Assembly (NCBI GenBank): GCA_963663765.2 | Contig: CAXXUA010000002.1 | Span: forward strand, 192,001-256,000 | Direction of reading: 5' to 3' | Origin: Candidatus Poribacteria bacterium | GTDB lineage: Bacteria; Poribacteria; WGA-4E; WGA-3G | DNA length: 64,000 nucleotides | Part shown: positions 1-64,000 of the stretch, piece by piece | Numbering within the stretch: position 1 is the stretch's first letter | How the letters are laid out: each line of letters opens with the position of its first letter | Program-made: the position numbers and the translations under genes | The notes under the pieces: generated by a model | Database searches by the model: none | Told to the model about the DNA's origin: nothing | The model's input: the letters and a program-made list of their open reading frames with translations, nothing else

Positions 1-44
1 TAAAGTTTAATAGTTGATAAAATTCACTATAAAATTCACACTCA

Positions 45-800
45 CTATCCAAAGTTACCATTTACATAATCGTAGGTGGATTTTTCTGCAGGATTCTCTG
101 AGAAAATTACATCTGTATCGGCTATTTCTATCAGGTCCCCGTTTAGCATAAAAGCGGTGCGGTGTGCCAAACGTTTTGCCTGCTGAACCAAATTCGTAAC
201 AAGTAGAATTGTCATCTCATCTTTTAGTTCTTTGAGGACATCCTCAATACGCATCGTTGTTATAGGGTCAACAGCGATAGAAAATTCATCAAGACACAGT
301 ATTTCAGGTTGATGGGAAAGTGCTCTGGCGATGGTCAAACGTTGCTGCTGCCCCCCTGATAGTTTTGTCCCAAGGCTATCTAAGCGATCTTTGACTTCAT
401 CCCATAGTGCTGCTTGTGTTAAACATCGTTCAACGATTTCATCTAATTCGACTTTATCCCGAAGTCCTGACGTTCTCGGGGCAAATGCAACATTGTCATA
501 GATAGACAGCGGCAACCCCACAGGCAACGGCAGCACCATACCTACTCGTTTTCGTAACCCATGCACATCAGCAATTGAATAGATGTCAACACCATCTAAC
601 TTAACTGAACCTTCAACAGAAATGTCTTGCGTAAATTCCAGGGTTCGGTTGATAACTTTTAACAACGTCGTTTTCCCTGACTGCGCTGGACCGATGATGC
701 CAAGGATTTCGTTTGGATAAACGTCTAAGGAGATCCCGTTTAATGCTTGGGTCTCCCCATATTTTACCTTAAGGTCGGTAATCTCAATTAAGTTCTGCAA
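45..800 (-). CDS. pstB: Phosphate ABC transporter ATP-binding protein (divergent PstB)
   Basis: Walker A GPAQSGKT, signature LSGGQQQR, PstB-typical SIYDNVAF, LWDEVKDRL and C-terminal YVNGNFG; last gene of the pst cluster in the window; TTG start. Confidence 0.85.
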   Translation of the reverse strand: MQNLIEITDLKVKYGETQALNGISLDVYPNEILGIIGPAQSGKTTLLKVINRTLEFTQDISVEGSVKLDGVDIYSIADVHGLRKRVGMVLPLPVGLPLSIYDNVAFAPRTSGLRDKVELDEIVERCLTQAALWDEVKDRLDSLGTKLSGGQQQRLTIARALSHQPEILCLDEFSIAVDPITTMRIEDVLKELKDEMTILLVTNLVQQAKRLAHRTAFMLNGDLIEIADTDVIFSENPAEKSTYDYVNGNFG

Positions 801-835
801 AGTTTCCTCACCCTGTTAACTCTTTGTAGTTTTCA

Positions 836-1156
836 CTAAACTTTCTCAATAAATTTATAAAGTTTTATACTTCCTAAAACTATACCAACGAGAAATACTA
901 CACCAATTATAGTACCAATTGCCGTAGTTGCTAAGAAGATGAGTTTCCCACCGGATGTCATGGGTCCCATATCCGAATAACCGACTGTCGTTAAATTAAG
1001 AAAGATAAAATACAATGCATCAAAAAATGAACCAAACATCTGTGGTTGTTCATCTTTTTCAAAATAGTAGAGACCATATGCCATAAAGAAAACCAATACT
1101 AACATCAGTAATAAAACTGTTAAGCATAATTGAAGTATTTTATTCTTGCTTTTCAT
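836..1156 (-). CDS. Small two-TM potassium-channel pore-domain protein (KcsA-like) with variant filter TVGYS
   Basis: TM-pore helix-TTVGYSDMGP-TM; probable start ATG at 1156 (MKSKNK) overlapping the stop of the upstream channel gene. Confidence 0.75.
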   Translation of the reverse strand: MKSKNKILQLCLTVLLLMLVLVFFMAYGLYYFEKDEQPQMFGSFFDALYFIFLNLTTVGYSDMGPMTSGGKLIFLATTAIGTIIGVVFLVGIVLGSIKLYKFIEKV

Positions 1157-1895
1157 TTTCTTTTTCCTCTTCTTCTTGTAGTTCTTCTTCAACCCTTGCC
1201 TCAGTTAGAACGGATGCCAACAAACCAGATGGTATAGCAATGAGTCCAACTCCTACTAATGCAACTACAGCAGTAAAGATTTTGCCGCCAGGAGTAATTG
1301 GATACACATCACCATAACCGATTGTTGTTAGCGTCACAATTGCCCACCACATAGCATCAGGAATAGATCCAAAATCATCAGTTTGCGCATCTTTTTCAAA
1401 ATACCAGATGCCGCATGCAGCCAAATATACAAACAATGAGGATAGAATTACAAGTGCCAGAAGCTCCCTTTTGACTTCAGCTAATGCTTCAATCATTCTA
1501 TCCACTGCTAAAATGAATCGTGTCGCTTTAAAGATTCTAAAGATTCGTAAGAATCTGAGCACACGAAGCACACGAAACCCAGGGATTAGCACAAGAGATG
1601 GTAAAATTGCAAGTAGATCAATAATCCCAAAAAAACTAAATATAAACACCCTTTTAACAGGAGCTGCGTAAATACGTAATATATATTCTACTGTAAAAAG
1701 TGTAAAAAACGTCCAATCGGCAATTACAAAATATATTTTATAGTTATTACTAAGATCTTCTTCGGTTTCAAGCACGAAAACAACTGCTGAAGCGAGAATC
1801 AGAAATTGAATGAGTCCACTCAAAACAGGACCTTCAATGATTTCTCCTATTTTTTTCTTAACATCAGACTGTCCTTCATTTTCAACTTTCAACAT
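1140..1895 (-). CDS. Voltage-gated-type K+ channel (ion transport protein)
   Basis: S4-like FRVLRVLRFLRIFRIFK, pore MWWAIVTLTTIGYGDVYP, acidic C-terminal tail. Confidence 0.88.
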   Translation of the reverse strand: MLKVENEGQSDVKKKIGEIIEGPVLSGLIQFLILASAVVFVLETEEDLSNNYKIYFVIADWTFFTLFTVEYILRIYAAPVKRVFIFSFFGIIDLLAILPSLVLIPGFRVLRVLRFLRIFRIFKATRFILAVDRMIEALAEVKRELLALVILSSLFVYLAACGIWYFEKDAQTDDFGSIPDAMWWAIVTLTTIGYGDVYPITPGGKIFTAVVALVGVGLIAIPSGLLASVLTEARVEEELQEEEEKENEKQE

Positions 1896-1994
1896 CGGTA
1901 ACTTCCATATTTACGCCTATCGGCGAGATAGAAATCCTCTGTAGGAATTTGAGGATGCCAGTCTTAAACACCCATCATTCCCATATCTGATAGG

Positions 1995-2912
1995 TCACCA
2001 CTTCTTTCGTGTTCTAAGATATACCCTTAACACAATTGCAGCTGCATTAACAAGTAACACACTCCCTACAAGGACAATAGCTGTCCCATAAGGAATGCCT
2101 TCTGTCACATCAGGTACTTGTGTAGAAATCGTATAGAGGTGTAATGAGAGTGCCATGCACTGGTCTGTTATATTATATGCGAAAACGTCACCTTCTGCAA
2201 TAGCTTTATAGAATACAGCACCAGTGAACATTATCGGTGCTGTTTCACCCGCTGCACGCGACACTTGTAAAATAACACCTGTTAAAATACCACTTATGGA
2301 ATTTGGCAACACGATGCGTCTGATGGTTTGCCAACGCGTAGCACCAAGATTCCAACACGCTTCTCTGAAAGACATCGGTACTGCTTTGAGTGCTTCTGTC
2401 GTACTTGCAATAATTACAGGAAGTGTCATAATCGCTAATGTGAGAGATGCAGCCAAAATTGACTCTCCTAAACCCGCAAATAACACAAACGCACCGACTC
2501 CGAACAGTGCATGCACAATACTTGGAACTCCAGCAAGGTTCACGACTGCTAAGTTGACGATACGTGTGAACCAGTTTTCACGCGCATATTCGTTAAGATA
2601 GACTGATGCAAAAACGCCAATGGGTGCTGCGACCATCAACGATACCACTACAAGATATATTGTTCCGAGGAATGGTGCCCACAGCCCGCCACCACGCATG
2701 TTGTCTTTAGGATTTGTGAATAGAAAGTCTAACGACAGAACAGGTATCGCTTTATAAAAAAGGTACCCGATGATTAAAAGTAACGGTAAAATCATCAGAC
2801 AGGTCATTACAAAAAAGAATAATTTAAACCCATTTTCAATAAATCGGTTCCTGCGCCCGATGTCTGTTTCGGTAAACATTTTCTCAGCTGTAATGCTTGT
2901 GTTCTGATTCAT
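1995..2912 (-). CDS. pstA: Phosphate ABC transporter permease PstA
   Basis: LAGVPSIVHALFG, REACWNLGATRWQTI EAA loop, RAAGETAP. Confidence 0.92.
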   Translation of the reverse strand: MNQNTSITAEKMFTETDIGRRNRFIENGFKLFFFVMTCLMILPLLLIIGYLFYKAIPVLSLDFLFTNPKDNMRGGGLWAPFLGTIYLVVVSLMVAAPIGVFASVYLNEYARENWFTRIVNLAVVNLAGVPSIVHALFGVGAFVLFAGLGESILAASLTLAIMTLPVIIASTTEALKAVPMSFREACWNLGATRWQTIRRIVLPNSISGILTGVILQVSRAAGETAPIMFTGAVFYKAIAEGDVFAYNITDQCMALSLHLYTISTQVPDVTEGIPYGTAIVLVGSVLLVNAAAIVLRVYLRTRKKW

Positions 2913-2934
2913 ATAATTCCTATAGTTACATGTC

Positions 2935-4212
2935 TTAACTTTGTCGAATACCCTTAATAACTAAGTCAGCAATAAGGTTCACTACAAAGGTAATAGTAAA
3001 AAGTAAAATTCCGATAATAAACAGGACTTGGTAATGTTCATCGCCTCTTGCGACTTCTCCTAATTCTGCTGCGATGGTTGCTGTTAACGTGCGAATCCAA
3101 GAAAGCGGTCCTGATGGTATGTTCACTGAGTGGCCTGTCGCCATCAACACTGCCATCGTTTCTCCTATTGAGCGAGCCGCTCCGAGCAAAACCGCTGCCA
3201 ACAACCCATTTTTTGCTGCAGGTAAAAGCACACGGTAAATCACTTGCCAGCGAGTTGCACCCAGTGCTTCAGCCGCTTCCCTATAGGAGTCTGGTACCGC
3301 TTTTAGCGCATCCTCTGCAATAGAAACGATGATTGGCACGCTCATTAGTGCTAACATAATACCACCGTTTAACATTGTCAGACCAATGGGGGCATTAAAT
3401 ACTGCAATAATCATCTGATTCATCAATGTCAAACCGATGAATCCCCACACAACGGAAGGTATCGCAGCGAGAAATTCAATGACGATTTTGAAAACTTCTT
3501 TCAACTTTGGACTGCAAAATTCTGAAACAAAAATCGCTGCACCAAGACCAAATGGGACTGCTATCAACATCGCTAAACCAGTTACACTGAATGTTCCCAA
3601 TATTAATGCTAAAGTTCCATATCTTTTGTTGTTGAGAGATGTTGGATACCACTCTTCGCTTGTAAGAAACTCCCAAATATCTAATCCTTTAAACAGGAAA
3701 CTTGCACCTTCTTTAAACACAAAGATAAAAATACCAAAAACAAATATGATTGAACTAATACCACATAAACTGATGTATACATCAATGATAGATTCGGAAG
3801 ATGTTTCTGAATCCGGTCCAAACTGATTGCTACCTTCAGTCCCTTTAACAATACCCAATTCATAAATTATCCAAAACACATTAATCAATAACACAATAAG
3901 AATGAGATGGAACGATATCCAAGAACCAGCAAATAACGGTGTTGAAAAAAGAAATATTGTTATAATCAGAGGTAAAAGGTGAAGTACTATCCAAAAAGTA
4001 GGTACATCTTTGTCATGCCAACGTTTCGTAGATACTGCTAAATGTATCCAGACAAGGATTAATAGGGGAATAGTTCCGAACGTTATTTTCGTATGTAGGT
4101 CATATACAGAAATGGATACTGCAAAGATAACTATTATTGGCAAATTCAGCAACCACCAAGCTGCCCTATTGATTCTACCTTTGAACGAAAAACACACACG
4201 TAAAAAATTCAT
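2935..4212 (-). CDS. pstC: Phosphate ABC transporter permease PstC with N-terminal DUF805-like membrane domain
   Basis: C-terminal LAAIPSVVWG, REAAEALGAT, RSIGETMAV; N-terminal FSFKGRINR...KRWHD...GTEGSNQFGPD matches the DUF805 (YhaH-like) pattern. Confidence 0.88.
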   Translation of the reverse strand: MNFLRVCFSFKGRINRAAWWLLNLPIIVIFAVSISVYDLHTKITFGTIPLLILVWIHLAVSTKRWHDKDVPTFWIVLHLLPLIITIFLFSTPLFAGSWISFHLILIVLLINVFWIIYELGIVKGTEGSNQFGPDSETSSESIIDVYISLCGISSIIFVFGIFIFVFKEGASFLFKGLDIWEFLTSEEWYPTSLNNKRYGTLALILGTFSVTGLAMLIAVPFGLGAAIFVSEFCSPKLKEVFKIVIEFLAAIPSVVWGFIGLTLMNQMIIAVFNAPIGLTMLNGGIMLALMSVPIIVSIAEDALKAVPDSYREAAEALGATRWQVIYRVLLPAAKNGLLAAVLLGAARSIGETMAVLMATGHSVNIPSGPLSWIRTLTATIAAELGEVARGDEHYQVLFIIGILLFTITFVVNLIADLVIKGIRQS

Positions 4213-4230
4213 ATATTGCTGTAAAATCCT

Positions 4231-5154
4231 TTAGTTGGACGATAAAGGTACAAATCCAAGTTCTTCAACAATCTTTTGCCCTTCTGATGATAGAATCCAG
4301 TCCAGATAGACTTTCGCTTCACCTACCGGTTCACCGAGAGAATACATATACAAAGGACGTGCAATTGGATAAGTCTTTGCGATCACATTGGCAAGATTCG
4401 GCGCGTAATACGGTTCACCGTAGGCAGATGAAACCTTTACCATTTTGACATGATCGGTTGCATACCCCATTCCACTATACCCAATCGCACAGGGGGTACG
4501 ACCGATTACCTCCACAACATCTTTAGACCCGTGTAAATCCAATGAACCAAGTTCAAAATCACGTTCTTTACCCAATAGTGCTTCTCTAAAATAGAAGTAA
4601 GTACCCGAATTGGACTGCCGACTTATACGGATAATTCTGTCACTCCGACATCCAGAATTTGCTATACCGAGTTGATCCCATTTGGTTATAGTACCTGACT
4701 CGCCGTATATTTCTGCAAGTTGTGGAATTGTAATATTGTCCAAGGGATTATCTTTATGGACATAAACCGCGAGTGCGTCGTAACCAACAATATACTCAAT
4801 GGGTTCTTTACCTGTGTTTTTTAAAGCTTTCTGTTTTTCTTCTGCCTTCACTTGACGACTACAGTTAGCTATATCTACCGTCCCATTGATCAATGCAGCT
4901 ACACCCGTACCTGACCCTCCACCTGAAACCTCAACAGAAACAGTATCAGATATACCGGTATATGTTTCTGCCCAAGCTTGTGCCAGATTCACCATCGTGT
5001 CAGAACCCTTGTTTTTTATTTTTGTGTGCGCATCTCCATTAGTCACACCGTTCCCCGCATCTTTATTTGATGAACTACTGAAGATGAAAAAACTATACAA
5101 AGTTATGACAAGAATAATGACAACACCAAGACTCTTCAGATGACTTCTATTCAT
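4231..5154 (-). CDS. pstS: Phosphate ABC transporter substrate-binding protein PstS
   Basis: KGSDTM, GGGSGTG, SRQSNSGTY, YPIARPLYMY; N-terminal hydrophobic anchor. Confidence 0.92.
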   Translation of the reverse strand: MNRSHLKSLGVVIILVITLYSFFIFSSSSNKDAGNGVTNGDAHTKIKNKGSDTMVNLAQAWAETYTGISDTVSVEVSGGGSGTGVAALINGTVDIANCSRQVKAEEKQKALKNTGKEPIEYIVGYDALAVYVHKDNPLDNITIPQLAEIYGESGTITKWDQLGIANSGCRSDRIIRISRQSNSGTYFYFREALLGKERDFELGSLDLHGSKDVVEVIGRTPCAIGYSGMGYATDHVKMVKVSSAYGEPYYAPNLANVIAKTYPIARPLYMYSLGEPVGEAKVYLDWILSSEGQKIVEELGFVPLSSN

Positions 5155-5252
5155 AAATATTCCTCAAAATTGAAATTCTGTCATTAATTATATCACGCAA
5201 ATGTTACGAAAATAAGACATTATAGATATAGTTTCTGTCACATCTTGTATAT

Positions 5253-5578
5253 TATGGTAGATTATGGAATTAATTACACACTTGTACAGGAAGGAGCGAT
5301 TCGGGGAATGTCTAAATGGCATTCCCCGAATCGCTCCTATGAAAAATAAGAATAGAATACTTATACCAATTCAAATAAATCTTGTCTCATTAAGGAATTC
5401 TACTGTTTACTGGCAGGGGGTTACTCTCTTCGGTAGGAGCGACCTCCCGGTCGCGACCGTGAGGTCGCTCCTACCAGATTTCCGCTGCTAATGAGACATT
5501 ATCACATGAAAATGGTATTACATGACAACCAATATAATAAATTGTAGAAATGTAAACTTATTTTCAAATTTCATAATA
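5253..5578. mobile_element. Non-autonomous TIR element (TATGGT-ended family) with a nested insertion at about 5362-5520 carrying a GTAG palindrome (5432-5475)
   Basis: Both ends match the element at 42080-42401 (tatggta.attatggaattaattacacacttg / gtagaaatgtaaacttattttcaaatttca); inner IR taccaattca...tgtctcatta / taatgagaca...tgaaaatggta. Confidence 0.7.
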
Positions 5579-5579
5579 A

Positions 5580-5701
5580 AAGGACTTACGCACCGAACGG
5601 TAGGCGTGCTTTGTAAGCGCGCTGGAAACCTAAATAATGCTGAAAATATCATCATTTTCGTCGTAATTCTTGACTAAAACATGAAAACTGCGTAAGTCCT
5701 G
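5580..5701. mobile_element. 122-bp MITE, AGGACTTACGCA...TGCGTAAGTCCTG family
   Basis: Terminal inverted repeats, aataa on both sides; near-identical to 11725-11846 (inverted) and 48546-48667. Confidence 0.85.
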
Positions 5702-5706
5702 AATAA

Positions 5707-5820
5707 AAGGACTTACGCATACTCCCTTGATAAGGGGGTTTAAAAGTCGTTATTTCACTAAATTTAACCCTCTAAATCTCCCTTATCAAGGGGACTTTAA
5801 GAGGAAATGCGTAAGTCCTG
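5707..5820. mobile_element. Second MITE with the same AGGACTTACGCA ends but a different interior (cccttgataaggg / cccttatcaaggg)
   Basis: TIRs visible; directly adjacent to the preceding copy. Confidence 0.8.
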
Positions 5821-5834
5821 ATAAATTAGAAAAA

Positions 5835-7751
5835 CTAACGAACTATAGTTAAATTATCAATGCTATCTAACAACTGACTACTATCATTATAGACTTCTAA
5901 TCCCACCCTTTTCCCATCAACAGAAAAAAGACAAAAGTGCTTATCAATTGCAAATGCTTTGACCTTATCAACCCATGGAACTGATGTGTCTTGTACATAA
6001 TATGGAGCACCACACCCACCACTGATCACCTGCCAAACTGGAAACTGAAAATCTGGATTTATGGAGGAATCAATTAAAGTACGACTGTAGTTATGTTCAT
6101 CACCACATAATACTGCCAGCACTTTCGACTTGCTTGATACAATTTTCCAGAATCTGTTTCGCATATCAAGGACATCTCCCATTGGGACGGTGTTATCATT
6201 GTAACCACCTGTCCCACCCGCACCGGGAACACCCCAATACATTGCATCTTTGACATGTCCACCGTTTGGGAATGGAGGCTCATGGAGAATGATGAATACC
6301 CAATCTACATTCAGGTCTTTCTGGGCAGCATCCAATTCTTGTTGTAACCAACCCATCTGATTTGCCATGATATAACCTTCTCTGTTACCACCAAGGTGTT
6401 TTAGGGCGAGATTTATCGCAGTTTTATCCTGCGATTTCTGCCCAAACTCACTGAGATTTCTGTAACCTGTTGACCAATAATTGCTGTTCAAAGAGATAAA
6501 ATGAATTCTGCTGTATGTGAAAGAATAGACATTTTCACCATAAGAGGGTCCAACATTTTCTCCTCCCATATCACTACCACCTTTATTCTCAGGGTTTGGA
6601 ATACCCAACCCGTACTGACTTCCTTGAGGATTAACAAATTCTTTTGCAAAAATTGCTTCAGCACTGTTTTCTCCAACCGTTCCAGTAAACTGGATATAGT
6701 ATTCATCCTGCTTCAAATGTGGTGCAACAACTTTATAATATTTTCCTACCTGTTCATGGTTTCCGATTGATTCGTAGAATGGAATGTTTGCAGCGACTGG
6801 CTGGACCGTCCGCTTCCAAGTTTCAAGTTGTGCTGTATAATCTTGTACATCCGAGGTATAACCGTTGATAAGGTCACCACCAAAACATACAAAATCCGCC
6901 TTTTTGTTGTAGAGTTCTATGGCGAAACGTCCAAGATCTTTAGCATTAACGCCATTTTGTGCACGTTCTCCACCACCCACACCAGCACGTGAATCTGACA
7001 TAAAGCCGAATTTGAATGGAGATCTCATTCCCTGATCCGGCGCAGTCTTGAAGGTATATGTTGGCGTATTGATACCGTAATTGACTTGATATGAATAGCG
7101 TGTATTCGGTTTCAATTTCGTCAGATTAACTTCATGCTGGATAACTGGATTCAGAGATAAGAACTCTCTATTGTCTGCATGGACAGTACCTTTGGTAGGA
7201 ATGTCTGTTTCCCATGATATGACAGCGGAATTGTGTGTAACAAGATCGACAAACGGACCTTCAGTCAATGTTACAAGAGAGGTGTACTTTCCCGTTTTTG
7301 GTTCACCATCTCGCTTATAACGTAGTTGTCTGTCATAAGCACGTGTCGATTGAATGCGTGGATCAAAAATCTCTATACGATAGACGATAATCCCACCACT
7401 ATTTGCAATCAAACCAGTATCGTAATGAACATCTTCAAGCTTAGATATATCCATTTTTATTTGATGCTTTGTTTGGTTCTCATCAATAAGTGTTCCTTTT
7501 GCACTCTTGCGATATCGCGGGGTTGTCAATCTACCTTCCGTGTGCGGCACACCGTAATAAGCAATTGCAGCTGGTGTGTCAATCAATGTATCAAATTCAA
7601 CTATAGCATAAGATTCCTCAAATCCTGTAATTATTGGTTCATTTACCAAAAGCATATCTTCTCGGTAATCTATTGATGTCAAAGTAATTTCTTGTGCAAA
7701 AACACCTATAGATAAAAAAAATAGTCCTATAGAAATTAAGAAATGTTTCAT
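5835..7751 (-). CDS. Secreted metallophosphoesterase (purple-acid-phosphatase-like, with FN3 domain)
   Basis: Signal peptide; FN3-like GPFVD...ISWET...LKPNTRYSYQV; calcineurin-like motifs SDSR, GGDLI, GNHE, HEPPF, GDEHNY. Confidence 0.85.
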   Translation of the reverse strand: MKHFLISIGLFFLSIGVFAQEITLTSIDYREDMLLVNEPIITGFEESYAIVEFDTLIDTPAAIAYYGVPHTEGRLTTPRYRKSAKGTLIDENQTKHQIKMDISKLEDVHYDTGLIANSGGIIVYRIEIFDPRIQSTRAYDRQLRYKRDGEPKTGKYTSLVTLTEGPFVDLVTHNSAVISWETDIPTKGTVHADNREFLSLNPVIQHEVNLTKLKPNTRYSYQVNYGINTPTYTFKTAPDQGMRSPFKFGFMSDSRAGVGGGERAQNGVNAKDLGRFAIELYNKKADFVCFGGDLINGYTSDVQDYTAQLETWKRTVQPVAANIPFYESIGNHEQVGKYYKVVAPHLKQDEYYIQFTGTVGENSAEAIFAKEFVNPQGSQYGLGIPNPENKGGSDMGGENVGPSYGENVYSFTYSRIHFISLNSNYWSTGYRNLSEFGQKSQDKTAINLALKHLGGNREGYIMANQMGWLQQELDAAQKDLNVDWVFIILHEPPFPNGGHVKDAMYWGVPGAGGTGGYNDNTVPMGDVLDMRNRFWKIVSSKSKVLAVLCGDEHNYSRTLIDSSINPDFQFPVWQVISGGCGAPYYVQDTSVPWVDKVKAFAIDKHFCLFSVDGKRVGLEVYNDSSQLLDSIDNLTIVR

Positions 7752-7864
7752 TGTCTTGTCCTTTCGAGTGATTTATAAATAAGATTTTACTTGAAATCAT
7801 TGAATTAAACTACAAATTTTTCACAGTTGTTTCTGATTTGTTTGTCAAAAGTGTGTCATTCACA

Positions 7865-7910
7865 AGGTGTGTAAAGTTTTTGCACAGAGGTACAAAAACT
7901 TTACACACCC
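7865..7910. repeat. Minimal GGTGTGTAAAG-type element (two TIRs almost abutting)
   Basis: ggtgtgtaaagtttttg-cacagaggta-caaaaactttacacacc; same ends as 8240-8589 and 48235-48706. Confidence 0.75.
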
Positions 7911-8130
7911 AAAATAGCAGGATTATTTAGTTTTAGGTTTTTTTGATGATTATTTGCTATAACGTTAATAATATATGTTGCCATCTTGTCCATGTCTTTA
8001 GTCCCGTAGGGACGATATGTTTATAGAAAAATGTTATCTACTCCTCTTGAGTTCCGTAGGAACGGCATAGAAGAATAAACATATCGTCCCTACGGGACGA
8101 AAGAATTGGGAAGGGCACTCGTTTTCTATA

Positions 8131-8618
8131 GAACTTGTAGCGAGTAAGAGCTAAGAATTCAAAGTAAATGGAGATCTGAAGCAGAAAGAAAAGGACAAAA
8201 ATTACCTCTCTTTCTTTCCTTATTTCACCACATACTTATGGGTGTGTAAAGTTTTTGCACAGAGGTACAAACTTTTGTTCTCTTTAGTCCCGTAGGGACG
8301 CAATGTTTATAGATAGGTGTAATCACCCTCTCTTGAGTTCCGTAGGAACGACATAGAAGAATAAACATATCGTCCCTACGGGACTAAAGAACTGGTAAGG
8401 GCACTTGTTTTCTATAAACATATCGTCCCTACGGGACTGAAGAGTATGGTTGATATTAACAATATTTCCTTATATTGACACATATCGGTCTCTGTACCCG
8501 CAATCTCTCATTTAATCAGTTGCGGCGGGGCACAGAGATCCCGCTCTACAATGGAGAATGTGCAGTTTGTGCAAAAACTTTACACACCCCATACTTATGT
8601 CTTACTCACTATGACTTC
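8131..8618. mobile_element. Nested GAA-ended element with 3-bp target duplication
   Basis: Imperfect TIR gaacttgtagcgagtaagagctaag / cttatgtcttactcactatgacttc; ata on both sides; it interrupts the motif ttttctataaacatatcg seen intact near 8408. Confidence 0.65.
8240..8589. mobile_element. Nested GGGTGTGTAAAG-ended MITE with 9-bp target duplication
   Basis: TIR gggtgtgtaaagtttttgcaca / tgtgcaaaaactttacacaccc; catacttat at 8231-8239 and 8590-8598. Confidence 0.85.
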
Positions 8619-8979
8619 ATAAACATATCGTCCCTACGGGACTAAAGAGCGATGTTCATGTTTCAATAATCTAAAACTGATGTATAAAGTTCGGTTAGGA
8701 AACCGAACCTGGGTATTAACCTTCAGTAAATCTCAATAACAGAAAACTCCTAAAACTGAATATCCCTGCAAAATAGAGAATTAATTGATAATACATCGCA
8801 CATCTGATAAGATGTTTGAATATTAGTTTTCATGCTATTCTGGATTTTGTTGTGTTTTGCTGGTTTGAATGAAATCAAATGTGTTATTAGTATAGAGACT
8901 CAAAAAAAACACATTTTCATCATTTTATTAATACTATGGTATTGACACATATACATAATAGGATAATATAGTTTTTGAT

Positions 8980-10581
8980 ATGACAACAGAAACAGATACC
9001 GTTCTTGAACTTAAGAATGTTACGAAGACATTTGGCAACCTTGCAGCTGTTGATAGCGTTAATTTTGATCTGAAAGCAGGTGAAATCCACGCAATTTTAG
9101 GTGAAAACGGCGCGGGTAAATCCACGCTTATGAATCTAATCTATGGACTCTACCAACCATCAGATGGAAACATATATATTTCAGGGAAAATCAAACAACT
9201 AAAATCCCCACGTGATGCAATTGCTAATGGTATAGGTATGGTACATCAACACTTTATGCTCATTGAGAACCTAACCGTAGCTGAAAATATAGTACTTAGT
9301 ACTTCACAATTCAGTTCATCGGATATCTTACCAAAACTTGATGCATCCATCACAGATTCTAAATCAAATGAATACCACAAACCAATTAAACTCAGCAAAT
9401 TTCGCTATAAGAAAAACGAAGCTGTGAATTTGACCGAAGCACACTCCAATAGATTCGGTTTGTCAGTAGATCCAAATGCACTTGTGCGAACTTTGTCTGT
9501 AGGCGCAAAGCAACGCGTGGAAATACTAAAAGCACTTGCAGTAGATGCACAAATACTGATTCTTGATGAACCAACAGCAGTCTTGAGTCCCAACGAGGTA
9601 GACGATTTCTTTCAAATATTGCGCGCACTACAGAACGATGGTAGATCCATTATATTTATTACTCACAAAATGGATGAAGTATTAGAAATTAGTGATAGAA
9701 TCACAGTTTTGAGTCGTGGAAAGAAAGTATATAACGGCAGGACAGGTGAACTCACCGCACAACAACTCGCAAGAGAGATGCTCGGTGAGGAAATTCCACA
9801 AGTTAAACGTGAGCAGAACGAAGCATCTAATGATTTAGTACTAAGTATTTCTAACCTGACTGTAAAAGGTATACGTAAAGAAATTGCAGTAGCGGATGTA
9901 TCCTTAAATACATATCGAGGTGAAATCGTTGGTATAGCAGGTGTTGATGGAAACGGTCAACGTGAATTAGCAGAATCAATTATGGGTTTACTTCCAATAA
10001 CTTCCGGCACAATAGATATATTAGGTAACCAACCAAAAGGCACAAATAACATTCGTCATTGTAGTGTCGGTTTTATCCCTGAAGATAGACGTACAATGGG
10101 CATCATAAATACCTTTACTGTTGCAGAAAATCTAATGCTGAATAAACCCTATTTAGATAATGTATCAAAATGGGGTGTAATTGACCAGAAAACAAAAACA
10201 GAAGTTGTGACAAAATTGATTGATACTTATGATATTCGTCCACCTTCATCTGAAATACCCGCCTCTTCACTATCAGGTGGAAATCAACAAAAAGTAGTTG
10301 TTGCCAGAGAACTTTCTCCACAACCTGACCTGCTAATTGCAGTAAATCCTACACGAGGATTAGATATAAATGCCGCACAGTTTGTACATCAAAATTTGCT
10401 TAAACAGAGAAATAGAAAAAAATCTGTACTTATAATATCAACTGAGTTAGACGAAGTTTTACTAATGAGTGATAGACTGTTTGTCATGTCAAGGGGTAAA
10501 CTTATAAATGCAACAAAACTACGTGACAATATAGAAGCATTGGGATTATTGATGACCGGAGAGACATTTCATGATGAATAA
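8980..10581 (+). CDS. Nucleoside/sugar (CUT2-type) ABC transporter ATP-binding protein, two ABC domains
   Basis: GENGAGKST, GIGMVHQHFML, LSGGNQQKVV, PTRGLD. Confidence 0.92.
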   Translation: MTTETDTVLELKNVTKTFGNLAAVDSVNFDLKAGEIHAILGENGAGKSTLMNLIYGLYQPSDGNIYISGKIKQLKSPRDAIANGIGMVHQHFMLIENLTVAENIVLSTSQFSSSDILPKLDASITDSKSNEYHKPIKLSKFRYKKNEAVNLTEAHSNRFGLSVDPNALVRTLSVGAKQRVEILKALAVDAQILILDEPTAVLSPNEVDDFFQILRALQNDGRSIIFITHKMDEVLEISDRITVLSRGKKVYNGRTGELTAQQLAREMLGEEIPQVKREQNEASNDLVLSISNLTVKGIRKEIAVADVSLNTYRGEIVGIAGVDGNGQRELAESIMGLLPITSGTIDILGNQPKGTNNIRHCSVGFIPEDRRTMGIINTFTVAENLMLNKPYLDNVSKWGVIDQKTKTEVVTKLIDTYDIRPPSSEIPASSLSGGNQQKVVVARELSPQPDLLIAVNPTRGLDINAAQFVHQNLLKQRNRKKSVLIISTELDEVLLMSDRLFVMSRGKLINATKLRDNIEALGLLMTGETFHDE

Positions 10582-11680
10582 TCTAATCGGATTAATTCGT
10601 GCAATAAAATTCCAATGTGTCAGTTCACTGGAAAACTATCCACGTTTTACCCAAATAGTGGTAATTCCACTGATAATATTAGGTTGTGCTTCACTTACAA
10701 ATGCAATCATTTTACTACTTTGTGGTTATAATCCTGTGACAGCTTATACCGCTGCTGCAGGATATTCGTTGTGTTCAATTCGTGGCTTAAGTGAAACACT
10801 TGTTAAAACCACACCTTTTCTAATGACAGGGCTATCGGTTGGTATTGCATTTCGGTGTGGGATTTGGAACATAGGAGCAGAAGGACAGTTTCTAATTGGG
10901 GCATTAACAGCAACTTGGTTCGGAACGAGAATAGCATACATGATCCCTCACACCCCATGGCTTGGTGTACCACTATGTCTTTGCATTGCGGGACTTGCGG
11001 GTGGTGTTTGGGGCGTAATTCCCGCTATTCTAAAAGTCACACGTGGAGTCAACGAAGTGATCAGCACCATCATGCTAAACTATGTTGCAATTCATCTTGT
11101 GGGACTGATGATAGAAGGTGGACCACTTCAAGAATCTTCTAAAATCGGTTCGCAAAGTGATTCAATAGTTAAATGGGTCTCCTTACCACGTTTTATTGAA
11201 GGTAATAGACTCCATCCTGGGATTGTTATTTCTATTATCTTAGCAATAGTCTTAACATTCGTCCTTTTTCGCACTACATTTGGGTATCAACTACGCGCGG
11301 TTGGTGAAGGGGCTGATGCAGCAAAAGCTGCTGGTATTTCTGTTATGCAAAACACAATTCGCGTTTTCTTTATTAGTGGCGCACTTGCAGGACTTGGTGG
11401 AGCGATTGAACTAACGGCACTTGCAGATGAACTCACAAAAAGTTTCTCACCAGGATATGGTTATACAGCTATAGCCGTTGCACTTATGGCAAAATTACAT
11501 CCGCTTGGTACAATTGCAACTGCACTCCTCTTTGGCGCACTCTCTGTTGGTTCATTTGCTATGGAAGGAGAAATCGGTATATCTGGTAAGATAACATGGA
11601 TGATGCAGGCAATAATCCTACTTTATGTTATAGGTTATAGTTCAGCAAGACTTTTTAATAAACAACCATCAAAACAATAA
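10571..11680 (+). CDS. Nucleoside ABC transporter permease
   Basis: WNIGAEGQF, NEVISTIMLNY, GYGYTAIAVAL. Confidence 0.88.
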   Translation: MMNNLIGLIRAIKFQCVSSLENYPRFTQIVVIPLIILGCASLTNAIILLLCGYNPVTAYTAAAGYSLCSIRGLSETLVKTTPFLMTGLSVGIAFRCGIWNIGAEGQFLIGALTATWFGTRIAYMIPHTPWLGVPLCLCIAGLAGGVWGVIPAILKVTRGVNEVISTIMLNYVAIHLVGLMIEGGPLQESSKIGSQSDSIVKWVSLPRFIEGNRLHPGIVISIILAIVLTFVLFRTTFGYQLRAVGEGADAAKAAGISVMQNTIRVFFISGALAGLGGAIELTALADELTKSFSPGYGYTAIAVALMAKLHPLGTIATALLFGALSVGSFAMEGEIGISGKITWMMQAIILLYVIGYSSARLFNKQPSKQ

Positions 11681-11724
11681 TAGTTGACGGATTATGGGGA
11701 ACTACAACATATTTGAATTCTATA

Positions 11725-11846
11725 CAGGACTTACGCAGTTTTCATGATTTGATGAAGAATTATGACGAAAATGGTGTAATTTTCAGGATTTTTTCGGTTT
11801 CCAGCGCGCTTACAAAGCACGCCTACCGTTGGGTGCGTAAGTCCTG
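11725..11846. mobile_element. 122-bp CAGGACTTACGCA MITE with 5-bp target duplication
   Basis: TIR caggacttacgca / tgcgtaagtcctg; ctata at 11720-11724 and 11847-11851; lies inside the ABC operon. Confidence 0.88.
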
Positions 11847-11962
11847 CTATATAGTTATCTGGCATGTTGCAAATCCAAAAATTTAGAAACATAGTATCTA
11901 TCCCAACAGTAGAATTACTTTATAACAACAAATATACGCGATAATTGGAGAAAAAAACAAGG

Positions 11963-12892
11963 ATGTTAGAAGACGTACTTGCTGCAACCATTCGTGGCGC
12001 GACACCCCTACTGCTGGCAGCATTAGGAGAATTGATATCTCAACGGGCAGGTGTTATTAACATCGGTATTGAAGGTATGATGCTAATTGGAGCTCTATCT
12101 GGTATGATAGGTTCCTACTATACAGCAGGAATACCAATGTTTGCTCCTTGGATCGGACTTATTGTGGCAGGTGTGAGTGGACTTCTTACAGCTATCATTT
12201 TCGTCTTCTTCGCAATAAAACTTAGAAGTGACCAGATTGTAATCGGTACTGCGCTCACACTATTCGCATTAGGTTTAACAGAAGTCGTTTTTCAACGATT
12301 TTCACAAATAGTAGGAAGTCAACAGAAAGTCACAGCTTTTCAAGACATTCATTTGCCTATTTTATCAGAAATTCCAATATTAGGTGATATTCTTTTTTCA
12401 CATAATATTATTGTATATCTCACTTTTCTCCTTGTCCCTTGTGTATACTTCTTTCTTTACCACACACAACTCGGTTTAAGAGTACGTGCTTGTGGTGAAC
12501 ACCCAAAAGCTATCTCAACTGTTGGTTCTAACGTCATACGAATTAGGACAATGTGTCTAATGTTTGCTGGCGCAATGGCTGGGATAGGGGGAGGCTATCT
12601 TTCACTTGCTGAAATACCTTATTTCACATCTGAAATGACAGATGGACGTGGTTTTGTTGCTTTAGCTATAGTAATTTTTGGCAAATGGCACCCACTAAAG
12701 ACGTGTGCTGCAGCATTGTTATTTGGTTTCGGATTTGCCTTGGACTTTCGTTTTCAAGCGTCAGGATGGGGTATACAACATCATTGGTTTTTGATGTTTC
12801 CATTCTTACTATGTTTAGCAGTATTGGCAGGTTTTGTCGGACGCGCAGATGCACCGCAGGCTCTTGGTAAACCTTATGATCCGCAAGCATAA
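11963..12892 (+). CDS. Nucleoside ABC transporter permease (second)
   Basis: LGELISQRAGVINIGIEG, RACGEHP, GRGFVALAIVIFGKW; ATG 11963 preferred over TTG 11945. Confidence 0.88.
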   Translation: MLEDVLAATIRGATPLLLAALGELISQRAGVINIGIEGMMLIGALSGMIGSYYTAGIPMFAPWIGLIVAGVSGLLTAIIFVFFAIKLRSDQIVIGTALTLFALGLTEVVFQRFSQIVGSQQKVTAFQDIHLPILSEIPILGDILFSHNIIVYLTFLLVPCVYFFLYHTQLGLRVRACGEHPKAISTVGSNVIRIRTMCLMFAGAMAGIGGGYLSLAEIPYFTSEMTDGRGFVALAIVIFGKWHPLKTCAAALLFGFGFALDFRFQASGWGIQHHWFLMFPFLLCLAVLAGFVGRADAPQALGKPYDPQA

Positions 12893-12902
12893 TTCTAACG
12901 CA

Positions 12903-15900
12903 TTAAAATGTGTTACCAATCCGAAAATAGACCGAATTAGTTAACACATCAGGAACTGAAACGAGTGGGACCGCATATTCAATACCACCAATGATAGGAC
13001 CAATATTGAGACGTAACCCCACACCGACCGAAGAGGGTAACCATTTGTATTCAATATCTTCTAATGAACCCCAAACGTTACCAGTATCAAAAAATAGAAC
13101 ACCATGAAAAGGATTGAAAATTGGAAATCGTAATTCTGTGTTGAAAATAAACTGTACATTACCCCTATGCTTACCAGTAATATCTTCAGGACCGAGTCCT
13201 CTTTCCTCATATCCGCGAACAGTTGTACTACCTCCAGCCCAGAATCGTTCGAAGGATATTAGTTCTGTATCACTATTAGGATTGTCCTGAAGACCAGGTG
13301 TGTAACCAATACGAAAAGCGGGTGTAAATACAAGTCCACGTAAAAACAACTGTCTGTAATACCGAGAATCAGCAGTAATTTTTATGAAATTACTTTCACC
13401 ACCTAAGAACTTACCAGCATATTCTACAGTATATTCATTATACATACCTGATGTTGGATTCAAAGCAGGTAACCGACTATCTTGCCGCCATAAGAAGAGA
13501 AGACTGCTAACTGTCGTATCGGAGGATTCTACGGAAATATCTTTTAAGGAACGATAACTATATTCTAAGTTTAAACGGTGGGTCGTAGATAACTTTCTAC
13601 TCAGACTAAAACTACCTTGTAATGCTCTTACTTCATCATCTTCTTCTAATTTTCTTCCCAAAAATTGAAGACTACCGCTCGTTCTACCTATCAACCAAGG
13701 TTCAGTTAATGTTGTGCTATATAAATATCCACGTGTACCCCATCTTCCGCGCATTCCTAATCTTATATTTCTCCTGAAAAGGTTAAGATGATTCATCGTG
13801 ACTGTACCCCGCAAGCCATCTGCTGAGCTGAAGCCTCCACCAGCACCGAAGTATCTCGGCTTACTTTTTTGAATTGCAATTTCAACATCTCTGACATTAG
13901 GTTCAGACAACATCAAATTTGAACCATTCGTCGAATTAGTAAAACTTGATTGATTTTCAATGGATGCAGACTCATTAGCCTCAACCCGGATACCTGGTTC
14001 AAAAATGCCTGTACCATATAAATTCTGTATTGCTTGACTTAACTTCTCAGGTTTAAATATTTCACCTTGTAAATGTGCAACTTCACGGGTCAGTACTTTT
14101 TGAATTACACCAGTGTCACCAACGAAACTGAATGAACCAAAACTTATCTGTTCACCCTCAGAGATTTCAAAAAGCAAAATACCATGCTCATACACAGAAA
14201 GATGTTCTCTATCCTGATTAAGGGTATACCTTGCATTTCCATTGGCATCCTGAATTGTCCACTCATCTCCTATTTTTGTGGCAACATACATGCCAGTAAG
14301 TGTTAGTTCATGTTTATTAAACAGTTTCTTTAATTCTTGTGGAAGCATACCAGAATCCAATGTTGTTGTAAAATCACCTTTTAACTGAAATGTAGGTGTT
14401 TCCAACTTATCTAGGAATTTTGGATTCTCTATAACTATATCAATGTAACCAAGATCATGATATTCTTTTATAATTGCATTTTCATATCTTTTCTGTTCAA
14501 GTCGCGCATTTGGCACGGGAGGTGCATCCGGTAATGCAGCAGTTAAACTGGCAGTATCTATGACACTGTTTCCAATGAAATGACACCTATATATTACCTC
14601 TTTGTAAGGTTCTACGAAAGTAAGTTTAATCGAAACTTCACCTATATTTTTAGACTTCGTATTCTGTTTGCCTAATTCTTGTTTTACATCTAACTTTGGG
14701 TACCCCGCTTTTTCATAAAGAATTCTCAGACGCTTCTTATCAGTCTCCAGTGTCTGTTCGGAAAAAAAGCGTTTATTAAAATGTCGTGATAAAAAACTGA
14801 TCGGTCGGGAATCCATCTCACGGAGTAATTCATGATCAGCAAATGCATCATTACCTTCAAATTCAACTTTTTTCACGAGGTAACGTTTACCCAATTTGAT
14901 AGTAAATTTGACATGTAGTGGAGAATTTGTAATTTTTTCTAATTTTACTGTTGTTCCTTCGTAACCCCTAATATTAAAATGCGATTCAACAATCTGTATC
15001 CATTGTGATTGATCACTAATTGAAGAAGTAATATCACTCATAAGCTGATCTTTTTCTGATTCTTGTCTGTTATTGCGCAATTTTTTCCATATATTACGTA
15101 AAATGGATTCTTTAAATATAGGTTTGCCATTTTCATCTACAAAGTCAAGTAATAGTTGTGTTCCTTCGGTAATGCTAAACGTCACCACTCCTGATTTAAA
15201 GGTATAGTCTATTATTGTATTATGATAATACTTTTTTCTATATAAATCGCGAATTAATCTAAGATCTTCATCTATTACGGATTTTTGATAGATACCTCCA
15301 ACGCGTGTATGACATTTTTCTTTAATGTTCTCTGTGAAAATAGCCTTATTTCCCAGGATTCTAATTTCAGATACATAAGTGGGTTCACCTAAATCAATTT
15401 GATATGTTAATCTGCCACTTGAAGAAACTAAATTTATGTTTACTTCTGCTGAAAAATATCCGTTCTCTGCACAAACTTGCTTTATTGAATCTATATCATT
15501 ATGTGCAATTATTTGCACATACATATCACCGGGTTTTAATCGTAGTGAAGAATCAATATTACGCTCGAGTTCGTCAGAACGTACACCGATTATCGTAATA
15601 CTTTGGATACGAATCACATTAGTTAAATCAAATTTTAGTGAAACACCATCTGGTGTTTCTATGTGATAGACATAAACTTGATAGAACTGTTGTGAAGCAT
15701 ACAGTGATTTTACACTTTGTTGAATTTTATAACGCGAATATTGTGATCCGTTCTCTATATAGATCATTTCATTCAGACGTTCTAATACCTCACTATCAGA
15801 CACAAGATTTGTATCTATGTAGAATTCAATTTTAGTAATTTTCTTTTGTTGTATTGTATCAGTTGAGGTATCAAGGGATTGCATCGAAACATTGTTTTCT

Positions 15901-16022
15901 CCATAGACTGGTTTAAATACGAGAAAACAGAACAGTAACAATAAAAGTTTACGAAAGTTACACACTATATTTGAACAAACATGGGGGGATTTTGTGAAGT
16001 GATTGTAATCCAGATGATACAT
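12903..16022 (-). CDS. Omp85 family outer-membrane protein (BamA/TamA-like) with multiple POTRA domains
   Basis: Repeated POTRA-like units, barrel motif FWAGGSTTVRGY, ELRFPI, FFDTGNVW, C-terminal Phe; adjacent to tamB-like gene. Confidence 0.85.
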   Translation of the reverse strand: MYHLDYNHFTKSPHVCSNIVCNFRKLLLLLFCFLVFKPVYGENNVSMQSLDTSTDTIQQKKITKIEFYIDTNLVSDSEVLERLNEMIYIENGSQYSRYKIQQSVKSLYASQQFYQVYVYHIETPDGVSLKFDLTNVIRIQSITIIGVRSDELERNIDSSLRLKPGDMYVQIIAHNDIDSIKQVCAENGYFSAEVNINLVSSSGRLTYQIDLGEPTYVSEIRILGNKAIFTENIKEKCHTRVGGIYQKSVIDEDLRLIRDLYRKKYYHNTIIDYTFKSGVVTFSITEGTQLLLDFVDENGKPIFKESILRNIWKKLRNNRQESEKDQLMSDITSSISDQSQWIQIVESHFNIRGYEGTTVKLEKITNSPLHVKFTIKLGKRYLVKKVEFEGNDAFADHELLREMDSRPISFLSRHFNKRFFSEQTLETDKKRLRILYEKAGYPKLDVKQELGKQNTKSKNIGEVSIKLTFVEPYKEVIYRCHFIGNSVIDTASLTAALPDAPPVPNARLEQKRYENAIIKEYHDLGYIDIVIENPKFLDKLETPTFQLKGDFTTTLDSGMLPQELKKLFNKHELTLTGMYVATKIGDEWTIQDANGNARYTLNQDREHLSVYEHGILLFEISEGEQISFGSFSFVGDTGVIQKVLTREVAHLQGEIFKPEKLSQAIQNLYGTGIFEPGIRVEANESASIENQSSFTNSTNGSNLMLSEPNVRDVEIAIQKSKPRYFGAGGGFSSADGLRGTVTMNHLNLFRRNIRLGMRGRWGTRGYLYSTTLTEPWLIGRTSGSLQFLGRKLEEDDEVRALQGSFSLSRKLSTTHRLNLEYSYRSLKDISVESSDTTVSSLLFLWRQDSRLPALNPTSGMYNEYTVEYAGKFLGGESNFIKITADSRYYRQLFLRGLVFTPAFRIGYTPGLQDNPNSDTELISFERFWAGGSTTVRGYEERGLGPEDITGKHRGNVQFIFNTELRFPIFNPFHGVLFFDTGNVWGSLEDIEYKWLPSSVGVGLRLNIGPIIGGIEYAVPLVSVPDVLTNSVYFRIGNTF

Positions 16023-16024
16023 GA

Positions 16025-19000
16025 TTAAAACCGTCTATCCAACAGTTGAACATCAACACCGTACTCTCCGTTTACATCACGTTCCAATCTGATAGGAAAC
16101 CTTCTACCGAATAATGTAAATGGATATTCAGCGAATATATGACGTTCATCGTTGTTTAAACCTTTGGTGATTGTGAAGGTAAACCCACCTAACGAAAGTG
16201 ATAGGTTATTTCCTGGTAAAAGAAGAGCAAGAACGTCAGCATCTGTAAAGACTTCTGTTGTTGAAGAATTGATCGGTTCTGCCTGCAAACTGAGTTTTGC
16301 ATTATCAATATCTCCATTTTCAAGGATACCTGTGATTGATGCAGTAACCCTTAAATCTGCAGTGCTACCATCACTTAGTAATACACCAGGAATTGGGTTA
16401 GGTATTTTAAGAAAAATCTGTAGTTCTGGACTGAAGACCGTTGTACTATTGTTTCTAATTGTAGAATTCTCAACAATCTCAAATGTTGTTGTCAAGAAAG
16501 CAATTTTTCCACCAAGTAGCGAGACCGTACCGGTAAAAAGAGGTTCCTGGATAGGACCTGTGATTTGTCCACTGCAAGCGATTTCAATTTCTGTGTTTCC
16601 GGCAGTTGAAGAAAGTAAACGAAAGTTATTTGGTATATCAATTCCGATATTTAGATCAAGTCCACGTAGAATTGGTGCATAAGAAAGTATGTCAACTTCA
16701 CTAACTGTTCCCGATGAGAATGCACTTAGGATATCTTCCCAATCCCAATCTTGTTGGTAGTAGCCTGATTTAATATTTAAATTGCCTTCCAGAATGAGAT
16801 CGTCAACATTTCCATATAATTTTAACACATCTGAATCTAAATTGAATTGATATGCTCTGGGTTCGGCGAAAGTACAGTTGGTTAGTTCAGTTTCAAATCT
16901 GATATCGTTAATATTGAACCATTCTATGTTTATTTCTCCTTTAGTGGAAATGTTTCCATCATTCAACTGACCTTCAAAAGTAGTGAGTTCGATCTTGGAT
17001 TCAGTGAATTTAAACTGCGCGTTTGCATCTTCCAAAGAAATTGGCGAACCAACAATTTTAATCGCGACATCATCAAAAGTTCCTGTTCCGTTGAGTCGTG
17101 GTGTATCTGGTGTACCACTGATTGTTGCGTTGACAATTCCTTTACCATACGAAGTTTGAAAAAGAGGAGCAATAGGTTTTAAAATGCTGAGATCATTTAA
17201 CAGTAAGTCAAGTGTTACTGCTAACTCGTCATCTATTAACATCGCTTGAAGCTCAGTCAAGGACAATAAAAAGGGAACCTGACCAGAACAGGACAACTGA
17301 TTGCTACCAATTCTCATAATTGGTTTGTCTCCTGAGATATTCCACATCTTACCATTGATGTCATAATGAAGCTGAACTGAGAATTCATCAATAGACGCAT
17401 CATTGATTCCCAGTTCATTTCCAACAATATTTATTGACACCTCAGGTTTTTCATAAGTGCCAATTATATCTATGGAAGTAGTTAACCATCCAAGTTTGTT
17501 GTATGTTTCACGATATGCTGGTGGTAACCAAGGATTTATAGAAGATAAAGAGAAATTATCCAATTTCAAATTAGCAATCATTTCACCGTGCATATTCCAT
17601 CTGGCAAAACATGTGAATAATAAAGGTGCTTGTGTTTCATCATCAGGATTTGGAATGGTGTTTTTTAGTTTCAATGCTTTAATTTGAAAATTACCATTAA
17701 TCAGGGAAATCGGGATCAATTCTTGGTTTTGAAACAATAAATCGGTATCCATTGCGAAAAACCCAACCTTGATGTCCTCTATATTTAATTCTACTTCAGC
17801 CTTTTGAGTAAGTCGATCAAAGGTTATAACTTGAAGAGCCTTTGGAATTGGACTGTCCTCTCCATTCTCAAAAAAGGATTGAAGGGGTATACTTAGCTTT
17901 TTGAGTGAAGCGGTGACGCTACCTGTAACATCATTTAGAAAACCACTTGGAATTATATTTCTAAGCGTTGAACCCAATGGATAATTTCTCAATGAACATT
18001 CATAGATCTCAATGCTTTGCGGAGTTAATCCATCAAGAACCAATTTGTTTAGATCTTTTTGCTGTTCAAGTACCACTGTTCCATCTTCTATATCCAATTG
18101 TAACTTTGATACCTCAATAATGTCTTGTCGAGCGTTAAGCTGCACTTGGACGTTCCTTAGTGGATGTGGATATTCATGTAATACAAGTTTAGGTGCTTCA
18201 ACAGATATATTTCCTTCTAAATATAGTTTTGGTATTGTCCCTTTCAGTTGTAGGTTGATGTCGGTAACCCCATCCACTTCTGAAAAAACTTTATCAAGTC
18301 CAGGTAAGTATGTTATAGGTAGTTCAGTACCGATTAGTTGAAGTTTTATTGGTGATGTAGTAAAACGATCAATTAAATTAGTATTAATAAGTGATAAATC
18401 AAATGGAATCATACCTATTAGTTTTAAATTATCTCTACTTTTAGATAGTTCTATACTAACCATAATCTGTTTGTTGATATATTCAACATTCCCTTGCCAA
18501 AGTAAAGGTGAATCGCTGTCTTTCTGCAAAAGGGGTTTAATTGTGCCATTCCAGTGCATCGTGATATTTGGATTCATCAGTGTTTGATTAATACGAATAT
18601 CAACATTGGTTGAAGCTCTTGGTGATGAGATTTTCAATGGTAAATGTGAATTGAGTTCGCCTTTATCTAACCTGAACTCAAACGGCATTCTATTCTTAAT
18701 TTGATAGTTGTTTGCTTGTAAATTTATTTCATCAATTTTTGTAGATGTTATTACCTGATTCGGATCTAACTCTTTACCAGACAAAGTTGCAGTGCCACTG
18801 ACCGTCCCTTCTATTAATGGTGGTTTCTGATTGGAAAATGCAACAAAATCACCTATCTCCAATTCTTCAACAGATACTGCTAAATCTAACTCCATTATGT
18901 CATTGCCTTGTGTTGAAAACAGCATGTCACCAATTATATTAATACTGCCTGTTCCTATTTCACCATTTACAATCCAATCTTGTATATGCAACAGTTCTTC

Positions 19001-22000
19001 CTTGAAAGTCAAAACTAAATTCATCTGTTCCAACTCAATCGGTTTTGCAAAAGTACTAAATCGGATGGGATGATTTCTAACAGAATGGGTATTTAGTGTT
19101 AAGATCGGATTGGAAATGTTTCCGGTTAAATCTACTCCAACTACAAGGTTTCCTTCAACTATTTTGGTTTTTTTCATAGAAGGGTGGTTCAATTTCTCAG
19201 CAGGAATAAGGTTTCTAATAATATCTGAATACGCTGCTAAATCCAGATTGTCCCCCTTGATGTTTATGTCAAGATTTGATTCGTTAAAATTATTTTCATT
19301 TACGAATATATTCCCACCGATTTCTAATGGATTGTCTAATACACGTGCAGTGAATGGATTGATATGTATGGTGTTATTTTGATATGTTATTTCACCTCCG
19401 CTACTACTTATTTCAAAGTCTCCAGTGTAGGTCAATAGATTTAAGATTGGTAATTGCCAATTTAGGTTTATTGTTGGATTGCTGATATTACCCATTAAAT
19501 CCAGTTCGTAGTTTGCCTTACCAGTGATAGGGATTTTGAATGCTTCTCCTATCGCATCAAACACATAATCACCGTTGGAATTTGCATTGAAGTTCATAAC
19601 TTCACTCTTAGTATCAAGGGTACCAGTGAAATTTACAAATGCAGATTGATCTCCTTGCAAATTTAGTGAACATTCCGATACTGTCAAGATGTCATCTTCA
19701 AGTTTTATCAGAATGGGTGTCGCATTTGTAATAGGAAGTGAATTGTACTGAAACTGTGTTTTATTGATCTTGATATCAACGGTATATGGGTGAATACGTG
19801 TTCTGGATGGTTCTTCTGGTTGAGGAGCAGTTAAGTCCATTAGTGAACCCTTTATAGCAACAACACTATCTGCTGTACCTGAAACTTTCCCAAGTCTTTG
19901 ATCAAAAATCTTCAGAATCGGTGTAACATCTATTCCCTCAGTATTTAAAGTGAAGTGGTAATTACTCTCTTCAGTAGTATCTATTCTTCCTATTATGTTC
20001 GTTGACTCATTAAATCCTTTGCCAATAAACTTGAAGTAATCGTGTTCACCAATTAGCTGACTCTGTTTTACAAGAGTTGCATCCATATCTACGTCTCCAA
20101 GTAGGACGTTATCATAGATTAAATCAGAAAAGCCAAAATCAACTTTAATATCAAAATCTTCATGCTTTTTTTGTTGTGAACTAAGGTTGATATCCATTTT
20201 TCCATCAAGTGGAAACTCCGTAATACCCATTGCTAATGCCAGTTTTGCTAATTGAACCGGTTTATCAGTCCTGTTATTAATGTTTAATTCAAACTCTCCC
20301 TCATTTGTTACATGAGCATTCATATAGACCTGTTGACCGTTTGTCTTAATCTCAAAATTATTAATAGTTACTGAATAGTCATCAATTTCTAATGGTAGTG
20401 TAACAGTATCTAACTTAATTCCCCAAACTTTTCCACCATCAATTGTAAAGCTCCCTTTCCCATCAAGATTATTAATAAGGTTCCCAAATAGTTTTAACTC
20501 ACCACTCAACATACCTTCAATAGGAAAAGGTTGTTTGAATAATAGTTTGTTATAGTTTTCATCTAAGATAAGAGGATTCGCGACAATACTGATTCTGGTT
20601 GGAAGTTTCTCATCAAATTTGATTTCACCATCAATATCTATACTTGTATTTCTTGTCTGTCCATTATTTGTTAGGTGTGCATTTGCAATATATACCACTC
20701 TATCAGCAAATCGTAAATTTCCTGTTAGCTTTCCAATCGGTATTGGCTCACTTTCATTATGACTGTAAAATGCTTTGGATATTTCTGCATATCCCGTTGC
20801 AGTTCCATCTTTATAGACTTGTGCATCTATCATACCTAAACCAGAAAAGGGAACAGTGTTTGCAATTTTGCACAATTTACCGAAGTCAACATTCCCAAGT
20901 ATCACATTGAGTCTGTCAACAGAACCGCTTATGTCAACGATTGTATTATCTATTGTACCATCAACACGAACGTTTGAAGTGTTGGCATCTTCATAAGTAA
21001 TATTGCAGTCAAGCGATGAGTCTTCTAAAGGAATTGCTTTGTCTTGAACAAGTAACGTTGTACCAGACATTTGCATATTGCTTTCTAATTGAAAAACACT
21101 TGTTGTATTACCTGTAAATGATGCTGTTGCACTAAGTGTTCCAGTATGTATTCGCGGTGATTCTATTGTCAATTGGGGAAATGAAGATAAAAGAGAAGGT
21201 ATTTTGAAATCTGTAATTTCACAATTACCTTCATAGGTTTTTGGTTGTTTGACATAATGTTGTATCTGTTGGATGAGAGTACCTTCAGTTTTATTATCAA
21301 ATGAAATCTTACCATTTCCAGATAATTTTCCACCAGCTAACTCAGCACTGATATTGGTTATAGTAATTTGTGGTACATCAACTAAGTCTATATCTGAGTT
21401 AATGTTCAGTTTTGCGATGTTCAACTGCCCAGATTTTGGTTCTGAATTACCCTCACCAACAGTAGAGAAATGATTGACAGACAGTGCATCAGACTTCAAT
21501 GAAATATTTCCATTGAGTTGCGATTCTATGCCGGACAAAACCAATTCAGCATGACACAAACCTTTGAGTTGTATATCATACCCAAGTAGTTTTTGCACAT
21601 CAGATACATCTATTTCCGCGTCAACAACAGTATTCCAACTTCCCTTCACCAAATTACTCTTGAATTCCCCAACGTCTATAAGCGAGTTCCCAATTTGTAA
21701 CTTAAGTGATTCCGATATTTCAGCGCTTGCGGTTGATATAGCAAACTGCATATCCTTAATCTGTTCAATTGGCAATTCATATCCGTTAATGGTGAGATAA
21801 CCTTGACCTATAGAAAACTTTCCGGTATGCTCCCATTTATCTAACTGACCCGCTAAATTAACCTCAATTCTTGGTAGGTTCAGTTCTAATTTTTGTTCTA
21901 TATCAGTATAGTGAATTGCACCTCCATTTAGTTGAATTTTGGATATCGCAAACGCAAAGGAACTTTGAGATTTACTATCATCTTTATTTATGACTTGTGC

Positions 22001-22384
22001 TAAGTTTAGCACGCCATCCTCTGTTCGCACGACGTTTACTGTTGGAGAGTCAACTTGCAAAGCAGTAACAAGAAACTTGCGTCTCAACAGACCTAGTATA
22101 TTATACTTGAGAATGATCTTCTGAGTGAATAGAATAGGTGGTTTTTCTGAGTCACTTTTTTTAAGTGTAAAGTTTCTCGCTTCAACACCTGTTAGGATGT
22201 TTCCACTTAATTTATCAAGCGAAACTTCATAATCGTTAGAAATCTGTTGTTGAATTGCAGAAATCAATCTGGGCTTAATAAAGTTTTCTAAAAAATAGTC
22301 CGAGCTTATAAAAAGAAATCCTACGATACTACACAGAAGTATTAGCAAAGGAAGATAAATTAAAAGCACTTTTCGTCGTTTCAT
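16025..22384 (-). CDS. TamB/AsmA-like translocation and assembly module protein
   Basis: 2119 aa, N-terminal membrane anchor, AsmA-like N-terminus, repeated beta-taco motifs (GTPDTPRLNG, GPIQEPLFTG), upstream of an Omp85 gene. Confidence 0.78.
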   Translation of the reverse strand: MKRRKVLLIYLPLLILLCSIVGFLFISSDYFLENFIKPRLISAIQQQISNDYEVSLDKLSGNILTGVEARNFTLKKSDSEKPPILFTQKIILKYNILGLLRRKFLVTALQVDSPTVNVVRTEDGVLNLAQVINKDDSKSQSSFAFAISKIQLNGGAIHYTDIEQKLELNLPRIEVNLAGQLDKWEHTGKFSIGQGYLTINGYELPIEQIKDMQFAISTASAEISESLKLQIGNSLIDVGEFKSNLVKGSWNTVVDAEIDVSDVQKLLGYDIQLKGLCHAELVLSGIESQLNGNISLKSDALSVNHFSTVGEGNSEPKSGQLNIAKLNINSDIDLVDVPQITITNISAELAGGKLSGNGKISFDNKTEGTLIQQIQHYVKQPKTYEGNCEITDFKIPSLLSSFPQLTIESPRIHTGTLSATASFTGNTTSVFQLESNMQMSGTTLLVQDKAIPLEDSSLDCNITYEDANTSNVRVDGTIDNTIVDISGSVDRLNVILGNVDFGKLCKIANTVPFSGLGMIDAQVYKDGTATGYAEISKAFYSHNESEPIPIGKLTGNLRFADRVVYIANAHLTNNGQTRNTSIDIDGEIKFDEKLPTRISIVANPLILDENYNKLLFKQPFPIEGMLSGELKLFGNLINNLDGKGSFTIDGGKVWGIKLDTVTLPLEIDDYSVTINNFEIKTNGQQVYMNAHVTNEGEFELNINNRTDKPVQLAKLALAMGITEFPLDGKMDINLSSQQKKHEDFDIKVDFGFSDLIYDNVLLGDVDMDATLVKQSQLIGEHDYFKFIGKGFNESTNIIGRIDTTEESNYHFTLNTEGIDVTPILKIFDQRLGKVSGTADSVVAIKGSLMDLTAPQPEEPSRTRIHPYTVDIKINKTQFQYNSLPITNATPILIKLEDDILTVSECSLNLQGDQSAFVNFTGTLDTKSEVMNFNANSNGDYVFDAIGEAFKIPITGKANYELDLMGNISNPTINLNWQLPILNLLTYTGDFEISSSGGEITYQNNTIHINPFTARVLDNPLEIGGNIFVNENNFNESNLDINIKGDNLDLAAYSDIIRNLIPAEKLNHPSMKKTKIVEGNLVVGVDLTGNISNPILTLNTHSVRNHPIRFSTFAKPIELEQMNLVLTFKEELLHIQDWIVNGEIGTGSINIIGDMLFSTQGNDIMELDLAVSVEELEIGDFVAFSNQKPPLIEGTVSGTATLSGKELDPNQVITSTKIDEINLQANNYQIKNRMPFEFRLDKGELNSHLPLKISSPRASTNVDIRINQTLMNPNITMHWNGTIKPLLQKDSDSPLLWQGNVEYINKQIMVSIELSKSRDNLKLIGMIPFDLSLINTNLIDRFTTSPIKLQLIGTELPITYLPGLDKVFSEVDGVTDINLQLKGTIPKLYLEGNISVEAPKLVLHEYPHPLRNVQVQLNARQDIIEVSKLQLDIEDGTVVLEQQKDLNKLVLDGLTPQSIEIYECSLRNYPLGSTLRNIIPSGFLNDVTGSVTASLKKLSIPLQSFFENGEDSPIPKALQVITFDRLTQKAEVELNIEDIKVGFFAMDTDLLFQNQELIPISLINGNFQIKALKLKNTIPNPDDETQAPLLFTCFARWNMHGEMIANLKLDNFSLSSINPWLPPAYRETYNKLGWLTTSIDIIGTYEKPEVSINIVGNELGINDASIDEFSVQLHYDINGKMWNISGDKPIMRIGSNQLSCSGQVPFLLSLTELQAMLIDDELAVTLDLLLNDLSILKPIAPLFQTSYGKGIVNATISGTPDTPRLNGTGTFDDVAIKIVGSPISLEDANAQFKFTESKIELTTFEGQLNDGNISTKGEINIEWFNINDIRFETELTNCTFAEPRAYQFNLDSDVLKLYGNVDDLILEGNLNIKSGYYQQDWDWEDILSAFSSGTVSEVDILSYAPILRGLDLNIGIDIPNNFRLLSSTAGNTEIEIACSGQITGPIQEPLFTGTVSLLGGKIAFLTTTFEIVENSTIRNNSTTVFSPELQIFLKIPNPIPGVLLSDGSTADLRVTASITGILENGDIDNAKLSLQAEPINSSTTEVFTDADVLALLLPGNNLSLSLGGFTFTITKGLNNDERHIFAEYPFTLFGRRFPIRLERDVNGEYGVDVQLLDRRF

Positions 22385-22388
22385 CGTA

Positions 22389-23219
22389 TTAATTCCGATT
22401 TTGATGACTCTTTCCGTAAAACGTAAGATGTGAGGATTTTACAACATTACTGACAGCACCTGAAATGTCTGTATTTGTAATTTCAGCTGAGGAAGGTTTT
22501 TGAAGCCAGAGAAGATACTCAATATTACCAATGTCTTTATGAACTGGCGAGAATGTCAATCCCTTGTGAATATAAGCAAAACTGTGCTGAACATAGTTAA
22601 TCAGATTGATAAGTGTCTGTTTATGTACATCTGGGTCATCAACAATTCCACCCTTCTTCACATGGGAACGACCTGCTTCAAATTGAGGTTTGATGAGTGA
22701 AATAATATCGGTTATACCTAACTTTTCAACAACAACAGGTAAAACTTTTCGTAAGGAGATGAATGAGACATCAATCACTGCTATGTCAATTGTATCAGGG
22801 AAAAGGTGTTGGTCAATATGACGTATGTTTGTTCTTTCATGTACTTCTACACGAGGATCTTTTCTAAGTCTCCAAGCCAATTGTCCATATCCAACATCAA
22901 TTGCGTATACGTATTTTGCACCATGTTGTAGTAAGCAGTCTGTAAACCCGCCTGTTGATGCGCCGATGTCAATTACAACTTTGTTTTTTACAGACAAATC
23001 AAATTCATCAAGTGCTTTTTCAAGTTTCAATCCACCACGACTGACAAATTTCGGTGGTTGTTCTACCGTTATATTTGAATCAGGAAGTATTCGTTGTCCA
23101 GGTTTTAGAAGTGAGTTGTTGTTTACTTTTACCGCACCTGCCATAATCATTCGTTTCGCTTGGATACGACTTTGTGCAAAACCTCTCTCCACAAGGATAA
23201 TATCTAACCTTTCCATCAT
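22389..23219 (-). CDS. tlyA: TlyA family rRNA 2'-O-methyltransferase
   Basis: S4 domain ERLD, VSRGGLKL, DIGASTGGFTD, DVSFISL, LIKPQFE. Confidence 0.93.
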   Translation of the reverse strand: MMERLDIILVERGFAQSRIQAKRMIMAGAVKVNNNSLLKPGQRILPDSNITVEQPPKFVSRGGLKLEKALDEFDLSVKNKVVIDIGASTGGFTDCLLQHGAKYVYAIDVGYGQLAWRLRKDPRVEVHERTNIRHIDQHLFPDTIDIAVIDVSFISLRKVLPVVVEKLGITDIISLIKPQFEAGRSHVKKGGIVDDPDVHKQTLINLINYVQHSFAYIHKGLTFSPVHKDIGNIEYLLWLQKPSSAEITNTDISGAVSNVVKSSHLTFYGKSHQNRN

Positions 23220-23264
23220 TCTATCATATCTGTTCTGTTTTGGTAAGTATTATAGGGTATAAGT

Positions 23265-23397
23265 CCAGAGGTATTCAATTATCCGAAATGGAACTATTGT
23301 GGGGGTTTGTAACCTCGATTTCAACGAACCAGCATAACAAATCGGGGTTACAAATCCATCCCACAAAGATGTATAGTGACAATTGAATTCCTCTTGG
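23265..23397. repeat. Degenerate TIR element containing a REPIN-like palindrome pair
   Basis: ccagaggtattcaatt / aattgaattcctcttgg ends, ataagt near both flanks; interior ggtttgtaacctcgattt / aaatcggggttacaaatcc resembles the interior of 61560-61702. Confidence 0.6.
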
Positions 23398-23449
23398 CAT
23401 AAGTCATTATAATGTTTGTGCAACGGATATCAACATAGAAAAGTTGACA

Positions 23450-25309
23450 TTATACACCAACTGCTAAGGAAATTCCCGCCCGAATAATGGCTTGTGTATC
23501 GTAACTATATCGATCATATAATGTATTCACATCACCATGTTCAACAAATCTATCTGGTACACCAAGTAAATTTACTTGAACATCAGTAATACCTTCAACA
23601 GCAAGTGCTTCAAGTATAGCACTACCAAATCCACCCATCAATATACCGTCTTCAACGGTAATGACCTTACCAATCTGTCTTGCCATATCAATGATTAATG
23701 AGGTGTCTAATGGCTTAACAAAGCGTGCATTTATGACACTTGCCTTGATACCAGTTTCGGACAATGTTTCTGCTGCCTCAAGTGCGGGGTAAACTCTATT
23801 TCCAATTGCTATGATTAATAAGTCTTCACCTTCCCGACATATCTCAGCCTCACCAATATTAATAGGTTTAGGTTCAGAATCTAATTCGACACCTAATCCA
23901 GTTCCGCGTGGGTAACGCAATGCAATAGGTCCCATTTCGTAACAAAGTGCGGTTTTGAACATGTGCTGTAGTTCATTTTCATCTTTAGGTGACATTAGTA
24001 CCATGTTAGGAATTGAACGGAGATAAGCCATATCAAAAACACCATGATGGGTAGGTCCGTCGGCTCCAACGAGTCCAGCGCGGTCGAGTGCGAAAACGAC
24101 AGGTAGATTTTGTATGCACACATCGTGGAGTATTTGGTCATATCCGCGCTGTAGGAAGGTAGAGTATATAGCAACAACCGGTTTGAGTCCTTCCGTTGCA
24201 AGTCCAGCTGCGAAAGTCACTGCACACTGTTCTGCTAATCCTACATCAAAACATCTATCTGGAAATGCCTCTGAGAACTTATCTAAACCTGTTCCACCTG
24301 GCATAGCTGCCGTAACACCGATTATTCGTGAATTTCTCTTAGCTTCCTCAATCAAAGTGCGACTGAATACATCAGTATACTTTGGTATTGCGGATGAGGG
24401 ACGGAGTGATTTCCCTGTCTTCAGGTCAAATTGTCCACTGACACTATAAAACCCGACTGGATCTTCTTCGGCAGGAGTATATCCTAAACCTTTTTTCGTT
24501 ACAATATGCACCAAAATTGGACCGGATAACTCACGGATTCCTGTAAGAACTGGTACGAGTGTTTCTAAGTCATTACCATCCAGTGGTCCGAAGTAGCGAA
24601 AGCCAAATTCCTCAAATAAGGTGCCGTGTTTTAAAGATGCTTCAATTTTTTGTGCAAGTACCTTTGCATCTGATGAAATAAATTCCATCAATTCCTTTGC
24701 ACCAGAACGTAACTTGTTGTATCCAGGTGAACTAATCAATTTATGAAAATGTTTTGAGATTGCGCCGATTGTTGGTGAAATTGACATCTGATTATCGTTG
24801 AGTATAACCACCATGTCTTTTCTAAAATCCCCTGCAGCATTTAATGCTTCAAGTGCCATACCACCCGTTAATCCACCATCACCTATAATCGCAATAACAT
24901 TGAAGTCATCGTTGTTAACATCCCGTGCTGCAGCAATTCCTAATGCAGCTGGAATTGAAGTGCTTGAATGACCGGCACCGAACACATCATATTTACTTTC
25001 TTCTCTACTCAAGAAACCACTAATTCCATCCGTCTGTCGCAACGTGTCAAATGTATCCAAACGTCCAGTTAGAAGTTTATGGGGGTATGCCTGATGACCA
25101 ATATCCCAGATTACTTTATCATACGGTGTATCAAAAACTGTGTGTACTGCAATTGCAAGTTCTACTGTACCGAAGTTCGGAGCAAAGTGTCCTGGATGTT
25201 TGGAAAGCACTGCAAGCATATATGCACGCATTTCCTCTGCGAGTGTTTCTAACTCACTAATACTCAAGTTTTTCAGGTCCGAAGGGTCGTTGATCTTTTG
25301 TAGGACCAT
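23450..25309 (-). CDS. dxs: 1-deoxy-D-xylulose-5-phosphate synthase
   Basis: DIGHQAYPHK, GHSSTSI, GDGGLTGG...LNDN TPP motif, DRAGLVGADGPTHHG. Confidence 0.97.
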   Translation of the reverse strand: MVLQKINDPSDLKNLSISELETLAEEMRAYMLAVLSKHPGHFAPNFGTVELAIAVHTVFDTPYDKVIWDIGHQAYPHKLLTGRLDTFDTLRQTDGISGFLSREESKYDVFGAGHSSTSIPAALGIAAARDVNNDDFNVIAIIGDGGLTGGMALEALNAAGDFRKDMVVILNDNQMSISPTIGAISKHFHKLISSPGYNKLRSGAKELMEFISSDAKVLAQKIEASLKHGTLFEEFGFRYFGPLDGNDLETLVPVLTGIRELSGPILVHIVTKKGLGYTPAEEDPVGFYSVSGQFDLKTGKSLRPSSAIPKYTDVFSRTLIEEAKRNSRIIGVTAAMPGGTGLDKFSEAFPDRCFDVGLAEQCAVTFAAGLATEGLKPVVAIYSTFLQRGYDQILHDVCIQNLPVVFALDRAGLVGADGPTHHGVFDMAYLRSIPNMVLMSPKDENELQHMFKTALCYEMGPIALRYPRGTGLGVELDSEPKPINIGEAEICREGEDLLIIAIGNRVYPALEAAETLSETGIKASVINARFVKPLDTSLIIDMARQIGKVITVEDGILMGGFGSAILEALAVEGITDVQVNLLGVPDRFVEHGDVNTLYDRYSYDTQAIIRAGISLAVGV

Positions 25310-25310
25310 T

Positions 25311-25541
25311 CTATACTCCGTTTTCGTTATCGTCTATTGATTCCCCATTGATTTCACTTTGTGCTTCTTGTGAAACGTTTTGCACTCTTACTTCAGCTTT
25401 ATCCAGAATTTCTCTACATTCGCGAACTAAACCGACACCTTCTTCAAAGAGTATCAGCGACGCGTCCAATTCTAATGTCTCAGGTGATTCTAACGTCTCA
25501 ACAATTTCCTTTAATCTTTCAAGTTTTTCTTCAAAAGTCAA
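25311..25541 (-). CDS. xseB: Exodeoxyribonuclease VII small subunit
   Basis: TFEEKLERLKEIVETLE...SLILFEEGVGLVREC; follows xseA; TTG start with ggag RBS. Confidence 0.9.
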   Translation of the reverse strand: MTFEEKLERLKEIVETLESPETLELDASLILFEEGVGLVRECREILDKAEVRVQNVSQEAQSEINGESIDDNENGV

Positions 25542-25559
25542 ACTGTATCTCCTTACAAA

Positions 25560-26798
25560 CTACTCTAAACATTCATTAACAGTACACACAAGATTTCCTT
25601 GTGAGAGTTTTACATCAAGTCTTTCGTCCTTTTTGATCTGATGATTTGCAGTAATAATTTCACCAGAAACTGTCCTACAGATACTGTATCCACGTTTTAA
25701 TGTTGCTAATGGACTGAGTCCATTCAACTGTGCTGCTAAAGACTTCAATTGGTTGTTATTAATCTCAATTTTATCTATTATTGATTTTTGATATATTGCC
25801 TCCAGATTATCAATTGTTTGGGATAATTGATTTATGCTATCCTTTCTTTTCGTTGGTGATAAAGCATCCTTTAATGTAATAATTTGCTCATTTTTATTTA
25901 TTAGTTTCTGTAAAATTAGGTGATTGAGGCGTTCCTTTACTGATTTTAGTTGGGGGATAAGTTCCTGTAAATCAGGAACGACATGTCCTACAGCAGCAGT
26001 AGGTGTAGGAGATCGGTGATCAGCAACCATGTCAGAAATTGTAAAGTCTGTTTCATGACCAACAGCTGATACAATTGGAATGTTGGAATCAAATATTGCT
26101 CGTGCGACAATTTCCTCATTGAATGCCCACAAGTCTTCCATTGATCCTCCGCCACGTCCGATTATCAAGACATCAATGTCAGTTCGCTTATTCATTGTCT
26201 TAATAGCCTTTGCGATCTGTGATGCAGCTAATTCACCTTGAACAAGAGTGGGATGAAGAAGTAGTTCTGCCAAGGGGAATCGATTTTTAAGTTGCTTTTG
26301 AATATCCTGAATGGCTGCCCCTGTTTCAGATGTGATTACACCAATTTTATTTGGATACTTAGGAAGAGGCTTCTTATGTTGTGGATCAAAAAGACCTTCA
26401 TCTGAAAGCTGCATTTTTAAATCGTCAAATGCACGCTGCAATGCGCCTATACCAAGAGGTTCTACATCATTAACAATTATTTGATACTGACTACTTACAC
26501 CATAGATATTGATTCGTCCCTGTACCAGAACTTCATCACCATCACTTGGTCTGAATTTTAGCCGTGATGCACTACTCTTAAACAGAACACATCTGATAGT
26601 ATTTTTTTCATCCTTAAGCGTAAAATATATATGTCCTGATGTAGGTTTGCTAAGGTTTGAGACCTGTCCCTTTACCCATACATTTTGAAGTTGGGGTTGT
26701 TTTTCAACTATTCTTGATAAGGTCTTTATTATTTGTGTTACACTAAAGATAGTACGGGGTTGTGGTATGTCAAATTGCATTCTGTTAAACCCAATCAC
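25560..26798 (-). CDS. xseA: Exodeoxyribonuclease VII large subunit
   Basis: SGHIYFTLKD, GRGGGSMEDLWAFN, SAVGHETD, TPTAA; the exact start may be a few codons downstream. Confidence 0.95.
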   Translation of the reverse strand: MIGFNRMQFDIPQPRTIFSVTQIIKTLSRIVEKQPQLQNVWVKGQVSNLSKPTSGHIYFTLKDEKNTIRCVLFKSSASRLKFRPSDGDEVLVQGRINIYGVSSQYQIIVNDVEPLGIGALQRAFDDLKMQLSDEGLFDPQHKKPLPKYPNKIGVITSETGAAIQDIQKQLKNRFPLAELLLHPTLVQGELAASQIAKAIKTMNKRTDIDVLIIGRGGGSMEDLWAFNEEIVARAIFDSNIPIVSAVGHETDFTISDMVADHRSPTPTAAVGHVVPDLQELIPQLKSVKERLNHLILQKLINKNEQIITLKDALSPTKRKDSINQLSQTIDNLEAIYQKSIIDKIEINNNQLKSLAAQLNGLSPLATLKRGYSICRTVSGEIITANHQIKKDERLDVKLSQGNLVCTVNECLE

Positions 26799-26990
26799 AT
26801 GATCAAAATTTATTATATTTTATACAAGTGCAAATCCTGATTATAGTAGACTTTAGAATAAATAGGACATGATGATCGGTTCGGTTTGGAAACCGAACTT
26901 ACATGGGGTGTTGTAGCACAAACTAAAAGTTTGATGTTCAAAATGTCCAAATATTTATTGTTTTACCATAATTAATTATTCAAAAATTAT

Positions 26991-27779
26991 TCAAATTTGA
27001 TATTGAATTCGCTTGATACTTTCTGCAAAACCTGTATCATCATTCAATACAATCTGAACAGCATTTAACTTGATATTGTCTTTGGCAACACTAAATCTTG
27101 CTGGCATCATTGTTAAGAAACTATCAATTACTTGGTCTTTGCGACTTCCTATCACCGAATCGTGAGGACCTGTCATACCTACATCGGTGATATATGCAGT
27201 TCCTTTGGGAAGTATACGTTCATCTGCAGTCTGAACATGCGTGTGAGTGCCAATGACCGCACCGACTTTCCCATCAGCATGCCATCCCATAGCATTTTTC
27301 TCCGAAGTAGCTTCGGCATGAAAATCCAAAATAACATGAGGTGTTTCAACTTTTATCACAGGTAAAATTGAATCCAATTCATGAAACGGATTAGAATATC
27401 TATTCATAAATATCTGACCTGCAAGGTTGATTACACCTAATTTTGAGTGTCCATCAACTGATGAGACAAGGGTATAACCTCTTCCTGGTACATCAGCAGG
27501 ATAATTTGCAGGACGAATTAATTGCGGAGTTGTATCCACGAAGTCAAAAATTTCTTTCTGCGCCCAAACATGGTTACCTGTAGTGATTACAGATACACCT
27601 GAAGCTAACAACTGATCAACAATTTCAAATGTAAGACCTTTGCCTCCAGCTGCGTTTTCAGCATTTGCTACAATGAAATCATACGAATTTTCAGATGTTC
27701 TGTGAAGTTGTTTTAGAAACTCGGTTACTGCTCTCCTTCCAGGATTACCAACAATATCTCCAATAAACAGTATTTTCAT
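26991..27779 (-). CDS. ymdB: YmdB-like (TIGR00282) metallophosphoesterase
   Basis: ILFIGDIVG, NAENAAGG, TTGNH, DFHAEATSEK, GTHTHVQTAD. Confidence 0.92.
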   Translation of the reverse strand: MKILFIGDIVGNPGRRAVTEFLKQLHRTSENSYDFIVANAENAAGGKGLTFEIVDQLLASGVSVITTGNHVWAQKEIFDFVDTTPQLIRPANYPADVPGRGYTLVSSVDGHSKLGVINLAGQIFMNRYSNPFHELDSILPVIKVETPHVILDFHAEATSEKNAMGWHADGKVGAVIGTHTHVQTADERILPKGTAYITDVGMTGPHDSVIGSRKDQVIDSFLTMMPARFSVAKDNIKLNAVQIVLNDDTGFAESIKRIQYQI

Positions 27780-27954
27780 TTTATTTTTTCACATTTCTCG
27801 TAATATATTACGGTATGCTTGTGCATTCTTTATTGTTGTGATATATGTCTATTACTCATTACTCCCCATTTCAAATTCGAAGCACAAGCTTTTTATTATT
27901 TTATTACCAAATCACTTGTAATGTATGTTCTGTATATATCAAAAAAGATAATAA

Positions 27955-28476
27955 CTAATATGCTTCTAAATTGGTAAGTGTAAATACGGATGCAAATGAA
28001 CATCCGAGTGCTCTTATTTTTTCCTCTCCCCCTGCTTGCCGATCAATGACTGCGATTACATGTTCCACTGTGTGTCCTTCTCCCCTTATCTGTTCTATTG
28101 ACGTACAGACTTGTCCAGCAGTCGTGATAACATCTTCTATTACAACAAGTGTGCTTTTACTTTTTACACCTCCTTCTATAAGATTACATGTTCCGTAGGG
28201 TTTTGCTTTTTTACGCACATAATAACAAGGAATTCCCGTTTGTAAAGAGATTGCAGTTGCAAGAGGAATTCCTCCTAATTCTAAACCTGCTAAACCATCA
28301 AAATTTGCAGGTAACAATTTTACCATCTCGCTTGCGATGGTAGAAAGTAACTTAGGCTCACTTTCAAATCTGTATTTATCCCAGTAGAAATTGCTAATTA
28401 GACCTGAACGGAGTTTGAACTCTCCAGTAAGATATGAAACGGATCGGATATGTTTTACCAACTCAGCTTTTGTCAT
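27955..28476 (-). CDS. pyrE: Orotate phosphoribosyltransferase
   Basis: GEFKLRSG, VRKKAKPYGT, PRPP motif VVIEDVITTAG. Confidence 0.9.
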   Translation of the reverse strand: MTKAELVKHIRSVSYLTGEFKLRSGLISNFYWDKYRFESEPKLLSTIASEMVKLLPANFDGLAGLELGGIPLATAISLQTGIPCYYVRKKAKPYGTCNLIEGGVKSKSTLVVIEDVITTAGQVCTSIEQIRGEGHTVEHVIAVIDRQAGGEEKIRALGCSFASVFTLTNLEAY

Positions 28477-28500
28477 AGAGATACCATTCTGAAGATTAAT

Positions 28501-29547
28501 TTAATACACCTCTATATGTGCAGTTCCAGATGAAATGACTTCTCCAATTACAGCAGCTTCAGGACAGTCGGCAGCATGAAGTTCGTCTAATGCTGCATCA
28601 GCATTTTCGGCTGGGAGTGCAAATAGGAGACCCCCTGAAGTTTCTGCTTCCATCAAAATATGTTGCATTTCATCCTTAACAGATTGATTGAATGTAATCT
28701 TGTCAGCAAGAAATTTTGAGTTTGCTATGTATGCTTGTGTATAGATTTTCTTTGCCACAAGCGCAGGTGCGTCTTCAAAATAAGGGACAGCATTGCTGTT
28801 TATTCTTAGTGTGACATCATTACCTTCTGCCATTTCTGTAGCATGTCCTAACAACCCATATCCAGTAACATCTGTACAAGCAGTAGCTTCATTTTTTACC
28901 ATCACTTCTGCGGCGGAAGCGTTTAGACGTGTCATAGATTCAACCAATTGTGGAAGTACTTCATCACTGATTTTATTGAATTTCAATCCGGTGGTGAGAA
29001 TGCCGATCCCCAGATTTTTTGTTAAGATCAGAATATCACCAGGACACGCCCCATAATTCCTAACAAATTTTTCCGGATGTACAACACCTGTAACAGCTAA
29101 TCCATACATCAGTTCAGGAGCGTCTACTGTGTGACCACCAAGAAGTGCAGCACCAGATTCTGCTGCTTTATCCGCTCCACCTTTGACAATGTCACCCAGA
29201 ATTGATAAATCAAGGTTATCTTTAGGCCAACATGCAATGTTCAAAGCAGTTTTTGGTACTCCACCCATACTATATACATCACTTAGTGAGTTTGTTGCTG
29301 CAATTGCACCAAATGTATAAGGATCGTCAACAATAGGAGTGAAGTAGTCTACTGTGTTGACAAGAGCAAGCTCATCAGATAATCGATATATACCCGCATC
29401 ATCAGATGTTTCTGTTCCAACAAGCAGATTTGGATCGGTAGATTTTGGAAGGTTTTCCAAAACTTGCGAAAGCTCACCCGGAGCAAGTTTTGATGCTCAG
29501 CCAGCACATTTGACTGTCTTGGTAAGTCTTATCTTTTTTTTTGTCAT
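28501..29547 (-). CDS. selD: Selenide, water dikinase SelD, selenocysteine-containing (Sec17)
   Basis: Extending the listed ORF upstream through TGA (tca at + 29497-29499) gives MTKKKIRLTKTVKCAG-U-ASKLAPGELSQVLENLP; body has DDAGIY, TVDYFTPIVDDP, GGHT, DVTGYGLLGH, ETSGGLL. Confidence 0.95.
29458..29492 (-). promoter_or_regulatory. Putative bacterial SECIS hairpin of selD
   Basis: mRNA just after UGA: caaaacuu-gcuc-cgggu-gagc-uuucgc-aaguuuug, a stem-loop with a G-rich apical loop. Confidence 0.65.
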
Positions 29548-29591
29548 TGTGTTTGTGTTGTATCTTTCCTTGATTGAATTCTTTATATTGT

Positions 29592-30194
29592 TTATGCATC
29601 AAATAGATAGTTAACTGCTTGTTGAAGTTGAAGAAAGATTGTGTTGAACTGTTCCATTGTTGCTTTTTCCCTCTTTTCTGTTTCTTTCCTATTGATATGT
29701 AATCGTAAACTCTCCATAATGCTTCTATAGTACCACGATTGTGCTTCTAACCTTCCATGAAAACGTTCCCAAACTATATCACCAATGACATCATACTCAG
29801 AGATAACTGTTCGTAGATTATGTAGTTTGTCAGCACAAGTGACAAGGCAAATCTCTGTACTTGCAGTTTTCAACGTTTCAATCAGTTCTGTTTTTCTTTC
29901 TCGCCACTTTAGAGATTTGTTTTCTGAACATGCATCAACTATCTCCGCAATTAGTTCACCGAAAGTATTGCGAATACATTCCAGTGTTATGTCAGTATCC
30001 TCAACAGTATCATGCAGAATTCCTGCTATTACAACATCCTCAGAACATCCTTCCCCCATAAGAATGAGACCTACTGCATACGGATGTGATATGTAAGGTG
30101 TTTCAGTGCCTTTTCGAAATTGTCCATCGTGTGCCTGTGCAGCGAGTTCTAACGCTTCTTCAATACGGTTTTTCCGTATACCTTCAACCGCCAT
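29592..30194 (-). CDS. HD-domain protein, Mesh1/small alarmone hydrolase-like
   Basis: AHDGQFRKGTETPYISHP, AGILHDTVED, ADKLHN. Confidence 0.82.
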   Translation of the reverse strand: MAVEGIRKNRIEEALELAAQAHDGQFRKGTETPYISHPYAVGLILMGEGCSEDVVIAGILHDTVEDTDITLECIRNTFGELIAEIVDACSENKSLKWRERKTELIETLKTASTEICLVTCADKLHNLRTVISEYDVIGDIVWERFHGRLEAQSWYYRSIMESLRLHINRKETEKREKATMEQFNTIFLQLQQAVNYLFDA

Positions 30195-30417
30195 AAATTC
30201 AATCGCGACTCGTGTTCGCGCCTATTCCTATAAGTTTACTTAACCTATCGTTAGAATTATAAGATAAAAACAGTCTTAAATGATACACTATTTTCACGTA
30301 CTTCGTCAAGATATTTTTGTAATGCGAAAGACACAACCAAGTTTTAGTTACTCACACTAACAACAAATATAAAATGAATCATAATAATCCAATCAACCTG
30401 AAAGTATTGATCTAACG

Positions 30418-30463
30418 AAAAAAACGCGATTTTTCTTAACAAGGTTGTTAAGAAAAATCGCGT
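30418..30463 (-). terminator. Intrinsic terminator-like long inverted repeat
   Basis: Perfect 19-bp IR acgcgatttttcttaacaa / ttgttaagaaaaatcgcgt (30424-30463), followed on the minus strand by a T-run, about 25 bp after the stop of 30488..32701. Confidence 0.7.
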
Positions 30464-30487
30464 AAATATGTTAGACAGTGCAAAATC

Positions 30488-32701
30488 TTATTGTTGTTCA
30501 ATAGGAAAATTGAAAATACCTTTTTCATCTGTATTGATATAAAACTTATTTTGATGGATCAATAAATTATCAACACTATCTGGAATTACAGGTGTAATTG
30601 TCTTCCACTCATCTTGATGATCCAAAAGATAAACACTTTTCCTGCCAACCCCATATAGTTTATTTCCATCTACAAAAAACAGATCAATATCAATATTTCT
30701 ACGCGCGTTCTCTTTCATCAAATGCCATTCTTCACCTGTATCTGATGTTAATACCCCTCTGTAAGAAGCAACGTATATTTTTGATCCTACAATCTCTATG
30801 TCTTGGAATCCTATCAAGTTAATAGGTAAAACAGAAGTTAAATCCTTCCAATTCTTGCCGTCATCAACTGATTGTAATAGATGTCCATCTCCGCGTCCAA
30901 CAATAATGTTTTTATCCGATATTTCAATAGTTAATCTCCCGTGATCAGGAACTTTGCCAAAATCTAATTCTGTATCAGTCCACTCTGAGTCGCCGATTGC
31001 AGCTTTTAATAAATGTCGGTTTGATTCCAAATAGAAAGTATTTTTACTGATTGCCAATGTGCGAATCCTTGGATTACCTTCAAGTGTCATTAGATCTTCC
31101 ATTTGTTTTGCAGTTTTATCATTTATTCCTTCTTCTTTAATAGAATCAAAAAGAGCGTTTTTATCAATAGGTTCAATCCCTAACTTTTTTATAAATGAGT
31201 CTCCTCCGATTTCAGGTAAACCTTGAATTGGATTTAACTCAGTACCGTCAGAAGACAATTGACATATACATATTTTTTCAGACCTATCTCGAGCAAGCGC
31301 AAAGAATTTATCATCTACTATAGTGAGTTCAGATGGATAGTAGTCACTGCCTTTACCAGAATCAATCAGAACTGGAGCCCATGTATCTCCACCATCAGTG
31401 GAGTAGAGGATTTCATGTGGAGATTGCGCGTATAATCTGTTATTGTATGAGACCAAATCTCGGATTTCTGATCCTACTATTCCTCTCATAGATTTCAGCC
31501 ATGATTCACCCCCATCAATTGAACGGTTAATCTGATAATGTTCTTGCCTGTATATAGTATTATCGTTTAATGCAACTATAGAAAAATCAGGATCAGGAGG
31601 TAGATTTTCAGGGTGACCAAGATTAGTCCAAGATTTTCCACCGTCCCTTGAACGAAAGGTATTGATACCGAAAAGGATTACCGTTTTGCCTGAAACAACT
31701 AAACTGAATTCATCACTTACCGAATAGGTATCGGTTTGTTTCGGTGTAATTTCTATCCAGGAATTTCCTAAATTGTCTGAGCGAAATATTTTCCCTCCAA
31801 AATCTCTCCATCGATTCAATTCCTTATTTGATTGCAACATTTCTAACCGTTCTGATTTATCAACTGTAGTACTAATATAGAGCACCTTTTTAGAAACTTT
31901 CATAGCAACCACAGATTTAATATCTTCTTCATTCAACTTATGCCAAGCTCGTGATTTTAGACGATAGAGTCCATCCTCCGTACCAACAAACAAAGTCTTT
32001 CCAATTGTACTCATACAAGTAATATTTTGGTCTTCCAATCCATTATTTAAAGGTATCCATGGTTGTCCAAATCCGATTGAATGCACTACTCCCTCTTCGT
32101 GTGCGAGGAATAATCCTTCCTGATTTATTACCAAATCAACAACATACAGATCTAAGTCTGGATAATATGAAAAAGTATTCCATGTAACACCATCATCACT
32201 TGATGAATAAAGTTCTCGTCTATCAGCTAAATAGAGTAATCCCTTCCATTCAGTCATCGGTATTGTCTGATAGGATTCTAATGGAATGCTGTTGTTAATG
32301 AGTTCCCATCCACTTTTATCCTCTAAGATTCTGTAAACCCCTGTTGATGATACAGCAAATAGTATCCCTTTTGATGAAACAAATAATTCCTTTAGTTCAG
32401 TGTATTCAGGTCCCTGAACCTGAGTCCAGGTGTTTCCTGCAGTCTTGGGATTAGGTTGGTTTTTCTGTTTTTCAGCAGTTATGTTAAAATCGCTTTCCGA
32501 CGGTTTCGTGACAATGGTTTGGGGTTTGCTGCATGCGTTTAACAGACATAAAACCAGTATTGCACCTGAACAAACTGTTATCCAAGACATTGATGTTTTC
32601 TCTCTTGATGCAGTCAACGATGTGATAATTTCAATCTTTTCCAGAATTTTCTTAGCTAAACTTGAGGAATAATGGAAGCAGTTTAAATTCTTAATAAACA
32701 T
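30488..32701 (-). CDS. BNR/Asp-box repeat beta-propeller protein, probable lipoprotein; paralog of the C-terminal part of the upstream ECF fusion
   Basis: Multiple S-x-D-x-G-x-T/S-W Asp boxes; hydrophobic stretch ending LNAC; long colinear similarity with 32983..35775. Confidence 0.75.
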   Translation of the reverse strand: MFIKNLNCFHYSSSLAKKILEKIEIITSLTASREKTSMSWITVCSGAILVLCLLNACSKPQTIVTKPSESDFNITAEKQKNQPNPKTAGNTWTQVQGPEYTELKELFVSSKGILFAVSSTGVYRILEDKSGWELINNSIPLESYQTIPMTEWKGLLYLADRRELYSSSDDGVTWNTFSYYPDLDLYVVDLVINQEGLFLAHEEGVVHSIGFGQPWIPLNNGLEDQNITCMSTIGKTLFVGTEDGLYRLKSRAWHKLNEEDIKSVVAMKVSKKVLYISTTVDKSERLEMLQSNKELNRWRDFGGKIFRSDNLGNSWIEITPKQTDTYSVSDEFSLVVSGKTVILFGINTFRSRDGGKSWTNLGHPENLPPDPDFSIVALNDNTIYRQEHYQINRSIDGGESWLKSMRGIVGSEIRDLVSYNNRLYAQSPHEILYSTDGGDTWAPVLIDSGKGSDYYPSELTIVDDKFFALARDRSEKICICQLSSDGTELNPIQGLPEIGGDSFIKKLGIEPIDKNALFDSIKEEGINDKTAKQMEDLMTLEGNPRIRTLAISKNTFYLESNRHLLKAAIGDSEWTDTELDFGKVPDHGRLTIEISDKNIIVGRGDGHLLQSVDDGKNWKDLTSVLPINLIGFQDIEIVGSKIYVASYRGVLTSDTGEEWHLMKENARRNIDIDLFFVDGNKLYGVGRKSVYLLDHQDEWKTITPVIPDSVDNLLIHQNKFYINTDEKGIFNFPIEQQ

Positions 32702-32982
32702 AGAATTTTCCTCCTTCGTCTATTAGAAAGTCTTTTTAAGTCGGTTGGAATTAGAATTAGTTTGAGATCTGTATAAGAATAAAGTTATAATAAAAAGAGA
32801 GCATCTATGATAAAAGAATTTATAACTATCTGATATAATTGTGCTTTTCAATATGTATTATACAACAGTTTTGTTAAATTGACGACCTTTTAGACCTTTT
32901 AATTGAATATGACGCAAAAATGGAACACAAACCAAGTTTAAAATAAAAATCGTGTAATAATGTTTGAGTTTATTGAAGGTTA

Positions 32983-35775
32983 TCATTCTCCAATAGGAAT
33001 TTTGAGAATGCCTTTTTCTCTTGTTACAATGTAAAATTTATTGTCATGGTTAATAAACTGACGAATAAAATAATACATTGCATGAGGAAGTGCAGGAGTA
33101 ATAAGTTTCCATACTTCTTGTTTTTCTAATCTATACACCCCTTTATTAGCGACTCCGTAGATGTTTTTTCCTTCTACAAAAAACATATCTATTCCAACAT
33201 TTCTACCTTCACTATCCATAATCACATGCCATTCTTCACCAGAATCTGATGAGATTACCCCTTTTTCAGTTGCAACGTATACGTATGATTCTAATATCGT
33301 TATGTCTCTAAAAAAGTTGAATTGAATAGGTAGATCAGATGTGATATCCTTCCAGTTTTTACCACCATCAACTGATTGAATGAGATGCGTGTCTCTTCTA
33401 CCAACATAGATATTCTTATCAGATACAGCGATCCTAACACCATAATTGGTATTGCTCTTTTCAAAATCAAATTCTGTATCTGTCCATTCAGTTGCACCCA
33501 TAGTTGCTTTAAACAATCTACCGTTAGATACCAGATAGAATGTATTATTACTGTTTTCCAAAGCAATAATTCTTGGTGTATTTTGACGTTTCGATGCAAT
33601 AGTAGGTAATCCAGGAATAGGTTTTAGATCGGTTCCATCAGAAGACAAACTACAAATACGGACATTGCCTACACTATCACGAGCAAGTGCAAAAAAGGCA
33701 TCATCTACGACAGTGAATTCTGAAGGGTAATGGTCGCTGCCTTTACCAGAATCAATCTGAACGGGTATCCAGGTCTCACCACCATCAGTAGAATAGACGA
33801 TTGTATCGGGAGTTTTCGCATATAATTTATTATTGTATGAGGCTAAATCATGAATATCTGATCCTATTATACCTTTCATAAATTTATGCCATGATTCACC
33901 ACCATCAATTGAACGGTTAATCTTATACCTTCCTTGTTTATAGAAAGTATTGTCGTTTAGTGCAATCATAGGAGAATCACTATATCCATCTGCATCTTTG
34001 ACTCTACCAAGATTGGTCCAAGATTTTCCACCATCCCTTGAACGAAAGGTTTTCATGCCAATTACAAATACCGTTTCACCAGAAACAAGCATGTTTAAAT
34101 CAAATACCCTTTCAAGTGGATTGCTTGATTTGGGTGTAATATTCTCCCAAGAATCTCCCAAGTCATCTGAGCGGAAGATTTTCCAATTCATAGAAGTTCT
34201 TGTAAGCATCCCTTTGATTACACCTATTGTTATTAGATTGAATTTGTCGTTATCAACAGTTGCAACATAAAGTTTATTCTTAGAAACTTCTATTGTAGTA
34301 ACCTCTGATTTTATATTGTCTTCATTCAACCTATGCCAAGTTTGTGCCTTTAGACGATAGAGGCCATCTTCCGTACCAACAAACAAAGTGTTACCAATTG
34401 TACTCATTGAAGTTATTTTTTTGTTTTCTAATCCACTGTTTAATTGTTTCCATGGTTGTCCAGGTCCAACTGAATGGAAAACACCATTATCATTTGCTAA
34501 GAAAAATCCATCCTGATTTATTAATAATTCAACAGTAGCTCCTTTTGGAAGATTGGAAACAAAATTCCAATTAACACCATCATCATTTGATCCATATATT
34601 CCTCGATAGGTAGTAATATATAGATTTTCTTCCCATTCTGCTATTGGCATTTTGTAATAACCAATTAAAGACTTGCTGCTCTCCATGTGTTTCCAACCAC
34701 TATTATCGTCGGCAATTCTATAAACCCCAGTTGAGGAAACAGCAAAGAGTGTTCCTTTTGATGAAACAAATAAATCATTGATTTCTGCGCTTTCTGGTCC
34801 TTGAACCTGAATCCAGTTGTTTGCTTGGGTATTGTCTTCGGGTAAGATTTCTTGTGCTTCAGCAGCTAACATTAAGTCATTGTGTTCTTTTCCCAAAAGG
34901 TTATCAACACCAAACGCAATAGCATTTCCAATTTTACGCTTATTATCAGGTTTTGACTGATAATCAAATATAACAGATGCATCAACGAGTTCTATAGTTG
35001 CTTCGGATTCTGATTCCAAATCATAAGGTTTGTTGAATCGGGTTTGGTATCGTGTACTCGCACCTAACAAGCAAATGATCAATACCGCGGCTGAACATAC
35101 TGCTGCCCACGGCAACAAAGGCTTACTATTTGGTGATGGTGTCGGTTTGATGTTAGCAATTTTCTCCATTACCTTTTCAGTAAAGTTAGTTTGGAGTTGA
35201 ACGTTATTTAGTGTTTCACGAATCATGGGTTCTTCCTCCTTAAGACGTTTACGTGCCCTTCTTAATCTGCTTTTGATCGTATTTATGGATACTCCTAATA
35301 ATCTACTGATCGCATCGGATGTCATTTCTCCGATATAATGTAGAGTAACAACAGTACGTTCACTTTCGGGTAATTTACCCAAAAGTCTTTTAACGAGTTC
35401 TTGTCGTTGTTCTGCAGCAGCTACTTCACGTTGTTTCGCTAAATATTCTTCATAAGCGTTTTTGTCTAAGACTTTCTTGTTTGTGTCTTCTATAGATTGC
35501 ATAATAGGTTTCTTCCTTCTGTGCCAATCTGCACAAAGTCGACTAGTAATGACATATAACCAACCCGCAAATTGATCCGGTTTCTTTAATGTTGCGAGTT
35601 TTTTGTAAGCTTGGAGGAAAGCATCTTGTGCAATTTCTTCTGCAATCTGAAAATCTCCAATTTTCCGCCATGCAAGGGCATGTATACCTTTTTGGTATTT
35701 TTCAACCAAGATACCAAAAGCTTTATCGTCACCAGATAGTATGTTGTGAATCAATGCAACATCGTCATTTTTCAT
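32983..35775 (-). CDS. ECF sigma-70 factor fused via a TM helix to a BNR/Asp-box beta-propeller domain
   Basis: Region 2 AEEIAQDAFLQAY...FAGWLY, region 4 LPESERTVVTLHY...SINTIKSRLRRAR, TM PWAAVCSAAVLIICLLG, Asp boxes. Confidence 0.88.
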   Translation of the reverse strand: MKNDDVALIHNILSGDDKAFGILVEKYQKGIHALAWRKIGDFQIAEEIAQDAFLQAYKKLATLKKPDQFAGWLYVITSRLCADWHRRKKPIMQSIEDTNKKVLDKNAYEEYLAKQREVAAAEQRQELVKRLLGKLPESERTVVTLHYIGEMTSDAISRLLGVSINTIKSRLRRARKRLKEEEPMIRETLNNVQLQTNFTEKVMEKIANIKPTPSPNSKPLLPWAAVCSAAVLIICLLGASTRYQTRFNKPYDLESESEATIELVDASVIFDYQSKPDNKRKIGNAIAFGVDNLLGKEHNDLMLAAEAQEILPEDNTQANNWIQVQGPESAEINDLFVSSKGTLFAVSSTGVYRIADDNSGWKHMESSKSLIGYYKMPIAEWEENLYITTYRGIYGSNDDGVNWNFVSNLPKGATVELLINQDGFFLANDNGVFHSVGPGQPWKQLNSGLENKKITSMSTIGNTLFVGTEDGLYRLKAQTWHRLNEDNIKSEVTTIEVSKNKLYVATVDNDKFNLITIGVIKGMLTRTSMNWKIFRSDDLGDSWENITPKSSNPLERVFDLNMLVSGETVFVIGMKTFRSRDGGKSWTNLGRVKDADGYSDSPMIALNDNTFYKQGRYKINRSIDGGESWHKFMKGIIGSDIHDLASYNNKLYAKTPDTIVYSTDGGETWIPVQIDSGKGSDHYPSEFTVVDDAFFALARDSVGNVRICSLSSDGTDLKPIPGLPTIASKRQNTPRIIALENSNNTFYLVSNGRLFKATMGATEWTDTEFDFEKSNTNYGVRIAVSDKNIYVGRRDTHLIQSVDGGKNWKDITSDLPIQFNFFRDITILESYVYVATEKGVISSDSGEEWHVIMDSEGRNVGIDMFFVEGKNIYGVANKGVYRLEKQEVWKLITPALPHAMYYFIRQFINHDNKFYIVTREKGILKIPIGE

Positions 35776-36034
35776 CGAACTCCTCCAACATTTTTTGTTT
35801 ACGATATATAGTGACGTAAATTAGAAGTGAAAAAGGTGCAAAATCTAAAGAAAATACGTAAAATGATCCATACAATTATTCTGTAAATGCTAATTTAACG
35901 AATTGTGTTAGTTAACTTACGGTATGAATCATGCCATACGCGCATGCTTCTTTAGACATTCCCCACCTACTGTTTTTGCGTAAGTCCTGTTCAATATTCT
36001 ACTATAGTTTAATTCATTTGAAAGCATTTCAACA

Positions 36035-36994
36035 TCAGAGGTTATATCTCTGAACTGCGTGCAATGATACTCGTCGTATTTCATCTAACTCCTGCGGACT
36101 AAAGACACCAGCACGATAAAGATTTCTATACTCCTCAGAAACACTTTGACCAAAAATCATCAGATCGTCAGTATTAATTGTAACAGGGACACCATTGTCA
36201 TACAGAATTCGTATTGGATGACAAGCCAAGTTCTCCACACTTCCCAACATAACGTTACTGGTTGGACAAACATTTAATTGTACACTGTTATTAGATAGCC
36301 ATCGCATGACTTCCGATGATTCTGCTGCTGCAATACCATGTTGCACCTCATCTAACTCAAGAACTTCGATAGTACGACGAATTTCTTCAGCACCATTGAA
36401 TTCACCAACATGGGCTTTCAACTTCATATTTGCTACACGTGCTTTTGCATAAAGTGATTTTACATCTTCTGGACGACACGCTTCTTGATGGCTATATAAA
36501 TCTATTGACTTAAACACGTCAGTTTCAATTGCATTTTCTGCTAAGTTCGTCAACCTTAAATCACCAGCACATCCTCGAGCAAAACCAAGTTCTGGGCGCA
36601 AATCAATTCTTGAACTATACCTTACAACTAAGTCAGTCACAAAATTGCAAAATTCAGATAACCCATTAGCATAAAAATCTGATATACGGATGTCAAAACT
36701 CATTTCAAGCATTACGACACCATCCAGTATTGCATCATCTAAAGCAGATTTTACTATGAACTCAAAACCTTGTTGGTGTCTTATATGGGGCATAAGAACA
36801 CTTCCCGCGTATTCAAGCATTCTCTCAAGTCCGTCCATTGCAATAGGAGGTCTTGTTAGTTCTTTTCCTAACCAGCGCTGAACATTATCTAAACGCGTAC
36901 TGAACATTGCGTGGTTATGTACATCTGTTTTTGGAACAGCCTTAATAGCTTCGAGATCATCTGAAATCAGTGCTTCAATGAAATTATCGCTCAT
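36035..36994 (-). CDS. Adenosine deaminase family amidohydrolase
   Basis: PKTDVHNH, KAHVGE, HGI, CPTSN, INTDD; start MSDNF at 36994 overlaps the upstream stop. Confidence 0.85.
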   Translation of the reverse strand: MSDNFIEALISDDLEAIKAVPKTDVHNHAMFSTRLDNVQRWLGKELTRPPIAMDGLERMLEYAGSVLMPHIRHQQGFEFIVKSALDDAILDGVVMLEMSFDIRISDFYANGLSEFCNFVTDLVVRYSSRIDLRPELGFARGCAGDLRLTNLAENAIETDVFKSIDLYSHQEACRPEDVKSLYAKARVANMKLKAHVGEFNGAEEIRRTIEVLELDEVQHGIAAAESSEVMRWLSNNSVQLNVCPTSNVMLGSVENLACHPIRILYDNGVPVTINTDDLMIFGQSVSEEYRNLYRAGVFSPQELDEIRRVSLHAVQRYNL

Positions 36995-39257
36995 AGTTTT
37001 TGTAGTTATTGAAATTAACATAATACTCACGCGGTTCAGAGAAATCAGCAAGCACCTTTGATCCAACTCTTAGATATCTTGCATTGAGCAATATGAAATC
37101 ATTTCCCCGTAATAACAGGTATTCTCCCTCAAATTCTATTTCTCTATTTAAATCATTAACAGACATTTTTGCATACCCATCATCAGAAATCAAAATAGTA
37201 TCTGTAATTCCATTTGACTGAACTTGAAAGCCGGTAGCTAAAACATCCACATCAGAACAGACAGGAATTGGACAGATAGTAGGTTTATGGTCATCATTAT
37301 GTTTCATAGGATACATGAATGTATTCATAACAACAGGAAACTCACATCTGACATGATAAGTAAGTTTATTCCCATCTAAACTCACATCAAGATTGTCTGA
37401 GATTGCTGGTGCCATGAAAAGATTACTACAGTCTTTTTCTTGCGTCCAGAACTGTCCGTTTTTTTGTAGAACATAAGGTGTTGTTTGCTTTTCCTGTGAT
37501 GTTTCAATATGGAAAACCTGTTCCAGTGAATGTTCCCCGTCCCCAAGTATCAAATCATGTAATATGTAGTATTCACCTTTAATGTAAAAAATGGAACGTC
37601 TATGATGAAAATCTTCTGATTTTTTTTCGCCTGCTACAAAGTCAAATGAAGTGTTAGTAATCCAGCGCGTATCTGGATCAGGGATGTTTCTGGATTCTTT
37701 GTTTTCCCTTTGAGTCTGGCTTAATCCATCAATTAAAACAGTGTTAATGAATGCATCATCAGCATTTCCAATATCTTTTTGAATGTTCTCAGTTATCACC
37801 TGTCTACCATGTGCAAATAGTGTAAAACTCAGCCTATTATCATATCTCTGTTTACCTATTGGACCGCTGTGAAAACAGAGGTATTGTGCATTAGGATTCC
37901 AACTATCTCTCATGACAAAAATACCCGAAAAGAGAAAGGCATAAGATTTTTCAGACGGTTCAATTCCATGTTTTCTTAAAGAATGAATGTATTGGAATTC
38001 GCTGAGATTAGATAATTTGCTGTTACCTAATACAACAGCATCTAAATTGTCACAAACAGGGGTAGTAACCCATTTTGGAAAAGACAGATTGGGTAGAGAT
38101 ATGTAAATGCTTGCTTGTAACTGCTTTTCCAAGCAAGTCTTCATTTCTGAAACACATTCAGTTTTGTTAGGATGCTTTACTTGATCATAAATATACAAGA
38201 ACCTTGAGAAACTGTTAATTGAATCTATTTGAGTATTAAGGAGTTTGTCTTTATGAAATCCGTCAGGATAGAAGAACGACTCTACTATCCACTTGAAACG
38301 TCGTAATGCAAATGTTAGTAACTGTTCACTAACGCGAAATTCGGGGAATAGCAAGGCAGCAATGCCTATTTCTGTCGTAGAATATAAAGCTGGTGACGGG
38401 TAGATTGATGTTTTCAGCAAGCATTCAAGATATGTTTTGGCTGCACTATATGATAATGTATTATTAACATAAGATATATCTACAAGCACATTTTTATGTT
38501 CATTTCTGTAGTTCGTATATGCAAATTTTGCTTCAGTATACTTCCCTTTTGATATTGCTGATTTGACATCTTCTAATCCATCATAATCCAAATTGAGATA
38601 ACGAAAAAAGTCAGTATCTTCTAAAGGAAAGGTGCGTATATTTTTGTGTCTAAATTTTCGTTCCAATACTTTGTTATAGTTTTCAATTGCAGATTCAAGA
38701 ATTTGCAGGTTCAAACTACTACCAAGTGAAAACGCTACATCAATTGGTATCGTTATGTGAGTATCTGATGATGTTGGATGTACTTCAGAAAGATTAGCAG
38801 CAATACGTCCAAAACCAGCAAGTCTCCATAGTACTGCTTGTGGCAACACTGAGCAGACACAACCTGCTAAAGCCAAACTGCTACCTGCTACCAATTTTTC
38901 ACGAGGTGTTGATGCTATCGGATATGTCCATAAGTATTCTATGTGTTCAAAGAGGATTCGGCTAAGTTGTACCAAATCAGTTTCATCCAAAGTCTCATGA
39001 GCAGCAATTGCAAGTGCTTCAATTATGCGTGCTGAAACAGATTCTATTTGCCATGCTGAATATTGTTTAGAAAAAACAACAGGAGTATGATGTTCCTCTG
39101 AAAAGGTCAAGAGTTCTTCGAAGTCTGCAATCGGCTGAAACTGATCAATTATAGGTATCTCTCTTTTAGCAAGTATTGATGCTAAAAGTGAAATATCTTC
39201 TGTTTCAAACGTCGTAAATTTTCCTGACAACATAATTGTACACGCTCTTGACTTCAT
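36984..39257 (-). CDS. Heparinase II/III-like protein (possibly degenerate)
   Basis: FYPDGFH, SGIFVMRDSWNPNAQYLCFHSGP, LSFTLFAHGR, NTVLIDG, HRRSIFYIKGEYYILHD. Confidence 0.7.
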   Translation of the reverse strand: MKSRACTIMLSGKFTTFETEDISLLASILAKREIPIIDQFQPIADFEELLTFSEEHHTPVVFSKQYSAWQIESVSARIIEALAIAAHETLDETDLVQLSRILFEHIEYLWTYPIASTPREKLVAGSSLALAGCVCSVLPQAVLWRLAGFGRIAANLSEVHPTSSDTHITIPIDVAFSLGSSLNLQILESAIENYNKVLERKFRHKNIRTFPLEDTDFFRYLNLDYDGLEDVKSAISKGKYTEAKFAYTNYRNEHKNVLVDISYVNNTLSYSAAKTYLECLLKTSIYPSPALYSTTEIGIAALLFPEFRVSEQLLTFALRRFKWIVESFFYPDGFHKDKLLNTQIDSINSFSRFLYIYDQVKHPNKTECVSEMKTCLEKQLQASIYISLPNLSFPKWVTTPVCDNLDAVVLGNSKLSNLSEFQYIHSLRKHGIEPSEKSYAFLFSGIFVMRDSWNPNAQYLCFHSGPIGKQRYDNRLSFTLFAHGRQVITENIQKDIGNADDAFINTVLIDGLSQTQRENKESRNIPDPDTRWITNTSFDFVAGEKKSEDFHHRRSIFYIKGEYYILHDLILGDGEHSLEQVFHIETSQEKQTTPYVLQKNGQFWTQEKDCSNLFMAPAISDNLDVSLDGNKLTYHVRCEFPVVMNTFMYPMKHNDDHKPTICPIPVCSDVDVLATGFQVQSNGITDTILISDDGYAKMSVNDLNREIEFEGEYLLLRGNDFILLNARYLRVGSKVLADFSEPREYYVNFNNYKNYER

Positions 39258-39386
39258 TTATCCTGTGTGGTATAATAGCAATATTCAGAAGATTTGTCAA
39301 AGTACGCTTGGATTCTGATTGATTTGATGATCTTACATTTTTTTCAATGAACTTACTAACTTTGGCATACATATTAGGAGTTTTAC

Positions 39387-39758
39387 ATGGCATATACATT
39401 TCATCATATACATCTCAGATGTGAAGACCTTGACGGTGCTATAGACTACTATCAAAAAATGTTTGATGGCGAAATAATTGATACTGTTGAAGTTCGCGGT
39501 TTAAAAATAGTTAAAATGGAAGTAGGGGGACAAAACATTTTCCTTTCACCAAAATTTGGAGAAATGGACGTAGAAGCCACAAGCGGCAAGCCCCGTTGGG
39601 GAGTCTATCAACTTGCATTTACAGTAGAAGACCTTGATGCTGCGGTTGCTGAACTACAGAAAAAAGGGGCAGAACTTGAAGACCTGAAACCAGAAGGACT
39701 CATGATGGCGTTTTTCAAAGGACCAGACAACGTTCAAATTGAACTCATTGAAGTATAA
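39387..39758 (+). CDS. VOC/glyoxalase family protein
   Basis: FHHIHLRCEDL, LAFTVEDLD, FFKGPDNVQIELIE. Confidence 0.88.
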   Translation: MAYTFHHIHLRCEDLDGAIDYYQKMFDGEIIDTVEVRGLKIVKMEVGGQNIFLSPKFGEMDVEATSGKPRWGVYQLAFTVEDLDAAVAELQKKGAELEDLKPEGLMMAFFKGPDNVQIELIEV

Positions 39759-39813
39759 AGAAAGTGATTGATTCCAGTTGTGATCTTACAACCGATTTTC
39801 GTTGAGTATCCCG

Positions 39814-40494
39814 ATGAAATACAGCGAAATATTCCATACAATTCAAGGGGAAGGTATACTAATAGGAGTTCCGTCTGTTTTCTTTCGGACAAGTTACTGC
39901 AATTTAAGATGTTCGTGGTGCGATACGCCTTACACTTCGTGGACGCCAGAAAATAGGGATATTTCTATTGCAGAAAGCGTACAATCAATAGCAGAATTCA
40001 ATTGCAAGCATGTCGTTATTACAGGTGGAGAACCGTTCATCCAAACTAAGGAACTAACAGACTTATGTCGTGAATTATATAAATTAGAACACCACATAAC
40101 AATTGAAACGAATGCGACCGTCTTTGCTGATGTTGATGCACACCTAATTTCAATGAGTCCCAAGTTGCGAAACTCAAATCCTCCTATTGACAATCGGTTT
40201 TACAAAATGCACGAACGCGAACGTATCTGTCCTGATGTTATCCGTATGTTCTTAGATTCTTATCCTTGCCAGGTGAAGTTTGTCGTTGATTCACCAGACG
40301 ATCTCGCGGAAATACGTTTACTGCAGAAGAATATCCAAATTCCGACTGAAACAATTCTGCTAATGCCGCAAGGAAAATCAACCAAAGTCTTGAATCAAAA
40401 ACAGGAGTGGTTAGTTGATATCTGTAAAGAAAACGGTTATCGTTATTCTCCACGTGTGCATGTTGACATCTGGGGTGAAAAGCGCGGTGTATAA
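39814..40494 (+). CDS. queE: 7-carboxy-7-deazaguanine synthase (radical SAM)
   Basis: EIFHTIQGEG, CNLRCSWCDT, ITGGEP, IETN, SPRVHVDIWGEKRGV. Confidence 0.92.
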   Translation: MKYSEIFHTIQGEGILIGVPSVFFRTSYCNLRCSWCDTPYTSWTPENRDISIAESVQSIAEFNCKHVVITGGEPFIQTKELTDLCRELYKLEHHITIETNATVFADVDAHLISMSPKLRNSNPPIDNRFYKMHERERICPDVIRMFLDSYPCQVKFVVDSPDDLAEIRLLQKNIQIPTETILLMPQGKSTKVLNQKQEWLVDICKENGYRYSPRVHVDIWGEKRGV

Positions 40495-40542
40495 AATCAT
40501 TTACAATATAAACTTGAACTGAAGTGAAGGAAAAGACTATAT

Positions 40543-40950
40543 ATGTCTCTCATAGCACAAAAAATAAGTGGTTGTTACAGGCGAGTTCTTGTTTTTCTTG
40601 TCCTGATTCTCTTTGTCGGTGTAGGTCTCGGTTTCATCGTTTACAATCGCGTTGGTGGTCCTGTAGGATTCAGATATTGGACTGCAATACGTGCGTTAAA
40701 TGGCACTGAAAAACTGCTAATTAAAAACAGACCTGACGGTGTCTCGCAAGAGGAAGTAGAAGAACAATTTGAGACAGTGAGAGAAGCAATTCATAGCAGA
40801 GAGATTGACTTAATTTTGTTGTATGAGACACTCAATACATTTGCTATTAAATTTCGCACGCCAGGATTAGCCTCTGACACTAAACCATCTACACCGGAAG
40901 TAGAAGCATTTCTTACAGAACTTGAAAATACTGTAATCCCAGAAGAATGA
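40543..40950 (+). CDS. Hypothetical membrane-anchored protein
   Basis: 135-aa ORF with RBS, one N-terminal TM segment, fills the gap between genes. Confidence 0.65.
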   Translation: MSLIAQKISGCYRRVLVFLVLILFVGVGLGFIVYNRVGGPVGFRYWTAIRALNGTEKLLIKNRPDGVSQEEVEEQFETVREAIHSREIDLILLYETLNTFAIKFRTPGLASDTKPSTPEVEAFLTELENTVIPEE

Positions 40951-40987
40951 TTACTTGGTGAACAATCCAATTGTAATGAGAATAGAT

Positions 40988-42061
40988 CTATGTTATATCC
41001 ATACAAAATTCCGCGATCATATTACGAATTTGGTTAATGTAAATATCATCACTCAATGCAGTGTTTATCAACAATGAAATTGCACGTTGTATCCTCAATC
41101 GTAAATCTCCCCATGCATCCACTAATAACTGACTTTCAGTTGCATCTGGTCTTGTTTGTGCGTGTAAAATCCTATTAATTATAGTAAGATAGGATAGTAA
41201 ATGATGACCATCTACGCGCGCAGAAACCTCATTTGTATAACATTTTTCTCGATTGTGGATTACCCATTCCGAATAAGTTCTAACTAATTCACGGTTCAGT
41301 AAGGATATAAAGTTACCATCCTCTTGAAATGCGCCAATACTGGTAAAATGTTGTACTAACCTGCGTTCCTGCCAATCCCACCCAATGCTTGCAAAATCTA
41401 TTAAATAAGGCACATCACCATTGATGACGATATTATTTCCTTGGTAGTCAAGACTGTCCAATGTTGTAGGTGCTTTCAGAAGAGTATTTGAAAGATTGTT
41501 CCATGCGGAATCAAGGTGGTCTAATTGTGAAGCAGTGAGTGGATTCTTCTGTAGATGTGCAAGATATCCAACTGTTTTCCTTCCCTGATCCAGTAAACTC
41601 TGCAGAATACTATGTGCATCAAATTGAAAAACATACGGCAAATACTGTGTCTTATTCTCAACAAAATGGGTTTCAATACGACATAGTTGTTTAATGATAT
41701 TATGCAACAATGGAGTAAGGTTTGATGTTGAACAATTCTGTGCAAAAGAATCAAGTGTCTCATCTCCAACCCATTCCAACAAGAGTGTCCGATGATTTTC
41801 CGATTCCCAAATCAGTTGCGGCACAGCACAGTCGCCGTTATGAAGCGAAGAAAGTGTAAACTTCTCAATCTGAAATGGAGTCATACCTGCTTTAGTTACC
41901 GGTTCAGTATTATCATGTTGTTTAAGTAGAAAATGCTTGTCTCTGATTCTCAGTCGGTGGACGTTCTGCTTTTCACGATTCCCGTGTAGAATCTTTTCAA
42001 TAATAATTTCAGTAGGTTTTATTTGAAAGTGATTCGCGATTTTATGTAATACTTCCTGCAT
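40988..42061 (-). CDS. APH/choline-kinase-like phosphotransferase family protein
   Basis: LLKQH, LLLEWVG, DYQGNNI and LIDFA kinase-like motifs; ggagga RBS. Confidence 0.65.
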   Translation of the reverse strand: MQEVLHKIANHFQIKPTEIIIEKILHGNREKQNVHRLRIRDKHFLLKQHDNTEPVTKAGMTPFQIEKFTLSSLHNGDCAVPQLIWESENHRTLLLEWVGDETLDSFAQNCSTSNLTPLLHNIIKQLCRIETHFVENKTQYLPYVFQFDAHSILQSLLDQGRKTVGYLAHLQKNPLTASQLDHLDSAWNNLSNTLLKAPTTLDSLDYQGNNIVINGDVPYLIDFASIGWDWQERRLVQHFTSIGAFQEDGNFISLLNRELVRTYSEWVIHNREKCYTNEVSARVDGHHLLSYLTIINRILHAQTRPDATESQLLVDAWGDLRLRIQRAISLLINTALSDDIYINQIRNMIAEFCMDIT

Positions 42062-42079
42062 ATCTGTCCTCCAGATACG

Positions 42080-42401
42080 TATGGTAAATTATGGAATTAA
42101 TTACACACTTGCACAGGTAGGAGCGACCTCCCGGTCGCGACCGTCCACTGAGTAGGTAGGAGCGACCTCCCGGTCGCGACCGTCCCCTGAGTAGGTAGGA
42201 GCGACCTCCCGGTCGCGACCGTCCACTGAGTGGGTAGGAACGACCTCCCGGTCACGACCGTATGGAGACCATGTATAAAAACAGTCGTGACAAGTAAATC
42301 AACGGTATGAATGCGCCTATGGCATTCCCCGGGTCGCTCCTACCAAATAAAAGAATAGAATACTTAGTAGAAATGTAAACTTATTTTCAAATTTCACCAT
42401 A
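42080..42401. mobile_element. TATGGT-ended element carrying a tandem array of four GTAG-REP units (period 39 bp, 42116-42261)
   Basis: Imperfect TIRs tatggtaaattatggaattaattacac / gtaaacttattttcaaatttcaccata; unit ggtaggagcgacctcccggtcgcgaccgt starts at 42116, 42155, 42194, 42233. Confidence 0.78.
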
Positions 42402-42514
42402 ATTTTGACGTGAACTATTGCTATCTGTTGAGTTTATATGTAAACATAAGAATTGAATTGTTTGTCGTAATTGTGATATAATATATTAACAATAAAGAAG
42501 AGTGAGATCAATAA

Positions 42515-43195
42515 ATGCACCTTGACTACCAAAAAGTTCTGGATCTGTCTTACATCGTTGATGAAAACAGTCCGCGCGAATTACCTATTGATCCTGTACG
42601 TATTTATGATCAGGCGACATTAGAAAAGGACGGTTATTTTGAAAGTAGAGTAGACATGTCTGGTCACTGTTCAACCCATATTGACACCCCTTGTTTGATG
42701 TATCCAGATGGCTATACTGTAGCAGAAATACCCAAAGAAAAACTAACAGGAAACGCCGTTTTAATGGATTTTTCTTCGGTCAAAAAACCTAAAGATGCTG
42801 TTACCGCAGAGGATGTTAGCGAATGGGTAAAAGCAAACGGAGAGATTCCTAAAGAGAGTATTGTTTTTATGCGGACTGGGATGGATAGGTTTGTCTATCA
42901 AGACAACTTCAACCGCGAATGGATTGGCTTTAGCGAAGATGCTGCAGAAATGTTGGTAGAAATGGGAATAAAGGTAATTGGCACGGATGCTTGTAGCATT
43001 GATTCAGTCGCAGGACATCCACCGTTACATGATGGTCTTCCCCCCGCGCACCTCGTTTTTCTTGGTGCAGGAATTCCACATGTCGAGGATTTATGTAACC
43101 TAAGCCAACTTCCAACACGTTTTTTTGTCGTAATAGCTCCACTTAAGTTAGCACGAAGTTCTGGGGCGCCAACACGTGTACTCGCTTTTGTATAA
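42515..43195 (+). CDS. Cyclase family metallohydrolase (kynurenine formamidase-like)
   Basis: HCSTHIDTP, GTDACSID, VEDLCNL, PLKL...GAPTRVLA. Confidence 0.85.
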   Translation: MHLDYQKVLDLSYIVDENSPRELPIDPVRIYDQATLEKDGYFESRVDMSGHCSTHIDTPCLMYPDGYTVAEIPKEKLTGNAVLMDFSSVKKPKDAVTAEDVSEWVKANGEIPKESIVFMRTGMDRFVYQDNFNREWIGFSEDAAEMLVEMGIKVIGTDACSIDSVAGHPPLHDGLPPAHLVFLGAGIPHVEDLCNLSQLPTRFFVVIAPLKLARSSGAPTRVLAFV

Positions 43196-43256
43196 TACTA
43201 TTGTGCTGCAACTCACCTTAAGCATACCGCAACCTTTGCTATATCTGAAATAAAAA

Positions 43257-44735
43257 ATGGAACTAAACATACCAGAGATGCTATCAGATTTGTTACGTGA
43301 AATCGGTCAGATAGGTGGCAAGCATGTTTATCTTGTTGGTGGATCAGTTCGTGATATAATACTTAAACGAAAAACTATTGACATTGACATTGTTGTAGAA
43401 GGGGATGCAATACGGATTGCACATGAGTTTCAAGATCGTTGGAATGGAAAACTGCAGACATATCCAGAATTCGGTACTGCAACCGTCACACGTTCTGATC
43501 CCATACTACCGAAGGTGGATTTCGCAACCGCACGAAGTGAAACGTATCAAAAGCCCGGAACGTTACCTAAGGTAAAACCTAACACGATAAATGAGGATTT
43601 ATTGCGGAGAGATTTTTCCATAAATGCATTAGCTATGCGTTTAGACAAAGATGCATTTGGAACATTTATAGATAAGACTGATGGACTTGACGATCTAAAG
43701 TCAGGAACTATTCGCGTTCTACATAACAAGAGTTACACAGACGATCCGACACGTATATTTCGCGCATGTAGATACGCAGCACGTTACAACTTCCACATTG
43801 CAGATGCGGATATAGAATTGATTCAAAAAGCAATACCTCAAATTGCATTTCTTAGTGGTGAGCGAATTCGGAATGAAATTGACCGCATATTTCTTGAAGA
43901 TTGTACATCCACAGTTATTCACCAACTTTCTGATTGGGGTGTCTTCAATACTATAATTCCAGGATGGGTGGTCTCTTCAACATTTTCAAAAGACTACAAG
44001 ACTTCTCAAAAAGCAATTTCGTGGGCATCACAGAATCTTACTGACATAGATTTTCAAACGAATATAGTTCAATGGATGACTCTATTCGGATTAAGCAATT
44101 CATTGAGTATGCCAAAATATATGATTGAAGCAATCTGCTTCAGACTTGTTTTATATCAACAACTTCGCAAGGTTGCAAGCATACCTTCAATAGCGGAACA
44201 GAATACCGATAGTCATAGCCAACTCATAAAAGTTTTTGAAAAACTTGATATTCCGCTTTCAAACGATGTTAGTTTTGACTATCAGAACGGAAAATGGTGC
44301 ATTGTTGATAATGAAAACAAGGCAACCTATGTCTATGGAGATGGAAACTTATACAATGTTCATACGCCTTTAACTGTTTTTCGTCAATTAATGCACATTT
44401 TGGATTCGTTGAATAACAGATTACCAACAAGCAGAATATATCAGTTATTGAAACCCATTCCAGTGGAAGCTCTTGTTTTGGGTTATACAGATACGAATAT
44501 AGCTAAACTAAAACGTAATATAATTGCAGATTACCTTATAAGCTTGCGACAAGTAAAACCAATTATTAACGGAGATGACCTGATCCAATGGGGTGAAATA
44601 CCTGGTAAGAAATTTGAGACAATTCTTTGGAAACTTTTCGCTGCTCAATTAGATGGAAAAATCAAAACAAAATCCGAGGCATACACACGGTTTTTAACTA
44701 TTATTAATCATTCTAAGAAACAATTCGAAAATTAG
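43257..44735 (+). CDS. cca: tRNA nucleotidyltransferase (CCA/A-adding, poly(A) polymerase family)
   Basis: YLVGGSVRD, DIDIVVEG, DFATAR, EDLLRRDFSINA, DDPTRIFRA. Confidence 0.88.
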   Translation: MELNIPEMLSDLLREIGQIGGKHVYLVGGSVRDIILKRKTIDIDIVVEGDAIRIAHEFQDRWNGKLQTYPEFGTATVTRSDPILPKVDFATARSETYQKPGTLPKVKPNTINEDLLRRDFSINALAMRLDKDAFGTFIDKTDGLDDLKSGTIRVLHNKSYTDDPTRIFRACRYAARYNFHIADADIELIQKAIPQIAFLSGERIRNEIDRIFLEDCTSTVIHQLSDWGVFNTIIPGWVVSSTFSKDYKTSQKAISWASQNLTDIDFQTNIVQWMTLFGLSNSLSMPKYMIEAICFRLVLYQQLRKVASIPSIAEQNTDSHSQLIKVFEKLDIPLSNDVSFDYQNGKWCIVDNENKATYVYGDGNLYNVHTPLTVFRQLMHILDSLNNRLPTSRIYQLLKPIPVEALVLGYTDTNIAKLKRNIIADYLISLRQVKPIINGDDLIQWGEIPGKKFETILWKLFAAQLDGKIKTKSEAYTRFLTIINHSKKQFEN

Positions 44736-44758
44736 AAATATTGGAATTTACATAGTTT

Positions 44759-45445
44759 ATGTTGACACCAGAAACCATCTATTCAGCAATTCTTACAATT
44801 ACACAGTTCATCATCTTATTAACTTTTCACGAATGGGGACATGCTAAATCAGCATATATGTTAGGAGATTCAACTGCGCGTGATCAAGGACGACTTTCGT
44901 TAAATCCGGCTGTGCATATTGATCCTATTGGAACGCTTCTTTTACCAATGATTGGATCGTTGATGGGAGGAGGATTTTTCGGATGGGCAAAACCAGTACC
45001 CGTTAACCCGTATAACCTGAAAAAACCGAGAAGAGACCTTATGCTGATCGCGGCAGCAGGTCCTTTTATGAATATTGTTTTAACTTTTGTAATTTTTGGA
45101 TTAATCCATGTATTTGAACTAATCCATGGTTATCGTTCATTTGATGCAAACACTTACGTAGGTATAAAGACATTTCTAATTAATTCTGGAATTATAAGTG
45201 TATTCCTTGCAGCCTTTAATATGCTACCACTTTTTCCTTTAGATGGTTTCAGTGTTGTAAATGGTATTTTACCCGAAAGTTTATCTCGAGAATTCTCTAA
45301 ACTTGCTACGTATGGCATGCCTATTCTAATGGCAATTATTTTTCTTCCAATTATTTTTGGAATTCCAAATTATGTTTTCATTTTTCTTTTTGATATAACA
45401 ATGGAGACATTCAATTTAATAGGAAAAATCATGGGAATCCGATAG
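44759..45445 (+). CDS. Site-2 protease (M50) family protein
   Basis: HEWGH, GRLSLNP, GWAKPVPVN, AGPFMN, FNMLPLFPLDG. Confidence 0.92.
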   Translation: MLTPETIYSAILTITQFIILLTFHEWGHAKSAYMLGDSTARDQGRLSLNPAVHIDPIGTLLLPMIGSLMGGGFFGWAKPVPVNPYNLKKPRRDLMLIAAAGPFMNIVLTFVIFGLIHVFELIHGYRSFDANTYVGIKTFLINSGIISVFLAAFNMLPLFPLDGFSVVNGILPESLSREFSKLATYGMPILMAIIFLPIIFGIPNYVFIFLFDITMETFNLIGKIMGIR

Positions 45446-45483
45446 TACATTTCATTTAACTAATGCTATAGACAAAGACATCA

Positions 45484-46263
45484 ATGTTAGAACAAATTTC
45501 ATCGACCAATTCATCATTACATCCTATATACTCTATAAAAATAGATGGTTTTGAGGGACCACTTGACCTTCTTCTTGAACTAATACAGAAGGAGGAGATG
45601 GATATACGCGATATTCAGATATCTATAATTACAGATCGCTATCTTGAATATGTAAATCTAATGGAACAGTTAGATCTGGATCTGGCATCTGAATTCTTGG
45701 TAATGGCAGCAAGACTGTTACATATAAAATCAGAAAGCATTCTTCCACAAATTGCTGAAAAGACTAAGTATCCGATTGGCAATCAAGCTCAACTTGTTCA
45801 ACAACTACTGGAATATAAACGGTATAAGGAAGCAGCACAAGTATTGGATGTTTATGCAGAAAAACGCACTTTAATTTACAATCGAAGTTCCAAGTTGCAC
45901 TCTGATTTAGATGGAACACGTACCTATGAAATAAAAGCGACACTTTTTGATCTACTTACTGCCTTTAAGAACATAAATGACAGAATATCAAATATTGAAC
46001 AGGATGAGGAATACCATACAGTTGAAGAAGAAACCATTACTGTTGAGGATAAAATTGCTTTCATAGAAAGGCAATTAGCCAACGATGACCAACTACTTTT
46101 TGATGATTTATTTCATTTCACATCAAGTAAATTAGACCTCATTGTTACTTTTCTTGCTATATTAGAACTGATAAGATTAGGCACAATCGTCACTGTACAA
46201 ACTGGATTGTTTGAAAGTATTTATATCGTCAAACCAGTCACAGAAAACAGCGGTTCTATTTAA
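45484..46263 (+). CDS. scpA: Segregation/condensation protein A
   Basis: FEGPLDLLLELI, EFLVMAARLLHIKS, IVTFLAILEL. Confidence 0.93.
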   Translation: MLEQISSTNSSLHPIYSIKIDGFEGPLDLLLELIQKEEMDIRDIQISIITDRYLEYVNLMEQLDLDLASEFLVMAARLLHIKSESILPQIAEKTKYPIGNQAQLVQQLLEYKRYKEAAQVLDVYAEKRTLIYNRSSKLHSDLDGTRTYEIKATLFDLLTAFKNINDRISNIEQDEEYHTVEEETITVEDKIAFIERQLANDDQLLFDDLFHFTSSKLDLIVTFLAILELIRLGTIVTVQTGLFESIYIVKPVTENSGSI

Positions 46264-46284
46264 AATATTCTGGGAAATCCCATA

Positions 46285-46923
46285 ATGGAAACAGAAGATA
46301 TAATTACTGACAATAATACATACCCGCAGCAAGATCGATCAAAGAACAATCCAAAATCTATATTGGAGGCGATACTATTTGCTGCAAGCGAACCAATCAC
46401 TGTAAAGCAGTTTCAACATGCACTACCAGCGATGAATGTACGCGAGATAAGAAAAGCACTCACAGAAATTCAAGATGATTATCAAAGTACTAATAGAAGT
46501 TTTCGGTTAATGGAAATTGCAAACGGATATCAAATATGTACTCGTCCAGAATTCTCTGATTGGATACGAAAGTTTTACATCCAACAAGTACGTGTAACCT
46601 TGTCACCATCCGCTTTAGAAACGCTTGCAATAGTCGCATACAAACAACCAGTAACTCGGAATGAAGTATCAACTATTCGCGGGGTCAACAGCGACAGCGT
46701 TATCAGTTCTCTCGTTGAAAAAGAACTTGTCTGTGTTTCAGGGAGAAAAGAAGGGGCTGGTCGTTCGCTCTTGTTTTCTACTACAGATACATTTCTTCAG
46801 CAATTTGGATTGAAAGACCCTTCCGAATTACCCTCTCTTGAGGAAATTGAACAACTCCTTTCCCCATCAAATGGACTTGAGAATCTTCCCACCGGTCAGG
46901 AGGAAGCTGAAAATGAATTATAA
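46285..46923 (+). CDS. scpB: Segregation/condensation protein B
   Basis: LEAILFA, ALETLAIVAYKQPVTR, IRGVNS, FLQQFGL. Confidence 0.93.
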   Translation: METEDIITDNNTYPQQDRSKNNPKSILEAILFAASEPITVKQFQHALPAMNVREIRKALTEIQDDYQSTNRSFRLMEIANGYQICTRPEFSDWIRKFYIQQVRVTLSPSALETLAIVAYKQPVTRNEVSTIRGVNSDSVISSLVEKELVCVSGRKEGAGRSLLFSTTDTFLQQFGLKDPSELPSLEEIEQLLSPSNGLENLPTGQEEAENEL

Positions 46924-48235
46924 TGCTTGGTTTGAATGTGATTCAGGATGTACCTATCCACTCACTGAAGTCATCTATCGTTGCAAAAACTGCGATGGTC
47001 TATTAAAGGTCAATCACGACTTAGATGTGTTGAAGCAAAGAAGTGCGGATGATTGGAAAACTCTTTTTGAACAACGTTATATGCGAACACAATACCCGTA
47101 TGGTAGCGGTGTTTGGGGGAAAAAGGAACTTGTTTGTCCTATAGTTGATGATAACAACATTATCTCAATGTATGAGGGTGGCACGAACTTGTTCTGGGCA
47201 GAACGTTTCGGTGAACAACTTGGACTCCCAGACCTTTGGATAAAACAGTGTGGTAATAGTCATACCGGTTCATTCAAAGACCTTGGAATGACAGTGTTGG
47301 TTTCTATGGTGAACCAGATTATATCAGATGGTGGAAATATACGAGCTGTCATGTGTGCTTCTACGGGTGATACTTCTGCCTCTTTAGCAGCTTATACTTC
47401 TGCAGCGGGAATCCCAGCTATTATCCTGCTACCTAAAGAGAAGGTTACCCGCGAACAACTTATCCAACCGATTGCTAACGGTGCATTGACCCTATCACTT
47501 GAAACCGACTTTGATGGATGCATGGATATCGTTCAAAAACTTGCTGCACGAAATGATTTCTATTTAGCAAATTCAATTAATTCACTTCGTATTGAAGGAC
47601 AGAAAACTATTAGTATTGAAATTGTACAGCAGTTTGATTGGGATGTACCTGATTGGATAATCATCCCTGGCGGTAATCTTGGAAATGTCTCTGCACTCGG
47701 TTTAGGTTTCCTAATGATGAAGCAACTTGGGATAATAGACAGACTACCACGTATCGCATGTGCCCAAGCAGAGCGCGCCAACCCACTCTATCGCAGTTAT
47801 AAAACTGGGTTCACGGAGTTTAAAGCCATCACAGCACAATCAACACAAGCAACAGCTATCCAAATCGGTAATCCTGTTTCAATTCACCGAGCAATACGTG
47901 TCTTGAAGCAGTTTGATGGCATTGTAGATCAAGCATCTGAAGTAGAATTAGCAGACGCCGCCGCAAGAGCTGATAGAACTGGACTCTTCAACTGTCCACA
48001 CACAGGCGTAGCATTAGCTGTACTCATAAAAATGATAGAACGAAAACAGATACAAAAAACTGAAAAAGTCATTGTCATTTCAACTGCTAATGGCCTCAAA
48101 TTTCCTGATTTTAAAGTTGCATATCATAATGTTGTTCCTAATGAATCCGCCCCGAAATATTATAACGCCCCAATTGAATTAGAAGCGAACTATGACAATG
48201 TACTCAAGCAAATAGACAAACAACTGAATGTGTAG
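46913..48235 (+). CDS. thrC: Threonine synthase
   Basis: HTGSFKDLG PLP-lysine, CASTGDTSA, PGGNLGN, STANGLKF; ATG 46913 with aggagg RBS. Confidence 0.93.
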   Translation: MNYNAWFECDSGCTYPLTEVIYRCKNCDGLLKVNHDLDVLKQRSADDWKTLFEQRYMRTQYPYGSGVWGKKELVCPIVDDNNIISMYEGGTNLFWAERFGEQLGLPDLWIKQCGNSHTGSFKDLGMTVLVSMVNQIISDGGNIRAVMCASTGDTSASLAAYTSAAGIPAIILLPKEKVTREQLIQPIANGALTLSLETDFDGCMDIVQKLAARNDFYLANSINSLRIEGQKTISIEIVQQFDWDVPDWIIIPGGNLGNVSALGLGFLMMKQLGIIDRLPRIACAQAERANPLYRSYKTGFTEFKAITAQSTQATAIQIGNPVSIHRAIRVLKQFDGIVDQASEVELADAAARADRTGLFNCPHTGVALAVLIKMIERKQIQKTEKVIVISTANGLKFPDFKVAYHNVVPNESAPKYYNAPIELEANYDNVLKQIDKQLNV

Positions 48236-48284
48236 GGTGTGCAAAGTTTTGGTTGCTGGACGTAGGGGCGGGGTCTCCCTGCCC

Positions 48285-48427
48285 CATAGGCGTCAATTTA
48301 AGAAAAAAGTGTTGGCATTTTCTCTTTTGGGAGGGGTTTTCAACCCCGATTTTATGTTCATTTTCTCTCAAATCGGGGTTGAAAACCCCTCCTACAAGAG
48401 GTCAAAACCCTTAAATTGACGCCTATG
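48285..48427. mobile_element. 143-bp CATAGG-ended MITE inserted in a REP hairpin
   Basis: 18-bp TIR cataggcgtcaatttaag / cttaaattgacgcctatg; 19-bp direct repeat gggcggggtctccctgccc (48266-48284, 48428-48446). Confidence 0.85.
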
Positions 48428-48545
48428 GGGCGGGGTCTCCCTGCCCGAACAGAAGTTTTACGCGGGCGAGGAAACCTCACCCCTACGATGTCCACAGTTC
48501 CCTAACGTCAAGTAAGCTTTGATAGTAACTGGACGGACTTCTTTT

Positions 48546-48667
48546 CAGAACTTACGCACCCAACGGTAGGCGCGCTTTGTAAGCGCGCTGGAAACCGAAA
48601 AAATGCTGAAAATTACACCATTTTCGTCATAATTCTTCATCAAATCATGAAAACTGCGTAAGTTCTG
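48546..48667. mobile_element. 122-bp MITE, CAGAACTTACGCA variant, 5-bp target duplication
   Basis: TIR cagaacttacgca / tgcgtaagttctg; ctttt at 48541-48545 and 48668-48672. Confidence 0.88.
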
Positions 48668-48714
48668 CTTTTAATATCAGAGTTTCTACAAAAACTTTAC
48701 ACACCCGAATGTGT

Positions 48715-49075
48715 CAGGGTTATTCAGTTTTAGGAGTTTTCTGTTATTGAGACTTACTGAAAGTTAATACCCAAATGAGGTTTCCTAACTGCCCCTTATA
48801 CATCAATTTTAGATTATTCAAACATGAACATCGCTCTTTAAGTCCCGTAGGGACGACATGTTTATAGAAAACGAATACCCTCCCCAGCTCTTTAGTCCCG
48901 TAGGGACGATATGTTTATTCTTCTATGCCGTTCCTACGGAACTCAAGAGAGTTAGATAACATTTTTCTATAAACATATCGTCCCTACGGGACTAAAGACA
49001 CGGACAAGATGGCAACACATAAAATTAACGTCATAGCAAAAAATCATCAAAAACACCTAGAACTAAATAACCCTG
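48715..49075. mobile_element. CAGGG-ended MITE with GTAG-REP cluster
   Basis: TIR cagggttattcagttttagg / cctagaactaaataaccctg; cgaatgtgt at 48706-48714 and 49076-49084. Confidence 0.85.
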
Positions 49076-49091
49076 CGAATGTGTAAAAACT

Positions 49092-49121
49092 TTGTAAAAA
49101 TAATTGAAATTGTGCTATAAT
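49092..49121 (+). promoter_or_regulatory. Putative sigma70 promoter of xylA
   Basis: ttgtaa-18 bp-tataat with extended -10 (TGcTATAAT). Confidence 0.55.
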
Positions 49122-49154
49122 CCAATATAAACGACAATAAATAGGAGTTAATGC

Positions 49155-50324
49155 ATGTCAGATCAGTTTCAACCCAAACCTGAACACAAGTTTACTTTTG
49201 GGTTGTGGACGGTGGGAAACCCAGGGCGCGATCCATTTGGAGACGTTGTTAGACCCACATTGAAACCTACATATAGTGTCCAAAAATTGAGCGAATTGGG
49301 TGCGTATGGTGTCAACCTACACGATAACGACTTAGTTCCATTTGATGCTACTACAACTGAACGCGATCAAATCGTCAGTGAATTCAAGCAAGCTCTTGAT
49401 GATAACGGTATGAAAGTACCGATGGCTACTACCAACCTTTTTTATCATCCGATCTTTAAAGATGGTGCTTTTACCTCAAATGACCCAAAAGTTAGAGCAT
49501 TTGCTATTCAAAAGACATTAAACGCCATTGACCTCGGTGTTGAACTTGGTGCAACTGTGTATGTGTTCTGGGGTGGTCGAGAAGGAGCAGAGGTAGATGC
49601 CGCTAAACACGGTCCTGATACAATCAAATGGAACCGAGAGGCGATGAACTTCTTCACACATTATGTCAAAGATCAAGGTTATGATCTCAAATTCGCTTTA
49701 GAAGCCAAGCCAAATGAACCACGTGGGGACATTTACCTGCCAACAACCGGGCACATGCTTCATTTCATTGAAACACTTGATCATCATGAAATGGTCGGTG
49801 TCAATCCCGAATTTGCACATGAAACTATGGCAGGATTAAATTTTATTCACGGTGTTGCACAAGCTTATGAAGCTGGAAAGTTATTCCATATTGACCTTAA
49901 TGACCAGAAAATGAGTCGTTTCGACCAGGACTTACGGTTCGGTTCAGAAAATATCAAAAGTGCGTTCTTCCTCGTAAAATTCCTTGAAGATGTAAACTGG
50001 AATGGTAACAGACACTTTGATGCACACGCTTACCGAACCGAAGATGAACAAGGAGTTTGGGATTTCGCAGCAGGATGTATGCGTAGTTACCTAATATTGA
50101 AAGAAAAAGCTGAACAGTTCAATGAAGATAAAGAGATACAAGGAATTCTCGCTGAACTTCGATCACGGGATCCTGAACTTGAATCACTCATGGCAAATTA
50201 TAGTTCTGAAAACTCTGAAAAAATTAGAAAGATTGATTTCAAACCTGAAGTGATAGCACAAAAAGGACTGGGATACGAAAAGTTAGATCAACTTACATTT
50301 GAGATCTTAACAGGAGTTCGATAA
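49155..50324 (+). CDS. xylA: Xylose isomerase (class I, actinobacterial/Thermus type)
   Basis: [55 protein letters not shown]. Confidence 0.95.
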
Positions 50325-50370
50325 TTTCTGGTCATCTGTGCACTTTTCTATGATTTGATGGAATCTAATT

Positions 50371-52290
50371 ATGAGTACGCTAATAATTGCTATATTGAGT
50401 TTTGTAGGTTTCATTGTCGCATACAATACCTATGGTAAGTGGTTAGCAAAAAGAATTTTCGGTTTAGACCCACAAGCAAAAGTACCAAGTCAAGAACTAA
50501 AAGATGATGTAGATTATGTTCCTACAAAAAAAGAGATTATTTTTGGTCATCATTTTACAAGTATAGCGGGTACAGGTCCAATCGTAGGACCAGCAATCGC
50601 AGTGTTTTGGGGATGGCTTCCTGCTCTGTTATGGGTCGTTCTCGGTTCCGTTTTCATCGGTGCAGTCCACGATTTTGGTGCATTGGTTGTTTCTCTCCGA
50701 AACAGAGGACAAAGTGTCGGTGAAGTCGCAGGCAGGATGATTGGACCTCGCGCAAAATTTCTATTCCTCTTTGTTCTCTTTATGGGTTTGACCATCGTCC
50801 TCGCAATATTTGGTTTGGTCATTGCCCTAATCTTTTCATATTATCCTGAGTCTGTCCTATCTGTCTGGATTGAAATCCCACTTGCTGTCGTTATCGGTGT
50901 TTGGATTCATCGTCAAGGTAAGAATATCCTCATACCGTCTATCGTTGCTCTCGGTATCATGTATATTGCAATGGCAGTCGGTGCGTATATTCTGCCAATT
51001 GACTTAGCCAAGTGGCTTGACATCGACTTACTTGGCAAAACTTACCTTAATGCTGTAGTTATTTGGACATTAGTGCTGTTTGTTTATTGTTTTATCGCTT
51101 CAGTGCTACCAGTTTGGACTCTTTTACAACCCCGTGATTTTATCAATAGTCATGAATTGGTATTAGCATTAGTGTTGTTAGTACTGGGTCTTGCTGTTGC
51201 AGGATTCACAGGAAAAGCAGACCTATTTGCATCCGCACCTGCAATAGCAAAAGACATTCCTCCTGATGCACCTCCGATATGGCCCTTCCTTTTCATTACG
51301 ATAGCGTGTGGGGCAGTCAGTGGTTTTCACTGCATGGTGAGTTCTGGCACTTCCAGCAAACAGGTGGAATCCGAAGATGATGCACAATACGTCGGATACG
51401 GTGCAATGTTGTTAGAGGGAGGTCTTGCAGTTGTTGTGATTATGGCTTGTTGTGCTGGAATCGGTATGGGGATCTTCGACCGTGATAATTCCGACACTGC
51501 AAGTGCTGGAGGCTATAGATTCCAAGCTGTACTCAAGGAGGGAAGTACAGAACCCATTGTGAATCAAGATGCTTGGCGGACCAGATATGCAACAGGTGAA
51601 AGTATAACAAATCCAGACGGTACTAATACAATAGTTGGAGGTGGATGGGAAAGCCACAAACTCAGAGAGAAAGTCAGTGCATTTGTTGATGGTGGTGGTA
51701 ATTTTCTTGCATCACTGGGGATTCCACTAAAAATGGGGATTGCGATTATGGCAGTACTGGTCGCAAGTTTTGCAGCGACCACACTGGATACTGCAACTCG
51801 TTTACAACGGTACGTTATACAGGAACTCGCTCAAACAGCGAATATAAAACCCCTAACAAACCGGTATATTGCAACTGCTTTTGCATTAATACTCGCTGCT
51901 GCAGTTGCCTTATTTCAAGGTCAAGGCGGTCCCGGTAGTGGTGGAATGACTCTATGGCCCCTCTTCGGCGCAACAAATCAACTATTAGCGGGTTTAGCAT
52001 TTATGGTGATCGTCTTCTATCTCGTCCGTAGAAACAAACCCATCTGGTTTGCTTTTCTGCCTATGGTAGTGATGCTTCTAATGCCTGCATGGGCAATGTT
52101 ACATCAAATGTTCAATCCGAACACTGGTTGGCTGTTTGAAGGCAAGTATCTTCTTTTCAGTTTCGGTGTTGTCATTGAAGCCTTGCAAATTTGGATGATC
52201 GCAGAAGGATTCATCGCATGGCAAAATGCGCGCGGAAATTATCCAGAATTACCTCCATTACAAACCGCAGTATCAAAAAGCAGTGCTTAA
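50371..52290 (+). CDS. cstA: Carbon starvation protein A family transporter
   Basis: FGHHFTSIAGTGPIVGP, GAVHDF, TIACGAVSGFH, TTLDTATRLQRY, WPLFGATNQLL. Confidence 0.92.
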   Translation: MSTLIIAILSFVGFIVAYNTYGKWLAKRIFGLDPQAKVPSQELKDDVDYVPTKKEIIFGHHFTSIAGTGPIVGPAIAVFWGWLPALLWVVLGSVFIGAVHDFGALVVSLRNRGQSVGEVAGRMIGPRAKFLFLFVLFMGLTIVLAIFGLVIALIFSYYPESVLSVWIEIPLAVVIGVWIHRQGKNILIPSIVALGIMYIAMAVGAYILPIDLAKWLDIDLLGKTYLNAVVIWTLVLFVYCFIASVLPVWTLLQPRDFINSHELVLALVLLVLGLAVAGFTGKADLFASAPAIAKDIPPDAPPIWPFLFITIACGAVSGFHCMVSSGTSSKQVESEDDAQYVGYGAMLLEGGLAVVVIMACCAGIGMGIFDRDNSDTASAGGYRFQAVLKEGSTEPIVNQDAWRTRYATGESITNPDGTNTIVGGGWESHKLREKVSAFVDGGGNFLASLGIPLKMGIAIMAVLVASFAATTLDTATRLQRYVIQELAQTANIKPLTNRYIATAFALILAAAVALFQGQGGPGSGGMTLWPLFGATNQLLAGLAFMVIVFYLVRRNKPIWFAFLPMVVMLLMPAWAMLHQMFNPNTGWLFEGKYLLFSFGVVIEALQIWMIAEGFIAWQNARGNYPELPPLQTAVSKSSA

Positions 52291-52417
52291 ATTTTTACCA
52301 AAAAACTTCAATATTTATTGGCAATTGTGTTATACTTGCATGCTATACTTTAATTTATATGCATCTAAAAAGACAGATGTATAAAAACATTATTTGTTCA
52401 CACTCTCGGAGGAATGC

Positions 52418-53218
52418 ATGGAACAGCATATAACAGATGAACAGTGGGAACATTTCTCGGAATACGGCTATGTTCATATCGGTCAGGTAGCAACAGATGA
52501 CGAATTATCAGAGTTACAACAACACATGGACGACATCATGCTTGGAAAAGCCCCCATAGATTATAACAAAATCATGATGCAACTGGATAGAGCGCCGGGA
52601 ACAAACGCACCCGGACCACAATCTGCTGGACATAAAGGGGTTACTTTACTTTATAGAAAAATTCAGAATCTTGAATTGGATCCATACTTCTTAAAATATC
52701 TTCAAAATACTACTTTCAAAGAAGTCTGTGCAAACATCTATGGAAAAGATGTGCCTATTCTCTGTTTCCGCGCAATGTTTATGAACAAACCCGCAGGAGA
52801 AGGTACATATCTCGTCTGGCATCAAGATAGATGGACAGACCTTGACCGAGATCCTCAGATTACAATCTATACAGCATTAGATCCCGCAACGATTGAAAAT
52901 GGATGTGTACATATTATCCCCGGCTCACATAGCGAACTCATTAATCCATCTCACGGTTCTGGTTTTCTTAATCAAGAACAGATAGATGACATCGTTGCGA
53001 ATTCAACGCCACTGCCGCTGGAATTAAAAGCAGGCGAGGTAGTCCTACTACACAATTGGATGCTACACAGTTCGGGGACAAACCAAACGGAAATTCCGCG
53101 TAGAGCTTTCAGCGTGTGCTATATGCATGGAGATACAAAATCCCATCGCGGTTCAACCTTTAGACGCGTATTCGGTGAGGGTGCTTTGACAGTTGAAGAT
53201 TTAGCGAAAACTGCATAG
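52418..53218 (+). CDS. Phytanoyl-CoA dioxygenase (PhyH) family 2OG-Fe(II) oxygenase
   Basis: WHQD, ALDPATIENGC, IPGSH, LHSSGTN...RRA; ggagga RBS before ATG 52418. Confidence 0.9.
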   Translation: MEQHITDEQWEHFSEYGYVHIGQVATDDELSELQQHMDDIMLGKAPIDYNKIMMQLDRAPGTNAPGPQSAGHKGVTLLYRKIQNLELDPYFLKYLQNTTFKEVCANIYGKDVPILCFRAMFMNKPAGEGTYLVWHQDRWTDLDRDPQITIYTALDPATIENGCVHIIPGSHSELINPSHGSGFLNQEQIDDIVANSTPLPLELKAGEVVLLHNWMLHSSGTNQTEIPRRAFSVCYMHGDTKSHRGSTFRRVFGEGALTVEDLAKTA

Positions 53219-53273
53219 AAAAAAGTTTATACACATACTTGAACAAAACTTAATATTGAATAGGGAGAATGGA

Positions 53274-54278
53274 ATGTCAAAAATTCGACTCGCCATGATT
53301 GGTTGTGGCGGTAACTCTTCAGGACATGCTCGGAGAATGAACGGAAATCCTGACGTGCAAATCGTTGGTACATGCGATGTCAATACCGATATAGCAAACA
53401 ATTACATTGACCGAAATCTATCAGACCTGACCCCGCGTCCGAAGGCTTATGATGATATAGCAAAAATGCTTGCAGATGTAAAACCGGATGCTGTCGTAAT
53501 TTCTACACCACATACATTACACTTTGAACAAGGCATGCAAGCACTTGATGCAGGATGTCACGTCTTGATGGAAAAACCGATGGTCACCTCCTCTGAAGAC
53601 GCATATACACTGGCTGAGAAAGTAGAAGAAACTGGTCGTATTTTGACAATCGGTTACAACACACCATGTTCAGCAAACTTTCACTATATCAGGGAGATTG
53701 TACGTAACAAAGAATTCGGCAAGTTAGAATTGGTCGTTGGGTACATTACACAAAACTGGAAACGTGCTACAACCGGTAAATGGCGGCAGAAACTTGCACT
53801 TTCTGGAGGTGGACAAGCTTATGATAGCGGCGCACATCTCCTAAACAGCCTGTGTTGGGCAGTGGAAGCAAAGGTTGAAGAAGTTTATGCATATACAGAC
53901 AATATGGACACCGAAGTAGATATTAATTCATCAATCAACATCAAATTTGAAAACGGTGTTCTCGCTTCAATGGTGATCAGTGGAAACTGTCCAAGTCCTG
54001 GTGGCACACACATGTCACTCATCTTTGACAATGGTAGAATTGAAGTTGATGGTTGGGGTGGTGGATGGATTCGGGTATGGAAAGGCGGAGAAGCCTTAAA
54101 TCCTCCTCCAATTTCACCTGAGATGTCAGCTGGAAATCCAGATACCAATTTCATTGATGCTATCTTAGGAAGAGCAGAACCGCGCACAAACCCATTCAAC
54201 GGCATCATTCAATCTGAACTGATGGACCTGATATACGAATCTGCAGAAAAGAAAACACCTGCGCGCCCGAAACGGTGA
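53274..54278 (+). CDS. Gfo/Idh/MocA family oxidoreductase
   Basis: IGCGG, STPHTLH, HVLMEKPM, GGGQAYDSGAH. Confidence 0.92.
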   Translation: MSKIRLAMIGCGGNSSGHARRMNGNPDVQIVGTCDVNTDIANNYIDRNLSDLTPRPKAYDDIAKMLADVKPDAVVISTPHTLHFEQGMQALDAGCHVLMEKPMVTSSEDAYTLAEKVEETGRILTIGYNTPCSANFHYIREIVRNKEFGKLELVVGYITQNWKRATTGKWRQKLALSGGGQAYDSGAHLLNSLCWAVEAKVEEVYAYTDNMDTEVDINSSINIKFENGVLASMVISGNCPSPGGTHMSLIFDNGRIEVDGWGGGWIRVWKGGEALNPPPISPEMSAGNPDTNFIDAILGRAEPRTNPFNGIIQSELMDLIYESAEKKTPARPKR

Positions 54279-54339
54279 AAAGAGAATACCTTGTAATGCT
54301 TCACAAAGCGAATTCAAATTCAATTGAAGTAGGAAAATA

Positions 54340-54600
54340 ATGGATACTTTCTTTTCGTTTCACCAAATATCATACGTAGTTTTCTTAATCTTTTTTATTA
54401 TAATGGCTTATCGTGTATTTAACTATACTGAAACTGATAAGCATGGTCGTCGTTATCGTAGACCGTTGTTCTATCCAGGGAGAATCTGTCCAGGATGCGG
54501 GTTGAAAGTTATTACGAGAATACCGTCTTGTCCTTCATGTGGTCGTGATTTCTCCCAAGACAGTGAAGGTGCAAATGTTCAGCATAAGGATAATTTCTAA
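54340..54600 (+). CDS. Small membrane protein with C-terminal zinc ribbon
   Basis: TM helix followed by CPGC...CPSC; agga RBS. Confidence 0.65.
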   Translation: MDTFFSFHQISYVVFLIFFIIMAYRVFNYTETDKHGRRYRRPLFYPGRICPGCGLKVITRIPSCPSCGRDFSQDSEGANVQHKDNF

Positions 54601-54689
54601 AATCGAATTTATACATTTTTAATTGAAACTAAATCATTACCTTATTTTTTAACTATATGCCAAAAACCACAACTCAAGGTGTAGAAAAG

Positions 54690-55610
54690 ATGTCTGATCA
54701 ACTAAATTTTAAATCTGGATACATAAGTATTATTGGAGCTGCTAATGTTGGAAAATCTACCCTACTTAACACTATCTTAGGGCAAAAATTAGCAATAGTC
54801 ACGCCAAAACCGCAAACTACACGAAACCAAATTCGTGGGATTGTCACAACTGATACACATCAAATGGTTTTTGTGGATACCCCTGGACTAATGGACCCAA
54901 AATATCGACTGCAGTCAGAAATGGTACGAACTGCTTACGGAGCTTTACGAGACGCAGATGTTGTACTATTCGTAATAGATGTCACAAATCAGAATGAAAA
55001 GATTGATGAAAAAATCTTAGAACGACTCAATGCTGAAAAAAACACCAAAAAAGTTCTCATTCTAAATAAGGTAGACTTAATAAATAAACGAAAACTACTG
55101 CCAATAATTGAAAACTACAGTGAAGAATTAGACTTTGACAATATCATACCCATCTCAGCGAAGACAGGTGACGGAGTACCAGAACTACTCATTCAGATAA
55201 AATCTTTTCTACCACCCGGACCGAGATACTTTCCAGATGACCAACTGAGCGACTTACCGGAACGTTTCTTCATCTCAGAAACTGTCAGAGAAAAAATTAT
55301 GTTGATTACACAACGGGAAGTTCCCTATGCATCAGCTGTGATCATAGAGGAATTTGAAAAAAGAAAACGACGTAAAACTGAAGATATTGTTTATATCCGA
55401 GCTATTGTATATACCGAAAAACAGACACAAAAACAGATAATAATAGGTAAAGGTGGAAAGTTAATTAAACGTGTTGGGGAATTAGCACGTCTTGAAATTG
55501 AGGAATTCTTGGACTCACCAGTCTATTTGGAATTGTATGTGACAGTAAAAGAAAATTGGCGGAGAGATGTACGGAAACTTAAAGAATTAGGCGGATTCTT
55601 AGATTTGTAA
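54690..55610 (+). CDS. era: GTPase Era
   Basis: GAANVGKST, KPQTTR, DTPG, NKVD, KH domain IIIGKGG. Confidence 0.95.
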   Translation: MSDQLNFKSGYISIIGAANVGKSTLLNTILGQKLAIVTPKPQTTRNQIRGIVTTDTHQMVFVDTPGLMDPKYRLQSEMVRTAYGALRDADVVLFVIDVTNQNEKIDEKILERLNAEKNTKKVLILNKVDLINKRKLLPIIENYSEELDFDNIIPISAKTGDGVPELLIQIKSFLPPGPRYFPDDQLSDLPERFFISETVREKIMLITQREVPYASAVIIEEFEKRKRRKTEDIVYIRAIVYTEKQTQKQIIIGKGGKLIKRVGELARLEIEEFLDSPVYLELYVTVKENWRRDVRKLKELGGFLDL

Positions 55611-55674
55611 ATACGGCTGATTAGAACTGAATAACTCCTAAAAAACTTAACTTAATAATAGAGGGAAACATACA

Positions 55675-58600
55675 ATGGCAGAAGCGTCAATTGAAATATA
55701 CGGCGCAAGAGAACATAATCTAAATAATATTGACGTGAGACTCCCCAAAGATAAACTCATTGTCTTCACAGGGGTAAGTGGTTCTGGTAAATCATCACTT
55801 GCAATTGATACACTCTATGCAGAAGGTCAAAGAAGATACATTGAATCACTTTCTGCGTACGCGAGACAGTTCTTAGGACAACTCGGTAAAGCTGAAGTAG
55901 ATAGAATTGTTGGGTTGTCACCTTCCATAGCAATTGATCAAGGTTCAACGGGTCATAATCCGCGTTCAACGGTTGCAACCGTAACCGAAATCTACGATTA
56001 TTTTCGTGTGCTTTTTGCGCGCGCAGGTGAATTCCACTGTCTTGAATGTGGTCAGAAGGTGGGATCGCAAACAATCGCGGATATCGTTTCAAACATCATG
56101 AACCTACCCCAACGTACCCGCATTATGATCTTAGCACCTATCGTCAAAGGCAGACGGGGCGAGTACAGAAAAGAGTTATCAGACGCTCGAAAAATGGGAT
56201 TTATTCGCGCCCGTATTGATGGGGAAATCCACGAAATCAACGCCAACATTGCACTTAATCCAAATCAAAGACACACCATAGACTTGGTAATTGATAGAAT
56301 CATTATTAAGGACGATGTTGAGAGCCGTGTTGCTGAAGCCGTTGAAACGGCTCTCAACATAGGAGACGATATACTCATTGTCAATGTCGTTTCCTCAGAT
56401 AATCCTTCTTCCCGAAAGCAATCAAAAGGTGAAGACTTGCTGTTTAGTCGGCAGTATTCTTGCACGAACTGTCAAGTAAGTTATAATATCCCTGAACCCC
56501 GTCATTTTTCTTACAACAGTCCTTACGGTATGTGTGAGCAGTGCCGAGGATTAGGAGTACAAATGGCAATCTCTCCGAAGTTGATTGTTGTTGATGATAA
56601 CTTACCAGTCATGAAAGGTGCTTTACTATTATGGGAAAAACCCGATTTAAACGAGAAGATGATTTTGCAAACGTTAGCAACACACCTCGGATTCAAACAA
56701 AATACGCCATGGAAGGAACTTACACACGAACAACAACATGCAATATTGTATGGTACGGGTGATACATTACTCACTTTTCGTCAACCAACTGTGAGTAATA
56801 GACGTAAGGGAAAACGTGTACGTGGAAGATTTCAAGGACTGATACCAGCACATGAACATCGATACTTATGGTTAGACGTTAATGAAGAGGGGCATGGAAA
56901 CCCTCATTTACCCGATTACTTTGTCAAGTTGCCGTGTAGAGATTGTGACGGAACCCGTTTGAACAATGTAGTAAAAGCAATTACTATAGCAGGTAAAAAC
57001 ATCACGGAAGTCCTTGATATGTCTATACAGGACTCAGCATCTTTCTTCAATACACTTGAACTACCTGAAAAACAAGCTTTCATAGCTACAGAACTCTTGA
57101 AAGAAATTCGTTCACGTCTCGGTTTCCTACTGGATGTGGGATTAGGTTATCTCACACTGTCCCGTTCCGCACCAACCTTGTCTGGTGGAGAAGCACAAAG
57201 AATACGTCTTGCAAGCCAAGTTGGTGCAGGACTACGGGATGTTACTTATGTCCTTGACGAACCAAGCATCGGTTTGCACCCTCGCGACCACGCAGGACTA
57301 CTAAAGACTTTAATGAACCTACGCAATCAAGGAAATACCGTTATCGTCGTTGAACATGACGAAGCAACTATGTTGGTAGCCGATTGGATAGTAGATTTCG
57401 GTCCCGGTGCAGGAATAAGAGGCGGGGAAATTACCGGTATGGGAACACCTGAGCAAATTATAAATGATAACGACTCACTAACAGCACAATATCTAAGGGG
57501 TGATAAAAAAATTATCCATCCTGAATCACGAAGACCAACAGGCGAAAGATGGGTACAAATCTGCAAAGCACGACAGAATAACCTAAAAGATATTAGTCCT
57601 AAAATTCCACTCGGAACGCTATGTTGTGTAACAGGGGTTAGCGGTTCTGGGAAAAGTTCTCTTATTCATGACATCCTTTACTGTGCACTCGCAAGAGACC
57701 TGATGAGAGCAAAAACTGTACCCGGAGATTACGGTACAATACAAGGTGTTGTTGATGACAAAGACGTTCCTGTCCCTGAAGTCGTGGACAAAATCATCAA
57801 CATTAATATGGCACCTATCGGACGCACACCACGTTCAAATCCTGCTACATATACAAAGGTATTTGATGCTATCCGAGCTTTCTATACAAACCTACCAGAT
57901 TCCAAACTTCGCGGATATAAACCCGGTCGGTTTAGTTTCAATGTACCCGGTGGACGATGTGAAGCATGCACTGGTAATGGTGCTAAAAAAATTGACATGG
58001 GGATACTCGCAGATGTATGGGTGGAGTGTGATGTCTGCAGTGGAAAAAGATATAACAATGAAACACTTAATATCAAATTTAAAGGGAAAAGTATTTCTGA
58101 TGTCTTACAAATGGACATTGCAACCGCTCTTGAGCATTTCGCAGACATACCCAAAATTGCAAGAGGCTTACAACTGCTTCACGATGTGGGTTTAGATTAC
58201 ATAAAACTTGGACAACCGGCACCAACCCTTTCTGGTGGGGAAGCACAACGAATTAAACTCTCAAAGGAACTTTCAAAAAGAAGTACCGGTAAAACTCTTT
58301 ATATCCTTGATGAACCTACAACAGGTTTGCACTTTGAAGATGTCAATAAGTTGTTGTCTATTCTGCACAGATTAGTTGATGAAGGCAACACAGTCGTCGT
58401 GGTTGAACACAACCTTGAAGTAATCAATTCTGCAGATTATCTGATCGATTTAGGACCAGAAGGCGGTATGGAAGGCGGAGAAATTGTAGTTGTCGGCACT
58501 CCTGAAGAAGTTATGAATATACCTGAGTCTTATACAGGACAAGCATTGCGTGGAGAATTCGATCTCTGGAAAAACATTGATAAAAAATCCACCATTGCTG

Positions 58601-61395
58601 AAAATGGCGGCATACCCAAAAACATCCTTGAGGAAACTATTTTCAATGACACTAAGACTATTTCGGTTCAAGGAGCAGAAGAAAATAATCTAAAAAATAT
58701 TGACATAGACATACCCCACCAAAGGTTAACCGCATTGACTGGTGTTAGTGGATCAGGTAAGACCTCACTCGCACTTGATACAATATATGCGGAAGGACAA
58801 CGCAGGTATATTGAGACACTCAGCACTTATGCACGTCAATTTATCGGAAGCATGGAGAAACCGAAAGTTTCAAAAATAGAAGGACTTTCACCAGCAATAG
58901 CAATCACACACTCAAGTCCAAGCCAAAACCCGCGTTCCACTGTCGCTACAATAACAGAAATACATGACGGTCTCCGTACACTATATGCCCGATGGGGACA
59001 ACCACACTGTCCAGATTGCAATGTTGAAGTCCGACCACAAACAGCGCAACAGATAGTTGAATACGTCTTTAGTCTCATGAAGAATAAACGGGTTGATGTG
59101 ATGGCACCGCTTACAAACTTCAAATCTTTTGAAGGTAATGCTGAGGTATTAATAGGCGCAGAACGTACTCCCGGACTAAAAGGTAACGAAGATTATGCAG
59201 ACGCTTTTCGTAGGTTACAAAGAATAGGTTTCGCAAGGGTACAAATTGATGGAGAGATCTTTAGACTTGATGAAACGCCAGAAATCCATAAACGTCGCAG
59301 GCACGAAGTTTTTCTCGTAATTGACCGCATTCAACTCAACGTTGATGAAAAAAGTAGACTCACAGAAGCAGTAGAATTAGCTCTGATTGAAAGTGAAGGA
59401 TTTGTTATTTTAGAGGAAAAAATAGATAAAGAAATACCTAATAGAGTTTTCTTCAGTGAACACGCAATGTGTTCAAACTGTGGACGCAACTTCCCACAAC
59501 TTACACCCAGACATTTCTCCTTTAACAATAAATTAGGAGCATGCAGTTCCTGTGATGGTATTGGAAGATCCTCTATAGATCAACAAAACACTTGTCAAAG
59601 ATGTAATGGAACACGATTAGATGAATTTCCACGCAACGTCCAATTCTCTGACAAAACAATCGCAGAACTTATGGCAATTTCAATATCTAAGACAATAGAA
59701 TTCTTTGGCACACGAATAAATACAATTGAGAAGCATCTCACGACAGCCGCTGGTTCAAAGGAAGCAAAAGCAGCAATGGAACAAGTCCGAGACGTATCTA
59801 CATCAAGAGCAACACATCCAAAACTTCACTCCCATACTTCACCCGAATTTGAAGCACAACTGTTACGTCAATTACAAATCCGCCTAAAATTCTTAGAAAA
59901 TATCGGACTCGGATACCTCGGTTTAGACCGACCCGCACCAACACTTTCTGGGGGAGAAATTAGAAGAATTCGACTCGCAAGTCAACTCGGAACTGGTCTA
60001 ACTGGTGTAACATACATACTTGACGAACCCAGTATCGGATTACACCCACGCGACCAAGAACAACTGATCCTCGCAATGAAGGATTTGCGCGATATAGGAA
60101 ATAGTGTACTCGTCGTTGAACACGATAAGGATACAATTCTATCAGCAGACCATATCATTGATTTCGGACCAAAAGCAGGAAAACAGGGTGGTGAAATAAT
60201 CGCTACCGGTACACCTGAAACCTTCACTGAATCACAACCTATTCCAATTCCTAATTCTAAAAAAACAAACAGCAACTCTGATAAGACAAAGACAAAAGCA
60301 TCTGAAAAGGGATTAACACAAGCTTATCTTTCCAATGAATTGCAAATTCCTGTACCTGCAGTCCGGCGAAAAGGTTCTGGAAAATGGTTGAAACTTTTCG
60401 GAGCAAAAACAAACAATCTAAAAGACATTGATATAGAAATCCCTTACGGAACGTTTACTTGTGTAACTGGTGTTTCAGGATGTGGAAAAAGTTCACTGAT
60501 TGAAGGTACACTCCGACCCGCACTGGAAGACAAACGCTCAATTAGAAAAGGAAACCAAAGTTCAACCAATACTTTTGGGACTCCATTGTATGATAAAATC
60601 CAAGGAATAACGCCAATTGAACGAATGATACACATAGACCAAAAACCTATAGGTGAAACACCACGGTCTAACCCAGCAACTTACACCGAACTATTTACCA
60701 AAATCCGTGAAATGTTTGCTGAATTACCTGATGCAAAACGTCGTGGATTTAACAGAGGAAGGTTTAGTTTCAATCTATCTTATGGGCAGTGTGAAGAGTG
60801 TGACGGACACCGTTACAATCGCATAGAGATGCATTTCTTACCAGATGTATGGATACCGTGCGAAAACTGCAACAGCACAGGATACAACGCTGAAACGCTT
60901 GAAGTAAGGTACAAAGGTAAGAATATCGCAGAAGTTCTACAAATGACGGTACAAGAAGCTCTTGACCTATTTAGTAATATTGCAAGAATAAAACGACCAC
61001 TTCAAACATTAGCAGATGTCGGTTTAGACTATATTCAATTAGGACAAGCAGCCACTACACTCTCCGGTGGAGAAGCACAACGCGTCAAACTCGCAAAAGA
61101 ATTAGCACGTCGTCAAACAGGTACCACGCTCTATATCATGGATGAACCAACAACGGGTTTGCATTTTGATGACGTTCAAAAGCTGCTCAACGTACTCAAC
61201 AAACTTGTTGATGCAGGCAACACGATTGTTGCTATAGAACACAATCTGGATGTTATCAAATCTGCTGATTGGCTAATAGATTTGGGACCAGAAGGAAGTG
61301 ACGCCGGTGGTTATATTGTTGCAATGGGTACTCCTGAAGAAGTTGCAGAGAACAAAGAATCACACACCGCACGTTTCCTCAGTAAGATATTATAG
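55675..61395 (+). CDS. uvrA: Excinuclease ABC subunit A, double-length (tandem UvrA-UvrA)
   Basis: Four Walker A motifs (GVSGSGKSS twice, GVSGSGKTS, GVSGCGKSS), four LSGGE signatures, two EGQRRYIE motifs, zinc fingers; 1906 aa. Confidence 0.93.
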   Translation: MAEASIEIYGAREHNLNNIDVRLPKDKLIVFTGVSGSGKSSLAIDTLYAEGQRRYIESLSAYARQFLGQLGKAEVDRIVGLSPSIAIDQGSTGHNPRSTVATVTEIYDYFRVLFARAGEFHCLECGQKVGSQTIADIVSNIMNLPQRTRIMILAPIVKGRRGEYRKELSDARKMGFIRARIDGEIHEINANIALNPNQRHTIDLVIDRIIIKDDVESRVAEAVETALNIGDDILIVNVVSSDNPSSRKQSKGEDLLFSRQYSCTNCQVSYNIPEPRHFSYNSPYGMCEQCRGLGVQMAISPKLIVVDDNLPVMKGALLLWEKPDLNEKMILQTLATHLGFKQNTPWKELTHEQQHAILYGTGDTLLTFRQPTVSNRRKGKRVRGRFQGLIPAHEHRYLWLDVNEEGHGNPHLPDYFVKLPCRDCDGTRLNNVVKAITIAGKNITEVLDMSIQDSASFFNTLELPEKQAFIATELLKEIRSRLGFLLDVGLGYLTLSRSAPTLSGGEAQRIRLASQVGAGLRDVTYVLDEPSIGLHPRDHAGLLKTLMNLRNQGNTVIVVEHDEATMLVADWIVDFGPGAGIRGGEITGMGTPEQIINDNDSLTAQYLRGDKKIIHPESRRPTGERWVQICKARQNNLKDISPKIPLGTLCCVTGVSGSGKSSLIHDILYCALARDLMRAKTVPGDYGTIQGVVDDKDVPVPEVVDKIININMAPIGRTPRSNPATYTKVFDAIRAFYTNLPDSKLRGYKPGRFSFNVPGGRCEACTGNGAKKIDMGILADVWVECDVCSGKRYNNETLNIKFKGKSISDVLQMDIATALEHFADIPKIARGLQLLHDVGLDYIKLGQPAPTLSGGEAQRIKLSKELSKRSTGKTLYILDEPTTGLHFEDVNKLLSILHRLVDEGNTVVVVEHNLEVINSADYLIDLGPEGGMEGGEIVVVGTPEEVMNIPESYTGQALRGEFDLWKNIDKKSTIAENGGIPKNILEETIFNDTKTISVQGAEENNLKNIDIDIPHQRLTALTGVSGSGKTSLALDTIYAEGQRRYIETLSTYARQFIGSMEKPKVSKIEGLSPAIAITHSSPSQNPRSTVATITEIHDGLRTLYARWGQPHCPDCNVEVRPQTAQQIVEYVFSLMKNKRVDVMAPLTNFKSFEGNAEVLIGAERTPGLKGNEDYADAFRRLQRIGFARVQIDGEIFRLDETPEIHKRRRHEVFLVIDRIQLNVDEKSRLTEAVELALIESEGFVILEEKIDKEIPNRVFFSEHAMCSNCGRNFPQLTPRHFSFNNKLGACSSCDGIGRSSIDQQNTCQRCNGTRLDEFPRNVQFSDKTIAELMAISISKTIEFFGTRINTIEKHLTTAAGSKEAKAAMEQVRDVSTSRATHPKLHSHTSPEFEAQLLRQLQIRLKFLENIGLGYLGLDRPAPTLSGGEIRRIRLASQLGTGLTGVTYILDEPSIGLHPRDQEQLILAMKDLRDIGNSVLVVEHDKDTILSADHIIDFGPKAGKQGGEIIATGTPETFTESQPIPIPNSKKTNSNSDKTKTKASEKGLTQAYLSNELQIPVPAVRRKGSGKWLKLFGAKTNNLKDIDIEIPYGTFTCVTGVSGCGKSSLIEGTLRPALEDKRSIRKGNQSSTNTFGTPLYDKIQGITPIERMIHIDQKPIGETPRSNPATYTELFTKIREMFAELPDAKRRGFNRGRFSFNLSYGQCEECDGHRYNRIEMHFLPDVWIPCENCNSTGYNAETLEVRYKGKNIAEVLQMTVQEALDLFSNIARIKRPLQTLADVGLDYIQLGQAATTLSGGEAQRVKLAKELARRQTGTTLYIMDEPTTGLHFDDVQKLLNVLNKLVDAGNTIVAIEHNLDVIKSADWLIDLGPEGSDAGGYIVAMGTPEEVAENKESHTARFLSKIL

Positions 61396-61472
61396 AATAT
61401 TATCGGTCTGCCACTTGTGAAATTTCCAACCTTAAGAAACGAAAGAGTTGATAGACTGTATTTATGTCTAAT

Positions 61473-61837
61473 CAGGGTTATTTAGTTTTAGTAGTTTTTG
61501 CAGATATTTATAACATTCGTGAATTAGATGTGTAGGTCGGGTAGAGCGATAGCGAAACCCATAGGTGTCAACTTAAGAAAAAAGTGTTGGCATATTCTCT
61601 TGTGGGAGGGGTTTGTAACCCCGATTTGAGTGGAAATGAACATAAAATCGGGGTTGCAAACCCCTCCCACAAGAGGTCAGAATCCTTAAGTTGACACCTA
61701 TGGGTAGAGCGATAGCGAAACCCGACATGTATTGATTGTAGTTGTCATGTCGGGTTTCGCTATCGCTCTACCCGACCTACGATATAAACTTAAAGTAACA
61801 CCCATCAACTGATAATTCTTAAAACTAAATAACCCTG
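61473..61837. mobile_element. CAGGG-ended MITE containing a GTAG REPIN and a nested CATAGG element
   Basis: TIR cagggttatttagtttta / taaaactaaataaccctg; tgtctaat at 61465-61472 and 61839-61846. Confidence 0.82.
61560..61702. mobile_element. 143-bp CATAGG-ended MITE inserted in a REP hairpin
   Basis: TIR cataggtgtcaacttaag / cttaagttgacacctatg; 20-bp direct repeat ggtagagcgatagcgaaacc (61540-61559, 61703-61722). Confidence 0.85.
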
Positions 61838-61854
61838 CTGTCTAATTCTATTAG

Positions 61855-61883
61855 TTGACCTAATTCTTCATTTGTGCTATGAT
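61855..61883 (+). promoter_or_regulatory. Putative sigma70 promoter of the ferredoxin-GGR operon
   Basis: ttgacc-17 bp-tatgat with extended -10 TG, about 40 bp before the ferredoxin ATG. Confidence 0.6.
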
Positions 61884-61922
61884 TCTTACACTTACAAGGA
61901 TAATTAGAAAACAAAGCTGAAT

Positions 61923-62141
61923 ATGATACATATTAACGAAGAACTTTGCGTTTATTGTGGGGCATGCGTTGCAGTCTGTCCCGAAAATATTATTGACTTG
62001 ATAGACACACATCTGAAAATTGACCAACCCAAGTGCATTGACTGTATGAAATGCGTCAAAGGCTGCCCGATTGGTGTTCTTTCTATGGAACGGAACGGAA
62101 AGATTTATTCTTTCGATTATCCCGAGAGAGGACTTTTCTGA
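61923..62141 (+). CDS. 2x[4Fe-4S] dicluster ferredoxin
   Basis: CVYCGACVAVCP and CIDCMKCVKGCP. Confidence 0.92.
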   Translation: MIHINEELCVYCGACVAVCPENIIDLIDTHLKIDQPKCIDCMKCVKGCPIGVLSMERNGKIYSFDYPERGLF

Positions 62142-62168
62142 TAAAGAGTGCTGTAGAGAGAAGTATAG

Positions 62169-63362
62169 ATGCTACATTCAGAGTATGATGTCATTGCTGT
62201 TGGGGCGGGACCAGGTGGTTCTATCGCAGCAAAAGTTGCCGCTGAAAATGGTTTGCGGGTTCTCCTTTTAGAGAAACGGCAAGAAATAGGCGTACCACTC
62301 CGCTGAGCTGAAGGTATTGGCACAGAGGATCTGTGCGAATTTATTCAGCCAGACGCGGCATGGATATCAAATGAGATCCACGGGGCACGTATTTTCTCCC
62401 CTAACGAGACTGCAGTCACAATTCATCAACCAGGCGCAGGTTACGTCTTAGAACGAAAGGTGTTTGATCTCCGTCTTGCGGAGATGGCATCAAACTCGGG
62501 TGCCGAGGTTATGGTAAAGGCACGTGTTACAAATGTCACTTTCTCTGAAGCTGGTGCTGTGAACGGTGTCGTATTCCGACATTCAGGACGCGAATATACG
62601 TGCAAAAGCAAGATAGTTATCGCTGCGGATGGGGTTGAATCGCAAGTTGGACGGTGGGCAGGTATTGATACTACCCACCAACTACGTGATATTGGTGCTT
62701 GTGCCCAGTATCTCATTTCAAACATTGATATTATGCCTGAGTACTGTGATTTTTACTTCGGGCGCGAGGTTGCTCCACTTGGTTATGTTTGGGTTTTTCC
62801 AAAAGGGAAAGACATCGCAAACGTTGGGGTCGGCGTTAGGGCAAATATTTCAGGAAAAGACAGCAAACTTGCTATAGACTACCTAAACGCATTTGTCAAA
62901 CGGAAGTTCCCGGAGGGTAAAGTTTTAGGATTAGTGTGCGGTGCGGTTCCTGTCGGACAAGGTTTGCCGCGGATTGTCGGGGATGGCATTCTGCTTGTTG
63001 GCGACGCAGCACATCACAGCGATCCAGTCTCTGGAGGAGGTATCCCTAACGCAATGTATTCTGGGAAATTTGCAGCGGAAGCAGCGGTCAAGGCTATACA
63101 CATCGGTGATGTCTCACGAGATATTCTCAGCGCATATTCAAAACGTTGGGACCGCGAAATCGGTAAACACTTTAAGCATATCTGTCGCATCCGCGATGGA
63201 GTTTTAAAATTCAATGACGATACACTTGATAGATATGCAGAACTACTTTCTCAGATACATGGTGAACCGTTAACGTTGGCAAAGATCTTCCAAACAGTAC
63301 TTAAAAATCAACCAAGTTTGCTTCTTGAACTCCGACACCTCATTTTAGCTGGATGGGTTTAG
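62169..63362 (+). CDS. Geranylgeranyl reductase family (archaeal DGGR-like) FAD oxidoreductase with in-frame TGA at codon 46, predicted selenocysteine
   Basis: ATG 62169 gives [16 protein letters not shown]...[20 protein letters not shown] in frame with the listed ORF; later [29 protein letters not shown]; 397 aa in total. Confidence 0.88.
62316..62340 (+). promoter_or_regulatory. Putative SECIS hairpin downstream of the GGR UGA
   Basis: att-g-gcacaga-gga-tctgtgc-g-aat; the perfect 7-bp stem starts 13 nt after TGA (62304-62306), G-first loop. Confidence 0.65.
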
Positions 63363-63506
63363 CACCTCTCTTAAAAAGCGTAAAGGTAAACTTACTCTAA
63401 CATCCCCAATTTCTTTATTGGTTTATCAACTTCCAAATTTCCTCTTGACAAAACCTACAATACATGGAATTATAATAACTATATCATTCATATAGATTAT
63501 TTTACC

Positions 63507-64000
63507 ATGCAAATTCCAAACTACTATCAAATCTTAGAGATCAGTCGTGATGCGACTACGACCGAAATAAAAAGTTCATTCAGAAAACTGGCAAAACGAT
63601 ACCATCCCGATAAACAAAACCTCAACAATAACGCAGATGTTGTAGCAAAAGCAAAACAGATGTTCGGTAAGGTTTGCAATGCTTATGATGTGCTACATGA
63701 CGAAAAACGCAAAGCTGACTATGACCGTAAACTACAGAACCTTGAACGTCAGCAGCAATCATACAGCTCATATTTTGACAGACTCAATAAACTGAATCAA
63801 GATTATGCAAAAATAGAATTACTATTCCAAGCACTCTTACATCAGAACTACGAAACAGGTATCTCGTTATATGAGCAACTATGTAATAGACGTGCGCAAA
63901 ACGGGAAAAAATGGTGTATAGATGATTTTTTCAATTACGAAGATAGCAGAGATTGCGAATTTCTTATTGCAGAAGCATACCAATATCTCGCTTTTACAAA
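63507..64000 (+). CDS. DnaJ-domain protein (partial, runs off the window)
   Basis: MQIPNYYQILEISRDATTTEIKSSFRKLAKRYHPDK...AYDVLHDEKRKADYD; HPD motif; absent from the ORF track because there is no stop in the window. Confidence 0.88.
   Translation, partial: MQIPNYYQILEISRDATTTEIKSSFRKLAKRYHPDKQNLNNNADVVAKAKQMFGKVCNAYDVLHDEKRKADYDRKLQNLERQQQSYSSYFDRLNKLNQDYAKIELLFQALLHQNYETGISLYEQLCNRRAQNGKKWCIDDFFNYEDSRDCEFLIAEAYQYLAFT

Follow-up and report, generated by a model that had tools for sequence, protein, structure and literature searches.

The closest described relatives of the enzyme treated here are the geranylgeranyl reductases (GGRs) of archaea, those of Thermoplasma acidophilum (Ta0516, PDB 3oz2) and S. 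acidocaldarius (3atq, 4op*). Excerpts of the GGR literature name PxxYxWxFP (PMC10821996, PMC6309074) and GGG (PMC6309074) as motifs of the family, place a conserved active-site cysteine behind the FAD isoalloxazine, describe it as essential for SaGGR catalysis, and leave the role of this residue unsettled (PMC6309074, PMC10821996). Flavoproteins that contain selenocysteine (Sec) are known from other families, namely a CoA-disulfide-reductase-like FAD oxidoreductase (TIGR03385) and a selenoprotein-subtype type III sulfide:quinone reductase (NF049943) (PMC13188914, Table 1). With regard to lipids, excerpts of a study of Candidatus Cloacimonetes (FCB group) report a GGGP synthase, a DGGGP synthase and a near-euryarchaeal GGR, with CarS and a clear G1P dehydrogenase missing (PMC7852524).

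How does the Poribacteria locus compare? The window, a 64,000-nucleotide stretch of a Candidatus Poribacteria genome, holds a GGR-family gene whose product shares with the archaeal enzymes the fold and domain order (TM 0.88 to 3oz2 over 397 residues), the GxGxxG, PxxYxWxFP, GGG and LVGDAA motifs, and the same active-site column. It differs from them in its bacterial host, its 38% identity, its SECIS-like hairpin, and a UGA/Sec codon in place of Cys in that column (Cys47 of SaGGR, Cys45 of TaGGR). The Cys GGRs of other Poribacteria are 48-64% identical to it and have the same motifs and the same neighbours (UbiA, GGGPS), but read TGY at the site, and their fused forms carry the ferredoxin in one polypeptide. 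Like the TIGR03385 and NF049943 enzymes, the protein would be a bacterial one in which a flavin-interacting redox Cys has become Sec, predicted by the same comparative criteria; those enzymes belong to other flavoprotein families and perform thiol or sulfide chemistry, whereas GGR reduces an unactivated C=C. The ether-lipid set of Ca. Cloacimonetes resembles the putative one of Poribacteria (GGGP synthase, a DGGGP-synthase-like UbiA and GGR) in gene content, in the CarS gap and in the lack of a clear G1P dehydrogenase, but it belongs to a different phylum, and the main text of PMC7852524 reports no selenocysteine and has no mention of "Poribacteria". We put at about 0.9 the probability that the gene encodes a Sec-containing geranylgeranyl (prenyl) reductase. 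A preliminary description of the window had proposed this reading from the DNA alone, and conservation of the TGA, dN/dS, the hairpin and the Sec machinery now support it.

The GGR gene and its in-frame TGA

The features of the locus are collected in Table 1. An in-frame TAG lies directly 5' of the ATG, and the only internal stop in the otherwise open frame is the TGA at codon 46, after which the translation continues with AEGIG. The preliminary description had held that the ORF track starts the gene too late and loses the FAD motif, that the same frame read from ATG 62169 is open for 397 codons save for one TGA, and that a PxGYxWxFP motif is present; each of these statements proved correct. 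Database gene calls for the orthologs are truncated likewise, to just 292-346 aa, as gene callers treat TGA as a stop. Since all the ortholog calls seen are truncated and lack the FAD-binding motif, the gene is systematically mis-annotated in Poribacteria genomes. Short calls are also what a nonsense pseudogene would give, in which the TGA would be due to inactivation by mutation or to misassembly and the product would be truncated or absent.

Table 1. Features of the GGR locus and the selD gene, in window coordinates
Feature	Coordinates	Strand	Details and basis
GGR-family gene, full	62169..63362	+	397 codons including predicted Sec46, TAG stop; family profiles, PDB 3oz2 match, AF2 model
FAD-binding GAGPGG (GxGxxG)	62202..62219	+	codons 12-17, 5' of the TGA; translation and alignment A2
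TGA codon 46, putatively read as selenocysteine	62304..62306	+	column of T. acidophilum Cys45 / S. acidocaldarius Cys47
SECIS-like stem-loop	62307..62349	+	core stem 62320-62326 / 62330-62336, loop 62327-62329 GGA; folding and covariation
GTG miscalled as start by mechanical ORF calling	62460..62462	+	truncates the protein to 300 aa, N-terminus lost
PLGYVWVFP (PxxYxWxFP)	62775..62801	+	catalytic-domain motif of GGRs; translation and alignment A2
GGG motif	63033..63041	+	G289-G291; translation and alignment A2
2x[4Fe-4S] ferredoxin, 72 aa	61923..62141	+	Pfam Fer4 families; ends in a TGA stop, 27 nt 5' of the GGR ATG
SelD, selenophosphate synthetase, itself a predicted selenoprotein	28501..29547	-	TIGR00476 367.6 bits, 1 TGA inside the match; belongs to the Sec machinery on which the GGR would depend

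Family profiles place the protein among the GGRs. It scores 237.9 bits against TIGR02032 (cut-off 158.8) and 90.8 against PF22578 GGR_cat (cut-off 27, E 5e-26), and PDB 3oz2 matches it over its full length (E 2e-81). An AF2 model (pLDDT 86.4, pTM 0.87) finds its best PDB match in 3oz2 (TM 0.88), followed by 3atq and 4op* (TM 0.79-0.82); pLDDT falls below 50 at residues 38-45, directly before Sec46. U46 aligns to Cys45 of 3oz2. In alignment A2, residues G12, A13, G14, P15 and G17 of the FAD-binding motif, P203, G205, Y206, W208, F210 and P211 of the catalytic-domain motif, and the LVGDAA (LxGD) motif found in the translation are invariant.

A survey of the phylum, with matches counted at E <= 1e-60, found the GGR in 55 of 176 genomes. 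The window's own order accounts for 42 matches, all of them Sec-type or uninformative: 39 contain one TGA, and these are 39 of the 39 that cover codon 46. At the level of orthologous loci, the TGA occupies the identical alignment column in 37/37, which span four families at 66-82% protein identity, and 34 of these loci are otherwise intact. Further lesions, which a pseudogene would be expected to gather, occur in three of the 37: frameshifts break up the genes of G016 and G028, whose N-terminal fragments contain the TGA, and the gene of G134 has an extra TAG. The match in G068 is a C-terminal fragment only. Outside the order, 13 matches are free of stops, and Cys was verified in all five whose DNA was examined. 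A search of all species genomes gave 198 relatives; in the best 80 of these, 12 loci from Poribacteria have U, and the other 68, from other phyla and archaea, have Cys without exception. Cys also fills the column in 19/19 full-length metagenomic homologs examined and is invariant in an alignment of 17 Cys homologs, while TAA or TAG at the site was found in none of the relatives compared. One and the same column holding TGA in every examined locus of the order and Cys in the Cys-form homologs is far beyond chance. The suggestion that the lone stop falls on the conserved Cys is thus borne out, and the alternation of TGA and Cys at codon 46, which the preliminary description had proposed to look for, is clean.

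The codon is also not private to one assembly. Besides the genomes of the order, a contig from an independent study (X6, a strain variant covering 61900-62393) has five differences from the window, none at the TGA, which speaks against an assembly error. Two contigs from RNA libraries (X8 and X9) bridge the TGA over 62176-62364, although they may stem from contaminating DNA, look like one data set, and carry no meaning for the stretches of the gene that they leave uncovered.

Selection was compared on the two sides of the codon. With pairs of dS outside 0.05-3 dropped, dN/dS is 0.052 for codons 1-45 (249 of 561 pairs), 0.063 from codon 47 to the end (117 pairs) and 0.105 for the stretch from the TGA to the miscalled GTG (codons 47-97; 330 pairs). 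Constraint thus extends over both sides, as the preliminary description's check by dN/dS was meant to reveal. Of the 111 other genomes in the window's family, just 15 have the gene; part of the lineage can do without it, and absence from most of these genomes is what a decaying gene might display. Conservation of the TGA, purifying dN/dS and the independent contig nevertheless rule out both a pseudogene and an assembly error, to which we allow almost no residual probability.

The hairpin and the decoding of UGA

In bacteria, the SECIS is a stem-loop that lies within the coding sequence a short way 3' of the UGA and carries a G in its apical loop. The hairpin that the preliminary description saw after the TGA has turned out to be conserved, with covariation. 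Its 7-bp core stem, which begins 13 nt 3' of the TGA, is kept in 37/37 loci, and the first G of its loop (G30) is invariant across them. We take this spacing to be like that of E. coli fdhF and bacterial-SECIS-like. For the segment 62295-62380 the folding energy is -33.7 kcal/mol (z = -4.26), a value that none of 200 shuffles matched. RNAalifold predicted the 7-bp stem unaided. Compensatory, both-side changes are found at three pairs of the core. Helix 2 is 93.1% paired, with both-side changes in 24 cells as compared with 8.6 +/- 2.7 in shuffles, and 0/500 shuffles reached the observed covariation score. The structure as a whole is 84.7% paired, versus 27-53% in slid controls. Stems of at least 6 bp occur in 37/37 and 12/12 Sec genes versus 27/68 Cys genes (among the best 80 of 198 relatives), and mean minimum free energy is -14.3 and -13.2 versus -7.6 kcal/mol, in a comparison that, like the shuffle tests, ignores relatedness.

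Two candidate elaborations were rejected. The outer pairs 62307-62312 / 62344-62349 occur in the window's genome only, and the lower helix is 70.8% paired without covariation; as this extended lower stem is unconserved in relatives, the claim is limited to the 7-bp core. Cys56, 10 residues past Sec46, was considered as a possible resolving cysteine and discarded, being His in loci L024 and L025 with compensatory changes; its codon lies in the 3' arm of the SECIS, and it is more simply explained as a by-product of RNA structure. No SECIS family of Rfam matched; two sub-threshold chance matches (manA, STnc30) fell on the opposite strand. To our knowledge, Rfam may hold no model that covers such a hairpin.

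Can the genome make selenocysteine? The preliminary description had pointed to a Sec-type selD in the window and to selA, selB and tRNA-Sec as genes to look for, and all four are present. The selD gene has an in-frame TGA at 29497-29499 (-), with the translation MTKKKIRLTKTVKCAG-U-ASK and the local reading KCAG-U-ASK. The genome also has selA (620.8 bits) and selB (361.6 bits), and a tRNA-Sec(tca) adjoins selB. Of the phylum's 176 genomes, 167 have selB. Among 2438 long open frames in the window's genome, 457 end in TGA, and so do the neighbouring ferredoxin gene and four of the 37 GGR orthologs. A codon so common as a stop here, and in the neighbouring gene itself, indicates a standard genetic code, and an altered code was rejected.

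This bears on a further explanation, in which UGA is decoded as Trp, Cys or Gly by near-cognate read-through or an altered code, without Sec. The sequence alone does not name the inserted residue, and the hairpin could in principle favour generic read-through. The site is, however, the exact Cys column, a signature of Sec/Cys pairs; the hairpin shows SECIS-like spacing and an invariant loop G; the Sec machinery is complete; and TGA is a normal stop in this genome. We therefore consider insertion of a standard residue very improbable.

With UGA read as Sec, expression might proceed as follows. The GGR is probably cotranscribed with the ferredoxin gene directly 5' of it, as the anatomy of the locus suggests. 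At UGA46, the conserved hairpin would recruit SelB and Sec-tRNA(Sec), and insertion of Sec would yield the full 397-residue flavoenzyme.

Ferredoxin, gene neighbours and a possible lipid substrate

By tblastn, 34 of the 37 Sec loci have a ferredoxin gene immediately 5' of the GGR, and in relatives of about 470 aa the ferredoxin forms the N-terminal part of a fusion with the GGR. Both the adjacency and the natural fusions point to a partnership, and the ferredoxin is likely the electron donor of the GGR. The GGR of Methanosarcina acetivorans reportedly has a partner ferredoxin as well, to which we liken the one beside the Poribacteria gene. By analogy with the family, the ferredoxin would supply the electrons that reduce FAD, which in turn would saturate a polyprenyl C=C.

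Which prenyl compound is reduced? UbiA adjoins the GGR in 11 of 16 contexts and PcrB (GGGP synthase) in 9 of 16, and the order UbiA - ferredoxin - GGR - GGGPS is kept in 9-11 of the 16, with distant Cys forms and fused forms among them. The neighbouring PcrB scores above the cut-off of TIGR01769 GGGP (222.3 versus 161.55); the best NCBIfam matches of the neighbouring UbiA are DGGGP-synthase models, under their cut-offs (218 versus 269; 200 versus 296). The ferredoxin-GGR pair thus sits in most relatives between a DGGGP-synthase-like UbiA and a GGGP synthase, which makes an ether-lipid substrate likely. In some relatives a SpoU methylase (c14) separates UbiA from the ferredoxin; it was treated as an unrelated insertion. 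The cluster stands beside outer-membrane biogenesis genes. We found no published description of a UbiA - ferredoxin - GGR - GGGP-synthase cluster in Poribacteria.

The enzyme might instead be a genuine Sec GGR acting on the side chain of menaquinone, on a polyprenol or on free GGPP, since excerpts of PMC10821996 describe GGR-family paralogs with many prenyl substrates. In the window's own genome (G000), GGGPS (C4:104574-105305) and UbiA are both present but neither adjoins the GGR. The protein also scores well under the equivalog cut-offs for DGGGPL reductases (NF041160, 300.6 versus 780; NF041080, 180 versus 580; NF041385, 95.7 versus 700), so it is not filed as such an equivalog, though it may nonetheless work as one. 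Of the solved structures, that of the Thermoplasma DGGGPL reductase is the closest to it. Distribution can be read in both directions. GGGPS is far more widespread than GGR (144 versus 55 of 176 genomes), leaving many GGR-less genomes with GGGPS, yet 53 of the 55 GGR-bearing genomes have it, the two exceptions being 64% and 73% complete, and in genus g6 the one genome of 20 with a GGR is also the sole one with GGGPS. No PF01864 match to CarS (CDP-archaeol synthase) was found in G000. Four weak PF13685 matches there came from a search for G1P dehydrogenase, which is uninformative because PF13685 also matches 13 of 14 control genomes. Weighing gene order and co-occurrence against these points, we give slightly better than even odds to an archaeal-type prenyl-glyceryl-phosphate ether lipid as the putative substrate, and we regard the other prenyl substrates as a serious possibility, somewhat short of even.

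Origin and meaning of a probable selenocysteine GGR

In a quick IQ-TREE tree, the 34 Sec rows group together in a single clade (SH-aLRT 99) that lies within the Cys forms, and its sister groups are the Cys GGR homologs of other Poribacteria. Comparison shows a single, predicted Cys-to-Sec replacement at the base of one Candidatus Poribacteria order. The SECIS-like hairpin arose within a sequence-variable segment just 3' of the active-site residue.

Is the family new among selenoproteins, as the preliminary description supposed? GGR has no entry among 119 prokaryotic selenoprotein families listed in 2026, the family is absent from the other catalogues compared, and we found no Sec-type GGR described in print; the search covered texts other than the supplementary tables of BSepDB (PMC13326102) and deep-Sep (PMC12013277). 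Bacterial selenoproteins predicted to date mostly look like thiol oxidoreductases or bear redox motifs (PMC13188914). The GGR would be a candidate selenoprotein family of unusual type, a flavoenzyme that hydrogenates an unactivated isoprenoid C=C.

What might Sec contribute? Selenocysteine is the selenium analogue of cysteine, and Sec46 would take the place of the conserved Cys behind the FAD isoalloxazine ring, judging from the family and its literature. We speculate that it is a more reactive redox or nucleophilic partner of the flavin, or that it better resists over-oxidation. A natural swap of Cys for Sec argues that the residue does chemistry, and a natural Sec GGR offers a handle on the mechanistic role of the conserved GGR Cys. 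The Poribacteria cluster, for its part, bears on the question of whether bacteria make archaeal-type ether lipids. Rather unlikely, but worth stating, is the boldest reading: that the flavin-proximal Cys of GGRs takes part in catalysis as a true redox residue or nucleophile rather than as a passive modulator, that one order of Poribacteria has upgraded it to Sec, and that the sponge-associated hosts of the gene make saturated archaeal-type ether lipids by a ferredoxin-driven, selenium-dependent step. If this is true, saturation of membrane lipids would depend on a trace element, and the divide between bacterial and archaeal lipids would be breached further.

A TGA at the conserved cysteine of a geranylgeranyl reductase

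As the preliminary description claimed, the ORF track begins the geranylgeranyl reductase (GGR) gene too late. Mechanical calling starts it at GTG 62460 (300 aa), and the same frame is open from an upstream ATG, itself directly preceded by an in-frame TAG, to the gene's end but for one TGA (see table). The family identity proposed there, with its PLGYVWVFP motif, also holds: the read-through product passes TIGR02032, the geranylgeranyl-reductase family model (237.9 bits against a cut-off of 158.8), and the Pfam GGR_cat model. Its nearest solved structure, matched at full length (E 2e-81), is 3oz2, the Thermoplasma acidophilum digeranylgeranylglycerophospholipid reductase. An AlphaFold2 model from an 18-sequence alignment (mean pLDDT 86.4; low confidence at residues 38-45 and 286-289) gives TM 0.88 against 3oz2 and 0.79-0.82 against Sulfolobus GGR structures. 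The stop does fall on the conserved active-site cysteine, position 46 (Sec46) being opposite chain Cys45 of 3oz2. Passages of PMC6309074 and PMC10821996 describe this cysteine as essential for SaGGR (Sulfolobus acidocaldarius GGR) catalysis and as unsettled in its role.

Is the TGA peculiar to one assembly? In a locus DNA alignment, the column is identical in 37/37 orthologous loci, 34 of them otherwise intact. Contig X6, which comes from a separate study, spans 61900-62393 with 5 differences, 0 at the TGA; two RNA-library contigs (X8, X9), seemingly one data set and no proof of transcription, span it at 62176-62364. Among 176 species genomes of the phylum, 55 have a GGR homolog at E <= 1e-60. 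The window's own order (families f1-f4) accounts for 42 of these matches, all of them Sec-type or uninformative: 39 contain exactly one TGA, genome G134 among these having a TAG too; in G016 and G028 a frameshift divides the gene and leaves the TGA in the N-terminal part; and the G068 match, lying where a contig ends, covers a C-terminal fragment. Internal stops are absent from the 13 matches found in other orders, and the five of these whose DNA was examined all have Cys (PVR-C-AEG).

The TGA/Cys alternation sought at this codon is also seen in a wider comparison. When prokaryotic species were scanned at one genome each, 198 relatives emerged; among the best 80, 12 carry TGA, all titled 'Candidatus Poribacteria bacterium', and the other 68, non-Poribacteria (Thermoplasmatota, Methanosarcinales, Ignavibacteriales, Bacteroidota, Anaerolineae and others), carry Cys, as do 19 full-length metagenomic homologs. 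The gene models that databases give for the nearest homologs, NCBI entries included, lack the N-terminus (292-346 aa); the Sec codon has therefore gone unrecognised by annotation pipelines.

Features of the probable selenocysteine GGR locus and its surroundings (window coordinates unless prefixed)
Feature	Position	Strand	Remarks
Two very long adjoining ORFs	12903-22384	-	1039 and 2119 aa
selD	28501-29547	-	Itself a selenoprotein, ...KCAG-U-ASK; Sec codon 29497-29499
PhyH genes	52394-53218; L062:2348-3136; also L068, L076	+ (window)	Phytanoyl-CoA dioxygenase family
UvrA-like protein	55675-61395	+	1906 aa, directly upstream of ferredoxin
2x[4Fe-4S] ferredoxin	Ends 27 nt before GGR start	+	72 aa, directly upstream of GGR
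GGR gene	62169-63362	+	ATG start, single internal TGA, 397-residue read-through product
Internal TGA	62304-62306	+	Sole stop in frame opened from ATG 62169
GAGPGG motif	Residues 12-17	+	Read-through GGR product
PLGYVWVFP, SGGG, LVGDAA			Family motifs, read-through GGR product
7-bp stem, 3-nt loop	62320-62326 / 62330-62336	+	RNAalifold unaided, 37 loci
GGGPS, UbiA elsewhere in window's genome (G000)	C4:104574-105305 and C4:255733-256596		Lipid-cluster genes
Relatives sharing cluster	L062-L067, L072, L075, L076

Decoding capacity, coding constraint and the SECIS-like hairpin

The selD noted earlier in the window is indeed Sec-type; its mechanical ORF call (28501-29460) loses the N-terminus. The other factors sought in this 97.8% complete genome were all found: selA (620.8 bits), selB (361.6 bits) and, 54 nt downstream of selB, tRNA-Sec(tca). 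Across the phylum, selB is present in 167/176 genomes. Only two Sec-GGR genomes, 80-81% complete, have no selB match; the two genomes of genus g20 (92% and 95% complete), also without a match, have the Cys form.

Compared in pairs, the 34 intact genes have low dN/dS on both sides of the TGA: 0.052 for codons 1-45, 0.063 from codon 47 to the end, and 0.105 for codons 47-97, which separate the TGA from the mis-called start (249, 117 and 330 of 561 pairs retained after exclusion of saturated or tiny dS). Reassignment of TGA is ruled out by its use as a stop: it terminates 457 of the genome's 2438 long open frames, the upstream ferredoxin gene and 4/37 GGR orthologs.

The hairpin first seen after the TGA is confirmed in its 7-bp core, which begins 13 nt 3' of the TGA. 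Across 37 loci the first G of the loop is invariant, and both sides change with pairing kept at three pairs (C-G/U-A, A-U/G-C and C-G/A-U/U-A). Pairing in helix 2 reaches 93.1%, with 24 double-change cells versus 8.6 +/- 2.7 when shuffled (0/500 as high), and sliding the partners lowers pairing from 84.7% to 27-53%. The 86 nt round the TGA in the window's genome fold at -33.7 kcal/mol (z = -4.26); that genome's outer stem, 70.8% paired and showing no covariation, is not a conserved feature. In the 45 nt after the codon, stems of 6 bp or longer are present in 37/37 and 12/12 Sec genes versus 27/68 Cys genes, a rough control confounded with phylogeny and GC content. Rfam has no family that matches the hairpin.

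The SECIS arms also encode the peptide after Sec46 (GTxxLCE; window 62316-62340), a segment variable among Cys forms. At loci L024 and L025, compensatory base changes turn it into GAPALHE; because they alter the protein, the RNA structure is selected at the peptide's expense, and it shapes the protein sequence just after Sec46. Cys56 is probably a by-product of the SECIS and not a resolving cysteine.

Probable gain, and loss, of the selenocysteine form

A quick maximum-likelihood tree (64 rows) groups all 34 Sec forms in one clade (SH-aLRT 99), whose sister is a pair of Cys proteins, P0028 and P0036, 62-64% identical to protein P0001. Clade and sister lie within a wider set of Cys forms, several of which are named as, or placed in, Poribacteria; archaeal sequences fall outside. 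A single Cys-to-Sec change would suffice to explain this topology. Sec genomes contain no Cys paralog, other matches being at most about 31% identical.

GGR occurs in 15/111 other genomes of the window's family, and in 10/11 and 7/7 genomes of two sister families; after the Sec gain the gene was lost repeatedly. Three orthologs are disrupted, L026 (G016) and L027 (G028) by the frameshifts and L043 (G134) by a TGG-to-TAG change. Together with absence from most genomes of the family, they suggest ongoing loss, or assembly errors there.

Ferredoxin partner, lipid genes and novelty

Ferredoxin lies immediately 5' of GGR in 34/37 Sec loci; three closely related Sec-GGR loci (L012, L013, L050) have none in the 1.5-kb upstream flank. 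Relatives of ~470 aa carry it as an N-terminal fusion to GGR. Methanosarcina GGR reportedly requires ferredoxin, a requirement that the neighbouring or fused ferredoxin here parallels.

Comparison of 16 contexts (the window and 15 other loci) gave the usual order BamA - OmpH - LpxD - (deacetylase) - UbiA - UbiA - [ferredoxin] - GGR - PcrB - HrcA - GrpE - DnaJ; thus, archaeal-type lipid genes adjoin outer-membrane biogenesis genes. The proximal UbiA adjoins in 11/16 contexts and PcrB in 9/16, distant Cys and fused forms included. PcrB passes the GGGP-synthase (GGGPS) equivalog TIGR01769 (222.3 against 161.55); the top models for UbiA are DGGGP synthases, with scores under their cut-offs. The window's genome has the order Era - UvrA-like protein - ferredoxin - GGR - DnaJ, the cluster being broken up there (it is dispersed in the genus), with GGGPS and UbiA kept on another contig. 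The UvrA-like protein consists of duplicated modules (two UvrA interaction domains, a UvrA DNA-binding domain, ABC ATPase) and keeps its place in L068 and L069. PhyH genes lie a few kb from GGR in 4/16 contexts.

What would the enzyme reduce? GGGPS is present in 53/55 GGR-bearing genomes, and in genus g6 (20 genomes) both genes are confined to the same single genome; GGGPS is much commoner than GGR overall (144/176). CarS was not found in the window's genome, and a search for G1P dehydrogenase gave no clear assignment. PMC7852524 reports these two gaps for Ca. Cloacimonetes as well. Because of the partner, cluster and co-occurrence evidence, set against the GGGPS excess and the CarS gap, the predicted function is very likely that of a prenyl reductase, with the balance tilting slightly toward an archaeal-type ether-lipid reductase.

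Among about 8.4 million full-text papers, those joining selenoprotein or selenocysteine with geranylgeranyl (reductase) were all unrelated, and we found no published description of the Poribacteria UbiA - ferredoxin - GGR - GGGPS cluster. The 119 prokaryotic selenoprotein families tabulated in a review from May 2026 (PMC13188914, Table 1) include no entry for GGR, TIGR02032, PF22578 or PF01494; the flavoenzymes that the table names as such are only a CoA-disulfide-reductase-like protein and type III sulfide:quinone reductase. 'Geranylgeranyl' occurs 0 times in the main texts of deep-Sep and BSepDB, in that of the 2022 review, and in that of a further 2026 paper, which names Poribacteria among Sec users. 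Of the 80 NCBIfam release 20 families listed for this protein, the best 25 include no selenoprotein-specific GGR model. The preliminary description's suggestion that this family is new among selenoproteins holds for that table and those main texts.

From the sequence comparisons, which are strong evidence, we put at roughly 0.9 the probability that GGR, a known enzyme family, has a genuine and conserved Sec/Cys pair here, which would make this a new selenoprotein variant. The Sec-GGR gene belongs to an apparently undescribed archaeal-type lipid gene cluster of Poribacteria, and GGR chemistry is unusual for a selenoprotein.
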